A stretch of DNA of 54,858 bases from an uncultured Oligoflexia bacterium (GCA_964360145.1 CAYHWW010000004.1:1-54858), one strand, 5' to 3'; positions 1-54,858 are shown, numbered from the stretch's first letter. A program made the numbers and translations. Notes: generated from the sequence alone by a model not told the origin.

Positions 1-773
1 CTCTTATTACTGGTTACGATGAACGCACGCTCCAGCGCGTAGAGATATATCGAAGCAACTATCCCCAGCTTGACAGGTTCATCGCCAACCCTCTCGCCCC
101 CATTGAGGGGATATCGGTAATCTCAATGACTTACTTCATGGATAACTACCTTGAGTTTTGTGAGCATGGCATGCGAACCTTACCAAATCATCAAAGCCAC
201 TGCAGAGACTATGCTGCGTGGCAGGCGCGGCTTGCAGCTTTCAGTGATGAGGATCTGGTGCTATTTTTGAATCGTTACCATGCTGGCAGGCTAGGCCCTA
301 GTAACGAAACACTCTTGTCTGATCCTGACTCTGAGTTTCATCGCAGGATCGTAAGGGCGATGCCCTTTCTCACAGACCCCGCCCAAGTGACCTACGAGAT
401 CGCTCGGCCCTTTCCCCAGGGCCATGGCAACCAAGCTGCAACAGCGGGCTTAATGACAACAAGCGCTCGTCATACGCTTTCACCCAACGTTTATTATCGC
501 GCAAGAGTCATCTACCATGACAACGCAGAGCATCGCCGAGCCATGCTCCGTCAATTTCCTCCCCCATACCCTGCGACTTATTGCGGAAATCCAGCCGATA
601 AGGCCTCCCTTCCTAACTATCCATCCCTGCTGCAAGACATCGTGGCTTATATCCAATCCAGTGCATATGCTGGAAGCGATAGCAGAGAGCGTGCACTGTA
701 TTATTGCCTACACCCCTGGGGAATAGACCCTACCACCACCCCGGACCTCGCCCGCGCTATCCGGGTGCTCTGA
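1..773 (+). CDS. hypothetical protein, 5'-truncated by window edge
   Basis: Frame of ORF 126..773 stays open back to position 3 (LITGYDERTLQRVE...ISVISMTYF); no recognisable family. Confidence 0.6.
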   Translation, partial: LITGYDERTLQRVEIYRSNYPQLDRFIANPLAPIEGISVISMTYFMDNYLEFCEHGMRTLPNHQSHCRDYAAWQARLAAFSDEDLVLFLNRYHAGRLGPSNETLLSDPDSEFHRRIVRAMPFLTDPAQVTYEIARPFPQGHGNQAATAGLMTTSARHTLSPNVYYRARVIYHDNAEHRRAMLRQFPPPYPATYCGNPADKASLPNYPSLLQDIVAYIQSSAYAGSDSRERALYYCLHPWGIDPTTTPDLARAIRVL

Positions 774-787
774 CCCGGCTTCGGGCC

Positions 788-1156
788 CTAATGCAGATGA
801 GCGACGTCGTCGCCGCTCTGTTCCTCGGCGTAGGTGAACTCCAGCTCCTTGCCGTTCTTCTTGACGTTGACGATCCACATTTTACCCCGCGCCAACGTGA
901 AGACATCTGAGTCGAGGCGCAAGAAAAGCTTAAGAGGGTCATCATCGTCGGATTGCACTTTCAAAAGCCCTGAAGCCAGCAGGCGGTTCTGGAGCATTTC
1001 CGGGGAGACAAAATCCTTGCTGAGCTTGCGGCGGTAATCGTCCAGCTGGAAATAAACTTCGGGCTGGTAGGCGAACAAAGTCGACAGCCAGTTCTTGAGG
1101 ATGTTTGATAGAGACATCTTCTGCAGCGAGGCTTCCATGCCAGTTGAGTTTTCCAT
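788..1156 (-). CDS. hypothetical protein
   Basis: 122-aa ORF with AGAGGA RBS upstream; protein-like composition; convergent with previous gene. Confidence 0.65.
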   Translation of the reverse strand: MENSTGMEASLQKMSLSNILKNWLSTLFAYQPEVYFQLDDYRRKLSKDFVSPEMLQNRLLASGLLKVQSDDDDPLKLFLRLDSDVFTLARGKMWIVNVKKNGKELEFTYAEEQSGDDVAHLH

Positions 1157-1240
1157 GAGGGTGTCCTCTTCTCATACTCAGGGTCTCGCTGCTTTCAGCG
1201 TGATGCAAGACCTGTCCTGAAATAAAGTCCACCTATCAAT

Positions 1241-3073
1241 ATGAGATCAAACATGAAACGGCTCGTGCTTGCCGCTGGGGTGATGCTTCTGCTGCTCGGT
1301 GCAGTCACCTTTTTCGTGCGGCGCGTAACAGCTCTGCAGGCGGCCCGCTTCATCGTGGAAAAAGCGGGGCTTCCCGTGAACCTTCGCTCTGCCCATTGGG
1401 ACGCGACATGGAGTGGACTGCGACGGGGCGAGGTGCCCCGCGTGCAAGTATCCGGCAATGTATCAGACGTTCTCTCTTTCGACCTGGATACACCGGTACG
1501 GTTCAGGTGGCACAAGGAACATCTCTCCTTGATGCTGGGCCCGGACATGCAGCTCTCCGTCCATCTCCCAAACCTCAAAGCAGCGGTGGAAGCAAAGGGT
1601 CAGATGGATTTGGACATCGCCAAAAACATGCTCTCCCTCCGGTGGACTCTCACCTCCACTAAAACCATCGAGCATGATTTTGGTGCGGCACAAATCGCAC
1701 TGGATGGCCCATCCACCACTGGATCACTCACGTCGGCAAATGGCCTCGTCAAATATGATGTCACTCTCCATAGCGTCGGTACCCAGGGCCTTTGGGAACA
1801 GCGCTTTATCGACGTTGGGCCTCTCTCCATCACCGCTCAAGGCGAGGGGCCACTGCCCAAAGTAATTTTCCAGATGAAAACACCATGGCCCGTGACGGGG
1901 TCCGCAACCTACCGCAACGGTTCGTGGACAGCCGAGCTTAGCGGCCGCCTCGACGCGGCTCACCTCAAGAAGGTTCTCCCAGACGCCGTTCAGGGCAAGG
2001 GCGCTTTGACCTTTTCCGCCCTGCTTGATCCAGCAGGCCTGAGAAACGCGAAGCTGCGGGGGCACTTCAAAGAAGTAAAACTGGGACCATTGACCTGTGA
2101 AAGCATGCGCCTCACAGGAACCGCACGGAGTGTTCCCAAAATTTCCATCGCCATTGAGGCCACTCAGCCCATCACCTGCACGGCCCCATCCCCACTCGGT
2201 GGGGTGTTGCATTGGAGCAAAGTCAGTGTCTCCCTTCGTGATGGTGTCATGCAGGCCCATGGCTCTCTGCGCGGTGAAGGCTTCACTCTTGCCGGCATGC
2301 AACGAGCATTTTGCATCCTACCCAAGAAGCCGCTACCGGGGCCCGTGGAGTTCCACTACCCAGAAATCGAAATCAAGGGATCCAGTCTTTCAGCCCAGGG
2401 TGCGCTGCACGCCTCTCTTTGGGGTGGCCAGCTCGCCCTGGGCAACATCAACGCCCGGTGGAGCGACGTTTCTCGGGCAGATTTTTCCGCGTCACTTTCC
2501 AACGCTGACCTCAAAGTAATCTCTGATTGGCTGGATTTCGGCCAAGTCACCGGGCGCCTGGACATCGTCGCGGAGAACACTGAAGTCGCCATTACAGGGT
2601 TGGGCACACTGCCCCTCCAATATGACTTTTCAATCAAGGGCGGCAGCGAAGGCGGTCGGCGACTCAACTTTTCCGCGGAAGCCCTGGATAACCTCATGGA
2701 CATGATGGGCGTCAAGGACGCCGCGTCAAATCCCATGGCATCCTTCGCCTTCAAAGCCTGGCGCTTCTTTGGCGGTGTCTTCGGCTTCATGAATAACATG
2801 GATTATTTCGGGTTCAGGGCACGCACACAGCGTGGTTTCACTACGTTGACGACCTTCGATCCGCTGGGAGCAAAAAATCATTACTTAATCCATGGCATCT
2901 CCTTTAAAATGCCCATCAAGTCCACTGGTGGCGATGGGGACATCTACCCCATCATCATGAAGACCGGAGACTTCCAGTCTTGGCTCTGGGCCCGGGTGGC
3001 CTGGTTCAAATCGAGAAACAAGGAGAGCGCCCATGAAAAAAGCGATTCTGAAGAGTGCGTCCCGCTATTTTAA
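1241..3073 (+). CDS. YdbH/AsmA-like intermembrane (lipid-transfer) protein
   Basis: N-terminal TM anchor, long alternating beta-strand pattern, immediately upstream of YnbE/YdbL-like gene. Confidence 0.55.
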   Translation: MRSNMKRLVLAAGVMLLLLGAVTFFVRRVTALQAARFIVEKAGLPVNLRSAHWDATWSGLRRGEVPRVQVSGNVSDVLSFDLDTPVRFRWHKEHLSLMLGPDMQLSVHLPNLKAAVEAKGQMDLDIAKNMLSLRWTLTSTKTIEHDFGAAQIALDGPSTTGSLTSANGLVKYDVTLHSVGTQGLWEQRFIDVGPLSITAQGEGPLPKVIFQMKTPWPVTGSATYRNGSWTAELSGRLDAAHLKKVLPDAVQGKGALTFSALLDPAGLRNAKLRGHFKEVKLGPLTCESMRLTGTARSVPKISIAIEATQPITCTAPSPLGGVLHWSKVSVSLRDGVMQAHGSLRGEGFTLAGMQRAFCILPKKPLPGPVEFHYPEIEIKGSSLSAQGALHASLWGGQLALGNINARWSDVSRADFSASLSNADLKVISDWLDFGQVTGRLDIVAENTEVAITGLGTLPLQYDFSIKGGSEGGRRLNFSAEALDNLMDMMGVKDAASNPMASFAFKAWRFFGGVFGFMNNMDYFGFRARTQRGFTTLTTFDPLGAKNHYLIHGISFKMPIKSTGGDGDIYPIIMKTGDFQSWLWARVAWFKSRNKESAHEKSDSEECVPLF

Positions 3074-3641
3074 GAGCGCAGCTCTCTTATCGACACTGCT
3101 GGGGGCTGCCGCCTGCATCACCGTCAACGTGTACTTCCCGGAAGGGGCCGTGCAGCGCGCTGCCGACGATTTTGTGAAGGATCTCTACGAGAAAACACCG
3201 AAACAACAGGGCCCCGCCGGCGCCACCAAGCCCAGCCCTGGCGCATCGCTCATGGAGCACCTGCTTTTGCCCTACGCCCATGCAGCGGATGAAATCACGA
3301 CAAATACCCCCACCGCCCAAGCCATCAAAGCCCGCATGGCCGCACGGGTTGGAGATCTTTCCGCATTTAAAACCAAGGGCGTCATCGGTGAAACCAATGA
3401 CGGCAACGTGATTGTCAAGGATGCGGCGGGTTTGGCCCTTAAAGACCGCGCCGCGGTGGAAAAACTAATCACAGCGGAAAACCAGGACCGCGCCACCCTT
3501 TATGATGAAGTGCAGAGGACGAACCAACTCAATGATCGTGGTCAAACCAAGATCCGCCACACCTTCTCTAAAGCCTTCCAAGAACACTCCCCCGCGGGCA
3601 CATGGGTGCAGGGTGAATCTGGCGGCTGGAACAGAAAGTAA
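3033..3641 (+). CDS. YnbE-like lipoprotein fused to YdbL/DUF1318 domain
   Basis: Lipobox LGAAA-C, CITVNVYFPE motif, then K.KGVIGE.NDG...EN.DR..LY...G.WVQ...G.W typical of DUF1318. Confidence 0.75.
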   Translation: MKKAILKSASRYFKSAALLSTLLGAAACITVNVYFPEGAVQRAADDFVKDLYEKTPKQQGPAGATKPSPGASLMEHLLLPYAHAADEITTNTPTAQAIKARMAARVGDLSAFKTKGVIGETNDGNVIVKDAAGLALKDRAAVEKLITAENQDRATLYDEVQRTNQLNDRGQTKIRHTFSKAFQEHSPAGTWVQGESGGWNRK

Positions 3642-3657
3642 GGGTTAGGGATCGCAC

Positions 3658-4356
3658 ATGAATAAATCCGTGGCGGTGGTGTTCACCAAATACAAATCCT
3701 TGCTCACGCGCCTGAAAAAGCGCGCACCGCTCTCCTTGGCTATGATGGCATGCTTGCTGCCCTTTCCTTTGGTGGCCTCTGGGGAAAAGAGCGTCAATGG
3801 CACCCCTGCTCATGTGGCACTGGTGTATCTGTCTTTGAGCGCCCTATTCGCGGCCTTCGCCCTGCAAGTCTATTACAGCGGCTCGATCATCGAAGATGCT
3901 CTTTCTAAAACCATCGGCGAAAAACCCCCGGCCTGGAAGAAGTTCCTGCGGCACTTGCCCGGCAATCTCATTCTCTCCATGGCACTGGAGGCAGCAGGTC
4001 TAGTGCCATTTTTCTTCACCGGTTATATGAAAAACGAACGCGGTGCTGGCCCCACGGCCCTTGTGTTGGGGCAGATGGTGATGGCCATCCCTTTGTTCGC
4101 TTTATCCGTGGAGCTCTGGTTCCGCTATTTTCGATGGCATGGCCTGCGCTGCATCACTCAGCCCATGGAACGCAAAGCATTTCTCAAGCGCTACAAGGCG
4201 CCGGTACTCGCTCTGCTACTGGTATTTCTGCCCATGGCGGCTCTCCCGGAGTGGGGGTGGGGCCTGGCGGTTGCCTCTGTCGCTACCACTGCGGTGACCG
4301 TGACTCTCCTGGAATGCCTGGGTCTGGAACTTGAGCGGCTGGTAGCCCAACAGTGA
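3658..4356 (+). CDS. integral membrane protein
   Basis: 232 aa, several hydrophobic segments, co-oriented in operon. Confidence 0.6.
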   Translation: MNKSVAVVFTKYKSLLTRLKKRAPLSLAMMACLLPFPLVASGEKSVNGTPAHVALVYLSLSALFAAFALQVYYSGSIIEDALSKTIGEKPPAWKKFLRHLPGNLILSMALEAAGLVPFFFTGYMKNERGAGPTALVLGQMVMAIPLFALSVELWFRYFRWHGLRCITQPMERKAFLKRYKAPVLALLLVFLPMAALPEWGWGLAVASVATTAVTVTLLECLGLELERLVAQQ

Positions 4357-5336
4357 CCCGAGGGCAGCGCGTTTTTCACTTCAGTCCCCTTGATCTCACG
4401 CAGACCGGCGGCGTGGAGATGCACATCAATAGGCTCGTCTCGGAATGCCCCGCCTTCGGTTGGCCCGCATCTGCAGGCCTGGAGCCCCAACAAGATTTTT
4501 GGGCTGACGGTGGCCCTCGGTTGCTGCACTCCCACGGAGATCGCATTCCCCCGTGGCGGCTCATCGAACGGTTCGGCATGAGATCCTGGGTTCATACGCT
4601 CCACGGTACCTCCAGCGGCAGAGCCCTCGCATGTCATGAAATCTTTGGCCTTCGTAATTATCTTTCCGCCGCGAAAGAAGCGCTGCCATGCTGGTTCGCC
4701 GCTGGCATCATCTGCGTCTCGCCCGCTGTACATGAACAAGCACGACGTCACTTCGCCATGCCTTCCTGGCGCCATTTTTCAGTCATACCCAATGGCGCGG
4801 ACAATCCCAGCGGGGATGGCGCGCTCTATGCCGCATACAAGCCCTACGTACTCTTTCTGGGGCGAGGCGATGATCGCGTTAAGAACGCGCAGGGTCTCAT
4901 CGCTGCCTGGCAAAAAACGCGCATGACGAATCCGTCTGCCCACCTCCTCGTCGCGCCCTCTCGCGGCTTTCCTAAAGATGAAGAACGCATCGTGGCCTTT
5001 GACACCATCACAACACGGGAGAAATCTTCTCTCATTTCTGGGGCGGCGGCTGTGGTGATCCCCTCATTCTACGAGGCTGACTCCATCGTCGCATGGGAGG
5101 CCATGGCCCACGGCACACCCGTCATCGCATCCGCGTCCATCGGTGTACGACCATTTTTGGAGCGCTACGGCGCCCACACCTTCATTGAACCCCGGAATGA
5201 AACCGCCTTGGCCGCGGCCCTTGCTTCAGCCCTTGCCCCGTCTGCCGTTGCTCGCACTACGCCGCTTCTCAGAAGCTGGAGCGACGTTGCTAAAGAAACG
5301 ACGGTATTCTATGCAACGCTTAGCAAAGGTTGCTGA
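4353..5336 (+). CDS. glycosyltransferase family 4
   Basis: GGVE N-terminal motif, VIPNG, PSFYE..(E)AMAHGTPVI. Confidence 0.85.
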   Translation: MTRGQRVFHFSPLDLTQTGGVEMHINRLVSECPAFGWPASAGLEPQQDFWADGGPRLLHSHGDRIPPWRLIERFGMRSWVHTLHGTSSGRALACHEIFGLRNYLSAAKEALPCWFAAGIICVSPAVHEQARRHFAMPSWRHFSVIPNGADNPSGDGALYAAYKPYVLFLGRGDDRVKNAQGLIAAWQKTRMTNPSAHLLVAPSRGFPKDEERIVAFDTITTREKSSLISGAAAVVIPSFYEADSIVAWEAMAHGTPVIASASIGVRPFLERYGAHTFIEPRNETALAAALASALAPSAVARTTPLLRSWSDVAKETTVFYATLSKGC

Positions 5337-6462
5337 GAAATTTCTCGAGGGCTTGTACCCGGTGCGTCCATCCCCGTTCGCGGGCCCAGATGACCCCAGC
5401 AAGACGTCGCTCCGTAGTCGTGGGGCCAGAGGTGAGTTCACGCAGCAATTCCTCAAGGGACGCCGCCGCCGCGGGCTCATCACCGGCTGGAGTCAACCAC
5501 GCAGCCTCCGGCGGCAGCCTCAAAGAAGCGGTGTACTGCCCCTCCGTGGCCCAAACCGCGGCACCGCAGGAACAGGCGGAGAGAAACGTGGATCTGCGCT
5601 CAGAGAGCCCTTGTTCGAAGGGCAGGACAACCGCATCAGCAGCGATAAGAATATCTTTGTAAAGCTCATCAGGCGCTTCGGGCAACCAAAAGAAGCGGTT
5701 CCCCAATGCGGCTCTGAACTTCGTGATGCGCTCATCAGCAAACTGTCGATCCCGCTCTTTCGGGCCTAGCCCGCCCATGAGGAGAAAGCGGAACGGCGCG
5801 GCGCGCCCCGACGTGGCGCCACACCAGCGCTCAAGAAACTCAATGCCCTTGCCCGCTGTGATCATCCCGCCATGAACGAGGAGTGGACCGCTGCCTTCGG
5901 AGATAAATTTTCCAACCACGTGACTTGCCAAGCGTGCCCGCGCCTTATCCCTCTCCGACTCCAAGGTGGTCGCCGTGGGCAATGAGAATAAAGCTTCATT
6001 CCAAAGAGTCGGCCCCAGGGGATACCTGAGAAATGGCTTACCCCAAGACGCGATGAACCCCTCGTCCGCCTGCGTGTTCACCAATAACCCATGGGCCAGC
6101 TGGGCCGCCATAAAGGCGCGCATGCGCCAATGGACAGGGGCCTCCGAATATTCGTGAATATTGAGCAGCAGCCTGCTGCGGGGCGCACGCACACGAAGGG
6201 CTGCCATGGTGACGAGGGCGTTCCAGGGTTTGCGACGCTCAAAAAGGGATGGCATGTGAATAAGAATGTAAGGTGGCGCACCGCCAGGGGGCAGCATCGG
6301 GTAACGCCAGGTTCCTTCATCCGGCTCTATGAAGTTTACCTTCCAGCCCGCGGCCTCGAAACCAGCCCCCTCAGCACGGGCAAAGGCGCCCACGGAGCAA
6401 ACCTTGGTTCGGGGTGACCCGATGGCTATGCCGACGTGGCGGGAATGCTGGTGGCTGTTCAT
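5320..6462 (-). CDS. glycosyltransferase (GT-B/GT4-like)
   Basis: NIHEY, GKGIE, ADAVVLPF..G.S.RRS motifs. Confidence 0.75.
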   Translation of the reverse strand: MNSHQHSRHVGIAIGSPRTKVCSVGAFARAEGAGFEAAGWKVNFIEPDEGTWRYPMLPPGGAPPYILIHMPSLFERRKPWNALVTMAALRVRAPRSRLLLNIHEYSEAPVHWRMRAFMAAQLAHGLLVNTQADEGFIASWGKPFLRYPLGPTLWNEALFSLPTATTLESERDKARARLASHVVGKFISEGSGPLLVHGGMITAGKGIEFLERWCGATSGRAAPFRFLLMGGLGPKERDRQFADERITKFRAALGNRFFWLPEAPDELYKDILIAADAVVLPFEQGLSERRSTFLSACSCGAAVWATEGQYTASLRLPPEAAWLTPAGDEPAAAASLEELLRELTSGPTTTERRLAGVIWARERGWTHRVQALEKFLSNLC

Positions 6463-7520
6463 AGATAGCGCGGGAGGCGCTCCCGGTAGAAATCCACTGT
6501 AGTCTTCAGGCCTTCATCGAATGTGATACGCGGCGTCCAACCCAGTATTCTCTGGGCCTCAGAGGAATCCGCGACGAAATCACCGGTTTCGATGGCCTTT
6601 CGTTCCTTGGGCCAGGGCACCATTTCCACATGCCCCTTACCAACAGCGGCGACGACCTTGTGCGCGCAATCCACAAAACGCTCTGGGCGCCCGGAGGCCA
6701 CATTGAACACAGCATAGGGCACATGCTCGCCCGTGAGTCGATGACGGCCCGGTTTACCGTTGTCAGGCAACGCAACAGCATACAAACCAGCGGCCATGAA
6801 AGCATCCACGGCATCATCGATGTAGAGATAGTCCCGCAACTGCTCCCCAGTACCGAACACTTTGATCGGCTTGCCCTGCAAGCAAAGGCTCACGAACCAG
6901 TTCAGGATGCCGTACTTGCCGTGGCGCATTTGATGCCGGGGCCCAAAAGAATTTGTGAGCCGCACGGACACGGAGGGAATGCCGTGAACCCGGGCATACA
7001 CGGCACCGTAGTATTCTGAGGCCATTTTGTTGACGCCGTAGACATCAACAGGGTTTGGCAAAACGGTTTCAGTGGCGGGGCTTTGCAGCGGCGCCCCCAC
7101 GACGGCTCGTGTGCTTACGTAGACTACGGCGGGGGTCTTGCCCCCATTGCCAATGGCCGTCTTGCACCCCTCCAAGAGAGACAACGTCCCTTCGCAATTG
7201 AAACGAAGGTCCAGCCAGGGATCGACCATGGAGTCCACATGGGAACACTGTGCCGCGGAGTGGAAAATCACGTCGGCCGCCGAGGCAAGCTCCGCCATGA
7301 GGGCACGATCCGTGATGTCGCCCCGCACGACGCGGACCGCTTCGCGAAACCCATCGAAGTTGGCGTCATTGGCACCATAATCAGGGTGGTAGTTGTCCAG
7401 GATGGTGACCTGGGCCCCCTGTTTCACCAAACCTGCCGCGAGGTTGCTGCCAACAAAGCCGGCTCCGCCGGTGATGAGCACATTACGCCGGGCCCATTGA
7501 CCCGCAATTCCTGTGGACAT
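6459..7520 (-). CDS. NAD-dependent epimerase/dehydratase
   Basis: GGAGFVG Rossmann motif, YGVNK (YxxxK), GPR, RDYLYIDD. Confidence 0.92.
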   Translation of the reverse strand: MSTGIAGQWARRNVLITGGAGFVGSNLAAGLVKQGAQVTILDNYHPDYGANDANFDGFREAVRVVRGDITDRALMAELASAADVIFHSAAQCSHVDSMVDPWLDLRFNCEGTLSLLEGCKTAIGNGGKTPAVVYVSTRAVVGAPLQSPATETVLPNPVDVYGVNKMASEYYGAVYARVHGIPSVSVRLTNSFGPRHQMRHGKYGILNWFVSLCLQGKPIKVFGTGEQLRDYLYIDDAVDAFMAAGLYAVALPDNGKPGRHRLTGEHVPYAVFNVASGRPERFVDCAHKVVAAVGKGHVEMVPWPKERKAIETGDFVADSSEAQRILGWTPRITFDEGLKTTVDFYRERLPRYL

Positions 7521-7555
7521 AGACCACGGTTGTAGCACAGTCTGAATTTGTTCTC

Positions 7556-8605
7556 ATGCGCCATCTCCTGGTCATCAAACTGGCTGCCATCGGCGACGTG
7601 ACCATCGCCACCCAGGCGCTGGCCAGCCGCGGCGGCGCTCTCAAATCCGGATCCTGGACCGTGCATTGGATCCTGGATCACGGACTTGTCCCCTATGCTC
7701 GGGCGCTCCACGAAGAACTTGGCCTACCCGTGCGGTACTACGGGATCAACTCCGCGGCGCTATTCCGCGGCAGCAAGATCCGACAAATATGGGAAGCCCT
7801 ACGCGTGGCTGCCATTGTGCGTTTTATCCGCCCAGATATGGCGGCAGTGCTCCACCGCGACGACCGCTATGCACGTCTGTTGAAATTGGCAGGGGTCCAG
7901 CGCATGGAGCTTATGCCAAGGAAGACCGCTCGGGAGTCCGGCGCCATGGAGGCTCTTTTCGAACGCCTCGGGTTGGTGGCTGATACTCCTGAAACGGTCG
8001 GCGTCGTGGCAACCACAAAAAACAGCTGTCGCCGGAAACTGCGCATCGGCATTCTCGTCGGCGGGGGCCGCAACCAGAAAGTGCTGTACCGCGAAAAGAC
8101 CTGGCCCCACTTTGGGGATCTCGCGCTAATACTGGCCCGTTCAGGCCGTTATGAGATCTCCCTCTTTGGCGCATCTGAAGATCGCGCGGCCGCTGATGAA
8201 ATCATGGAGCGCCTGGAGAAGGAAATGCCCCATGAGGCTTCGGCCTATGATTTCGTAGGGGCCCTTATGCTTGAACAGCTTCCAGGGGCCATCCGCCAAC
8301 TGGACGCCTTGCTGAGCGTAGACACGGGGCCCGCTCACTTGGCTGCTTTACTCTTCGATAAGCCCCACCAACGGGTTTTCACCCTCTTTGGGCCCACGGA
8401 CCCTGAGGTGTGGGCTCCCACTCCTCGTGGCCCGGCTCGAGTCGTAGTCCTAACTCAAAAGCTTGAGTGTGCCCCCTGCTACAAAAATGACGGAGCCTTC
8501 ACCACCTGCCGCTTCAGTGGACGGGAGTTCGCTAAGTGCATGACTGAACTCAATGCCGTGGATGTCTACACCACCATGGATCGAGAACTCACCCAGCCGT
8601 CTTAA
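7556..8605 (+). CDS. glycosyltransferase family 9 (heptosyltransferase-like)
   Basis: LAAIGD start motif, DTGPAHLAA, LFGPT, C-terminal CAPC. Confidence 0.88.
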   Translation: MRHLLVIKLAAIGDVTIATQALASRGGALKSGSWTVHWILDHGLVPYARALHEELGLPVRYYGINSAALFRGSKIRQIWEALRVAAIVRFIRPDMAAVLHRDDRYARLLKLAGVQRMELMPRKTARESGAMEALFERLGLVADTPETVGVVATTKNSCRRKLRIGILVGGGRNQKVLYREKTWPHFGDLALILARSGRYEISLFGASEDRAAADEIMERLEKEMPHEASAYDFVGALMLEQLPGAIRQLDALLSVDTGPAHLAALLFDKPHQRVFTLFGPTDPEVWAPTPRGPARVVVLTQKLECAPCYKNDGAFTTCRFSGREFAKCMTELNAVDVYTTMDRELTQPS

Positions 8606-9626
8606 GGTTTTTCCAGTTGATGGCGTGTTTGCGAATTTTCTCAGTTAGAGAAACCTTGTTCAGCCCTATTTGACGGCTGGTGCGGTTGATCTGCCCGCCA
8701 CAGACCCGCAGCAAATGCTCTAGGTACATGCGCTCGAAGCAGTCCTTCGTCGCGTGATAGCTCATATGAATGGGAAGCTCCAACTTACCGATGACTGGCG
8801 AAGTCTCTACGCTGTCTTCATGCTTCATGAGTTCCTCCTGAATGGCTTTCGAACCGATGGCTGTATGCGCCCTTACCACGCGAGGCAGTGACGCTGCCCG
8901 AAGGACGGTTGTAGACTCAACACCACATGCAAACTCCATGGCGTTTTCCAGCTCCCGAATATTGCCCGGCCACGAATAAGCGACGAGGAGCCATTCCGCG
9001 GCGGGCTCGATTGACAGCACGGGCCGGCCCAATCGTTCGCAAATACGCGTGAGAAATGAGCGTGATAAAGATCTGATGCGGAGAGTGTCTCCACGAAGAG
9101 GGGCCATATCAATATGGAATACCTTTAAGCGATGGTAGAGATCCTCACGAAATTCGCCACGGGTAGCCGCTTTCGCCAGGTCCCTGTTGGTGGCGGCGAT
9201 GATTCGGACGTCCACCACGATCTCTCGATTGGCTCCAATGGGCACGATGCGCTTGTACTGAATGAAATCCAGCAGCTTTGCCTGCAAGCGCAGCGGGAGC
9301 TCGCCCACCTCGTCAAGAAAGAGCGTGCCACCAGCGCACGCCTCAATACGGCCCACGCGTCGGCTATCAGCACCAGTGAATGAACCTTTTTCATGGCCAA
9401 AAAGCTCGGACTCCAAAAGGCCCTCGCTGAGGGTTGCCAGATTGATCTTATGAAATCGTCCCAGACGTCTCATGGGGCTTGTCTCGTGCATGCGCAAAGC
9501 CAAGTGAGACTTGCCCGTGCCGGTGGGCCCCGTAATGAGCAGCGTTGCATCCACCGCATTGGAGGCGAGCAGTATGGTTCTGTCCTCCAGCGTAAAATCC
9601 CCAAAAGCATCCATTGCGTCGCCCAT
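8589..9626 (-). CDS. sigma54-dependent enhancer-binding protein lacking N-terminal regulatory domain
   Basis: GPTGTGKS Walker [32 protein letters not shown], Fis-type HTH; only about 25 aa before the AAA domain. Confidence 0.9.
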
Positions 9627-9660
9627 AAATCCCCCGTGTTACAAAAGTGGGGAGGGCCTC

Positions 9661-9677
9661 AGCAATAGTCATGCCGT
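9661..9677 (-). promoter_or_regulatory. sigma54 (-24/-12) promoter for the 8589..9626 activator gene
   Basis: Minus strand CGGCATGACTATTGCT = GG-N10-GC, about 35 nt upstream of the start codon. Confidence 0.7.
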
Positions 9678-9729
9678 CGGTCAACCCCTCCACAGGAGTA
9701 GTCTCAATGCTGATTGTACGTAAAACCAA

Positions 9730-11166
9730 TCACTTCAGGATGCCGTGCTCGTTCAGTTTCGCGTACAGGTGGCTGCGGCTCATCTTGATGGCCTTGCTCA
9801 GTTGACTCATGTTGCTGCCAAACTCCGCATGGAGACGGATGAGGATACCGGCCTCAATTTGTTTCATAAAAGCGTAAAAATCAGACGACTCACCAGACCT
9901 GATGGTGTTCAGCAACACCTCCGCAAGGCCCAGGATGGTTGATGCGTCCGATTTTTCAACCACGACCTTCGCGCCCCCATGGGACGCTCGATAGGGAGCG
10001 CTTAGTTTCTCTGGCAAATCCTCCAGCTCAATTTGCTCACAGTCCGCGGCCATGGTGCAAAGATACGCCACGACGTTGGAGAGTTCTCGCACGTTTCCTG
10101 GCCAGTTGTAGGCCTGTATCGCCGCAGCCGCATCAACGCTCAGGCCAGGAACCTTGGAGCTGCTGCCGTGGGCCGCGAGGAAATGGCGCACGAGCTCTGG
10201 AATATCCTCCTTGCGATCGCGGAGGGGCGGAATGAGGATGGGAATGACGTTGATGCGCTGTAGAAGATCGTATTTAAACCTTCCCTCCTTAGCCATGGAT
10301 TCGAGGTCCAGGTTGGTGGCGCAAACCACGCGAAAATCCAATTGGATCACGCGTCTGGAACCCATGCGCATCACTTCCTTTTCCTGCATCACTCGCAACA
10401 ACTTAGATTGAATATCCAGGGGCATGTTCCCAATTTCATCGAAGTAGAGGGTGCCTCCGTCCGCTTCCTCAAAAAGGCCCTTGGCTGCCCCCACGGCTCC
10501 CGTGAAGGCGCCCTTTTCATGGCCGAAGAGCACACTCTCCGCCAACGAACTGGTGATGGTGGCACTATCCGCGGCAACGAAGGGACGGCCATCGATCATG
10601 CCGATGTGGCGAGCCACCAACTCCTTGCCCGTACCTGTCTCGCCGTTGATGAGCACATTGCTCTTTGAGCCGCGCACCTTGTCCAAGACTTGCTTGAGAT
10701 TCTTCATGGCCTGGGACTCGCCGATGAGGGGGACCCGGGACAGACGACGGCTGCGGTCGGCTCGATGATGCTCCGTTTCTTTGATGAGGCATCTGCGAAG
10801 AAATACTGACTCCAGGGTGAAGAGCAGCTGCTCCGCTGAGTATTCCTTCACCAGCCAGGCCGCCGCGCCATGGCCGATGGCACTCTTCACAAGACCACGA
10901 TCCGTATTCGCGCTGGAGATGATCACATCAGCATCGGGATCCAACAGGCGGATCTCAGGCAAAAGCTGCAGTCCTTCATTCTCAAAAGTGATGTTGAGGT
11001 CCAGCAGGATGGCGTCGAAGCGGGCGCCTGCCAATACGATGCGCGCCTCCACGCCGTCATGGGCGCTCAAGCAGTCGTACTGGGCCTTAAGCACATGCTT
11101 CAATGCGAGATGAACTGAGGGGTCATCGTCGACGATGAGAATTCGACGGCGACGATGGGCGCTCAA
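9730..11166 (-). CDS. NtrC-family sigma54 response regulator (REC-AAA-HTH)
   Basis: ILIVDDD...LLD receiver, GETGTGKE, GAFTGA, WPGNVREL, HTH. Confidence 0.92.
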   Translation of the reverse strand: MSAHRRRRILIVDDDPSVHLALKHVLKAQYDCLSAHDGVEARIVLAGARFDAILLDLNITFENEGLQLLPEIRLLDPDADVIISSANTDRGLVKSAIGHGAAAWLVKEYSAEQLLFTLESVFLRRCLIKETEHHRADRSRRLSRVPLIGESQAMKNLKQVLDKVRGSKSNVLINGETGTGKELVARHIGMIDGRPFVAADSATITSSLAESVLFGHEKGAFTGAVGAAKGLFEEADGGTLYFDEIGNMPLDIQSKLLRVMQEKEVMRMGSRRVIQLDFRVVCATNLDLESMAKEGRFKYDLLQRINVIPILIPPLRDRKEDIPELVRHFLAAHGSSSKVPGLSVDAAAAIQAYNWPGNVRELSNVVAYLCTMAADCEQIELEDLPEKLSAPYRASHGGAKVVVEKSDASTILGLAEVLLNTIRSGESSDFYAFMKQIEAGILIRLHAEFGSNMSQLSKAIKMSRSHLYAKLNEHGILK

Positions 11167-11765
11167 GGCCGACGCTCCGGCAGGTCGCGAGAGGTGTATT
11201 CTGGGATTTCACAGCCAATAACATGGCCCACCACTCGCCAATGCGTGGATTTAGCCCTGCACTCCTCGAACATGGGGCTGATGGCGTAGGGGATTTTCAA
11301 ATCATTTTCGTAGATAATGGAAAGCTCCACCCATGCCACCACGGCATTGGGGAACTTGCGCACAAGCCACTCCAACGCCCGAACATACTGCAGGGGCGGG
11401 GTGCTTACTGGCGGGTAGACCATTTCCCAGTTGAGCGCGTCATCGCTGCGCGTCTCCCAGTCCGCGGTGAGGCCTGGGCAGAGGCGCTCCAGTAAGCGGG
11501 CCGCCTCCAGCTCTTTCCAGTGGGAGCGCTTTCCGCTCAGCAGGTCTTCCACCCAGGCGATTCCTGGACGGATGGGATCGCGGAAAGCCATGTACGAATA
11601 TTTCATGTTGAGGGCGCTTGCCTTCAATCCCTCCAGAGTGTGGGCGCCAATGGGACCCGTGAGCTGGTTTTCAACCAAACCCAATGCACGGAGGGAATTG
11701 TCATCTAGTAAGTCGAGCACTCGTCCTTGAGCGCGCTGGGGAATGATGGGGATCACGCTCTTCAT
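11163..11765 (-). CDS. hypothetical protein
   Basis: 200-aa ORF overlapping the response regulator start by 4 nt. Confidence 0.65.
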   Translation of the reverse strand: MKSVIPIIPQRAQGRVLDLLDDNSLRALGLVENQLTGPIGAHTLEGLKASALNMKYSYMAFRDPIRPGIAWVEDLLSGKRSHWKELEAARLLERLCPGLTADWETRSDDALNWEMVYPPVSTPPLQYVRALEWLVRKFPNAVVAWVELSIIYENDLKIPYAISPMFEECRAKSTHWRVVGHVIGCEIPEYTSRDLPERRP

Positions 11766-11855
11766 TATGAGAGAGTGCGGGCCACGAATCTCTAGGCAGC
11801 TTTGACACGGGAATTTTCTGTCCGGCTCCGTGAGTCCTTGGTAGGTATGCGAGAC

Positions 11856-12311
11856 ATGACTCCAAAAAAACGGGCTTCTCAGCTGCCAACCGGACCTCTC
11901 AACCTAGACAACTACAAACATCCGGACAAGTTTGGCCTCTGGCTGGGCTATGAGCCCGTGCGTGCCGTGCGCGGTAAGGCCATCGTCCGCCTCAAGCTAC
12001 GGGAAGATCACCTCTCCTCTGCCCAGAGAGTGCATGGTGGCGTCGTAGCTGCCTTTCTGGATTATGCCTGTGGTGCCGCGGTTTTCACCACCTTGGATCG
12101 CGGGGATTTCTGCTCCACCGTCGAGCTAAAGGTGAACTACTTCAAGCCCCTCTTCGAGGGCGACGTTCTCAATGCTGAAGCAACCGTGCAATTCCGCGGA
12201 AAACGCTTGTGCGTCGTCCACGCACTCGTGCGCCGTGGACGCGAAAAAGCCGCCGTCGCCATGGCGACGGGTACCTTCAACGTGGTGTCAGTGCCTCCCG
12301 GCAAGTCGTAG
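11856..12311 (+). CDS. PaaI family thioesterase
   Basis: VHGG..A.LD..CG, TVELKVNYFKP hot-dog fold motifs. Confidence 0.9.
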   Translation: MTPKKRASQLPTGPLNLDNYKHPDKFGLWLGYEPVRAVRGKAIVRLKLREDHLSSAQRVHGGVVAAFLDYACGAAVFTTLDRGDFCSTVELKVNYFKPLFEGDVLNAEATVQFRGKRLCVVHALVRRGREKAAVAMATGTFNVVSVPPGKS

Positions 12312-15090
12312 CAGAGTCCGCGCTCCCCACGATGGCGGCGTCCATGTGCCGTAAATCACCTGCCTCGGTGGCCCTGGCCAACAAGGCCTCCCGCACTAAC
12401 TTCATTGTCTTGTCCGCATCCAGTGAACGCAGGAATAATGCCGCTCGCTGCACGTTCAGCCCTTGATAGATCCCAGCATAGAGGCCGTCCACGGATCTAG
12501 CCATTGCCGTTACGGATGCCGCCTGTTGGCTTTTAGCCCAGTTCATTTCTTCGCTGGTTATACCCCCGGCCAACAGCGAATTCATCACCTCACTGTAGGC
12601 CATGGCAAGTTCCATGGCGGATCGGGATGTATCCGCTGTAATCACCAGCGCGGAACCGCCATTTTCGAGCGCGGTGAAGCGGGCTCCCACGGCATAAGCA
12701 TAGCCCCGCTCCGTGCGCACCCCACGATCGAGTCGTTCATTTAAAATGCGGGCAAAGATCTGGAACGCCCAGTACTGATCACTGAACTCCTGTACATCCA
12801 CGGGGTAGAACCGGGCAATGCTCTGCCGTTCGTATGCACCTTCACGCACTACGAGTTGCGGCACATCCCTGAGGGGGAACCTACCGTTATGCACTCGCCG
12901 CACGGGGCGACGCGGACTACGCGGTGACGCAATGGCCAAAGCTGTTTGGAGATCCGTTGGACTCCAGCCACCAGTGAAAATGCCGGTCAACGCCCAACGC
13001 CTGCGACCCGCATCGAAAATCTGAGTCGCCTGCTGCAAAGTCACAGCTTGAGCCAAGGCAGCGGAGCGCGCGACAACGGCGGAGGCATCCACATTGATGC
13101 GACCGGGTAGGGGCGCGATGCCCGTCGTGTTAAGATATTGGTGGCCCATACCCAAGGCCTGGCGCGTGACGTCAGCTCCCGTCATGGCACGTGCCCGCTG
13201 CACGTATTCCACTTTTGCCAACTGAAGGCCCCGTTCGGTCACCCGATAATTTTTTAAGGCCTGAAGAAACAATGTCAGAGCAAGGGTTGCTCCATGAGCA
13301 CGTCCGCTCACGGAAATGGAAAAAAGTTCTTGCTCTAGATCCAGACTTTGAGAAAGGCTAATGCCTGCTTCCGTGGCCATGCGCATGAGTGCCGCGTTGG
13401 TGGGGTCGAGCTCGAAAGCCAGCAATGCAAGCCTTGCCGCCATGGACTGCTCGGGACTCAAGCGAATATGAGGCAACGCAAAGTACAGCCTGCCTTCGGC
13501 GGTTTGACCGCCCGCCTGGGGCACCACGGTGACGTCCACACCGCGAGTGCGGATGCGGCGGTTGGAGTCCACGGCGAGGAGAGGGTTGCTCGAATTGTCT
13601 AATCTTCCTTCACCCGAGACATAGGCTTGCGCGAGTTGAGGCAGTATTTCGGAGAGATTTACGGTCTGAACGCGATTGCCGTAAATCACGGGAGCATCCG
13701 CCGGTACGTCATGGGTCACGGACGTAAGCTGCATGCGATATGGCATGAGCTCGGCGGCCAAATTTTGAATGTCTTCTTTTTTGACACGCGAAGTTGCCGC
13801 GAGGCTGGCCTCCGCTCTCTCCAAGCCATGGCGCGCCACCGCGTCTGTAATGTGTTCGCCCAAGTCTGTGAGACCCGTGCGTTCGATTTTTGTGCGCACA
13901 TGAACGGCCCGCAGTTCTTCCACGATGCGATCGCTGAGACCATTTCGAGCGAGGCCCCCCAAAACCGAGGATACGTACGCAAGAACTGCAGCAATTCGCT
14001 TCTCTCCCTCCGGCGTGAGGTCCAGGATGAGACGAAGCATCATCCGATCGCGATAGTGTTCGGAGGACATGTAAACACCACGCAAAAGGCCCGTAGTCCT
14101 CAAGGCCTCAAATACCGACCCGGCGCCGCGGCGGCTGAGATAGGCACCCAACAGCGTGGCAGCAGGGAGTTTGTCCACGCTGTTTTCCAGGTTGAAACCG
14201 ATGTTGACGACATGCGTACCTTCCCCGGGGGTATAAACCTTATGCATGGGCAGTCGACCATTGAAGGCCAAGGGCAGCTGGCCACCGGCGAGGTCCGTCG
14301 CCTGGCCACCGATGAGCTGAGGCACGGCCACTGGGAAGCGGCGGATGCGACCATAGGTTTTCTCAAGAAGCTCTTTGAGCGCAATGGGGTCCGTCACCTG
14401 ACCCACAATCGCAAGCTGCATATTATCAGCGGAATAATAGCGCTCGTAGAACGCACGAATGGCCGCGGGGCGCTCTGCCAGGGTTTGTTCCGGCGTAGAG
14501 GCCATGGGCTGGCGCATGCGCTCATGCTCCCCGTGCATGATGAGCGCATACTGATAGAGCACGGAATAGACATTGGCCCGATTACGCATGAGTTCTTCAG
14601 AAACAGGACGGGCTTCGGAATCGAGACTGGAGTCGGTGAGAAGTGACTCAGCGATCATATCGGACTGCAACTTGGTGGCCTGAGCCAACGCCCTGCTGGG
14701 CACCACGAGAAAGTAGTTTGTTCGCTCAAAGTTAGTGCTGGCATTGTAACGAGCGCCCATTGCGTTAAATGCGGCAATGAGAAGTTCTTTGCTGGGCAGC
14801 GCTTTCGTGCCGCGGAACATGGCGTGCTCCAATTCGTGCGCAACGCCCGTTTCGTCCCTCGTAGGGTCACCATCAGGGCGCTCATCAAGAAAACCCGCGC
14901 CGACACGGAGCACCAATACTGTTTGTTGAGTTCGTGCCGGCACGACCACGACCTTGAGACCGTTGCCCAAGATGAATGTGACGACTCGGGGCTCCTCCGT
15001 TCCCACCGCTAACGCTAATGCGGCCCAAATTAGCACGCCCACCTGCGCGATCAAAAACCCCTGAATGATCCGTCGCATACTCACCCCCAA
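12277..15090 (-). CDS. M16 (insulinase/pitrilysin) family zinc peptidase, secreted
   Basis: Signal peptide, LGNGLKV, G.AHELEH (HxxEH), NAST, C-terminal R...G.AY.V. Confidence 0.85.
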   Translation of the reverse strand: MGVSMRRIIQGFLIAQVGVLIWAALALAVGTEEPRVVTFILGNGLKVVVVPARTQQTVLVLRVGAGFLDERPDGDPTRDETGVAHELEHAMFRGTKALPSKELLIAAFNAMGARYNASTNFERTNYFLVVPSRALAQATKLQSDMIAESLLTDSSLDSEARPVSEELMRNRANVYSVLYQYALIMHGEHERMRQPMASTPEQTLAERPAAIRAFYERYYSADNMQLAIVGQVTDPIALKELLEKTYGRIRRFPVAVPQLIGGQATDLAGGQLPLAFNGRLPMHKVYTPGEGTHVVNIGFNLENSVDKLPAATLLGAYLSRRGAGSVFEALRTTGLLRGVYMSSEHYRDRMMLRLILDLTPEGEKRIAAVLAYVSSVLGGLARNGLSDRIVEELRAVHVRTKIERTGLTDLGEHITDAVARHGLERAEASLAATSRVKKEDIQNLAAELMPYRMQLTSVTHDVPADAPVIYGNRVQTVNLSEILPQLAQAYVSGEGRLDNSSNPLLAVDSNRRIRTRGVDVTVVPQAGGQTAEGRLYFALPHIRLSPEQSMAARLALLAFELDPTNAALMRMATEAGISLSQSLDLEQELFSISVSGRAHGATLALTLFLQALKNYRVTERGLQLAKVEYVQRARAMTGADVTRQALGMGHQYLNTTGIAPLPGRINVDASAVVARSAALAQAVTLQQATQIFDAGRRRWALTGIFTGGWSPTDLQTALAIASPRSPRRPVRRVHNGRFPLRDVPQLVVREGAYERQSIARFYPVDVQEFSDQYWAFQIFARILNERLDRGVRTERGYAYAVGARFTALENGGSALVITADTSRSAMELAMAYSEVMNSLLAGGITSEEMNWAKSQQAASVTAMARSVDGLYAGIYQGLNVQRAALFLRSLDADKTMKLVREALLARATEAGDLRHMDAAIVGSADSATTCREALTPR

Positions 15091-15281
15091 GTCTAAGTGA
15101 ATTACTGATCACCACTGCACCTCGTCAACGTTGCCGCGAAATAAACCATCACACCGCTGCGCGTTATATTGACGCAAGGCAGTGCTGCGTCGCGCCATGT
15201 CAGTGAAAATTATTGATCTCTTTGAATGACCTTCGTTGCCGGGTCGCAATACGCTCATTATGATTTACACAGGGAGAGAAA

Positions 15282-18161
<2,880 letters not shown>

Positions 18162-18200
18162 GTAGAGTGCCGAGAAGGGGCCCTCTACACCACAGCATAA

Positions 18201-18379
18201 GGGGTCGCGCATGAATAAATATAACATCTGGCGCTCAGATTTTGGTCAGATTTGGCCGCCACGGAAGGAGCCAAACCGGAAGCGTAGCAGGGCTACGCTG
18301 AGGATTTTGCGACTGAGTAGCGGGCAAAGATGGCCGGAAGATGAGATGCCAGATGTTATATTTATTCATGCGTGACCCC
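18201..18379. mobile_element. MITE (non-autonomous insertion element), 179 bp
   Basis: 32-bp terminal inverted repeats GGGGTC(G/A)CGCATGAATAAATATAACATCTGGC with 1 mismatch; flanked by TAA direct repeat (18198-18200, 18380-18382); no ORF. Confidence 0.85.
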
Positions 18380-18391
18380 TAAGGTATTCCC

Positions 18392-19675
18392 ATGTCGCGA
18401 AAACAATGGACCACGCACGCCCTGTTTTCGCTCGTTGATCACGGTGCGACGAGGGCCTTGGACGCGGCCATCACCCTGGTATTGATCCGGGTGATGGCCC
18501 CCGAGGCCCTCGGTCTTTTTTCCATCTATCAAAGTTGGATTGGGCTATTGCTCCTCTTCCTCCCCGCCATCGAACTTCAACTCTTCCGAGAGTATGGCTC
18601 CCTCAAGGCCTCGGGGGGGCTTGCTCGGGAGTTGAGCTTCTACGGTCGCTTCAACCGCGTGAAACTGGTGGCAGGACTCATCGCCATAATGGCCTTGGCA
18701 GCGCTACCCACGGGCGGCCTAGCGGCCCCCTGGCGCGCCCGCTTCCTGCTGCTGACCCTCGCCTTCGCGTTGCCATTTTCCCAAGCTTTTTACAGCTACA
18801 TGCGAGAGCCCCTGCGCTTTGAGATGCGCCAGAGTTTAGTGGCGGCGTTGAGCACCCTCCAAAGGGCCGCCGTCATGGCCATGCTCATTGTCGCAGCCAT
18901 GGCCGCCCCGGGGCGCCTGTCCGTACTCTGTGGCGCGGCCCTGGTGGCCTATGCCCTCTTTGCATTGATCTGGAAGGCCGCAAGCAAATCAGTGGTGAGC
19001 TCCGCGGTCGCCCCGATGACACTCAAGGTTTTTTGGACGAAACTGGGTGCTGTCCTCGCGGGGACCGTTCTGTGGATCCATCTCAACGGCGTGCTCTTCC
19101 AAGCCTCACAAACTTTCGATCTCCTCGCGCTCGGATGGTTCATTCCTGACCTCTCCGGCATTGCGCGCTATGGCATCGCACTCAAAACCGCTAACTTCTT
19201 CCAGATCGTACCCATTGCCCTTTCCAGCTCCCTCGGCATTTGGCTGGGCAAACGCATGTTCGCCGGGGAAAGCAGCCGGGAACGGCGCATCGTAATCACA
19301 TCGACGGCGGCCATGACCCTGAGTTGCGTGGCCCTCTACGCAGTGGGTTGGTTTGCGGCTCAGCCCCTGCTAGGGCTCATCGGCCGTGGAAAAATCACCG
19401 CCCTCACCATGGACGCCTCCGTAACGCAATTCCGCTGGCTGCTGGCAGGCGTGCTCATCCTCGCAAGCACACATCCACTGAGTACCTATCTCATGGCGCG
19501 GGGCAAGCTGCGTCCGCTTTTCCTGGGGCTCTTTTTACCCTGGGCTCTGGGCGCTTTGGCAATCTATAGCGTCGGTCTCTGGGCGCGCCCCGACCTTCTC
19601 ACCGCCGCGCAGCTCAACATCCCCGTTTACGGCCTTTTCGCCCTATTTTGCGCTTTCCATTTTCGTCGGAGTTGA
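18392..19675 (+). CDS. Wzx/MATE-like oligosaccharide flippase
   Basis: About 12 hydrophobic segments, glycan-cluster context. Confidence 0.7.
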   Translation: MSRKQWTTHALFSLVDHGATRALDAAITLVLIRVMAPEALGLFSIYQSWIGLLLLFLPAIELQLFREYGSLKASGGLARELSFYGRFNRVKLVAGLIAIMALAALPTGGLAAPWRARFLLLTLAFALPFSQAFYSYMREPLRFEMRQSLVAALSTLQRAAVMAMLIVAAMAAPGRLSVLCGAALVAYALFALIWKAASKSVVSSAVAPMTLKVFWTKLGAVLAGTVLWIHLNGVLFQASQTFDLLALGWFIPDLSGIARYGIALKTANFFQIVPIALSSSLGIWLGKRMFAGESSRERRIVITSTAAMTLSCVALYAVGWFAAQPLLGLIGRGKITALTMDASVTQFRWLLAGVLILASTHPLSTYLMARGKLRPLFLGLFLPWALGALAIYSVGLWARPDLLTAAQLNIPVYGLFALFCAFHFRRS

Positions 19676-19687
19676 TAGACCATTTTT

Positions 19688-20425
19688 ATGAAAACCACCA
19701 CCGTGATGGTCCCCACCTACAATGAAAGTGGCAACATTCGGCAACTTCTGGAGCAATTGATTGCCCTGCAGGTGCCCGGCCACAGCATCAATATCATTGT
19801 GGTGGATGACAACTCACCGGATGGCACCGCGAAGATCGTCACCGAAATAGCTGCCCAGAACCCCCGCGTGCTCTTGAAGGTGCGCACAAACGAGCGTGGG
19901 CGCGGCAGCGCTGGCATCGCAGGATTCAAAGAAGCAATGAAACGAAAGCCCGATTACATCATCGAGATGGATGCGGACTTCTCCCACGACCCCAAGTACA
20001 TCCCGGCGATGTTAGCCGCGGCGGATGCTGGCGCGGATCTCGTTACGGGCAGCCGCTACGTCACCGGTGGCGGAGACCCCGATCGCACCGCCGCCCGCCG
20101 CGTTCTCTCGGCGCTGGCAGGCTTCTATGTTCGCACCATCCTAGGGTTGAAAGTAAAAGATCCCACTGGCGGTTTCCGACTCTATCGCCGCGAGGTGCTG
20201 GAAACCATTGATCTGGACCACCTCCTTTCTTTGGGACCGTCCATCGTATTGGAAACTCTTTTTAAAACGTCCGTAAAAGGCTTCCGCATCGCCGAAGTTC
20301 CCATCGTATTCCTCGACCGTAAGGTGGGCGTCAGTAAACTCAGCGGCAACTACCTCAAAGAGTGCTTAGCCATGGTTGTGAAGTTGCGCTACCTGCACCT
20401 TCGAGGCGCTCTCTTCCACTCATGA
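19688..20425 (+). CDS. polyprenol-monophosphosugar synthase (Dpm1-like GT2)
   Basis: PTYNE, VDDNSPDGT, MDADFSHDP, GSRY, D.TGGFRLYRR. Confidence 0.92.
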   Translation: MKTTTVMVPTYNESGNIRQLLEQLIALQVPGHSINIIVVDDNSPDGTAKIVTEIAAQNPRVLLKVRTNERGRGSAGIAGFKEAMKRKPDYIIEMDADFSHDPKYIPAMLAAADAGADLVTGSRYVTGGGDPDRTAARRVLSALAGFYVRTILGLKVKDPTGGFRLYRREVLETIDLDHLLSLGPSIVLETLFKTSVKGFRIAEVPIVFLDRKVGVSKLSGNYLKECLAMVVKLRYLHLRGALFHS

Positions 20426-21720
20426 AGAGAGCGAAGGCCTGGACCGCGCTATTCTTTCTGGGACTCTTCCTGCTTTACGCCCTGATCCCGCGCACCGTGG
20501 GCATGGGTCATGCCTCGCGTTTGGATCTCACAAAGGCCATCGTTCACCACGGTTCATTCGTCATTGATGACTACGTGAAGAACACCATCGATTGGTCTTA
20601 TGCTGGCGGCCATTACTACACCAACAAGGCACCCGGGGTTTCCTTCCTTGCCGTACCTTTTTACTGGGCTATGACTAAGGTGGAGGCCACCTTCCGCCAG
20701 GGCGACACCGACTGGTCCTACCGTAATCTGCGTTGGACCGACGTGTTCGTCACGGCCCTCTCTACGGCCCTCACGGCGTTGCTGCTTTTTCTCTACGGAC
20801 GTAAAGAGCGCGGGGCCTGGGGTGCCACGGTGGTGTTCGCTTTGGGCACCATCGCTTTTCCCTTCGCTGCCATGCTCTGGGGCCATCCCACCGCGGGGGC
20901 GTTCTTATTCGCTGCCTTCTACTGTTTAGCGAAAGCTCGCATGCCCCTGCTGGCTGGCTTTCTCCTCGGCTGGGCCGTGCTCACCGAGTACACCTGCGCC
21001 TTTGCGATACCGTTGTTTTTTTGGCACTTCTGGAATGATGCAACGTGGAAAAAACGGCGCCCAGAAGCTCTCTTCCGCATCGTGATCGGCGCTCTCCCCC
21101 CCGCGATGCTCTTCGCCTGGTACCATACCGCTTGCTTTGGCAGTCCTCTGGCTCTGGCTCCCCGGTTCCAGAACCCTGCCCACAATGCGCCGCACAGCGG
21201 CCCGCTGCTCTTTGGCGTGCTGGGCTTGCCATCGCCCGTCATCCTCTGGCGCCTCCTCGTAGGAAAATCTCGAGGCCTGCTCCTCATTTCGCCCGTGCTC
21301 ATTCTCTGCGCTGTATATTTTTGCGAGTGGATGAAGGAGCACGACAGCAAACGCGACGCCGTCGTCTTCGCCGGGGTGTTCCTCTGTTTTTTATTTTTCA
21401 ATGCAAGCTACAACGGCTGGCACGGCGGGCGCTCCTCTGGACCTCGCTACCTTCTCCCCGCGCTGCCCTTTCTTTGCGCCCTTCTCGTGAGGGTACGTTG
21501 GACGCCCACGGCGTGGGCTCTCGCTACCATTGGAATTGTGAACTGCGCGGCAATCGCCGCCGTCGGCACTGATGCCGAGATGCCCAAAGCGCTTCTCTGG
21601 CAGGAGATCTATCCCCGGATCATGAGCGGCGAACGCGCAGTCGTCTTCACCGCCATTCTTTGCGCCTGCGCTTCTCTTGCATTTGTCGCGCGCAAGGCGC
21701 GGGCTAGGGCACGAACTTGA
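20422..21720 (+). CDS. GT-C-type polytopic membrane glycosyltransferase
   Basis: YY.NKAPG loop, multiple TM helices, GGxSxGPRYLLP; coupled to the Dpm1-like gene. Confidence 0.65.
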   Translation: MKRAKAWTALFFLGLFLLYALIPRTVGMGHASRLDLTKAIVHHGSFVIDDYVKNTIDWSYAGGHYYTNKAPGVSFLAVPFYWAMTKVEATFRQGDTDWSYRNLRWTDVFVTALSTALTALLLFLYGRKERGAWGATVVFALGTIAFPFAAMLWGHPTAGAFLFAAFYCLAKARMPLLAGFLLGWAVLTEYTCAFAIPLFFWHFWNDATWKKRRPEALFRIVIGALPPAMLFAWYHTACFGSPLALAPRFQNPAHNAPHSGPLLFGVLGLPSPVILWRLLVGKSRGLLLISPVLILCAVYFCEWMKEHDSKRDAVVFAGVFLCFLFFNASYNGWHGGRSSGPRYLLPALPFLCALLVRVRWTPTAWALATIGIVNCAAIAAVGTDAEMPKALLWQEIYPRIMSGERAVVFTAILCACASLAFVARKARARART

Positions 21721-23209
21721 TTTTATTCATGGCAAAGAAGCACATCTTCAGCAGCAGCCAACCATGCTTCCAGCGGCTAATGTTGGTTTCACCATACACA
21801 CGCTCTTTGTAGCGGATGGGCACTTCCGCAATCTCAAGATCGAGCTTGGAGGCGCCGAAAATGAGATCAAAATCACCAAACGGGTCAAAGTCGCCAAAGT
21901 AGGATCGCCCCGTGGCGATGCGCTCATAGTTAGCTTTACTCAAAACCTTGGTACCGCACAGCGTGTCCTTGAAGCGCTGGCCCAGGAGCCACGTAAAAGC
22001 ACGGCTAAAGAACTTGTTACCCATGAGATTGATGGGCCTCATGGCCTCTTTTTCCATCTTATAGACCAAGCGACAACCGTTGATGAATTCACCGTGGCCA
22101 TCGGCCCATGCATCAATGAATTTCTCCAGATCCTCGGGGGGCACCGTGAGGTCGGCATCGAGAATCATGAGCAAGTCGCCCGTTGCCTTGGAGAAGCCCG
22201 TGCGCACGGCATCGCCTTTGCCCTTGCCGGGTTGCTTATAGGCCACCACTTCGCCGGGTTTTGGCACCGATGGATCCTTCATGCAGCGCTGGATCTCATC
22301 CCAAGTATCATCCGTGGAGTTACCCTCAACGAAAATGATCTCGTAAGTCTCTGTGCGCCGAACAGCCGCGGCGGACAGGCGGCGGAGGGCGGGCTCCACA
22401 TTGCCCTTCTCATTACGGGCAGGGATGAGCACGCTCACCTTCAGCCCTCGGCGGTCCACGGTTGCAGGCACTCGTGCGATGACGAAATGAGTGCAGCCCA
22501 TCCAGTTGAAGAAGGGCAATGGCATCAGATAACGATTGGCCAGGGCGCTTATGGGGCCCAGGTTGACGGGCAGCAGGCAACGATAGCCTTGCTTCAATAC
22601 CCGATAGCCTGAGATGGAAAAAAGATTGGCCACGTCATCAGCGGAGAGCCAGTTCAATTCAGGTTGTGGCATTTTGAGGCGCAGGGCCTGGGCGGCGCGA
22701 AACAGGGGAGCCCACATAAAGTTGTAGTAACTCGCGATGATGCGCGTGTGGGGACGACAGAGGGGCTTTAAATAAGCCAATGCCTTTTGAATGTCGGGCC
22801 AGAACCCCACCGTATTCACGAGCAAAATGTAATCAATGCCATTGGGGTAAGCATTCAGCACTTCGGGGGGGAGGGGACGCATACCATCCCAGGCGGCAAA
22901 CTTTAGAGCGGGGTAGCGGCGTCGTGCCTCCGCGCAGGCCTCTTCAGAAAGGTCGAGACCCATGCCCTGACTTGGTTTACAGGCCTCCAGCACGGCACCG
23001 ACGCCAAAACCAAGTTCCAACACCGTGGATTGGGCTGCCACATGAAAGGCAAAAAATCTTTTGAGATCTTTGTAATAGGTGCCGCTCTTTTGAATCCAAT
23101 GATGGCGCTGGGCGCCCATGGCCCTCAGACTCTGCAAGAGGGCCTGCTCGTCCCGTGCCAGAGGACTGGGCGTTAAATCAACAGAGCGCTGCAAGCGAAG
23201 ATCCATCAT
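21704..23209 (-). CDS. class I SAM methyltransferase-like domain fused to GT2 glycosyltransferase
   Basis: VLELGFG N-terminal domain; PARNE, ILDAD, DTLCGTK, DFDPFGDFDL C-terminal domain. Confidence 0.85.
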   Translation of the reverse strand: MMDLRLQRSVDLTPSPLARDEQALLQSLRAMGAQRHHWIQKSGTYYKDLKRFFAFHVAAQSTVLELGFGVGAVLEACKPSQGMGLDLSEEACAEARRRYPALKFAAWDGMRPLPPEVLNAYPNGIDYILLVNTVGFWPDIQKALAYLKPLCRPHTRIIASYYNFMWAPLFRAAQALRLKMPQPELNWLSADDVANLFSISGYRVLKQGYRCLLPVNLGPISALANRYLMPLPFFNWMGCTHFVIARVPATVDRRGLKVSVLIPARNEKGNVEPALRRLSAAAVRRTETYEIIFVEGNSTDDTWDEIQRCMKDPSVPKPGEVVAYKQPGKGKGDAVRTGFSKATGDLLMILDADLTVPPEDLEKFIDAWADGHGEFINGCRLVYKMEKEAMRPINLMGNKFFSRAFTWLLGQRFKDTLCGTKVLSKANYERIATGRSYFGDFDPFGDFDLIFGASKLDLEIAEVPIRYKERVYGETNISRWKHGWLLLKMCFFAMNKIKFVP

Positions 23210-23231
23210 TTAGAACCAACCACATCTTGGA

Positions 23232-24017
23232 ATGAATGACAAAATCAATGTACAACGTAGGTCTATGTCTTCCGTGGACGCCACCATCCTCGATGCGCCA
23301 GAGCGGGTCCAGCAAATCCGGGCCCTCATCAACCGCAAACCATTTTTGCGGCGGCTGTATCTGGAATCCTATCTTAAATTCCAGAAAGTAGTTGAGCGCT
23401 GCCCCGAGGCTGGGCTCGTGCTTGAATTGGGTTCAGGGGGCGGCTTTCTGAAAGAAGTGATGCCCGAAGTGATCACTTCCGACACCTTGCCCTACCGGGG
23501 GGTGGATCGCGTGGTGGACGCCACCCGCATGCCCTTCAAGGATCGGGAGCTCAAGGCCGTCTTCATGCTGAATGTGTTCCATCACATCCCTGATGTCGCG
23601 GCGTTTTTTCGGGAGCTGGAACGCTGCCTTGCCCCTGGCGGACGTGTCCTCATCGTTGATCAACATCGCGGCTGGATCAGCGAACCCATCCTGCGCCACG
23701 CCCATCACGAACCGTACCGCCCTGAAGCCTCCGAGTGGCGCTTTGAAACCACCGGGCCGCTCTCGGGAGCCAATGGCGCCCTGGCCTGGGTGGTGTTTAC
23801 CCGTGATCGGCAACGCTTTGAGCGCGAATTCCCAGGGCTCCAGATCGCCTATCGCAAACCACACACGCCGTTGCGGTACTGGCTCTCCGGGGGGCTCAAA
23901 GAATGGTCATTGGCCCCATCCTGGGCCTTCGCTCCACTCACCGTGGTTGACCAAGCGCTCAGCGGAGCGGTCCCCCAACTCAGTAGCTTCATCGACATCG
24001 AGCTCGTGCGAATTTAA
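23232..24017 (+). CDS. class I SAM-dependent methyltransferase
   Basis: [24 protein letters not shown]. Confidence 0.88.
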
Positions 24018-24532
24018 AACGCAGCCGCGGGCCTGCGGGCCATGCTGGTGGACGGAGCGCGACGCTCACGCATTTCTTGGCAGGGCAGGCAGAGTGTTGC
24101 GTCGGGCTTCGCACGCAAACGGTTCATGGGGATGGGCTCTTCGCAAGACTCACATTCACCGAAGGCACCGGAATCCATGCGGGAGAGGGCCTGATCAATG
24201 TGCCTCAACTCATCGCTGACATGCACGTTCATGCTCTCGCGCTTCAACCACTGTTCTTCTTCTTCAGAGCGATCCACGAGATCGCCGGGCTCACCACGGG
24301 ATGTGGCGCCGTGCTCTTCCATGGAGTGTTGATAGTTGAGGATTTGCTCACGGCGGTGCAGCAACTCGCGCTTCATGCGCTCCATGGACGCCGCGCCGCG
24401 AATGGGAGCAGCTTCAGCGATGGTCTTCGCTACTCTCACCTGGGACTTGAGGGGCTTGGCAGACTTCGAGACAGCGGGTTTTTTGCCCCGACTGACCGGC
24501 TTTTTGGTGTGTTTCTTCGCTAGTGTTGCCAT
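24014..24532 (-). CDS. TraR/DksA family C4 zinc-finger regulator
   Basis: CESC...RL.A.P.A.LCLPC, DLVD coiled-coil tip, Lys-rich N-terminus, GGAGG RBS. Confidence 0.88.
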
Positions 24533-24667
24533 GTGCTTCCCTCCCAGAAATGAAGACCTGTAGCAATGTGGTATCCGCAGGGTGATTGTCAAGGAATGGA
24601 AGGCATATGAATAGTGGTGTTGATGCCTCAAGAAATGTAAAGTTAGAGGCATAGGGGGAGCATACTC

Positions 24668-25141
24668 ATGGAAAAAAACCTCATCATCCACCTGCAAAGC
24701 ACCTATTTATTTCACGGGTTGAAGGAGCAGCAGCTGGAAACGCTCTTTGAGGGCGCCACTGTACGTGAATTCGCCCCCGGCGCGATTATCTGCAAAGAGT
24801 TCGCCGCGGCTGACTCGCTCTTCGTGGTCATCTCTGGGGGGGCTGCGGTGCAAAAGCGCGACCCCGTAAAGGGTGACATAAGGCTGCTGCGCACCGCCGG
24901 AGAGGGGAGCGTCCTGGGGGAAATCGCCTTTCTGTGCGAACCAAAAGAACGCAGCGCGGAAATCGCCGCTGCCGGCCCCGCTGAAATCGTCGAGCTCAAG
25001 TACGAACAGATGCAGGCCGCATTCAAGAAAGATCCCCGAATCGAAACGGCTATCTACCGCTCCTGGGCCGTAAACCTCGCGGAGAGAGTCAAAGAACTCA
25101 GTGACGCGATGTATGTTTTCGCGAAAAATCGACGAGGGTAA
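24668..25141 (+). CDS. cyclic nucleotide-binding domain protein
   Basis: LGEIAFL...RSA phosphate-binding cassette; no HTH. Confidence 0.85.
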
Positions 25142-25254
25142 GGGGCTGTTTCCACAGGGGTAGTGCCAAGCTCACTGTTCTAAAAACAGGACAACGTCCA
25201 CGCTCAGACATATGGTCTGTTTTCTTTACCAGACAAAACTTTCGATAAATCAGG

Positions 25255-25301
25255 CTAAGCAACTGATATTACTAGCAACGCAATGCGGCACACTCGTTGC
25301 T
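25255..25301 (+). promoter_or_regulatory. IHF-like site plus sigma54 promoter
   Basis: CGGCACACTCGTTGCT (GG-N10-GC, 25286-25301); reverse-strand TATCAGTTGCTTA matches the IHF consensus WATCAR-N4-TTR. Confidence 0.65.
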
Positions 25302-25329
25302 AACCCATCGCTCCCAAAAGGAGTGATTT

Positions 25330-25677
25330 ATGAAAGTGGTTTCTTTTAGAGTCTTAAAAATCTTCATGGCGTACTGGACTCTGTTGATCCTGGGCCTCTG
25401 GCTGGGGACCGGCACGGGCAATGCCCAGGAGGTTTCAGATTTTTCGCCTCACAGCGACGAGGAAAAACAAGTGGGCGCTCGCCTCTTCAGGGCGTGGGGT
25501 GAGCATACCTGCTGGAGCGATACCTCCATTGGCCACCGCTGCCGAGTTGAAGATGTGAACTTCACGAGCTGTGACGAAGCCCGGCACTACCTCGAACAGC
25601 AACGCTGCTGCCATTTAACAGAGTACGGTGGCAGCAGCGTGGGCTTTGAGCTAAAGCTTTGCACCTGGTGGCATTAA
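25330..25677 (+). CDS. small secreted cysteine-rich protein
   Basis: AGGAG RBS, signal peptide ending GNA-Q, 6 Cys in mature region. Confidence 0.7.
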   Translation: MKVVSFRVLKIFMAYWTLLILGLWLGTGTGNAQEVSDFSPHSDEEKQVGARLFRAWGEHTCWSDTSIGHRCRVEDVNFTSCDEARHYLEQQRCCHLTEYGGSSVGFELKLCTWWH

Positions 25678-25680
25678 TTC

Positions 25681-26073
25681 ATGATTTTTAAAACCGTAGC
25701 CTCTTTTACTTCTTTGATCGAAGCCCAGATCGTGCGCTCCAAGCTCCAATCCTGCGGCCTTGATGCCCGCATCCCAGATGAGCACATCCTTTCCATGGGC
25801 CACGGTGCGAGCCTTCGCCCTGATGGCAGCATCATTGTGCAAGTCGAAGATGAGCAATGGGATGAAGCCCGCCAGATCCTGGAAGCTGACAATGCCCTTG
25901 AGAGTGATTTGGCGCTGAAAAGAGAAGGCGAGCACACCAAGGACACATTCGCCGGAGACCCCCGCCCTGGCCCTCGGAAAAATTTCTGGAAAAAGGCCGC
26001 CATCACAGCGGTGGGCATCGCCGCAATCGCAGCAGGCATTGTTGTTTTTCGTCGCCGAAACCGGAAGGACTAG
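25681..26073 (+). CDS. DUF2007-like (putative signal transducing) protein with C-terminal TM
   Basis: EA.IVRSKL.S.G...I.DE...V...Q...A..IL pattern. Confidence 0.7.
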   Translation: MIFKTVASFTSLIEAQIVRSKLQSCGLDARIPDEHILSMGHGASLRPDGSIIVQVEDEQWDEARQILEADNALESDLALKREGEHTKDTFAGDPRPGPRKNFWKKAAITAVGIAAIAAGIVVFRRRNRKD

Positions 26074-26077
26074 CCGC

Positions 26078-27310
26078 GTGGCCACCGCCCTTAACAACGA
26101 CCAAACCCGTGCCTTAGCCGCCCTGGAGAGTGAAGAGAATGTGTTTCTCACCGGTGGCGCGGGCACCGGGAAATCCTTTTTACTCACCCACTACCTGAAT
26201 CACACGGGGGTTTCCTATCCCGTCCTTGCCAGCACCGGGGCTGCCGCCGTGCTTGTGGGCGGCCGCACCTTCCATAGTTTTTTTGGGTTGGGCATCTTAG
26301 AGGGCGGGCCGGGCAAGGCCGTGGAAAAGGCCCTCGGCAATCGCCGCGTCGTGGATCGCCTCAAGGCGGCCGATGGCGTGGTGATTGACGAGATTTCCAT
26401 GATTCCTGGGGACGCACTTGCTGCCGCCGAGTCGCTGGCCCGGAGGGCGCGGAAAAAAAACGCCCCCTGGGGGGGGTTGCGCATCATCACCGTAGGGGAC
26501 TTCGCTCAGCTGCCTCCCATCAGCCGCGGGCGCATGGGCGGCACGGACTGGGCCTTCGAGAGCCCTGCCTGGGATGCGGCACAGTTTCGCCCCGCGGTGC
26601 TGAAGAGCATCGTGCGCTCGAAGGATGAAGCATTTCTCAGGGCATTGGGTGACGTACGTGAAGGCCTTGTGACTCCAGCGGTACAAACCTTGTTGCGGCA
26701 ACGCAGCGGTTCCGTGTCGCCGGACTTCGATGGCACTTTGCTTTATGCGCGACGCGACGCCGTTGAAACCGAAAATGAGCGCCGCCTCGCCGGACTCAAG
26801 GGTGAGGAAGTGGCCTTGCCTACGCGTTATCTTGGCCCCGCGAGGTACCGCGAGCTCATTGAGAAGCATGCTCCCATACCGGGGATCTTGCGCCTCAAGA
26901 CCGGCGCCTTGGTGATGATCCGCGCCAACGACACCGACGGGCACTACGTCAACGGGTCACTGGGTCACATCGTGGATATCGATGACGACATCGTAGAGGT
27001 AGCGCTGAAGAACGGACGCACCGTGGAGCTGGAGCCCGTGACCTTCGATTACCTCAATGACGAGGGTGAAAAATCAGCCTCTGCCACCAACTTCCCCCTG
27101 TCCTTGGCCTACGCCACCACCATTCACAAAGCCCAGGGCATGACCATTGATTCTCTTTGCGTGGACTTAAGCAATCTTTGGGAACCAGGCCAGGCCTATG
27201 TCGCTCTGAGCCGCGTGCGCTCCCCGGAGGGCCTGGTGGTCACTCGCTGGGCGCCCAGCTCCATCCGCGCTGATCAACGCGTGTTGGAATTCCAGCAGGC
27301 GTTGGAATAG
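26078..27310 (+). CDS. Pif1-family 5'-3' DNA helicase
   Basis: GGAGTGKS, IDEISM, GDFAQLPP, LAYATTIHKAQG, GQAYVALSR. Confidence 0.92.
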   Translation: MATALNNDQTRALAALESEENVFLTGGAGTGKSFLLTHYLNHTGVSYPVLASTGAAAVLVGGRTFHSFFGLGILEGGPGKAVEKALGNRRVVDRLKAADGVVIDEISMIPGDALAAAESLARRARKKNAPWGGLRIITVGDFAQLPPISRGRMGGTDWAFESPAWDAAQFRPAVLKSIVRSKDEAFLRALGDVREGLVTPAVQTLLRQRSGSVSPDFDGTLLYARRDAVETENERRLAGLKGEEVALPTRYLGPARYRELIEKHAPIPGILRLKTGALVMIRANDTDGHYVNGSLGHIVDIDDDIVEVALKNGRTVELEPVTFDYLNDEGEKSASATNFPLSLAYATTIHKAQGMTIDSLCVDLSNLWEPGQAYVALSRVRSPEGLVVTRWAPSSIRADQRVLEFQQALE

Positions 27311-27381
27311 AAATAAGGCAAGTCGGCCACTTTGAGAAAGCAGGTCGTTGACAGTACGGACAGACTGGCTCAGAAAAAGCT

Positions 27382-28416
27382 ATGTCGCGAAATGAAGTTC
27401 GGATGCTCCCACCCCTTGATTTGCCTCTCGATCAACGCCCTATAGCGAACAATCCCGCACCCCCACCTCATAAGCCAACAGCGGCTGTACCGTCATCTCT
27501 TCTGCGTGCGTTTAGACCTGAACTAGCTGGGACAGTGCGGCAGAAAACGGAAGCGACACTAGCACAGCTTGAAGCCAAACTGGGCGCACCCTACTTTTCC
27601 ACAGACGGCTTTATCTTATTCAACTGCGACAGCTTATCGGCCCTGAAGGCCCTGGAAGATTGCCAGCTCAAGTTTGATCTCACGATCACATCTCCGCCTT
27701 ACAATATTGGAAAGGCCTATGAGTCTGTGGTGGCGGTGGACGAATATGTGCGTTGGTGCACCTCTTGGATGAGTGCCGTCCACAAAGTAACTGCTTCAAA
27801 TGGGGCTTTTTGGCTTAATCTTGGCTACCTTTCCGTTCCTTTGAAAGGAAGGGCGGTTCCAATACCTTACTTACTGTGGGACAAGACGCCGTTTTTCCTC
27901 ATCCAAGAACTCGTTTGGAATTATGGCGCCGGGGTTACGGCAAAGCACAGCTTTGCGCCCCGCAATGAAAAGTGGCTTTTCTTTGTTAAGGACGAAGGTA
28001 CATATACGTTCAATTTGGATGACGTGAGAGATCCGAACGTCAAATATCCAAATCAGAAAAAAAACGGGAAATTTCGTTGCAATCCGCTGGGCAAGAATCC
28101 TTCTGACGTTTGGCAATTTCCGAAAGTAACCACGGGCAAGGACCGCAGCTCCAAGGAAAGGACCTCACATCCCGCGCAGTTCCCACTGGGCGTGGTGGAG
28201 CGCATTGTTCGTGCCTCCTCGAACGAGGGCGGCCTTGTGCTAGACCCCTTTTCAGGTTCCGCATCCACAGGCCTGGCCGCGGCCGGAACTGGGCGCATCT
28301 ATGTCGGATTTGAAATGCGAAAGGATTACTGCCAAGAGTCCGTGGAAAGATTGAGACGGTTCCAGAAGGCTCGAAAGGACGCAGGAAGTCAGCTGTCGCT
28401 CTCCTCAATTGGTTGA
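27382..28416 (+). CDS. type II DNA methyltransferase, beta class (probably m4C, M.ScaI-like)
   Basis: TSPPYN motif IV precedes VLDPFSGS motif I; HPAQFP. Confidence 0.9.
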   Translation: MSRNEVRMLPPLDLPLDQRPIANNPAPPPHKPTAAVPSSLLRAFRPELAGTVRQKTEATLAQLEAKLGAPYFSTDGFILFNCDSLSALKALEDCQLKFDLTITSPPYNIGKAYESVVAVDEYVRWCTSWMSAVHKVTASNGAFWLNLGYLSVPLKGRAVPIPYLLWDKTPFFLIQELVWNYGAGVTAKHSFAPRNEKWLFFVKDEGTYTFNLDDVRDPNVKYPNQKKNGKFRCNPLGKNPSDVWQFPKVTTGKDRSSKERTSHPAQFPLGVVERIVRASSNEGGLVLDPFSGSASTGLAAAGTGRIYVGFEMRKDYCQESVERLRRFQKARKDAGSQLSLSSIG

Positions 28417-29033
28417 GTGAGCGAATAAATCTTGATGAACTTTCCCGCATAAGCGGCTGGGCTCACCCTTGATTGCTGACCTGTTGGAGACTTCTGCGCA
28501 ATCCAGTCTGTGTGATCCAACCAACCAAATCGAACTTGAATGAGGCGCGGCGTGCGGCCAGAATCACTGAATTTTTCAAAGTTGATGGCTAAATAATAAC
28601 CAGACTTTCCCTTCTTCCGATGCTCGGTCTCGCCCACTGGAGACTGGCCGTAGCTCCTGTTGCCGAATATCTGGGATGAGTGCGAAGAGGTCTTGATCTC
28701 GACCGAGTAGTTCGGATCGAACAGGCAAACCAAGTCTTTGTCATTTTTGCTCCGCTGGCGGCACCACATCTTCGGATAGCGATCCCGAAAAATGAGCGGA
28801 ATGAGTTCGTGCAGAAAGTTTCCCATGATCTGAGGAGAAGGCTGAATTTCGATTCCAAGACGATATTTCTGCGCTCCTATGCGGGTCTCAAAAACATCAT
28901 CCCATGCAGTCCGCGCTACGTCTGCGAGTTCGGAGGTAAGCGGATGTTCCCTGAGCAGTCTCTTTGTAACCGCTAACCACTGGTCTTCGGGAAGACCTGC
29001 ATAGGGGCTCTCGCCGTGCTTCTGTTTACCCAC
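28389..29033 (-). CDS. ScaI-family type II restriction endonuclease
   Basis: SPY.GL...W...T..L...HPL, PQIMGNFLHELI, KDLV...EIKTSS, GNRSY, GWLDH.DW. Confidence 0.8.
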   Translation of the reverse strand: MGKQKHGESPYAGLPEDQWLAVTKRLLREHPLTSELADVARTAWDDVFETRIGAQKYRLGIEIQPSPQIMGNFLHELIPLIFRDRYPKMWCRQRSKNDKDLVCLFDPNYSVEIKTSSHSSQIFGNRSYGQSPVGETEHRKKGKSGYYLAINFEKFSDSGRTPRLIQVRFGWLDHTDWIAQKSPTGQQSRVSPAAYAGKFIKIYSLTQPIEESDS

Positions 29034-29251
29034 TATTCGATTTTCTCAAATAGCTTTGACGGAGATACGCGGAGCGCTCGCGCAAGTCGGAGAATATTGA
29101 GTATCCCTACGTTTCTCTCACCGCGCTCAATTCCCCCGATGTAGGTCCTGTGAAGTCCCGCCAGGTCACCAAGCGCCTCCTGAGACAGTCCTGTCTTTAT
29201 CCTCAGGCTACGAATACGGCGCGCAAACTGCGCAAGTTCATTACGACCCAT
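29033..29251 (-). CDS. R-M controller (C) protein, XRE HTH
   Basis: SQEALG..AGLHRTYIGGIERGERN; directly upstream of and coupled to the REase. Confidence 0.9.
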   Translation of the reverse strand: MGRNELAQFARRIRSLRIKTGLSQEALGDLAGLHRTYIGGIERGERNVGILNILRLARALRVSPSKLFEKIE

Positions 29252-29274
29252 GGCGTTGATATTTAGCTGCTGAT

Positions 29275-29300
29275 GACGATCGGTCTACAGACTATAAGTA
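29275..29300 (-). promoter_or_regulatory. C-box operator pair
   Basis: Minus strand TACTTATAGTC-TGTA-GACCGATCGTC, closely resembling PvuII-type GACT-N3-AGTC-TGTA-GACT-N3-AGTC; 23 nt before the C gene ATG. Confidence 0.85.
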
Positions 29301-29441
29301 TCGTTGATCGAAAGGCGTGTGAGCTCTAGTGGCTGAAGAATCTCGATGTTACCGCTACTTAGTCAGGCTGGCAGCAGTGCGGTAGCCAACTGGCCATACA
29401 TTCGGACTCACTATCTCCAATCTCGGTCCTTGCGGCTTTAA

Positions 29442-29665
29442 ATGAGGATCGGGGCTGGAATGCCGATCAAAGACAGCGACAAACCTCACATCGGAATGGT
29501 CCTCTTTGCTCCCAAGAAGCCAAGAGATCTCTACTGCAAACGCTTCCTTCACTCCGACGAGTTGCCCTACTTTGTGCCAGGGAATCGGAAGGTAATGCTC
29601 GACTTCGGTTCAAGCAAAGTCGCACCGGCCATTTGCTATGAGTCCTTGCTGCCTGAGCACGCTGA
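29442..29665 (+). pseudogene. internal fragment of carbon-nitrogen hydrolase (nitrilase superfamily)
   Basis: Y.K..LH.DE.PYF..G and APAICYESL motifs; lacks both N- and C-terminal parts. Confidence 0.7.
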
Positions 29666-30769
29666 TTGGCGGAGCTTCCTATTTAAGGGCTCTGAATAGA
29701 AACGCGCGATGAGTTCCGCAATAACAGCGGAAACCAAGAGAAACGTGGCAAACCATAAGGGTTTCACCGCATAACTTGTGTCTTCGTGCTTTAGAACCGT
29801 CCGCATGATCGCCAGGACAATGATGTGAAAGAGGTAAAGTTCGTAGCTATTTTTGCCAAACCAACGAATGACACCCAGCGGTCGGTCTAGGATTTGCCAC
29901 CGGATCGGCTCAGTGGTTCTCGACAGAAGGATGGCCGCTGTTGAAAGGGAGACCAACGAAATGCCTATGACTGCGTTGGCATAGATCCCTTTGTAAAAAT
30001 ACACCGCAGTAATCGTGACGGCTGCTATGGCGGTAACAATCCGAGAACCAGTCTTTGAAAGTGACTTTCCACTCCCCAGAATGGCAGCGATGCAACCGAT
30101 GGCAATGCTGTCGAAGCATGAAAGGTAGCCATGCATGGCCACGATATCGTTTTCCAGGTGCTGGGCGCGGAAAATCGGCCCGATCAGAGCGAACAGCGCC
30201 AAAACGGAAAGAATTACTGCCCTCTTCCTTAGAGAAATACAGAGAATTGGAAACGCCAGGTAGAAGACCTCTTCCACTGACAGGGACCACAGCGTGTTAA
30301 GGCAGTAGTTAAACCAGCCAAACTTTTCCATCAGTACGTTGTGAGTAAAGGTCAAAACCGAGAGAACCGTGACAGCAAGTGACGGCATAGCCTTGTCGTT
30401 CTGGAAAATCTCTAAACCTGCCCACCCCAGGGAAACGACAGCTCCAAGCATCAGCGCCAGGCTTGGGATGATTCGAGCAAAGCGGAATGAGTAGAAGGAG
30501 CGCAGGCTGACTCGACTGAGTTCACCAAATCGAGAAAGCGTCGTAGACGTGATCAAGAAACCGGAAATCACGAAAAAGATCGTGACGCCGTAGTTCCCGT
30601 TCCTGCCAAGGCGGCGCATAAATTCCGCAGACAAAATGTCGGCAAAGAAGCCGTGATCCATTCTGTAGGTCAAGTGAAAGTGATGGATGAGCACAAGCAG
30701 AATTGAAATGCCGCGCAAAATATCCACCGTCCGATCTCGACGGCTTGAAGAAATAGGTCTTGTGCTCAT
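29636..30769 (-). CDS. acyltransferase family 3 (OafA-like O-acyltransferase)
   Basis: D.LRGI.ILLV..HH, GV.IFFVISGFLIT, R..RI.P, WSLSVEE.FY, SY.LYL.H. Confidence 0.92.
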   Translation of the reverse strand: MSTRPISSSRRDRTVDILRGISILLVLIHHFHLTYRMDHGFFADILSAEFMRRLGRNGNYGVTIFFVISGFLITSTTLSRFGELSRVSLRSFYSFRFARIIPSLALMLGAVVSLGWAGLEIFQNDKAMPSLAVTVLSVLTFTHNVLMEKFGWFNYCLNTLWSLSVEEVFYLAFPILCISLRKRAVILSVLALFALIGPIFRAQHLENDIVAMHGYLSCFDSIAIGCIAAILGSGKSLSKTGSRIVTAIAAVTITAVYFYKGIYANAVIGISLVSLSTAAILLSRTTEPIRWQILDRPLGVIRWFGKNSYELYLFHIIVLAIMRTVLKHEDTSYAVKPLWFATFLLVSAVIAELIARFYSEPLNRKLRQSACSGSKDS

Positions 30770-31030
30770 TGGTATGAAGGTAACATTGGGGTTCTAAGAT
30801 GAGAATCCAGCATAACCAAGAATATCTTAGTGCCAGCCTATGCCGGCAATGGAACTAGGTGCCTGAACTGAAGAGCCAGACGTGTGAGGAGCGGCAGCAG
30901 GCTAAGAAGGCACTTCAAGGCCGTGATGAGCTTACTCTGACGACGGCCGCGGTTGATGCGGATCCTGATGAAGTAAAAACTCAGAAAATCGTCCCATCTG
31001 GAGCCCATTAGTTAGTAGCCGCACCAGACT

Positions 31031-31058
31031 TGTTAACACTATTAGAATAGCGTGTTAA
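31031..31058. promoter_or_regulatory. inverted-repeat operator upstream of BrnT/antitoxin locus
   Basis: TTAACAC...GTGTTAA palindrome just before the toxin GTG start. Confidence 0.55.
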
Positions 31059-31067
31059 TAGTGTACT

Positions 31068-31206
31068 GTGGCGCAATGGCAATTTGTCGACTGGCTTCTT
31101 GAGACATCCTCCTTTGAGTTCGAGTGGGATCAGTGCAAGGCCTGCACATAAGAAGGAAAGGAAGCAGTATGAAGAAATCCTACGCAAAATCTCTGAAAAA
31201 CTATGA
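31068..31206 (+). pseudogene. BrnT-family toxin inactivated by internal deletion
   Basis: N-terminal FEFEWD joined out of frame to C-terminal ISARPAHKKERKQYEE; middle of the gene missing. Confidence 0.75.
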
Positions 31207-31411
31207 GGAGCCCTTTGAGCTCGAGGCCGAGAAGATCCTTGCCGCCATGAAGCGCTACAAGGACTCACGGAAGAAGCCCACAAGCGTCGCCTTAGATGAG
31301 AAAACCATCGAGGAACTCAAGCTCGTTGCCGAGAAGCTGGGCATTCCTTATCAAGTATTGATTCGAGTGCTGATCTTGGATGGCCTGGAGCGCCTCAAAA
31401 AGGCAGCGTAA
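31169..31411 (+). CDS. CopG/BrnA-like RHH antitoxin
   Basis: KKPTSVALD...LK..A.KLGIPYQ.LIR. Confidence 0.8.
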   Translation: MKKSYAKSLKNYEEPFELEAEKILAAMKRYKDSRKKPTSVALDEKTIEELKLVAEKLGIPYQVLIRVLILDGLERLKKAA

Positions 31412-31412
31412 A

Positions 31413-31757
31413 ATGCCTAGGCTAACCGTCCGTCAGCAAAAGTGGGCAATACGAGTCGTCGCCATTCTCTTTGTCGTCCTGTGCGCAAACACCCTGAGGC
31501 GAATGGCCGAGACTCCCGAGATCCATCGGAAAATCATCGGTGGTTTGATAACCTCATTGGTCCTAAATGCCGGCCTTCTCTTGAGCTCATTCCCTCATAG
31601 AAGCTGGATTCGACACTCCCTCGGGGTGCTATTGATCCCTTCGGCTTTAGGCGTCGCTTTTGTGCTGGCTGACTATCACCTTATACTGTCCGCCTTCTCC
31701 ATCGTGTTTCACATCTGGCTTGTCGCCTGGCTATTTATGAGGCGGGTTACAGCATGA
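31413..31757 (+). CDS. small membrane protein
   Basis: Four hydrophobic segments. Confidence 0.55.
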   Translation: MPRLTVRQQKWAIRVVAILFVVLCANTLRRMAETPEIHRKIIGGLITSLVLNAGLLLSSFPHRSWIRHSLGVLLIPSALGVAFVLADYHLILSAFSIVFHIWLVAWLFMRRVTA

Positions 31758-32400
31758 AAACTCCCTCTGCATTGCGTGATGAGGCCGAAGCTGAAGCGTA
31801 CCAGTACTTCGACGAGAATATTCGCGAACTTCCCAAAAATCCGGACGGAACGATCAATACATCCGCCCCGGGATTCCACGATAATGATGTCGATGCATTC
31901 CGGCACGCTACGTCAGCGGAGTTTTCACCCAGGAGTATAGTGAGACAGCAGCGGATATCTTCGGAAGATTGAACGAGTTTTTTGGTCCCGACCTCTACTC
32001 GAACTCCGCGGACCCACGTTCTTTGAATATGGATCTGTGGAACAATAGAGTCGGCAGAAAATACGGAGATAAATCAAAGATCCGGGCGACTCTGTTGAAA
32101 AAGATTCAGCAGGCCCTTGAAGACGGAGAACTCATTACCGACCTTGCTGATCGCCGTAACTATCGGGGGGCTCGGAGCAACCCGGAACGAGCATCCAAGC
32201 CAATCGTTGCTATCAAGGAAGACAAGAATGGCCGCAATGAGCTATTCTTTGACATCGTCAAAAAGCAAGTCTTCACGCTTGCTGCGTTTCTGGAGCAAAT
32301 CGATGCCGGCGAGTACCCCGGCTACGTTGTTAAGAATGTTCGCGGGAAACCGACGCCCGTCTCAAAACCTGACAAGCGCAGAACCAACAACATCGGTTAG
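31754..32400 (+). pseudogene. frameshifted DUF6973-like + DUF3892-like protein
   Basis: DAFRHA continues as YVSGVFTQEY...MDLWNN.VGR only after a frameshift near 31909; C-terminal S.PD....NN motif. Confidence 0.6.
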
Positions 32401-32649
32401 CCTCGGCTAACGTAAAAGAAAACCGCATCCCGCGCTCAGCCACCACTCAGCCAAAACTCAGCACACCGTCGTGATGGCCACTGATTCCGTGTGATGCTTC
32501 CAGCGAAGCGACATCGATAAACCCTTGAAGCCCAAGGTTTTAGGTTTTCGATGGTTACGGGGTTTTGAGGGAAAGAGTCTTGAAAAAAATGGTCGGGGAC
32601 ACGCCAATGTGGCCGAACCGTTGATCGTGGTGCGTGAGCATCCGGCGCG

Positions 32650-32900
32650 GTGGACACACTAATGGGCCGCCGCATAGCTGCCGTCGAGGAAGAGGAAAAA
32701 GCTACTTGGGGTGATCTGCAGCTCATCGCCATCAAAATCCGGGGGATTGGTTTTCTGCTCGAACGGCAAAAGGCCGACGACTGCCAGCCCCTGGACTATG
32801 AAGAGCTGCTTGAGGGGGGGGTATGGTGGTCCGGGAGCTAGGGGAAGAGGCTAGCAGCGTGGCCACAGAGCTTGAAGAAAGCGCCTTAAACAAGGCTTGA
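32650..32900 (+). pseudogene. small helical protein frameshifted at a G8 tract
   Basis: Reading continues GMVVRELGEEASSVATELEE in another frame after G8 (32814-32821). Confidence 0.4.
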
Positions 32901-32926
32901 CACAATGATATCACATTTGATATCAT
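32897..32926 (+). promoter_or_regulatory. hicAB promoter/operator
   Basis: TTGACA-18nt-TATCAT overlapped by two TGATATCA palindromes (32906-32913, 32918-32925). Confidence 0.75.
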
Positions 32927-32945
32927 GCAAAACAGGGCACGCATC

Positions 32946-33191
32946 ATGACGAAACACGACAAACTGCTCCAGAAGCTGCGCCAAGGAAGCATCGACGCCA
33001 AAGAACTGATAACGCTTTTGAAGCAAGAGGGCTGGACCCTCGACCGCACCAAAGGAAGCCACGAAGTTTGGATCAAGGGCCCACAGACCTATGTGCTCGC
33101 CACGCACACGAAAGACCTAAAGCCCTATCAACGCCGGGCGGCCCAGGAACTGCTCTTGAAGGAGGACCACGATGAAGAAGAAAAAGATTGA
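32946..33191 (+). CDS. hicA: HicA family toxin
   Basis: L...GW...R.KGSH motif, upstream of HicB. Confidence 0.88.
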   Translation: MTKHDKLLQKLRQGSIDAKELITLLKQEGWTLDRTKGSHEVWIKGPQTYVLATHTKDLKPYQRRAAQELLLKEDHDEEEKD

Positions 33192-33513
33192 GTTGAAATA
33201 CCGCCTCGAAATCAACTGGAGCCCCGAGGATGATGCCTTCGTCGTGAAAGTCCCCGAACTCCCCGGCTGCATGACCCATGCAGAGACGCCCGAGAAGGCC
33301 GTACACATGGCCCAGGAGGCCATCGAGGGTTACATTGAAAGCCTTGAGGCGCGCGGGCTCCCCGTGCCTAAGCCCCTTGCCGAAAAACGCTTCACGGGAA
33401 AGATCCCTCTCCGCATCGACCCCAACCTTCACCGCGACATTGCTGTGAAAGCCGAGATTGAAGGCGTGAGCGTCAATCGCTTCATTGAGAGAAAACTTAA
33501 AAAGGCCGTGTAG
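33172..33513 (+). CDS. hicB: HicB family antitoxin
   Basis: VPELPGC.T...T.E.A, C-terminal RHH G..PLRI.P.LH...A...G.S.N. Confidence 0.92.
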   Translation: MKKKKIELKYRLEINWSPEDDAFVVKVPELPGCMTHAETPEKAVHMAQEAIEGYIESLEARGLPVPKPLAEKRFTGKIPLRIDPNLHRDIAVKAEIEGVSVNRFIERKLKKAV

Positions 33514-33549
33514 CTGGCCCTCTGTGTCCGGTATGGACCTTTAGTAAAA

Positions 33550-33594
<45 letters not shown>

Positions 33595-34029
33595 GGAGTC
33601 AGCCCGAGAGAGCTCTAAGCCCCCGAAATAACTCAAATACCCTTACAGAACGCGAGATTTGCGCTGTTTTTTCGCATCTCTCCCTTTCCGTTCGGATCCG
33701 TATCTTTCTGCAACTCTACGCCACTTTGTGCATCGCCGGTGCGACCCAGCGCCGCATGGCCACAGAGCGCGTACTTGCAGTGCTGGATCGGCTTGTTGCT
33801 GGCGTGCGGTCGTCTGACGACGACGGGAGCGCCACCATGCCACCACCATAAAGCACAAAGCCCGGTCTTTTGGACCGGGCTCTGAGTTGCGTTTTAAACC
33901 TTTTGACGGAGCGGCTGTATCGAGCAGCTGCCTCGCCCTCACTTACGTCGAGTCTACTTTTGTAGACTCGCGCGCGTGCCATTCCATATTCTTCGGGATC
34001 GGCACACGAGTCAATACAGAAAGACATCT

Positions 34030-34848
34030 ATGACATCGTGCCCAGTGATCGCAGTTGCGAATCAAAAAGGCGGCGTCGGCAAAACGACCACCGCCATCAA
34101 CCTTGCTCAAGCTTTGGCCCTTCAAGACCTGAAGGTCTTGCTCGTTGACCTCGACCCCCAGGGGAACGCTTCCCAGGGCGTGGGGGTGAAGCTTGAATCT
34201 ATTCAGGGGTCGGTTGCCGATTTGATCCGCTCAAAAGAGTACCCTGCGGCGTCATGCATCTACCGCGGCGACGGCCTGGACCTGCTCCCCGCTACCCCGG
34301 CACTGTCTCGCGTGGAACGAGAGATGGTGGGCCTGACCAACTCAGAGCTGCGCCTCAGCCAGCGGCTGGCGTCCCTGCGAGAACAATACAGCGTCGTCAT
34401 CATCGACACGCCACCCACCTTTGGGCCGCTGATGAACTCGGCGCTTAATGCGGCGGATCGCCTGATCGTGCCCGTAGATTCGAGCTTCTTCGCGTTGCTC
34501 GGCATCAAGGAGCTGCTCACCGAGATTGAAGAGATCCGCGCCGGAACGAACCCCAGGCTATCAGTGCTGGGGTACCTGCTGACGCTTACCGACCCCACGA
34601 ACATCGCCAATCAGGCCCGGGACACCCTGCTCGAGAGCTTTGGGGCGCAGGTCTTTGAGACTCGCATACGACGTTCAGTGAAGCTCAAGGAAGCCCCGGC
34701 TTTAGGCAAGACGATCTTCCACCATGCTCCAGACTCTGCTGGTGCCCGCGACTACCTGGGGCTCTGCGTGGAGGTCATGACACGTCTGGGCATCGGCGAG
34801 GCCACAAGCACTGCTCCGCGCCTCACCGTAGTTGGAGGTGCACCATGA
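34030..34848 (+). CDS. parA: ParA/Soj family ATPase
   Basis: NQKGGVGKTT, DLDPQGN, IDTPP. Confidence 0.93.
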   Translation: MTSCPVIAVANQKGGVGKTTTAINLAQALALQDLKVLLVDLDPQGNASQGVGVKLESIQGSVADLIRSKEYPAASCIYRGDGLDLLPATPALSRVEREMVGLTNSELRLSQRLASLREQYSVVIIDTPPTFGPLMNSALNAADRLIVPVDSSFFALLGIKELLTEIEEIRAGTNPRLSVLGYLLTLTDPTNIANQARDTLLESFGAQVFETRIRRSVKLKEAPALGKTIFHHAPDSAGARDYLGLCVEVMTRLGIGEATSTAPRLTVVGGAP

Positions 34849-36035
34849 GTAAAGAAGAGCTCAAGACCGCCCTCTCTGGTTTAAACGTAAGCCGCCCGCT
34901 GAAGATCGCGGCCACGGCCCCTGTATTTCAGGCGCCTGAACCTGTGGGGACAGCAGGAACCCAGGTTCAATCTGAACCTGGGTTCACCACAATCCCAGAG
35001 TCAAAAACACCCCCGGTTCAAAATGAACCCAGGATTGAGCGCAGCAGCGGACCACGGGCAGCAACACCGCAAGACGATGCCGTGCTTCTACAACGCGAGT
35101 TGCACGACAAGTTGGCGACGGGTTACACGCGGCTGCCCAACGCGCTGTTGATGAATATGCTCGTGGGGGATCTGGGCAAGAATGAAGTGCGGTTGCTGCT
35201 CCTCATCGCCCGGCTCACCCTCTCCTTTGATCGTGAATTCGTGAAGTTATCCAAGGGTGTGGTGAAGCGCTACACGGGCATGCAGGGGAGGGCCATGCTC
35301 GATGCTTTTGGCGTGCTCGAAGAGCGTAAGCTCATCAGGAAAGTGACGGGTGATCACAAGTCGCCCAACCAGTATGCGCTCACTGCCGAGGTCACTACGG
35401 CAGGCCCCAGCCCGGGTTCAAAACGAACCCAGGTTCAAAATCCACCCCAGGTTCAGAATAGCACCCAGGGGTGGGTTCAAAATGAACCCCCTAGAAAGGA
35501 TAATCTAGAAATATACAAAAACTCTCTCTCTCAACAACCTGACTCGGTACGTGATTACTTCGCAGCACCGATGACCGCACGGAAGCGTGAGAGTGAGTGG
35601 TTGGCCTACCAGGGGCTTGTCTCGCAGTTCGCGCTGGCCGATGTGGCGCGGGCGCTGGAGCATGTGCGCCGTCACGGGCTGCCCGGCAGCAAAGAGCCCT
35701 GCCATTCGCCCATGGCTTTTCTGAGCATGGGCATGGGCCAGGTGCTTGCTGCACTGAACGGCGCGAGGGTGGGGGCAGAGCGCGTGCGTCTCGAAGCGGT
35801 GGAACGGGAACGGTCTGTGCAGCAAGAAGTCTGCGAATTTCAGGCCGACGCTGCCCAGGCACGCGAGCGGGAGGCGGCCTTTACAGCAGCATTCCCCACA
35901 GCGGCCGAGCAGACCGCCCTGATGGCCAAGTATGCTGCCGAAAACCGTCTCCTCACTCCTAGCGGGCCCATTGCGCGACGGCTCGCCATCGCGGATTGGT
36001 GGGAGCGAACGCAATCCATGCGGGTGGTCTCATGA
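34845..36035 (+). CDS. putative replication initiator (phage O-like/HTH Rep)
   Basis: GYTRLPN...L.K.E..LLL.I.RLT wHTH-like region; internal iteron-like repeats. Confidence 0.6.
   Translation: MSKEELKTALSGLNVSRPLKIAATAPVFQAPEPVGTAGTQVQSEPGFTTIPESKTPPVQNEPRIERSSGPRAATPQDDAVLLQRELHDKLATGYTRLPNALLMNMLVGDLGKNEVRLLLLIARLTLSFDREFVKLSKGVVKRYTGMQGRAMLDAFGVLEERKLIRKVTGDHKSPNQYALTAEVTTAGPSPGSKRTQVQNPPQVQNSTQGWVQNEPPRKDNLEIYKNSLSQQPDSVRDYFAAPMTARKRESEWLAYQGLVSQFALADVARALEHVRRHGLPGSKEPCHSPMAFLSMGMGQVLAALNGARVGAERVRLEAVERERSVQQEVCEFQADAAQAREREAAFTAAFPTAAEQTALMAKYAAENRLLTPSGPIARRLAIADWWERTQSMRVVS
34964..35030. repeat. iteron cluster 1 (4 x 17-bp period, consensus GGTTCAAAATGAACC)
   Basis: Copies at 34964, 34981, 34998 (degenerate), 35015. 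Confidence 0.75.
35415..35490. repeat. iteron cluster 2 (4 copies GGTTCA-N3-TGAACC-like)
   Basis: Copies at 35415, 35432, 35450, 35474, followed by an AT-rich tract. Confidence 0.75.
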
Positions 36036-36238
36036 GCAAGGACAAGATCGCCCATGACTTGCTCTTCACCTCCCATGAGCTGAATGCCCTGGCGGACCTC
36101 TTCGAGCCCTACGGCGAGCACTGCCTTTCTCGGGTGGGGGCCGAGGGCCTGGCGATCATGCTTCGTAGGATAGCGAAAAGACTGAGAAAGCATTCGATTC
36201 AGCTTGAGGAGGCAGGTCACAACCATGAAAACGAGTGA
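36032..36238 (+). CDS. small hypothetical protein
   Basis: 68 aa, ATGA-coupled to Rep gene. Confidence 0.55.
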   Translation: MSKDKIAHDLLFTSHELNALADLFEPYGEHCLSRVGAEGLAIMLRRIAKRLRKHSIQLEEAGHNHENE

Positions 36239-36350
36239 ACGCCTGGACTTCACTAAATATATTGCCCACTTACGCTATGGCTATAATTTGGCTAATATCT
36301 GGTCAAGCTGTGGTATTCCTATGCCGAAACAATATGCAGGAGTGAAAAAT

Positions 36351-36743
36351 ATGACGACCGCCGCCGCACGCAACATCTTCGCCAATGTGCCTCAAAGTAA
36401 CCACCTGCACTTTCTAGATGGCGGTGCCTCCTACCCCAAAAAGGTGGCTGAGTTTCTCAAGCTCACCCAAGAAGACGTGGCTCATGCCGTGGGCGTGGCA
36501 AGATCCACCGTGCGCTATGACGAGCGCATTTCCCCTGAGGTCGAACAGCGGCTCATGGAAATCGGCACCATCTGTGAGATTGTCGCAAACTACTTCAAGG
36601 GTGACGTTCAAAAGGCGGCGCTCTGGTTCACCATGACCAACCCGTTGCTGGGTAATGTGAGTCCCCGCGATCTCATCCGCTTCGGCAGATACAAGAAGCT
36701 CATGCAGTTTGTGTTGAATTCAATTGCCGGCAACACTCCGTAA
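36351..36743 (+). CDS. Xre/MbcA/ParS-type antitoxin
   Basis: CAGGAG RBS; HTH then A..WF...NPLLG..SP.DL (DUF2384-like). Confidence 0.85.
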   Translation: MTTAAARNIFANVPQSNHLHFLDGGASYPKKVAEFLKLTQEDVAHAVGVARSTVRYDERISPEVEQRLMEIGTICEIVANYFKGDVQKAALWFTMTNPLLGNVSPRDLIRFGRYKKLMQFVLNSIAGNTP

Positions 36744-37670
36744 ATGGGCCGCAGAACTCCGCCCCGCCTACTTGGTGCGCGCAGAAGGAACAAAAGAACA
36801 GTTCGCAAGGCCTATGTCCTCGATGCCTTCTCTCACGGGGACATTCAGAGGTGGGCAGACGCCAGTGAACGCACCCGGAAGTACCACTGGGACTACTACT
36901 CCCATCTCGCCCATCTTCGCGCTGAGATCTTTGATCAGCTCAAAGAGTCTCTCGCAACGAAGACTCGTGCTCATGTAATCAGCAACTGGTGCAGAATCGT
37001 GCCCAACAAATTCGTAAATGCACCACTCTCTGCGCAAGGAAGCGTATTAAACGAGGTGGGTGGACGCTTCAACATCGGCTCTATCGATGAGACGTTGTAT
37101 TCCAAGTTTCCCGCACTATATGTCGGCGAGGATTTCGAGGCGGCTTTCCGTGAGAAATTTGGCGTCACCTCAGGTGACAGCACCGGCGGCCTCAGGGCCG
37201 AGGAAATGGCTTTTTGTGCGAAAGATTCATTTTCAGTTTTCTCCCTGTCAGGACGCATTGAGAGCGTACTCGACATCAATGATCCCAGCGCTGTTGAACC
37301 TTTTGTAAATCTCATCAGCCGCTTCAAGATGCCAAGGACATTGATGGCGAAGGCAAAGAGCCTACGGCTTCCGGCGCCCAGTGTGGTGAGCGATGTCGCG
37401 TCATTACTAAAGACGCTTTTCGACCCCAACTGGCGGATCAATGCGACGGCTTTCAATGTGCCTGCGGGACCGCAGCTTTTTGGTCAGATTGTCCATGCAG
37501 CCGGCATTGAAGGAATTTTATACCGCTCGAAGCATGGTCACAAAAATTGCTTGGCAGTCTTCCCTGAAAACTTCAAGAGTAGCGATTCTTATATCGAGAT
37601 TAACGGAGAGCTCGCCGCTACGCTGCAACCTAAGCGGCTTGATGCATCTACGTGGGCGTCGACGGTTTGA
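36744..37670 (+). CDS. RES domain toxin (NAD+-consuming)
   Basis: GGRFN, ALY.GED...A.RE, EGILYRS. Confidence 0.85.
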   Translation: MGRRTPPRLLGARRRNKRTVRKAYVLDAFSHGDIQRWADASERTRKYHWDYYSHLAHLRAEIFDQLKESLATKTRAHVISNWCRIVPNKFVNAPLSAQGSVLNEVGGRFNIGSIDETLYSKFPALYVGEDFEAAFREKFGVTSGDSTGGLRAEEMAFCAKDSFSVFSLSGRIESVLDINDPSAVEPFVNLISRFKMPRTLMAKAKSLRLPAPSVVSDVASLLKTLFDPNWRINATAFNVPAGPQLFGQIVHAAGIEGILYRSKHGHKNCLAVFPENFKSSDSYIEINGELAATLQPKRLDASTWASTV

Positions 37671-37765
37671 GATATTTACTTATGATAGTTATGCCCAACC
37701 TCTGCAAGTAGATGGTCCGTGAACCCCAGGAACGAACACTTTCAGACGCCACCACAGGGAACCCC

Positions 37766-38305
37766 ATGATCACCTTTGTTAAAGGCAATCTCTTCGACTC
37801 CGCCGCCCAGGTTGTGACCAACACGGTGAATTGTGTAGGCGTCATGGGCAAAGGCGTCGCGCTGGAGTTCAAGAACCGCTACCCGGCGCTGTTCGAAGAC
37901 TATCGTGCACGCTGCGGCCGCAGCGAGGTCCGCCCTGGCGAGCCCTATCTCTGGGAAGATGATCGCGTTCAGGTTTTGAATTTTCCAACAAAACGCGACT
38001 GGCGTGAGAATTCGCGCCTCGAAGACATCGAACAGGGACTTCAGTATCTTGCGAAGCACTACCAAGACCTTGGCATTCAAAGCCTTGCCATGCCTGCCCT
38101 CGGCTGTGGCAACGGCGGGTTGCGCTGGGAAGATGTGCGTCCGCTGATCACTAAGCACCTGGGCCATCTTACTGACATGGATATCTACGTTTATGAGCCT
38201 GGCGTTGCCGCCACAGGCCGTAATCCATCGCAGGACTCCAAGCCGAAGTCTGATTCTGGCCCGACTCATTCGCTGCACAAGCGTCTCTGTGGTGAAGAAG
38301 GTTGA
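37766..38305 (+). CDS. macrodomain protein (DarG/Poa1p-like)
   Basis: GNLF...NTVNCVGVMGKGVALEFK, NFPTK, SLAMPALGCGNGGL.W. Confidence 0.92.
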   Translation: MITFVKGNLFDSAAQVVTNTVNCVGVMGKGVALEFKNRYPALFEDYRARCGRSEVRPGEPYLWEDDRVQVLNFPTKRDWRENSRLEDIEQGLQYLAKHYQDLGIQSLAMPALGCGNGGLRWEDVRPLITKHLGHLTDMDIYVYEPGVAATGRNPSQDSKPKSDSGPTHSLHKRLCGEEG

Positions 38306-38309
38306 CCCT

Positions 38310-38663
38310 ATGAAGGGCCTCATCATCGCCGCACCTTGGATTACACTGATACTCGAAGGCAAGAAGAGCTGGGAAATTCGGGGCCGCTCCACGAAGATTC
38401 GCGGTAAAATTGCCTTAATTGAAAAGGGCACAAAGACTATTGTCGGTTACGCAGAGCTCACAGATGTCAAAGGCCCACTATCAGACGCTGAAGTCCGCAA
38501 GAATAAATCCAAGCACGCAGTAGACCCCAAGATCATTTTGGACCCCATTGATGGCTATGATGACATCTACGCGTGGATATTAACTGACGTTGTGAAGCTA
38601 AGGGTACCCAAGCCCTATCGTCACAAATCTGGCTGCGTGACCTGGGTGAATATACCTTGCTGA
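38310..38663 (+). CDS. ASCH domain protein
   Basis: PW..LIL.GKK.WEIR, RG.IALI, YAW.L. Confidence 0.88.
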   Translation: MKGLIIAAPWITLILEGKKSWEIRGRSTKIRGKIALIEKGTKTIVGYAELTDVKGPLSDAEVRKNKSKHAVDPKIILDPIDGYDDIYAWILTDVVKLRVPKPYRHKSGCVTWVNIPC

Positions 38664-38725
38664 GCATTGCCGCGCTGGGCCGTCAGGACTCCAAAACTTT
38701 TAGTTCCTGCTGAATAAGCCTGGTA

Positions 38726-39727
38726 TCAACGCAATCCAGCTAACTTCCATCGTACGTGAAGAAAGGGCAGCAAGCGCTCTAGCGCGCTCATCTGAGCGAG
38801 GCCAGAGGAGCGTTTTAGTACCACTACGTCCTCCGGTGTCGGATAGTAGAGCGCCTCGGGATCTCTGCAGCTAGCGTAGTCGTCTGGGCCGGTGACACTA
38901 CACATGTAGTCCCACGTTAGCTGCTGGCACCTCATGGGGTTACTGCTCTCGTACACTTTCATCAAATCCTCCTGGCCCGCGTCGGCCCGCAGAGCAAATA
39001 ATCGTGAGCAAGCGCGCGCAAATTCTAGTGCGTCCGCTTTGACAATAAATCCTCCTAGACGGTATCCCTCTGGCACTTCGCCGAAGTCATCCCACCCCTC
39101 TACATAATAAGGTATTGCAGCGTCGGCAAGGCGAACCTCCGCAGCAAGTGTGTGTACTCGTTCACTGAAAATACCAGCCAGTCGATAGAAGCCATCAGAT
39201 TCAGAGACTTCACTTGACCTCTTTGTAAAAACTCTTGCGAGACCTTCATAGTACCAAACGATATCAATTGGCGGAGCACTGAACCGAGACCAGACCTCGT
39301 TTGGCTTTGAGCAGTAAAGGTCGTTCAAGATTGCACTCACGTTGTGCATCTTGTCCGCCAACGAGACAAGCAGCGATTCGGGCCGCGACTTATGCTCGAT
39401 GTGCTTAAGGTAGCGTTCTTTTCGTAATTTCCAGGGCGGCTTGGGGGTTGCGGAGGAATCAGTGCAATCAGCAACGATGGTCGAGACCCGAGTGCCAAAT
39501 TTCGTTTCTATCTGAGAAAATGTCACACCACAATCTTCGATAGTATCGTGAAGAAATGCGGCCATAGCCTGGTCTTCTGTACCGCCGTGTTCGAGCACCA
39601 AAGAGGCTACTGCCATTGGATGCGCAAGATACGGAATCGTAGTGCCCTTGCGTATCTGACCGTCATGGGCGGCGCGAGCAAACTCTAGCGCGCGGGATAA
39701 TCTTTCCGTCAATTTTGTTGTCATCAT
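38726..39727 (-). CDS. HD domain protein (RelA/SpoT-type small alarmone hydrolase-like) with C-terminal extension
   Basis: H.GQ.RKG..IPY..HP, LHDTIED, VSLADK.HN. Confidence 0.85.
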   Translation of the reverse strand: MMTTKLTERLSRALEFARAAHDGQIRKGTTIPYLAHPMAVASLVLEHGGTEDQAMAAFLHDTIEDCGVTFSQIETKFGTRVSTIVADCTDSSATPKPPWKLRKERYLKHIEHKSRPESLLVSLADKMHNVSAILNDLYCSKPNEVWSRFSAPPIDIVWYYEGLARVFTKRSSEVSESDGFYRLAGIFSERVHTLAAEVRLADAAIPYYVEGWDDFGEVPEGYRLGGFIVKADALEFARACSRLFALRADAGQEDLMKVYESSNPMRCQQLTWDYMCSVTGPDDYASCRDPEALYYPTPEDVVVLKRSSGLAQMSALERLLPFLHVRWKLAGLR

Positions 39728-39797
39728 GCCAAGTATATTAACCTAAAACGAAGCCGATTCATTATCTCTATCCAACGATAAATACTGCGCTAGTCTA

Positions 39798-40493
39798 TTA
39801 CGGCACACAAAATTCTTCAATAAAGCGAACGGCATCGGGAAAGTCATGACGCAAACGAAGCTCCGAGTACGATAAACTCGCACTAAGATCCCATCCGAGC
39901 AGACTGCAAATCGCTCTATCTACCGAGGATATCTCCTTCATCAAAGCGTCGGCATTTCGTAGGTACCAATCCCGAGCCATTTCGACTGCCTCAGTCTGAC
40001 CTGGCGTCAACGCCGTATCATCCTTATGAAAGGGCGCGCACGTACCCCATAGATCCCCTTCGATAAGGCCGTCTATTTCGTTCTGAAACGAAAGGACGTG
40101 TAGACGTACTCTGAGTAGCTGTGTCAGCGCTGTATTCCGTTTAATTGGGATGTGTCTCGAAACGTCGGACAAAACCACGCGCTCTATATACTCTGGATCA
40201 GGTAGCGCAAGGCCAGAACCAACCGAACGCAAAGCCGAGCTGTAAAAATTTGATCGGCCAGTAAGATACGGCTGCGCCCTGCCTGGAGGGTCCATCTTCT
40301 TGAGCAGTTCTTCGCGGCACTTGAGCATTGCCAGAGAAATCGCGTCGGACACGGAAAAGATGGCGTTTGCACCAAAATACGATTCAAAATCGTAATCTGT
40401 GCCACACCGCTCAACGTCAGCAGGAATCCGATCATGCTGCCACATCCGACGATTCGACGAGTACAAGATTTCACGCTGGAGACTCATCAACAT
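39798..40493 (-). CDS. hypothetical protein
   Basis: 231-aa ORF between co-oriented genes. Confidence 0.55.
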   Translation of the reverse strand: MLMSLQREILYSSNRRMWQHDRIPADVERCGTDYDFESYFGANAIFSVSDAISLAMLKCREELLKKMDPPGRAQPYLTGRSNFYSSALRSVGSGLALPDPEYIERVVLSDVSRHIPIKRNTALTQLLRVRLHVLSFQNEIDGLIEGDLWGTCAPFHKDDTALTPGQTEAVEMARDWYLRNADALMKEISSVDRAICSLLGWDLSASLSYSELRLRHDFPDAVRFIEEFCVP

Positions 40494-40541
40494 AGAGTCA
40501 TTCTCATTTTGTCTTTACCGAAATTATTTTCTTCATGGGCA

Positions 40542-41705
40542 TCATCCACGATCTTCGCATGGAGACAAACAAGTTTTATCAACATCAACGAATTGCGGTA
40601 TTTCTGGCTTGAATAAAAGCCTTATTTTTTCACATTTCCTCGAGCCATTTTTGGCAATAATCAATTCTGCAACACCAGTCTCGGATGAGTGAATATTGTA
40701 AGCCTCATCGCGATACACAAAGATCACGATGTCAGCTTCCGCCTCGATAGCGCTCGATTCCCATACCCGTAAGTCGCTGAGGGTCGGGCGTTTGTCAGTG
40801 CGATTTTCAACGTTACGGTTCAGCTGGGAAAGGGCGACCACTGGGCACCCCAGCTCTTTGGCGAGCACTTTGAGCGATCTAGAAATTTCAGATATTTCTT
40901 GTTTACGACTAGCAGCGCCTTTGGCCCCCGTCGTGCTTCCAGACATCAATTGAATATAATCAACTACCACCAGGTCGAGACGGCCTTCATCAGAGAGTAA
41001 TCTACGACATCTCCTTACAAGTTCTTCGGTAGTAAGAGCTGGACTATCATCTAAAAACAGTCGCGAAGTCGAAAGTTTGTTTGCCGCCAAGGACAGTCGT
41101 TTCCACTGCGCTTCATCCAATTTTCCCTGCGCAAGGCATTTTGCGTGAATCTCGGCAAGCTGCCCTAGAAGACGCAGCCCAAGTTCTTCCTTATCCATTT
41201 CCAAAGAAAATATCGCAGCGACATGCAGCGGGTTGCAGCTTACGAAATTTGTAATTCCAAGGGCTAACGTCGTCTTTCCCATGGCTGGGCGCGCTCCAAT
41301 TACGATAAGTTGACCGGGACAGAGCCCACCTGTGGCTTCATCCAACGTAGGCAGCCCTGTTAATAGCGCCGATACATTATCCGTGGATGCGTGGTCACTG
41401 GCAGGGGGAACAGCATCACGAATTTCGGTGAGCAACGCGCAGATCCGCTCTCGCGCACGCCTTGATTCAGACGCAGTGACCGATCCGAGGAACATCTTTG
41501 CGTCTTTCACCGTATGACGCACTTTTTCACGAAGTCCCGCCAGGATATCGACCCATCCCTCCGCGCTCGTACCGACAGTGGCGATTGCAAATGTCGTCGC
41601 GCTGGCCTTTTCGATCAGGCTACTGAGAGCATCAGAGGACAAGCCTGCAAGTTGGTGCTCAAAGGACATGGGCACGCGGGACATCTCACTCGGTTTCTTC
41701 GTCAT
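40542..41705 (-). CDS. DnaB-like helicase (C-terminal ATPase domain, atypical N-terminus)
   Basis: GARPAMGKT, FSLEM, VVDYIQLM, LSQLNR, RP.LSDLR; AGGAG RBS. Confidence 0.88.
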   Translation of the reverse strand: MTKKPSEMSRVPMSFEHQLAGLSSDALSSLIEKASATTFAIATVGTSAEGWVDILAGLREKVRHTVKDAKMFLGSVTASESRRARERICALLTEIRDAVPPASDHASTDNVSALLTGLPTLDEATGGLCPGQLIVIGARPAMGKTTLALGITNFVSCNPLHVAAIFSLEMDKEELGLRLLGQLAEIHAKCLAQGKLDEAQWKRLSLAANKLSTSRLFLDDSPALTTEELVRRCRRLLSDEGRLDLVVVDYIQLMSGSTTGAKGAASRKQEISEISRSLKVLAKELGCPVVALSQLNRNVENRTDKRPTLSDLRVWESSAIEAEADIVIFVYRDEAYNIHSSETGVAELIIAKNGSRKCEKIRLLFKPEIPQFVDVDKTCLSPCEDRG

Positions 41706-41757
41706 TTCAGTGTTCTCCTCACTATCCGGTCAATAAAGCAGCGGTCGCGTAAGATTT

Positions 41758-41789
41758 AGAGTAACCCGGCACAATGACACCTACGGTCA
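41758..41789 (-). promoter_or_regulatory. TGAC-N7-GTCA-N11-TACTCT promoter upstream of dnaB-like gene
   Basis: Same architecture seen at four sites in the island. Confidence 0.6.
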
Positions 41790-41834
41790 ACGGCAAGGTG
41801 CGTCGCCGAATAGAAAGAGCGTGCCGACATCGAT
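41762..41834. repeat. 73-bp direct repeat copy 1 (promoter module)
   Basis: Identical except 1 nt to 42475..42547. Confidence 0.92.
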
Positions 41835-41977
41835 TTTGTACGGGTGATAGCAGCTGGGACATGCGAGCACGGTCACGTGATGAAAGCCTTCGGGGCACAT
41901 ATTTCGATACTTCCTCTCCTGGGGGTTGGCCGCGCACTCATGTGCAATAACCGCAATTGGTAGTGTTAGCCGGCGGC

Positions 41978-42286
41978 TTACGGCGCAGACCCTGTTCGCT
42001 CTAACAAATCAACAAGGGTTCCCAGTACAATACGGATAGAAGCCCCCGTCTGCGGCGTGAGCGCTCTGTCAATCAGCTCGTCTTTTTGCAGCCGCTCTAT
42101 CAGCTCATAGTCGAGCTCGCCAAAACGTAGTGCAATCTGGACTTCCCAATCGACTTCCAAATTGGGCGCTAAAGCACGGATCTTAGCATCGACTTCCTTA
42201 CAATCGCCCTTGTCTGCTTGGAGCGCCTTGCGCTCAAGCGAGAGCTGCATGACTTGGTTCTTTAATTTACTTTCCAGAAACATCAT
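41978..42286 (-). CDS. hypothetical protein
   Basis: 102 aa; may be the frameshifted continuation of 42283..42453. Confidence 0.5.
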   Translation of the reverse strand: MMFLESKLKNQVMQLSLERKALQADKGDCKEVDAKIRALAPNLEVDWEVQIALRFGELDYELIERLQKDELIDRALTPQTGASIRIVLGTLVDLLERTGSAP

Positions 42287-42453
42287 CGGAAATTCATGGA
42301 AAGCTTCTGAGGCCGGAATGCCAACACTCGCCTGCCCAAAGCGCGGTCAGTGGAATAGACGAGATAAGCATCTAGCCTTGGGTGCTTCTTCTTTAAGTCC
42401 GAAAAGATCTGCTTTGCCAGCGTGTCTGCTCGACCGATGTCTTTGTACTGCAT
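42283..42453 (-). CDS. small hypothetical protein
   Basis: GGAG RBS and ATG at 42453 just downstream of the repeat promoter. Confidence 0.5.
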   Translation of the reverse strand: MQYKDIGRADTLAKQIFSDLKKKHPRLDAYLVYSTDRALGRRVLAFRPQKLSMNFR

Positions 42454-42470
42454 CTTGTACTCCGACACGC

Positions 42471-42502
42471 AGAATAACCCGGCACAATGACACCTACGGT
42501 CA
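42471..42502 (-). promoter_or_regulatory. TGAC-N7-GTCA-N11-TATTCT promoter
   Basis: Same architecture seen at four sites in the island. Confidence 0.6.
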
Positions 42503-42547
42503 ACGGCAAGGTGCGTCGCCGAAGAGAAAGAGCGTGCCGACATCGAT
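42475..42547. repeat. 73-bp direct repeat copy 2 (promoter module)
   Basis: Identical except 1 nt to 41762..41834. Confidence 0.92.
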
Positions 42548-42585
42548 AAGATCGCTTTACTCTAAGATATGGCCTAAATCGGCGC

Positions 42586-42620
42586 AATTGACGCCACACG
42601 TCAATTGATGGGGGTAAACT
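42586..42620 (+). promoter_or_regulatory. AATTGACG-N5-CGTCAATT operator plus TAAACT -10 (leaderless promoter)
   Basis: Perfect 8-bp inverted repeat; -10 ends 6 nt before ATG 42627; no RBS. Confidence 0.7.
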
Positions 42621-42626
42621 GATTAT

Positions 42627-44123
42627 ATGCAGCTCAAGAAGTCCCCTCAGCGATTCCTCAGTAAGTCCCGCATTATCAAGGGCTTACAGTGCCCCAAGGC
42701 CTTGTATTACAGCGTACATAAGCCCGAACTCGCCGAGCCCCATTCCCCCGATACCCTTGAGCGGTTTAGGCAGGGTGATGAAGTTGGCGCGGCCGCACGG
42801 GAGCATTATGGCAAAGGCGTACTCATCGAGGCGGCACCCTATGAGGTCGAGAAAGCAGTAGAACTCACCCAGGGGGCCATTAAGGCTGGAGCCAAGCGTA
42901 TTTATGAAGCTGGCTTTCTACACAATGGCGTCCAGGTTCGCGTCGATATCCTCGAACGCGACGGCAAGGGCTGGCATCTCAAGGAAGTGAAATCCAGCAA
43001 CAAGGTGAAAGATACCCACATCGACGACCTCGCCATACAGACGTACGTGGCAACAGGCGCCGGGATTACATTGAAGTCCACTTCGATTGTGCATCTCAAC
43101 AACGAATGTAAGGCACCAGACCTTTCAAACCTCTTTGAAGAAGCGCCCATAGTGGATGAGCTGAGCGCATTACAGGAAGAGCTGCCAAATACGATCAAAA
43201 GCCTCCGCGCGATAATCGCAGGTGATGCCGTCCCCAAAGTGAAGATCGGTCCGCATTGCGATGCCCCATACGAATGCGACTACAAAAAGCATTGCTTCAA
43301 GGCCGCAAAATTCCCAACAGAAGAGTCTACCGTATTTAATCTCTACTACTTCCCTAAAAAGACGGCTTGGGCACTGTACGAAAAAGGGGTCTGGAAGCCG
43401 ACAGACCCTGCCGTTTCAAAGCATAAGCTGAAGCTCCAGGCAGAACGACAGATCAAGGCCGAAAAAACAGGGACACGTTTTGTTGACAGCAAAAGCATCC
43501 AGCAAGATCTTAAAAAATGGGATTTCCCCCTGACCGTATTGGACTTTGAGACCATCGGCTTTGCCATTCCAAAATTCAAAGGAATGGGACCCAATGAACA
43601 AGCCCCCTTTCAGTTCGTGACCGCTCAGGTCAATAAACGCGGTGCTATCTCGAACATTGTTGACGTCTTAGCTACAGAGCCAGGTGATCCTCGACCTCAA
43701 ATCATTGACGGTCTTCTCAAGGCGATTCCAGAAACAGGATCTGTAGCTGCATGTTTTGCAGGATTTGAACGCGGGCGACTTCTAGAGCTCGCGGAGTTCT
43801 CACCAAAGCACGCTAAGAAAATAAAACAGATCGCTGATCGTCTAGTGGACCCACAAGAACTGATTCGAGACCATGTATACGATGCGGCATTTATGGGCTC
43901 ATTCAGTCTGAAGTACATTGCCCCGGCCTTGCTTGGTGATCGCTTTGATTACGATAAAATCGCCATAAAAAATGGCACCGATGCGCAAATGCAATACCTG
44001 CGGCTCTGCCGCGGCGAAGTGAGCGGTAAAGAGCGCGAGCAGGTCATCGCGAACCTCAAAGAATATTGCGAGCTAGACGTCATTGCCACGGCTGGGCTCG
44101 TGGCGTGGCTTTTAAAGCAGTGA
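42627..44123 (+). CDS. DUF2779-family protein: Cas4/RecB-like Fe-S PD-(D/E)xK nuclease plus RNase H-like domain
   Basis: LSKS....G.QCPK, VDIL...EVKSS, HC..PYEC....HC, LDFET, SFSLK, YCELD. Confidence 0.8.
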   Translation: MQLKKSPQRFLSKSRIIKGLQCPKALYYSVHKPELAEPHSPDTLERFRQGDEVGAAAREHYGKGVLIEAAPYEVEKAVELTQGAIKAGAKRIYEAGFLHNGVQVRVDILERDGKGWHLKEVKSSNKVKDTHIDDLAIQTYVATGAGITLKSTSIVHLNNECKAPDLSNLFEEAPIVDELSALQEELPNTIKSLRAIIAGDAVPKVKIGPHCDAPYECDYKKHCFKAAKFPTEESTVFNLYYFPKKTAWALYEKGVWKPTDPAVSKHKLKLQAERQIKAEKTGTRFVDSKSIQQDLKKWDFPLTVLDFETIGFAIPKFKGMGPNEQAPFQFVTAQVNKRGAISNIVDVLATEPGDPRPQIIDGLLKAIPETGSVAACFAGFERGRLLELAEFSPKHAKKIKQIADRLVDPQELIRDHVYDAAFMGSFSLKYIAPALLGDRFDYDKIAIKNGTDAQMQYLRLCRGEVSGKEREQVIANLKEYCELDVIATAGLVAWLLKQ

Positions 44124-44166
44124 ACTAAAGCTGCCGTTTACTGCTGAAGCATCAAGGAGTGCCTGT

Positions 44167-45375
44167 ATGGATTCCATTTCCCGTTATTTTCAAGATAACC
44201 CAGCTCTAACCAGTGTTCTGGGTTTATGGAGCGCGGCCCTTCTCACAATCGTGAGTAAGGAGATCCCAGACAGTATCTATCGGTGGATCAAGCGCCAGAT
44301 CATCGTCCAAATCCAGATCCCATGCACAGAGGATGACTTTTTTCGCATCGTGAACTGGCTGGAGTCCAAAGGATACAGCACAGGAACACGGGCCATTCGC
44401 ATCACGAGATCAAAAGTTACAGCCGGAGTGGGCATTCACTACTTCATCCACGAGGGGCGTCTCTTTGTCATGACGCGCAGAAAAGAGGACAATAAGCTCT
44501 CGTACAGAATCAGGGAAGAAATCGAGATTCAAACCTTTGGACGCAGCCAAGCACCACTGCGCAGGCTCATAGAAGCGATCCGACACTTTGAAAATGGTGA
44601 AACTACAATCATCAGCCACTGGATTTCTGAAGCCTGGGTGCGGCTCAATGCTCAGCCTATTCGCAGGCTGAATACGGTCTTTATCCCTGATGAAAACAAG
44701 CAACTGATCCATGACAGCATGAAGCGCTTTCTCGAAGCGCGTTCATGGTACCTCATGCACGGAATACCGTATCGTACGGGGTACTGCTTCTATGGACCGC
44801 CAGGAACAGGGAAGACCACGTTGGCCCGTGCCATCTGTGGTGAGTTCAACCTCAGGCTCTACATTCTGAACCTTTCGAGCTTCACAGACGCAACATTCAG
44901 CGAGGCCCTAGCCAACGTTGAACCTGGTTCGGTAGTTCTCATAGAGGACATCGATTGTTTTCACGAGTCCTGGGTACGTGACTCAGCCAATAGCGGACAA
45001 ATCTACAAACCGTCGAAAGACTCCCTCACATTATCGGGGCTGCTGAATGGCATCGATGGCGCAACCTGCTCTGATGGCACCGTCTTCATCTACACTACGA
45101 ACAGGCTAGAAATGATCGACCCAGCCCTGCTGCGCCCCGGTCGCGTGGACCATGTGCTCTATGTGGGGGCACACACACCCGAGACCTTCGCCCAGGCGAT
45201 GGCGGCATACTATCCCGGCTTTGCAGTCCCAGAGGAGGTGGCCCTGGGGGCAGGTCTGACCCCTGCCCAGCTCCAGCAGCAGGTCATGGTCCACAGGGGT
45301 GATCCACAGGCGGTGCTGCAGGCACTCCGCAACGCAAGAGAGACCAGGGCCAAGTCCTCGGATTTTTGGCATTAA
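44167..45375 (+). CDS. BCS1-like membrane-anchored AAA+ ATPase
   Basis: N-terminal TM, WY...GIPYR.GY..YGPPGTGKT, LIEDID, LTLSGLLN.IDG, TTN...DPALLRPGR.D. Confidence 0.85.
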   Translation: MDSISRYFQDNPALTSVLGLWSAALLTIVSKEIPDSIYRWIKRQIIVQIQIPCTEDDFFRIVNWLESKGYSTGTRAIRITRSKVTAGVGIHYFIHEGRLFVMTRRKEDNKLSYRIREEIEIQTFGRSQAPLRRLIEAIRHFENGETTIISHWISEAWVRLNAQPIRRLNTVFIPDENKQLIHDSMKRFLEARSWYLMHGIPYRTGYCFYGPPGTGKTTLARAICGEFNLRLYILNLSSFTDATFSEALANVEPGSVVLIEDIDCFHESWVRDSANSGQIYKPSKDSLTLSGLLNGIDGATCSDGTVFIYTTNRLEMIDPALLRPGRVDHVLYVGAHTPETFAQAMAAYYPGFAVPEEVALGAGLTPAQLQQQVMVHRGDPQAVLQALRNARETRAKSSDFWH

Positions 45376-45450
45376 TTCGAGGCCCTTTGAATGAAAAACT
45401 CATCAAGTAGTCGGCAGAAAATGCCGAAGAGAGGCCATCGAGGGAAGTCT

Positions 45451-46479
45451 ATGTCCATTGGTCACGGCACGCGGAAGGCCGAGCGCCTCATGCGCATTAT
45501 TCAGATTCTAGAAGGCGCACCCCACGGCCTCAGCGTCCAGGACCTTCACAAGCGCCTCTTCTCTGGCGAAAAGGGCGTGAGCCTGCGCAGCATATACCGT
45601 GATCTCGAAGCACTCAGTAGTTGCGGCCACCCTCTGGTAAAGGACGGTGGCAGCGGAGAAGATGAGCGCGGTGGCCTGTGGCGACTCGAAGGTTCGAGAC
45701 GCATTGGCCATACTCTTCAGATCACGCCTAGAGAACTCATGGGCCTTTTCCTGGCCCGCAGTGCCTTAGAGCCTCTACGTGATACTTACTTCTACAGCGA
45801 CATTGCTTCGATTTTTAAAAAGATCGAAGCGCGACTCGGCGTGAAGAGTGTTGAATACCTGCAAGAGCTCGGGGAGCAGATGCATTTTCAGCCTCTTCCC
45901 AAGTGGGGTCTTGGCGTGAGCCCTGATGTTCTCGATACCATTCATGCTGCCTGCGCAGAGGGACACATTATTGAAGCTGACTACGAGTCGGCACACAATC
46001 AGCAGCGCCGAAAGAGACGGCTAGGGCCACACTATCTGTATTTCTCACGCGGGGCCCTATACCTTGTCGCTGAAGATATAGAATCAAGCCAAATTAAAGT
46101 GTACGCGCTTCCACGGTTCCACGCTGCATTCATGACGGAGGAGGCTTATGAGGGCGAAAAATCAGACCCGCAGCGCCTTTTTGCAGGATCGTTTGGGGTG
46201 TTCACCGGAGAATCTCAGCGCGTGCGCATCGAGTTCCATCCGGAGATTGCACCCTATATCCGTGAGCGCAGTTGGCATCCAAGTCAGCGCGTCGTCGCGC
46301 ATGACGATGGGCGGGTAACAGTGGAGTTTCATGTTGGGATTACACCAGAGTTTTTCCAGTGGGTGCTGGGGTTTGGCAGCCGCGCTCTCGTCATTGAGCC
46401 CGCTAGCCTGCAAGAACGCCTGAGAACCGCAGCCGAATGCATACTAAGGCAGTACAACGATAAGGGGAGGGCAGCGTAA
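45451..46479 (+). CDS. WYL-domain transcriptional regulator (wHTH-WYL-WCX)
   Basis: VS.RSIYRDL..L, R.R..P......GALYLVA, E..WHPSQ, WVLGFG....VIEP..L. Confidence 0.92.
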   Translation: MSIGHGTRKAERLMRIIQILEGAPHGLSVQDLHKRLFSGEKGVSLRSIYRDLEALSSCGHPLVKDGGSGEDERGGLWRLEGSRRIGHTLQITPRELMGLFLARSALEPLRDTYFYSDIASIFKKIEARLGVKSVEYLQELGEQMHFQPLPKWGLGVSPDVLDTIHAACAEGHIIEADYESAHNQQRRKRRLGPHYLYFSRGALYLVAEDIESSQIKVYALPRFHAAFMTEEAYEGEKSDPQRLFAGSFGVFTGESQRVRIEFHPEIAPYIRERSWHPSQRVVAHDDGRVTVEFHVGITPEFFQWVLGFGSRALVIEPASLQERLRTAAECILRQYNDKGRAA

Positions 46480-47399
46480 TGACGCTCATAGATACCGAAA
46501 TGAAACCAAAGAACGAGCCCACGCTCTGGCGAGTAAATGTGATACGCGACATCAAATTCTTTGATTACATAAAAACTAAAAAAGAAATCGGAATGGGTTG
46601 GGCTACCAAGACGGCAACCAAAGATCTCAAAGCCTTTTTGGCTGAAGCGAAATCGACGTTTCAAAATCCAAAAGATTATTCTCGTTGTAAAAGAGCACTC
46701 AATAGGTTTGCCCTTAAAATGAAAATAGATGATCTTTGCTGGACCCGAGATCCCGGACCAAACGGTAGCTACTACCTTCTTCGCATCATTGGTGATTGGG
46801 AGCACACAACTGACTGCTATCACATTGCAGCAGATCTCGTGAACATCAGAAAGTCCATTTGGTTGCCCGTGGGTCCGGTGGGCGCCGTTCCCGGAGCCGT
46901 AGCCAATAGTTTTTCGCGCGGCGGTACGATCCAGCGGATTTGTGATCCTTCAGCATTGCAATATTCGAAGCTCATATGGAACGGGCAACAACCGCAGCAA
47001 GCCTATCCCTTGGAACCTGGAGGTTTGGATATTCTAAATCTCGTCTCGCATGAGGATCTTGAAGATATCGTAGGACTCTACTTACAGGCTCAGGGTTGGC
47101 TTATGATACCCAGTACAGCAAAAGGCAAGAACACTAAGGCTCACGAGTATCAGCTGATTCATAGGACCAGTCAGAACGGCGCACTTGTTCAAGTAAAAAC
47201 CAAAGAAAATATTAATGCGCAGTCGATCCTGCATGACGGCTTAGAATTATTCTTATTTACGATGGGCCAGGTCCACGGGCTATCAAAGCGGGTCACTGTC
47301 ATTTCGCCTGCCAAGATTAAGGCGTTTATAATAGAAAACCCCAGTCTTCAGTCCCCACGGGTGAAAGAATGGATGAAGTACTTCGAACTTCAAAATTGA
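46479..47399 (+). CDS. putative Mrr-like (modification-dependent) endonuclease
   Basis: IGMGW and MKIDDL.W N-terminal domain; C-terminal EDIV..YLQ..GW...E..L...VQVK nuclease-like motif. Confidence 0.5.
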   Translation: MTLIDTEMKPKNEPTLWRVNVIRDIKFFDYIKTKKEIGMGWATKTATKDLKAFLAEAKSTFQNPKDYSRCKRALNRFALKMKIDDLCWTRDPGPNGSYYLLRIIGDWEHTTDCYHIAADLVNIRKSIWLPVGPVGAVPGAVANSFSRGGTIQRICDPSALQYSKLIWNGQQPQQAYPLEPGGLDILNLVSHEDLEDIVGLYLQAQGWLMIPSTAKGKNTKAHEYQLIHRTSQNGALVQVKTKENINAQSILHDGLELFLFTMGQVHGLSKRVTVISPAKIKAFIIENPSLQSPRVKEWMKYFELQN

Positions 47400-47452
47400 A
47401 ACACTCTCAGTCCGTGGACGAACAGAAACGATAATTCATAGATTAGAATCCC

Positions 47453-47602
47453 ATGGCCATCCAACATGACCACGTGAGTCCGATTATCATTGAGCAGCTG
47501 ACGTCAACCTTTGGCCTCCTCCCTCACCCCGAATGGGGCTACTTCAAAGAGACCTACGGGCGACGGAGCAAACTGCACAGGGCGCACTGCCAGCATGATT
47601 AA
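47453..47602 (+). pseudogene. N-terminal fragment of cupin (DUF985-like) protein
   Basis: L.PHPE.GYFKETY motif then immediate loss of similarity. Confidence 0.6.
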
Positions 47603-48603
47603 GCCGCTTTCTGCGCTATCTTTGAGCTCACGCGCTCAAGGGATTTCGAAATAGTAGCATTCGCAGACTCATAGCGTTTCAATGCATGCGCCCTAAATTC
47701 TTGAGACGCAAGGTACTTAGCAAGGTCCGTAAGCTGCTGTGACACAGGAACGTCAGTCTTCAAGTGCTTATTGACGTATATGACCAAGACAAATGCTGGC
47801 ACCGCCCCCAGAATCAAAGGGCCTGGTATAATTGCACTGACGGCAAGGCCTGTGGCGTTCAATAATCCGCCGCGTAGAATACTCTGTTTGTCGATCATGC
47901 AGCGATTGTAGCCAATGCCCAAGCCGACAACTGCAATAATAGCTGTAACCGGATTCATCGCAACCACTGAGCTTAAACCAATGGAACCCAGTGCCTTCGA
48001 GAAGTTTTTCTTGTCGCTGTCACGCCACGAAAACACTAGAGCCAGTGTAGTCAGCGTGCCGGAGAGAAGTGCATCAAAGGCTTCTTGGCCATTAACGGTG
48101 ACCAGGTCGCGTGCGGTTGCCTCGCTGATTCCAACGCCACGAAGCATCGCATACACATTGTCTGAGAGTTCTGAGATGGGCATGCCTGCTGGTGAGGAAA
48201 GGTCAGAGAGATACGCCTCAGCCCACTGCTTGAATGAATCGATACCACCGAGCCCTTGCTGCTCACCAATCTCAAAAGCGCGGCTCAGACTTTCACTAAC
48301 CGTATGCCCACCATCAAGTATGCGATGATTTGATGGCGTCATGGCGACCCCTTCGATCGCGCCCTTCGCCTTGTCCAAAAAGCCCTGGTCCATCGCTCTA
48401 GTCACTTCGTTAGAAAGCGAGTTTAGTGAGCGCCCCCATTCAGAATCTGCAATGATCGTCGCGATGTCTGTTGTCAGACCTGTCGTCGCAATCCATGCTC
48501 CCTTGGCTTTCTCTGCGGCTTTCTTGGATGCATCCCTGAGGCGATCGATGTTTTTTTGCGAGGCAATGTCGCCTACAATTGAGCGTAGCGTACGTTTGGC
48601 CAT
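47599..48603 (-). CDS. hypothetical membrane protein
   Basis: About 334 aa with several C-terminal Gly/Ala-rich hydrophobic helices. Confidence 0.65.
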   Translation of the reverse strand: MAKRTLRSIVGDIASQKNIDRLRDASKKAAEKAKGAWIATTGLTTDIATIIADSEWGRSLNSLSNEVTRAMDQGFLDKAKGAIEGVAMTPSNHRILDGGHTVSESLSRAFEIGEQQGLGGIDSFKQWAEAYLSDLSSPAGMPISELSDNVYAMLRGVGISEATARDLVTVNGQEAFDALLSGTLTTLALVFSWRDSDKKNFSKALGSIGLSSVVAMNPVTAIIAVVGLGIGYNRCMIDKQSILRGGLLNATGLAVSAIIPGPLILGAVPAFVLVIYVNKHLKTDVPVSQQLTDLAKYLASQEFRAHALKRYESANATISKSLERVSSKIAQKAA

Positions 48604-48680
48604 GAAGACATGTCGGCACAATAACTACATTTTTTGAGCCAAAACGCCGATCTCTGACTTATTAGTGACCGCGGCGCCAG

Positions 48681-48715
48681 AATTGACGCCACATGTCAAC
48701 TTTTGGGGGTAAACC
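48681..48715 (+). promoter_or_regulatory. TGAC-N7-GTCA-N11-TAAACC promoter (homolog of 42586 site)
   Basis: AATTGACGCCACATGTCAAC; -10 ends 6 nt before ATG 48722. Confidence 0.65.
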
Positions 48716-48721
48716 ACTCCC

Positions 48722-48958
48722 ATGAAGTTGAAGATGGCACCCAAAATATTCCTTAGTAAGGCCCGCATTATCGAGGGCTTACAATGCCATAAGGCACTTT
48801 ATTACACCGTCCATAGACCCGAGCATCTGAAACGGGTCAAGCTCATGTCCAATACTATTGGGGCAACGAGTCAGCCCCTCAATGACTTCCATAGGTTCTT
48901 AACCTCAAGAAGTTACACAAATGAAGCCTGGGGCTATAAATGGCCGATACCGAAATAA
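48722..48958 (+). pseudogene. truncated 5' end of a second DUF2779-family gene
   Basis: FLSKARIIEGLQCHKALYYTVHRPE matches aa 10-34 of 42627..44123, then diverges. Confidence 0.85.
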
Positions 48959-49848
48959 TGCCGTTACCACATCGTCATCTAGGCATGCTTTATGGTTTGC
49001 ATGCTGGAGATGCATTGGGCGCCACACTAGAGTTCTGTGAGCCAAATGATCACCCCGACACTCACAGAGAAATGCTCGGCGGCGGTCATTTTAACTGGTC
49101 CCCAGGCGCAGCTACTGACGACACTGACCTCATGCTGTGCGTTCTAAGCGAGCTAGCTGAAGGCAATCGCTTCGATACAGAATCCTTGGCACGCAGATTT
49201 GTTAAATGGCTCGCTACCGGGCCGGTGGACGTTGGCGCAACTACACGCCGCGCCATTGTGCGTATGAAGGCCGGGGTACCTTCAACCAACACCGGGGCCA
49301 GTGACGAATACTCACAGGGCAACGGTTCTCTAATGCGGTGCGCCCCACTGGCCCTTCTAGAGACTGACGAGCGAAGCTTGGGAGTCGTGATTGACCAGCA
49401 AGCATCGATGACGCATGCACATCGTACCTGCATTACTTCCGATTACTTGTTGGTGATGGCAATTCGGGATGCATTCTGCGGCGCACACAAAAATGCGATT
49501 TATCTCAACACTCTAAATCGTTCGCGAGTGAGAAGTGCAGAAATTCACGCGCGGCTTGAGGCACTGCCAGATATCCCGTGGCATGAATTAAGCTGCAGCG
49601 GGTATGTGATTGACACCCTCTGTGCAGCCTTTTGGGCATTGATGCATGCGAGTAGTTTTGAGGAATCCCTGATTAAAGTTGTAAACAGAGGAATGGATGC
49701 TGACACCTGCGGTGCAGTAACCGGCGCACTTTGCGGCGCATACTACGGCTTGGAGCGCATGCCAAAGAGATGGCTACAGGCGCTCGAAAAGGCGGAGGAG
49801 ATACAGCGCCTGTATCTGTTAATACGTGCGAGGAAAAATGGGCAATAA
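48940..49848 (+). CDS. ADP-ribosylglycohydrolase (DraG/ARH family)
   Basis: GDALGA, TDDT, GNGSLMR, DADTCGAVTGAL.GA. Confidence 0.93.
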   Translation: MADTEIMPLPHRHLGMLYGLHAGDALGATLEFCEPNDHPDTHREMLGGGHFNWSPGAATDDTDLMLCVLSELAEGNRFDTESLARRFVKWLATGPVDVGATTRRAIVRMKAGVPSTNTGASDEYSQGNGSLMRCAPLALLETDERSLGVVIDQQASMTHAHRTCITSDYLLVMAIRDAFCGAHKNAIYLNTLNRSRVRSAEIHARLEALPDIPWHELSCSGYVIDTLCAAFWALMHASSFEESLIKVVNRGMDADTCGAVTGALCGAYYGLERMPKRWLQALEKAEEIQRLYLLIRARKNGQ

Positions 49849-49925
49849 ACAAGCTGGATCCAATCAATGCCCATTTGACCTGCTCGAATAGAATGTCAAG
49901 ATGATGATGCGACGAAAAGGACACA

Positions 49926-50351
49926 ATGACTTTGAAAAAAATTGCGCCAAAAGCACTAGAAAAAAAGCCCTGTACACACCTTGCGGGCGAGTTTTTTGTC
50001 GCGGCTGAGCTTTCTCGGCGCGGTTACAACGTCGCTATGACGATGGGCAACGCAAAAAAAGTCGATCTTGTCGTCGAGAATGATGGCAGCACCTTACCAA
50101 TTCAAGTTAAAGCACTCGCAAAAAAACAAAATGTCGGTTGGCCACTTAAGCCAGGGCAGTCGTATGGTAAGGATCTCATCTTCGTACTCGTTGTCTTGGG
50201 TGAACCTGGAACTCAACCTGACTACTTTATCGTAAGTGGAGACATCGTCCAAAAACGTCGCAAAGACTACGACACCAGGGGCATTCTCGACATCAATCGA
50301 GTCGGGGAGTTTAAAGACAATTGGCGTTTAATCGAGAGGCGAATCGGATGA
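49926..50351 (+). CDS. small PD-(D/E)xK nuclease-like protein
   Basis: AGE..VAAEL.RRG, VDL.V, IQVK. Confidence 0.7.
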   Translation: MTLKKIAPKALEKKPCTHLAGEFFVAAELSRRGYNVAMTMGNAKKVDLVVENDGSTLPIQVKALAKKQNVGWPLKPGQSYGKDLIFVLVVLGEPGTQPDYFIVSGDIVQKRRKDYDTRGILDINRVGEFKDNWRLIERRIG

Positions 50352-50956
50352 AGAAGAAAAACAGCGCAGCTTCGCTCAAGGCCAAGTATAAATATAAACG
50401 GCTCAGCAAGAGGCCCCTCATAAAGATGGGGACCAGCATCAGGCGTGGGTCTTCTCTGCGAATTCAGTTTAAGGATACAATCACCGAAGCAGATATCGAA
50501 AACGCCTTAAAGATTCTTGGGATGACAGCTAAGGACATTCGCTGTGTATATTGTGGAAATAAAGCAACAACATGGGACCACTTTTACGGTTTGGTGAAAG
50601 ACAAAGAGCCCAGAATTCGCTCCTCTTCAATCTATAATTTTGTGCCATGCTGTCATCGCTGCAATTTCACCCGCGGAACCGAGTCATGGGAAGAATGGAT
50701 AGATGCCCTGAAGAGCAGAGGTGCCTGGTGGGGAATTCAAAAAACGGAAAATAAACGCCTAGCGCGACTACGAAAGTATCAAAATAAATCTCGCCGCATT
50801 AAGGATCTCAGTCCAACAAAGGTATTCAAAAAAGACACTTGGAATCAGTATAAAAATATTTGCGAGAGGGTCATCAAACTGCTTAAAGAAGCTGACACAG
50901 TAGCGAGCAAACTCGATCAACAACTAGAACAGTGGATCTTACGTTCCGCGCTTTGA
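50348..50956 (+). CDS. HNH endonuclease
   Basis: CVYCG...WDH...N.VPCCHRCN. Confidence 0.85.
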   Translation: MKKKNSAASLKAKYKYKRLSKRPLIKMGTSIRRGSSLRIQFKDTITEADIENALKILGMTAKDIRCVYCGNKATTWDHFYGLVKDKEPRIRSSSIYNFVPCCHRCNFTRGTESWEEWIDALKSRGAWWGIQKTENKRLARLRKYQNKSRRIKDLSPTKVFKKDTWNQYKNICERVIKLLKEADTVASKLDQQLEQWILRSAL

Positions 50957-51235
50957 CGACGCGAGTCTTTTTGAATTTCCAGGGTCTTCTTGCTGCGGCG
51001 TAATAAGTGTGAATTTTGAGCCTATTTCCAGCAGTTCTTGGATGACTGGAGTTCACAAGCAGGCCATGGCCTGCAAGCGCAGCGTTGCCCTCTTCGTGAT
51101 CTGAGTAAACCGCTCAGGCGGGGACTTGCGATAAGGTCTGGTTATCACCAAAGGCTTTTGGATTTTTTTGCCTAGCGGCGAACTGCTGACAACCGATGCG
51201 TCTGGTCAGCTGCTCCTCGTCAATGTGGGGTGGTT

Positions 51236-51530
51236 GGGACGATGTACATTTGAAGACTATGACTTCACGACGAAGCGCTCACTCACGAAGGCCCAGCTCA
51301 AAGAGATCGCAAGCCTCGGGTGGCTCCATGAGGGGCGTCCCCTCGTCCTCATCGGCCAGACTGGCGTGGGGAAGACCTTCCTTGGGCAAGCGACCGGGCT
51401 CCATGCCTGTGCGCACAGGAAATCGGCGCTCTTTCTCTCGGTGACCCACTGGATGGAGCAGCAGGCGTTCACCCGGGCGACGGGGACCTACCTCAAGTTC
51501 CGGGAGAAAATGATCCGGCCCGACCTTCGT
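51236..51530 (+). pseudogene. istB: IS21-family IstB ATPase fragment
   Basis: FEDYDF...R, L..L.W, LIGQTGVGKTFL.QA.G..AC; truncated at PDL before Walker B. Confidence 0.8.
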
Positions 51531-51621
51531 GTCCTTCCGGCAAACGTGCGTATCTTGACGGAAGGACACGGCATTCAGTGTCATTTAAGAACGGAGTTTG
51601 ACCTGTATTTTCACGCAGACA

Positions 51622-53388
51622 TCATGTCTGCTCGTAAAAATACTCCTTAGGCACGGACTTGACCTTCTGCGCACGGAGTCTCCCATAAAGTGAGCGATCG
51701 ATCGCAATCATGCCACTCACAAGGCAAGTGCGGCTCTTGTCATCGGCCGCAAGTATATAGTCTAGGCCTGTCGCACCATTTCCCAAATCATAGTCCACAA
51801 ACACACGATCATAGTTCTTATGTGAGGGCGGACCATGCATGGGTATCTCGGTCATCGCTTCAAAACGCGTCCCAGGCATTCGCTGCTTGAGAAGCTGGTG
51901 AAAGAGTTGATCGTCGTCGATGCTGAGAACTACAGCGGGGTTCTCTTTGGCGGGGTCGTAGAGCCACGTCTCGCCGGTGGCCACCGGTATCGTGGCGATC
52001 ACTGCTGTGAACTCTCCAGTGCGCGACACCCGCAGCAAGCCACCATAGCTATTTATAGTGTCAAGTGCCCCAATAAATCCCATACCCGTACCGCGTTGTT
52101 TCGTTGTTTGGCCATTTCTGTTCAATAACGCGGTAAGTAGCTCGGCGGGAAATCCTGGCCCACTATCAATAAATGAAATTTCCGCCGCGCATGCCCCCAC
52201 GGACACGTGCATTCGCACCTTGCGCAGAGTGCTGCTCGCGGCAGCATCTATCGCATTAGCGAGCAAATTAGTTAAGGCCCGTTCGATCTTACTCTCATTG
52301 CAATTGAGTGCTATTACCCATGCCTTTCTCGGCATATCGAGCTCCAGTGATACGCCGCACTGATTCGCATACTGAATATAACTTTGCTTCAGCAGGTTGA
52401 GCAGGATGCCCAGGCAGGGCTGGTCAATGTCTTGCGGGGCATCGGCTTTTGTCACGGACTGATGCTCAAGCGTATGGGGCTGCACCTTGGCGAGGTAGCC
52501 TTCAAGTAGTTCGCGAATGCGGCCAAGCCCTGTGCGTAACGCGCTTTTCTCGTCCGTGGTGATACTGAGCTGGTCCGCCTGTGCTGCAACTCCGGCAATG
52601 GGCGTTTTTACGTCATGCACAAGCTGGGATGCTTCTCGGAAGAGCCGCTGTTTCTCCCCCATGAGTGCTAGCTCATGATTGGCTTTCTGTAGCGCCACCT
52701 GCCGCTCGACAATCATGTCAGCCAACTGTCGATGCTCGTGAATAGCCACCTCTTTAATCAACATGTTGAGTTCTTCGAGGTCTTTTGCGGAAGCGAGTCG
52801 GCGAACCTTTTCCTCCATCGGCTGCGCAACACGGCGCTTGAACACCATCAAAAGCACCCATGCGGCACTGGCGCCAAAGACCAACAACACACCGAGTGCG
52901 CTCGCCAACAGTAAGAATGGCTTCCATCCCCAGATGCTGGGCTCAGAGCTCACAATGATGTGGGCCAGGGTATTGTCGGCGCTCTTTACAGGCAATTCGA
53001 TCCGAACTGCGTCGCGTTCATGGCAAATAAGCCCCCAGGGGCGTAGATCTGTCCAGCCACCACAGGTGTTGAGCAGGCCAGTGCGGGCATACTCGTCGAG
53101 GGCAAAAAGCCTCAGCTCGCGGGTCTTTGCTGGTGCTGCAAATCGCGGCCCATCAACGAGCTGGTGGGCCGCAGAGTAGTCTTGCTGCAAGAGCATCGAG
53201 ATTAGCTCTGTCTCGACGGGCCGTAGCGCCTGACTGGCTTGCTGGGCAAGATCGTCGACGTAGTAGGGATGCAAGAGCCGCGCGGTGACGAGCAGCATGC
53301 CGACGGCACCGATAGAAAATACGCTGAGGAGAATGACGAGTTGTTTCCTATAGAGATTCAAAACAGAAAGAGGTCGCGGACTATTCAC
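51622..53388 (-). CDS. hybrid sensor histidine kinase (periplasmic sensor, HisKA, HATPase, C-terminal receiver)
   Basis: Two TM, HDVKTP, NLLANA.DA, DSGPG, GTGMG, IDDD...VD..L. Confidence 0.85.
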   Translation of the reverse strand: MNSPRPLSVLNLYRKQLVILLSVFSIGAVGMLLVTARLLHPYYVDDLAQQASQALRPVETELISMLLQQDYSAAHQLVDGPRFAAPAKTRELRLFALDEYARTGLLNTCGGWTDLRPWGLICHERDAVRIELPVKSADNTLAHIIVSSEPSIWGWKPFLLLASALGVLLVFGASAAWVLLMVFKRRVAQPMEEKVRRLASAKDLEELNMLIKEVAIHEHRQLADMIVERQVALQKANHELALMGEKQRLFREASQLVHDVKTPIAGVAAQADQLSITTDEKSALRTGLGRIRELLEGYLAKVQPHTLEHQSVTKADAPQDIDQPCLGILLNLLKQSYIQYANQCGVSLELDMPRKAWVIALNCNESKIERALTNLLANAIDAAASSTLRKVRMHVSVGACAAEISFIDSGPGFPAELLTALLNRNGQTTKQRGTGMGFIGALDTINSYGGLLRVSRTGEFTAVIATIPVATGETWLYDPAKENPAVVLSIDDDQLFHQLLKQRMPGTRFEAMTEIPMHGPPSHKNYDRVFVDYDLGNGATGLDYILAADDKSRTCLVSGMIAIDRSLYGRLRAQKVKSVPKEYFYEQT

Positions 53389-54352
53389 GGGCTGCCTCTT
53401 TTTCTACTGCCGAAAACTGCTCGAGGCCCACAGTCTGCACGGATGGACGCAGCACGCTGAGCTGCGGTGGAATCAGAATCGTCTCTGACACTAGGCCACC
53501 CTCAATGAGTTGCTTCAAGGTGCGAACACCTTCTTGCCCCATGCGGGCAGGGAACTGAACGACCGACGCGGCAAGCTCACCACGCAGAATGGCTTCATGG
53601 GCGGCGCGGATGGAGTCGTAGCCTACAATCAGCGGCATTTTCTTGGTGCCGGCCATCTTCAGCTCTTCGAGCACCCCAAGCGCCATGTGGTCGTTGGCGC
53701 AGTAGATCACTTTCGCGGCAGCAAAAGTACGCAGTTGTCGGCGCGCAATCTGTTTTGATTTCAGGCGGTCAAAGTAGCCCAAATGCCTGATGACACGCAG
53801 GTCAGGCACAAGCTGATGGATGCGGCCCTCGAACGCAGCGGTGCGCGGCTTATCGAAGTCAAAGCCCGCGATGACCACGACAGTATCGCCAGCCGTCAGA
53901 TGACCCTTCGTGTACTCCGCCACAAGCCGCCCGCCTGCAGCATTATCGGTCGCGATAAAGGAATCGTAGTAGGTGGAGGCCTTCTCGCCGGGCAATAATG
54001 GAATCCCCTCATCGAGCACGACGACGCGTTTGCCGGCTGACTTCCAATGGGCGAGCAACGCTTTGGCATCCACCGGACTCGAGGGTGCCAGAATCAGCGC
54101 ATCGTAGTCTTCGGCGCGGTTCTGCAAAAATTCGCGCTGAAAGGCGAAGTTTTCTTCCTTTTCCGCCCAATACAAATCAACCTTCAAGCCCTGGCGGTCA
54201 GCCTCGGACTTGATGCCCTCCCACATCAGGGCAAAGAATGGGTTCGTCGATGACTTCAGAAGCGCTGCCACTCTGATTTTTGGCGCAGAAACGCCCGTGC
54301 ATCCCGAGATGCACAGCGTCATAATCAGAGCGTAAAACAACCGCTTCAGCAC
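53381..54352 (-). CDS. RbsB/LacI-type periplasmic sugar-binding lipoprotein
   Basis: Lipobox ISGC, NPFF, TDN..GG, ANDHMALG, GYD, SV.QFP..MG. Confidence 0.88.
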   Translation of the reverse strand: MLKRLFYALIMTLCISGCTGVSAPKIRVAALLKSSTNPFFALMWEGIKSEADRQGLKVDLYWAEKEENFAFQREFLQNRAEDYDALILAPSSPVDAKALLAHWKSAGKRVVVLDEGIPLLPGEKASTYYDSFIATDNAAGGRLVAEYTKGHLTAGDTVVVIAGFDFDKPRTAAFEGRIHQLVPDLRVIRHLGYFDRLKSKQIARRQLRTFAAAKVIYCANDHMALGVLEELKMAGTKKMPLIVGYDSIRAAHEAILRGELAASVVQFPARMGQEGVRTLKQLIEGGLVSETILIPPQLSVLRPSVQTVGLEQFSAVEKEAARE

Positions 54353-54361
54353 AAAACCTCT

Positions 54362-54858
54362 CTACTGAACCCGCATGACGACGACGACGGTGCCCGCCTC
54401 GTCGACGATTTCCCAGTTCTTCATACGGCCAGGGCCGCGGAAGAGCTTATCCACGACTTGGGTGGGGCCTTCCCAGCCATCCCAGAAGCTGCCATCGCCT
54501 TTGCCGAAGCGGGCGTCGTGGAACATGACGATGCCGTTCACGGGCACGTAGGGGGACCACTCCATCCAGTCTTGCAGGCAGGCATCGTAGGTGTGGTTGC
54601 CGTCGATAAATAGGAAGTCGATGTCGCCGAACCACTTTTTGACGACGTTGTAGCTAAAGTCGCGATGCCATTTTACGCGGCCGTTGCGGATGCGCTCGAC
54701 GTTCATGTGGGCGAAAAAGGGGCGCGCAACTAAGTGCTCGTTATTGCTATCGGCAATGAAGGGGTCGATGAGGTGCAGCGTCGCATCGCGCGCCATGACA
54801 CTCCGAAAGTGTGAGCCAGAGGCACCTTCGAATACGCCGATCTCAACCAACATCTTCC
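54362..54858 (-). CDS. class I SAM-dependent methyltransferase (Methyltransf_24-like), 5'-truncated by window edge
   Basis: VEIGV..G.S, IDFLFIDG.H.Y, HD. Confidence 0.85.
   Translation of the reverse strand, partial: KMLVEIGVFEGASGSHFRSVMARDATLHLIDPFIADSNNEHLVARPFFAHMNVERIRNGRVKWHRDFSYNVVKKWFGDIDFLFIDGNHTYDACLQDWMEWSPYVPVNGIVMFHDARFGKGDGSFWDGWEGPTQVVDKLFRGPGRMKNWEIVDEAGTVVVVMRVQ

What the first reader, a model, noticed from the sequence alone, without database searches (positions are those of the whole stretch)
41758..48722. Candidate WYL regulon: four promoters share TGAC-N7-GTCA-N11-TAnnn(T/C)
Seen directly: the palindrome TGAC-N7-GTCA occurs at 41775-41789, 42488-42502, 42589-42603 and 48684-48698. 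In all four cases a -10-like hexamer follows exactly 11 nt later in the direction of the downstream gene (TACTCT, TATTCT, TAAACT, TAAACC). The four sites fall into two pairs with unrelated flanks and different N7 spacers, so duplication alone does not explain the shared geometry. No canonical -35 sits at 17-nt spacing. Established: WYL regulators (PafBC, DriD, BrxR/CapW) bind short inverted repeats and sense ssDNA/nucleic acids, and PafBC activates by binding just upstream of the -10 in place of a normal -35. Inference: the WYL protein at 45451 controls an inducible island regulon comprising the DUF2779/BCS1 operon, the dnaB-like/HD operon, two small ORFs and the ARH/nuclease operon.
Basis: partly seen in the sequence, partly recalled or inferred. 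Interest (0 to 1): 0.85.

Follow-up and report, generated by a model that had tools for sequence, protein, structure and literature searches.

The report
DriD-like WYL regulon of an island
Four promoters in a low-GC genomic island share a binding box that also sits beside relatives of the island's own WYL regulator in dozens of other genomes, with the spacing known for the DNA-damage activator DriD, so one sensor probably switches the island's helicase and nuclease genes on together.

Summary
TGAC-N7-GTCA followed 11 nt later by a TAnnn(T/C) hexamer occurs at 41775, 42488, 42589 and 48684. The four sites are two duplicated promoter lineages, not four independent events.

- Among 157 loci encoding relatives of the island's HTH-WYL-WCX protein, TGAC-N7-GTCA is the top non-A/T dyad upstream of the gene. 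There are 32 sites in 29 loci against 27 in the 22-fold larger remainder.
- In 30 of 49 TG[AT]C-N7-G[AT]CA sites, TAnnnT lies exactly 11 nt away.
- In another genus, a WYL + DUF2779 island repeats the multi-promoter layout, including box-N11-(-10)-N6-ATG.
- The family is closest to DriD by profile and by fold and keeps DriD's two guanine-reading arginines.
- DriD's box is CGAC-N7-GTCG. I read the same N11 spacing from DriD's published promoter oligonucleotides.

Best reading: a DriD-type activator with positive autoregulation, more DriD-like than PafBC-like. A CapW/BrxR-style repressor role is not excluded. There are no expression data. Verdict: a new variant of a known kind.

The parts
41775..41789 (-). 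WYL box A1 (TGAC-N7-GTCA). On the minus strand it is followed by N11 and TACTCT (41763-41758). It is the promoter for the DnaB-like/unknown/HD genes.
42488..42502 (-). WYL box A2, a 97% copy of A1. On the minus strand it is followed by N11 and TATTCT (42476-42471), then 17 nt containing GGAG, then the ATG at 42453 of the 56-aa ORF.
42589..42603 (+). WYL box B1. It is followed by N11, TAAACT (42615-42620) and 6 nt before the ATG at 42627 of the DUF2779 gene, which predicts a leaderless mRNA.
48684..48698 (+). WYL box B2, a diverged copy of B1. It is followed by N11, TAAACC (48710-48715) and 6 nt before the ATG at 48722.
41758..41834 (.). The 77-nt direct repeat (the other copy is 42471-42547, 97% identical). 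It runs from the last base of the -10 hexamer to 45 nt upstream of the box, so it is a duplicated promoter cassette.
42586..42727 (+). The 142-nt repeat (the other copy is 48681-48822, 76% identical). It contains the box, the -10, the ATG and about 33 codons of the DUF2779 5' end.
38726..41705 (-). Putative operon under A1: DnaB_C helicase (40542-41705), a 231-aa protein with no family match (39798-40493) and an HD_4 phosphohydrolase (38726-39727).
   Evidence: Pfam; PHROGs. Co-transcription is inferred from gaps of 48 and 70 nt.
41978..42453 (-). Two small overlapping ORFs under A2 (56 aa and 102 aa). Neither has a family match.
42627..47399 (+). Putative operon under B1: DUF2779 with a Cas4-like nuclease region (42627-44123), a BCS1_N + AAA ATPase (44167-45375), the HTH_11-WYL-WCX regulator (45451-46479; the ORF is open from 45391) and a PDC-S02 defence-candidate protein (46479-47399).
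   Evidence: Pfam, PADLOC, PHROGs, gene start. Co-transcription is inferred.
48722..50956 (+). Putative operon under B2: a 78-aa ORF whose first ~36 residues copy the DUF2779 N-terminus (48722-48958), an ADP-ribosylglycohydrolase (48940-49848), a PD-(D/E)XK-like protein (49926-50351) and an HNH-like protein (50348-50956).
43618..43632 (.). A fifth TGAC-N7-GTCA inside the DUF2779 coding sequence with no -10 at N11. It is probably chance. The hybrid dyad at 50523, inside the HNH-like coding sequence, is read the same way.

Best explanation
The island-encoded wHTH-3HB-WYL-WCX protein (45451-46479) binds as a dimer to the four TGAC-N7-GTCA boxes. Each box covers the place where a -35 element would lie. 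Its downstream half-site ends exactly 11 nt before a weak -10 hexamer.

As with Caulobacter DriD, the ligand-bound regulator would help RNA polymerase use promoters that have no -35. The ligand is most likely single-stranded DNA made during DNA damage or phage or plasmid attack.

Four transcription units would then switch on together:
- the DnaB-like helicase/HD unit;
- two small ORFs;
- DUF2779-BCS1-like ATPase-WYL-PDC-S02, which would give positive autoregulation;
- the ADP-ribosylglycohydrolase/nuclease unit.

Two of these units are predicted to be leaderless mRNAs.

Shown here: the boxes, their geometry, their conservation beside WYL homologues, and the likeness of the protein to DriD. Inferred: binding itself, the sign of regulation, the ligand, and the operon extents.
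For: 1. Operator conservation.
- In 157 loci encoding relatives, the window from -400 to +20 of the WYL gene holds 32 exact TGAC-N7-GTCA sites in 29 loci, within 63.5 kb. The remaining 1375 kb holds 27.
- In an unbiased count of all 4-mer dyads with spacers of 3-11, it is the top non-A/T dyad.
- With the symmetric variant TGTC-N7-GACA and hybrids included, 45 of 157 loci carry a site. Six of the 8 closest relatives with upstream sequence (42-46% identity) do so.

2. Geometry.
- TAnnnT lies exactly 11 nt from the dyad in 30 of 49 sites on the side away from the WYL gene. No other offset has more than 5. Six of 49 have it on the side towards the gene.
- After merging near-identical contexts, 27 of 45 clusters keep it.

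3. An independent island.
- Only 2 of 29 DUF2779 loci from the phylum have a dyad-N11-hexamer right upstream.
- Those two genomes, from one genus, were the only 2 of 5 tested in which a WYL homologue was found. It lies about 3.5 kb upstream.
- Each of the two islands has 5 dyads in 14 kb. Several are box-N11-CATACT/CATAAT/AATACT-N6-ATG, the same layout as B1 and B2.

4. Neighbours. DUF2779 follows the WYL gene in L001 and L005. ARH lies divergent from it in L025, L105, L127, L129 and L137, together with ARPP-1 in L105.

5. The protein.
- Pfam finds HTH_11 + WYL + WCX.
- The family profile hits DriD (8TP8, 9PFQ) over its full length at 1.3e-19. PafC scores 3.7e-13, BrxR 1.5e-3 and CapW 5.5e-3.
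- The AF2 model (pLDDT 85.8) shows wHTH, three helices, a WYL beta domain and WCX. Its best Foldseek hits are DriD at 1e-17.
- DriD Arg37 and Arg41, which read G2 and the G opposite C4, align with invariant or near-invariant R46 and R50. Glu40, which reads C1, is an invariant Tyr here, which fits T at position 1.

6. DriD precedent.
- Its box ATACGAC(X)7GTCGTAT overlaps the -35 position at a fixed distance from the -10, and its promoters lack a -35.
- From the oligonucleotides printed in that paper I read GTCG/GGCG-N11-CAAnnn in the driD, didA and bapE promoters.

7. Protein-DNA covariation. The residue just before the recognition-helix Arg is Trp in 9 of 13 TGTC/GACA loci. It is Trp in none of the 27 loci that have only TGAC/GTCA dyads and a helix that my pattern recognised.

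8. This protein is the only HTH-WYL gene found in the 95%-complete assembly. The other WYL hit is an exonuclease-WYL fusion.

9. The four promoters have no -35 and no TGn extended -10, so they look dependent on an activator.
Against: - There is no binding, transcript-start or expression evidence. No RNA run was listed.
- The four sites are only two independent lineages.
- The 8-base dyad is at chance frequency genome-wide: 50 found, 49.5 expected. At other dyad-to-hexamer offsets the genome gives 0-7 hits to the strict pattern, so the count of 4 at N11 is unremarkable. Only the location of the hits is.
- 112 of 157 homologue loci have no dyad within -400..+20. That includes all 31 loci of a subgroup with a CV/T-R/K-RTVYRDLDA helix and the close relatives L005 and L081.
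- In the more distant relatives, 21 of the 30 N11 promoters have a TGn extended -10. Such promoters could fire without an activator, which would favour repression there.
- WYL regulators described so far beside defence genes (BrxR, CapW) are repressors.
- The loci were fetched with peptide patterns that include the recognition helix, and many are kin, so the counts overstate independence.
- The N11 value for DriD is my own reading of the oligonucleotides and of the paper's 'optimised -35' construct. Its Fig. 4C and supplements were not visible, so the value could be off by one.
- DriD's ssDNA contact Arg207 is not conserved.
- The WYL homologue in G053 has two in-frame stops.
Confidence: 0.6

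Rival explanations
1. The same protein binds the same boxes but acts as a repressor in the manner of CapW or BrxR. Bound to the -35 region it keeps RNA polymerase off the promoters. Binding of ssDNA or another ligand releases it, and the island genes are derepressed.
For: - WYL regulators found next to defence genes (BrxR, CapW) are repressors (passages; abstracts).
- The island carries defence-type genes: a PDC-S02 match at 1e-66, a Cas4-like nuclease, ARH, PD-(D/E)XK and HNH.
- In the more distant relatives, 21 of 30 N11 promoters have a TGn extended -10 that needs no -35.
- A box spanning about -38 to -24 could occlude the polymerase.
Against: - The family is far closer to DriD and PafBC than to BrxR or CapW, both by profile (1e-19 against 1e-3) and by fold search (1e-17 against 7e-9 and 2e-8).
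- The BrxR operator is two 11-bp arms with a 5-bp spacer placed downstream of the promoter, which is a different design.
- An exact spacing to the -10 kept across diverged flanks is what a stereospecific contact with the polymerase predicts. Simple occlusion would tolerate variation.
- The window's four promoters have no -35 and no TGn, so they should be weak without help.
Confidence: 0.27
2. The boxes are real regulatory sites, but another DNA-binding protein reads them. Candidates are an island Xre-type protein, a MerR-like factor that uses TTGAC as a -35 with an over-long spacer, or a chromosomal regulator. The WYL protein would have a different target.
For: - The upstream half-site plus one base (TTGACC/TTGACG) is a 5-of-6 match to a -35 hexamer. 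It lies 21 nt from the -10-like hexamer.
- Elsewhere in the genome, TTGAC-N7-GTCAA palindromes sit at ordinary TTGACA-N17 promoters.
- The WYL gene is 2.8 kb from the nearest box.
Against: - The only constant neighbour of the dyad across 45 loci is the WYL gene. The divergent genes vary: a small conserved protein, ARPP-1/ARH, sigma-54 and others.
- The residue before the recognition-helix Arg covaries with half-site position 3.
- The two guanine-reading arginines of DriD are kept and match G2 and C4 of the box.
- No MerR-family gene was seen among the island ORFs scanned.
- A 21-nt spacer is longer than MerR-type promoters use. That last point is recalled, not tested here.
Confidence: 0.06
3. 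There is no shared regulation. Two promoter cassettes were each duplicated, and their common 8-base dyad and spacing are coincidence.
For: - Only two independent lineages exist.
- The dyad is at chance density in the genome.
- The motif was picked after looking at the sequence.
Against: - The motif and spacing were fixed before the test on 160 other loci. There the dyad is about 25-fold enriched upstream of WYL genes, and the hexamer falls at N11 in 30 of 49 sites.
- A second WYL + DUF2779 island has 5 such boxes.
Confidence: 0.03

Closest known systems
DriD (Caulobacter crescentus WYL activator of the SOS-independent damage response)
   Same: - Same domain order: wHTH, three-helix bundle, WYL, WCX.
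- Best PDB match by profile and by fold.
- A palindromic box with a GAC-N7-GTC core.
- The box overlaps the position where a -35 would lie.
- My reading of its promoter oligonucleotides gives 11 nt between the 4-bp half-site core and the -10.
- Both base-reading arginines are kept.
- A box in front of the regulator's own transcription unit.
   Different: - Only about 20% identity.
- The outer base of the half-site is T..A rather than C..G, and Glu40 is replaced by Tyr.
- The targets are genes of a low-GC island (helicase, nucleases, AAA ATPase, ARH), not chromosomal repair and division genes.
- Two promoters are predicted to be leaderless.
- The promoter cassettes are duplicated within the island.
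- ssDNA sensing was not tested.
DdaA (Moraxellaceae WYL activator of damage-response and anti-phage genes)
   Same: - A related box, CGWCA-N5-TGWCG, which is GWC-N7-GWC with A/T allowed at the third position. The TGAC and TGTC variants here vary at the same position.
- An activator that links damage sensing to defence genes.
   Different: - The DdaA box is reported about 50 bp upstream of transcript starts. The boxes here overlap the -35 position.
- DdaA is a chromosomal global regulator.
- No sequence comparison with DdaA was made here.
PafBC
   Same: - Promoters without a functional -35 (passage). The abstract describes sigma adaptation.
- Second-best structural and profile match.
   Different: - PafBC is a heterodimer.
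BrxR / CapW (WYL repressors of BREX, CBASS and other defence islands)
   Same: An HTH-WYL-WCX dimer encoded within a defence-type island and controlling adjacent defence genes. CapW senses ssDNA (abstract).
   Different: - They are repressors.
- The BrxR operator has 11-bp arms and a 5-bp spacer and lies downstream of the promoter.
- They are much weaker matches to this family (1.5e-3 and 5.5e-3; 7e-9 and 2e-8).
SiwR (Mycobacterium smegmatis WYL activator)
   Same: A homodimeric WYL activator with a palindrome inside the promoter of a divergent target operon.
   Different: Its 19-bp palindrome spans the region between -35 and -10. Its targets are DinB-like genes. It was not compared by sequence here.

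Membership tests
HTH-WYL-WCX transcription factors (class of DriD, PafBC, BrxR, CapW) | N-terminal winged HTH, central WYL domain and C-terminal WCX dimerisation domain | tested here: met
   - Pfam: HTH_11 2.6e-6, WYL 5.2e-12, WCX 1.6e-19.
- AF2 model with pLDDT 85.8 has matching secondary structure.
DriD-like activators | Closer to DriD than to other characterised WYL regulators | tested here: met
   - Profile against PDB: DriD 1.3e-19 over the full length, PafC 3.7e-13, PafB 5.5e-8, BrxR 1.5e-3, CapW 5.5e-3.
- Foldseek: DriD 1e-17, PafBC 2.4e-15, BrxR 7e-9, CapW 1.9e-8.
- TM-scores are low (about 0.28) because the domain arrangement differs.
DriD-like activators | Three-helix bundle between the wHTH and WYL domains | tested here: met
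   Helices 93-105, 113-127 and 131-143 in the AF2 model. The domain names come from the DriD paper passages.
DriD-like activators | Recognition-helix arginines that read G2 and the G opposite C4 of each half-site | tested here: met
   DriD R37 and R41 align to R46 (invariant) and R50 (at least 90% conserved) of the family. The window protein reads RSIYR.
DriD-like activators | Pseudo-palindromic box with 4-bp cores separated by 7 bp | tested here: met
   TG[AT]C-N7-G[AT]CA is enriched upstream of homologues. The DriD box is CGAC-N7-GTCG. Binding itself was not tested.
DriD-like activators | Box overlaps the -35 position at a fixed distance from the -10, and promoters lack a -35 | tested here: met
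   - N11 at all 4 window sites.
- N11 in 30 of 49 sites away from the WYL gene and 6 of 49 towards it in homologue loci.
- No canonical promoter at the sites.
- The DriD geometry comes from passages and oligonucleotides. The figure was not seen.
DriD-like activators | ssDNA bound in the WYL/WCX pocket switches on DNA binding and activation | not testable with these tools
   In the alignment:
- Y168, S172, R178 and Y192 are kept.
- R189 and R204 are kept as basic residues.
- W206 is kept as an aromatic residue.
- R207 is not kept.
DriD-like activators | Raises, rather than lowers, transcription of its targets | not testable with these tools
   No RNA run was listed. The claim rests on promoter weakness and geometry alone.
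BrxR/CapW defence repressors | Long inverted repeats (10-11 bp arms, 5-bp spacer) placed to block the promoter | tested here: not met
   The boxes here have 4-6 bp arms and a 7-bp spacer, and they lie upstream of the -10.
PADLOC PDC-S02 defence candidate (gene 46479-47399) | Match to the PDC-S02 model | tested here: met
   1.1e-66 over 293 of 299 model positions. The model is a candidate system only. No function is known, and the ten papers that contain the term (nine listed) were seen as a search listing only.

The most novel reading that the evidence does not exclude
A DriD-type ssDNA-sensing activator has been taken over by a mobile island. One alarm signal would switch on the island's own replication helicase module together with several nuclease, ATPase and ADP-ribose conflict modules, partly through leaderless transcripts.

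The unit 'WYL box + -10 (+ ATG)' would itself be a portable promoter cassette that is copied in front of new cargo. The evidence for that is the 77-nt and 142-nt duplications here, the duplicated promoter in L001, and the 5 boxes in each island of another genus.

This would make the TG[AT]C-N7-G[AT]CA clade a widespread, activator-driven counterpart of the BrxR/CapW repressor logic.
Probability: 0.3. Interest if true: 0.75.

Novelty: new variant of a known kind. Interest (0 to 1): 0.66.

Why it matters
Defence islands controlled by WYL proteins are so far known through repressors (BrxR, CapW). DriD-type activation is structurally understood only for chromosomal damage genes of Caulobacter.

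This work gives a concrete operator, TG[AT]C-N7-G[AT]CA, placed 11 nt before the -10. It applies to an uncharacterised clade of WYL regulators found in MAGs labelled Oligoflexales, Bdellovibrionales, Desulfobacterales and others. It also suggests a specificity rule: Tyr in place of DriD Glu40 goes with T at half-site position 1, and Trp before the helix Arg goes with T at position 3.

The operator lets regulons be predicted from sequence alone. It also names four promoters and one protein that could be tested directly in a heterologous host. If activation is confirmed, it would show that mobile or defence islands can use the DriD mechanism, with leaderless targets.

Tried and rejected
- Expression evidence. 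The look-up of sequencing runs on 41400-49000 listed no RNA holder. This says nothing about expression.
- Genome-wide regulon. No convincing site exists outside the island. The C47 and C131 hits to the relaxed pattern are probably chance. A scan of the window allowing one mismatch gave 12 hits in all, the five exact ones above plus seven one-mismatch hits, none upstream of another island gene start.
- Other TTGAC-N7-GTCAA palindromes in the genome. The two on contig C2 turned out to be ordinary TTGACA-N17 promoters with palindromic spacers, upstream of ORFs with no family match. I do not count them as WYL sites.
- The second WYL gene, on C71, is a DnaQ-like exonuclease-WYL fusion without an HTH. 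It is not a rival regulator.
- The subgroup of 31 loci with a CV/T-R/K-RTVYRDLDA helix has no shared dyad upstream of the gene. Its operator, if there is one, was not found.
- Phage origin. Only one weak relative (21% identity) was found in viral contigs. The best plasmid hits are at most 29.5% identical.
- Small ORFs 56 aa and 102 aa, p231 and p340 have no Pfam or PHROG family. They are unrelated to the small conserved protein encoded divergently from WYL genes in the more distant relatives.
- Terminator and promoter scans gave nothing above shuffled expectation.
- Literature. Searches for DUF2779 (7 papers, listing only), PDC-S02 (listing only) and the motif strings TGAC-N7-GTCA, TGACN7GTCA, 'TGAC N7 GTCA', TGTC-N7-GACA and GAC-N7-GTC (one unrelated paper) found no description of this box or regulon in the held library. 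Supplements and figures of the DriD papers were not visible and may bear on the N11 value. These include the promoter alignment in Fig. 4C and the supplementary promoter figures.

Full report
**What is in the sequence**

TGAC-N7-GTCA occurs five times in the window, at 41775, 42488, 42589, 43618 and 48684. Shuffles gave 0.66 on average, and none of 100 reached five.

At four of the five sites a hexamer TAnnn(T/C) follows exactly 11 nt later on the side of the adjacent gene:
- TACTCT and TATTCT on the minus strand;
- TAAACT and TAAACC on the plus strand.

The fifth site (43618) is inside the DUF2779 coding sequence and has no such hexamer.

The four sites are two duplicated cassettes.
- The first is a 77-nt repeat (41758-41834 and 42471-42547, 97% identical). 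It runs from the last base of the -10 hexamer to 45 nt upstream of the box.
- The second is a 142-nt repeat (42586-42727 and 48681-48822, 76% identical). It starts a few bases before the box and continues through the ATG and about 33 codons of the DUF2779 gene.
- The 78-aa ORF at 48722 is therefore a remnant of a DUF2779 5' end now placed in front of the ADP-ribosylglycohydrolase gene.

The sample, however, is two independent promoters and not four.

**Chance**

In the whole 3.65-Mb assembly the 8-base dyad is at its expected frequency: 50 found, 49.5 expected. The dyad alone proves nothing.

The notable point is the clustering. Five of the 50 dyads lie within 7 kb. Of 7 genome-wide hits to the full pattern TG[AT]C-N7-G[AT]CA-N11-TAnnn[TC], five are in this island. 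All four hits to the strict TAnnnT form are in the island.

A consensus scan finds no ordinary sigma-70 promoter at the four intergenic sites. There is no -35 at 17 nt and no TGn extended -10.

**Genes**

- Minus strand: a DnaB_C helicase, a protein with no family match and an HD_4 phosphohydrolase.
- Minus strand: two small ORFs with no family match.
- Plus strand: DUF2779 with a Cas4-like region, a BCS1_N + AAA ATPase, an HTH_11-WYL-WCX protein and a PDC-S02 defence candidate (1e-66).
- Plus strand: the DUF2779 remnant, an ADP-ribosylglycohydrolase (ARH), a PD-(D/E)XK-like protein and an HNH-like protein.

The region from about 28 to 52 kb has 50-53% G+C against 58% for the genome. It also carries a ScaI-type restriction-modification pair, HicB, ParA, a Phage_rep_O-like protein and an Xre/RES/Macro cluster. 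I read it as a horizontally acquired island with replication, addiction and defence functions.

The only other WYL gene in the assembly is an exonuclease-WYL fusion without an HTH.

**The test on other genomes**

I aligned 36 relatives of the WYL protein. They are at most 49% identical and mostly come from MAGs labelled Oligoflexales, Bdellovibrionales or 'Deltaproteobacteria'. With that alignment I fetched 80 loci from genomes and 80 from metagenomes. In 157 of them there is sequence upstream of the gene.

Results:
- The window from -400 to +20 (63.5 kb in all) holds 32 exact TGAC-N7-GTCA sites in 29 loci. The other 1375 kb holds 27. That is about 25-fold enrichment.
- When every 4-mer dyad with spacers of 3 to 11 is counted, this one is the top dyad apart from A/T runs. 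The next ones, TGTG-N11 and GTGA-N9, are the same palindrome read in a wider register, TGTGAC-N7-GTCACA.
- A symmetric variant, TGTC-N7-GACA, and hybrids also occur. In all, 45 of 157 loci carry a TG[AT]C-N7-G[AT]CA site, 49 sites in total.
- Against the reading: 112 loci have none. That includes all 31 loci of a subgroup with a CV/T-R/K-RTVYRDLDA helix, whose WYL gene closely follows another gene, and two of the eight closest relatives (L005, L081).

**The spacing is conserved too**

For the 49 sites I counted TAnnnT at every offset from 0 to 29.
- On the side facing away from the WYL gene, offset 11 has 30 hits and every other offset has at most 5.
- On the side facing the gene, offset 11 has 6 hits.
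- After merging contexts that are at least 80% identical, 45 distinct contexts remain, and 27 of them have the N11 hexamer.

The 11 intervening bases differ widely between loci, so the distance is held by selection and not by recent descent alone.

In the more distant relatives, those labelled Desulfobacterales or 'Deltaproteobacteria', the divergent promoter mostly has a TGn extended -10 (21 of 30). It leads, after a leader of about 60 nt, to a small conserved protein of unknown function. In other loci it leads to ARPP-1 + ARH (L105), sigma-54 (L113) or other genes.

The only constant partner of the box is the WYL gene.

**A second island of the same design**

DUF2779 proteins are common in the phylum: 91 of 401 genomes, counting the window's own. 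Of 29 further loci fetched, only two have a dyad right upstream. They are the two closest homologues and come from one genus. The site reads TGTC-N7-GACA-N11-TATAAG.

I then searched five genomes for the WYL protein. It was found only in those two, about 3.5 kb upstream of DUF2779 on the same strand. It was not found in the three genomes whose DUF2779 gene lacks the dyad. In one of the two genomes the WYL gene has two in-frame stops.

The 14-kb regions around them each contain five dyads. Several read box-N11-CATACT/CATAAT/AATACT-N6-ATG.

The closest relatives also have several boxes per locus: L002 has four, L003 and L004 have three each, and L001 has a duplicated promoter.

Gene neighbours recur as well. 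DUF2779 follows the WYL gene in L001 and L005. ARH is divergent from it in L025, L105, L127, L129 and L137.

**What the protein is like**

- The family profile matches DriD (8TP8, 9PFQ) over its whole length at 1.3e-19. PafC follows at 3.7e-13, PafB at 5.5e-8, BrxR at 1.5e-3 and CapW at 5.5e-3. The PDB codes were checked against the papers.
- An AlphaFold model (pLDDT 85.8, pTM 0.43) shows a winged HTH, three helices, a beta-rich WYL domain and a C-terminal domain.
- Its best Foldseek hits are DriD chains at 1e-17, then PafBC, then BrxR and CapW. TM-scores are low because the domain packing differs.

In DriD, Arg37 reads G2, Arg41 reads the G opposite C4, and Glu40 contacts C1 of the half-site CGAC (passages). 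In the alignment these positions are invariant R46, near-invariant R50 and invariant Y49 of this family. The window protein reads RSIYR. Keeping both arginines fits nGnC. Replacing Glu by Tyr fits the change of the first base from C to T.

There is also protein-DNA covariation. The residue just before the first arginine is Trp in 9 of 13 loci with TGTC/GACA boxes. It is Trp in none of the 27 loci that have only TGAC/GTCA boxes and a helix my pattern found. These loci are kin, so this may reflect only a few evolutionary events.

Several ssDNA contacts of DriD are kept or conservatively replaced (Y168, S172, R178, R189, Y192, R204, W206). R207 is not kept.

**Comparison of mechanisms**

From passages of the 2026 DriD paper:
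- DriD binds ATACGAC(X)7GTCGTAT.
- The site overlaps the place where a -35 would be.
- Those promoters lack a recognisable -35.

The Methods print the promoter oligonucleotides and an 'optimised -35' version. From these I read 17 nt between the inserted TTGACA and CAATCT. That gives GTCG-N11-CAATCT in the driD promoter, GGCG-N11-CAAGGT in didA and GGCG-N11-CAAGCC in bapE. This is the geometry of the window sites. The value is my own derivation, because the figure and supplements were not visible.

- DdaA of Moraxellaceae binds CGWCA-N5-TGWCG. Its authors relate this to DriD's CGAC-N7-GTCG, but the DdaA box lies about 50 bp upstream of transcript starts.
- BrxR binds 11-bp arms with a 5-bp spacer downstream of its promoter and represses.
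- SiwR uses a 19-bp palindrome between -35 and -10.

**Verdict**

I put about 0.6 on activation in the DriD manner and 0.27 on repression.

For activation:
- the family's likeness to DriD and PafBC;
- the exact spacing;
- the weakness of the four promoters.

For repression:
- the defence-island setting, where known WYL proteins are repressors;
- the extended -10 elements in distant relatives.

Membership of the individual genes in the four transcription units rests on short gaps only.

No paper in the held library describes this box, this clade or a DUF2779/WYL regulon. I rate it a new variant of a known kind.

Noticed in passing
window 27382-29033: An N6/N4 DNA methylase (27382-28416, +) and a ScaI-family restriction endonuclease (28389-29033, -) form a convergent, overlapping type II restriction-modification pair at the low-GC edge of the island.
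   Followed up: no
window 33172-38305: HicB antitoxin (33172-33513), ParA-type ATPase (33976-34848), Phage_rep_O-like protein (34845-36035), Xre-like antitoxin (36204-36743) + RES domain (36744-37670) and a Macro-domain protein (37712-38305). Together with the DnaB-like helicase these suggest a plasmid-like or integrated replicon with addiction modules. No integrase or tRNA was seen in the window, but 1-27 kb was not annotated.
   Followed up: partly
window 41790-41834 and 42503-42547: The 45 nt upstream of boxes A1 and A2, which lie inside the 77-nt repeat, contain an imperfect direct repeat (GCGTCGCCGA / GCGTGCCGAC on the plus strand). Its role is unknown. It could be a second regulator's site or an UP-like element.
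   Followed up: no
window 51168-51650: A 160-aa ORF matches only the middle of IstB_IS21 (model positions 62-159 of 238). It is probably a remnant of an IS21 helper gene near the right edge of the low-GC region.
   Followed up: no
G000 contig C71:794-1747 (-): The only other WYL-domain gene of the assembly has no HTH. I read its N-terminal part as a DnaQ-like 3'-5' exonuclease by eye, with no family search. That would make it a WYL-fused enzyme and not a regulator.
   Followed up: partly
L009, L013, L085, L101, L128 and others (e.g. L128:117-287, -): In WYL loci labelled Desulfobacterales or 'Deltaproteobacteria', the box-N11-(-10) promoter points to a conserved protein of about 56 aa. It contains CYEYHGNTTIELTR..WRDWI.FDTV.EAA.YF and has no Pfam family. 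It appears to be the commonest target of this regulator clade.
   Followed up: partly
L191:3077-3316 (+) (G037): A 79-aa stand-alone HTH_11 protein, with an RTLYRD helix, lies between a WYL box and the full-length WYL gene. It may be a truncated paralogue that competes for the same boxes.
   Followed up: no
L001-L160, recognition helix of WYL homologues: The residue before the helix Arg covaries with the box. Trp goes with TGTC/GACA (9 of 13 loci) and T/S/R/P/Q/H-type residues go with TGAC/GTCA. This is a candidate specificity determinant.
   Followed up: partly
G000 contig C2:69599 and 70577 (L193:2100 and 3078): Two TTGAC-N7-GTCAA palindromes lie 1 kb apart. Each coincides with a canonical TTGACA-N17 promoter upstream of ORFs with no family match. 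The second is a 10-bp-arm palindrome. They are probably the operator of another regulator and not WYL sites.
   Followed up: partly
L105:717-2684 (-), L106: ARPP-1 followed by ADP-ribosylglycohydrolase forms the operon divergent from a WYL homologue. This links the regulator clade to ADP-ribose conflict systems, as with the ARH gene at 48940 here.
   Followed up: partly
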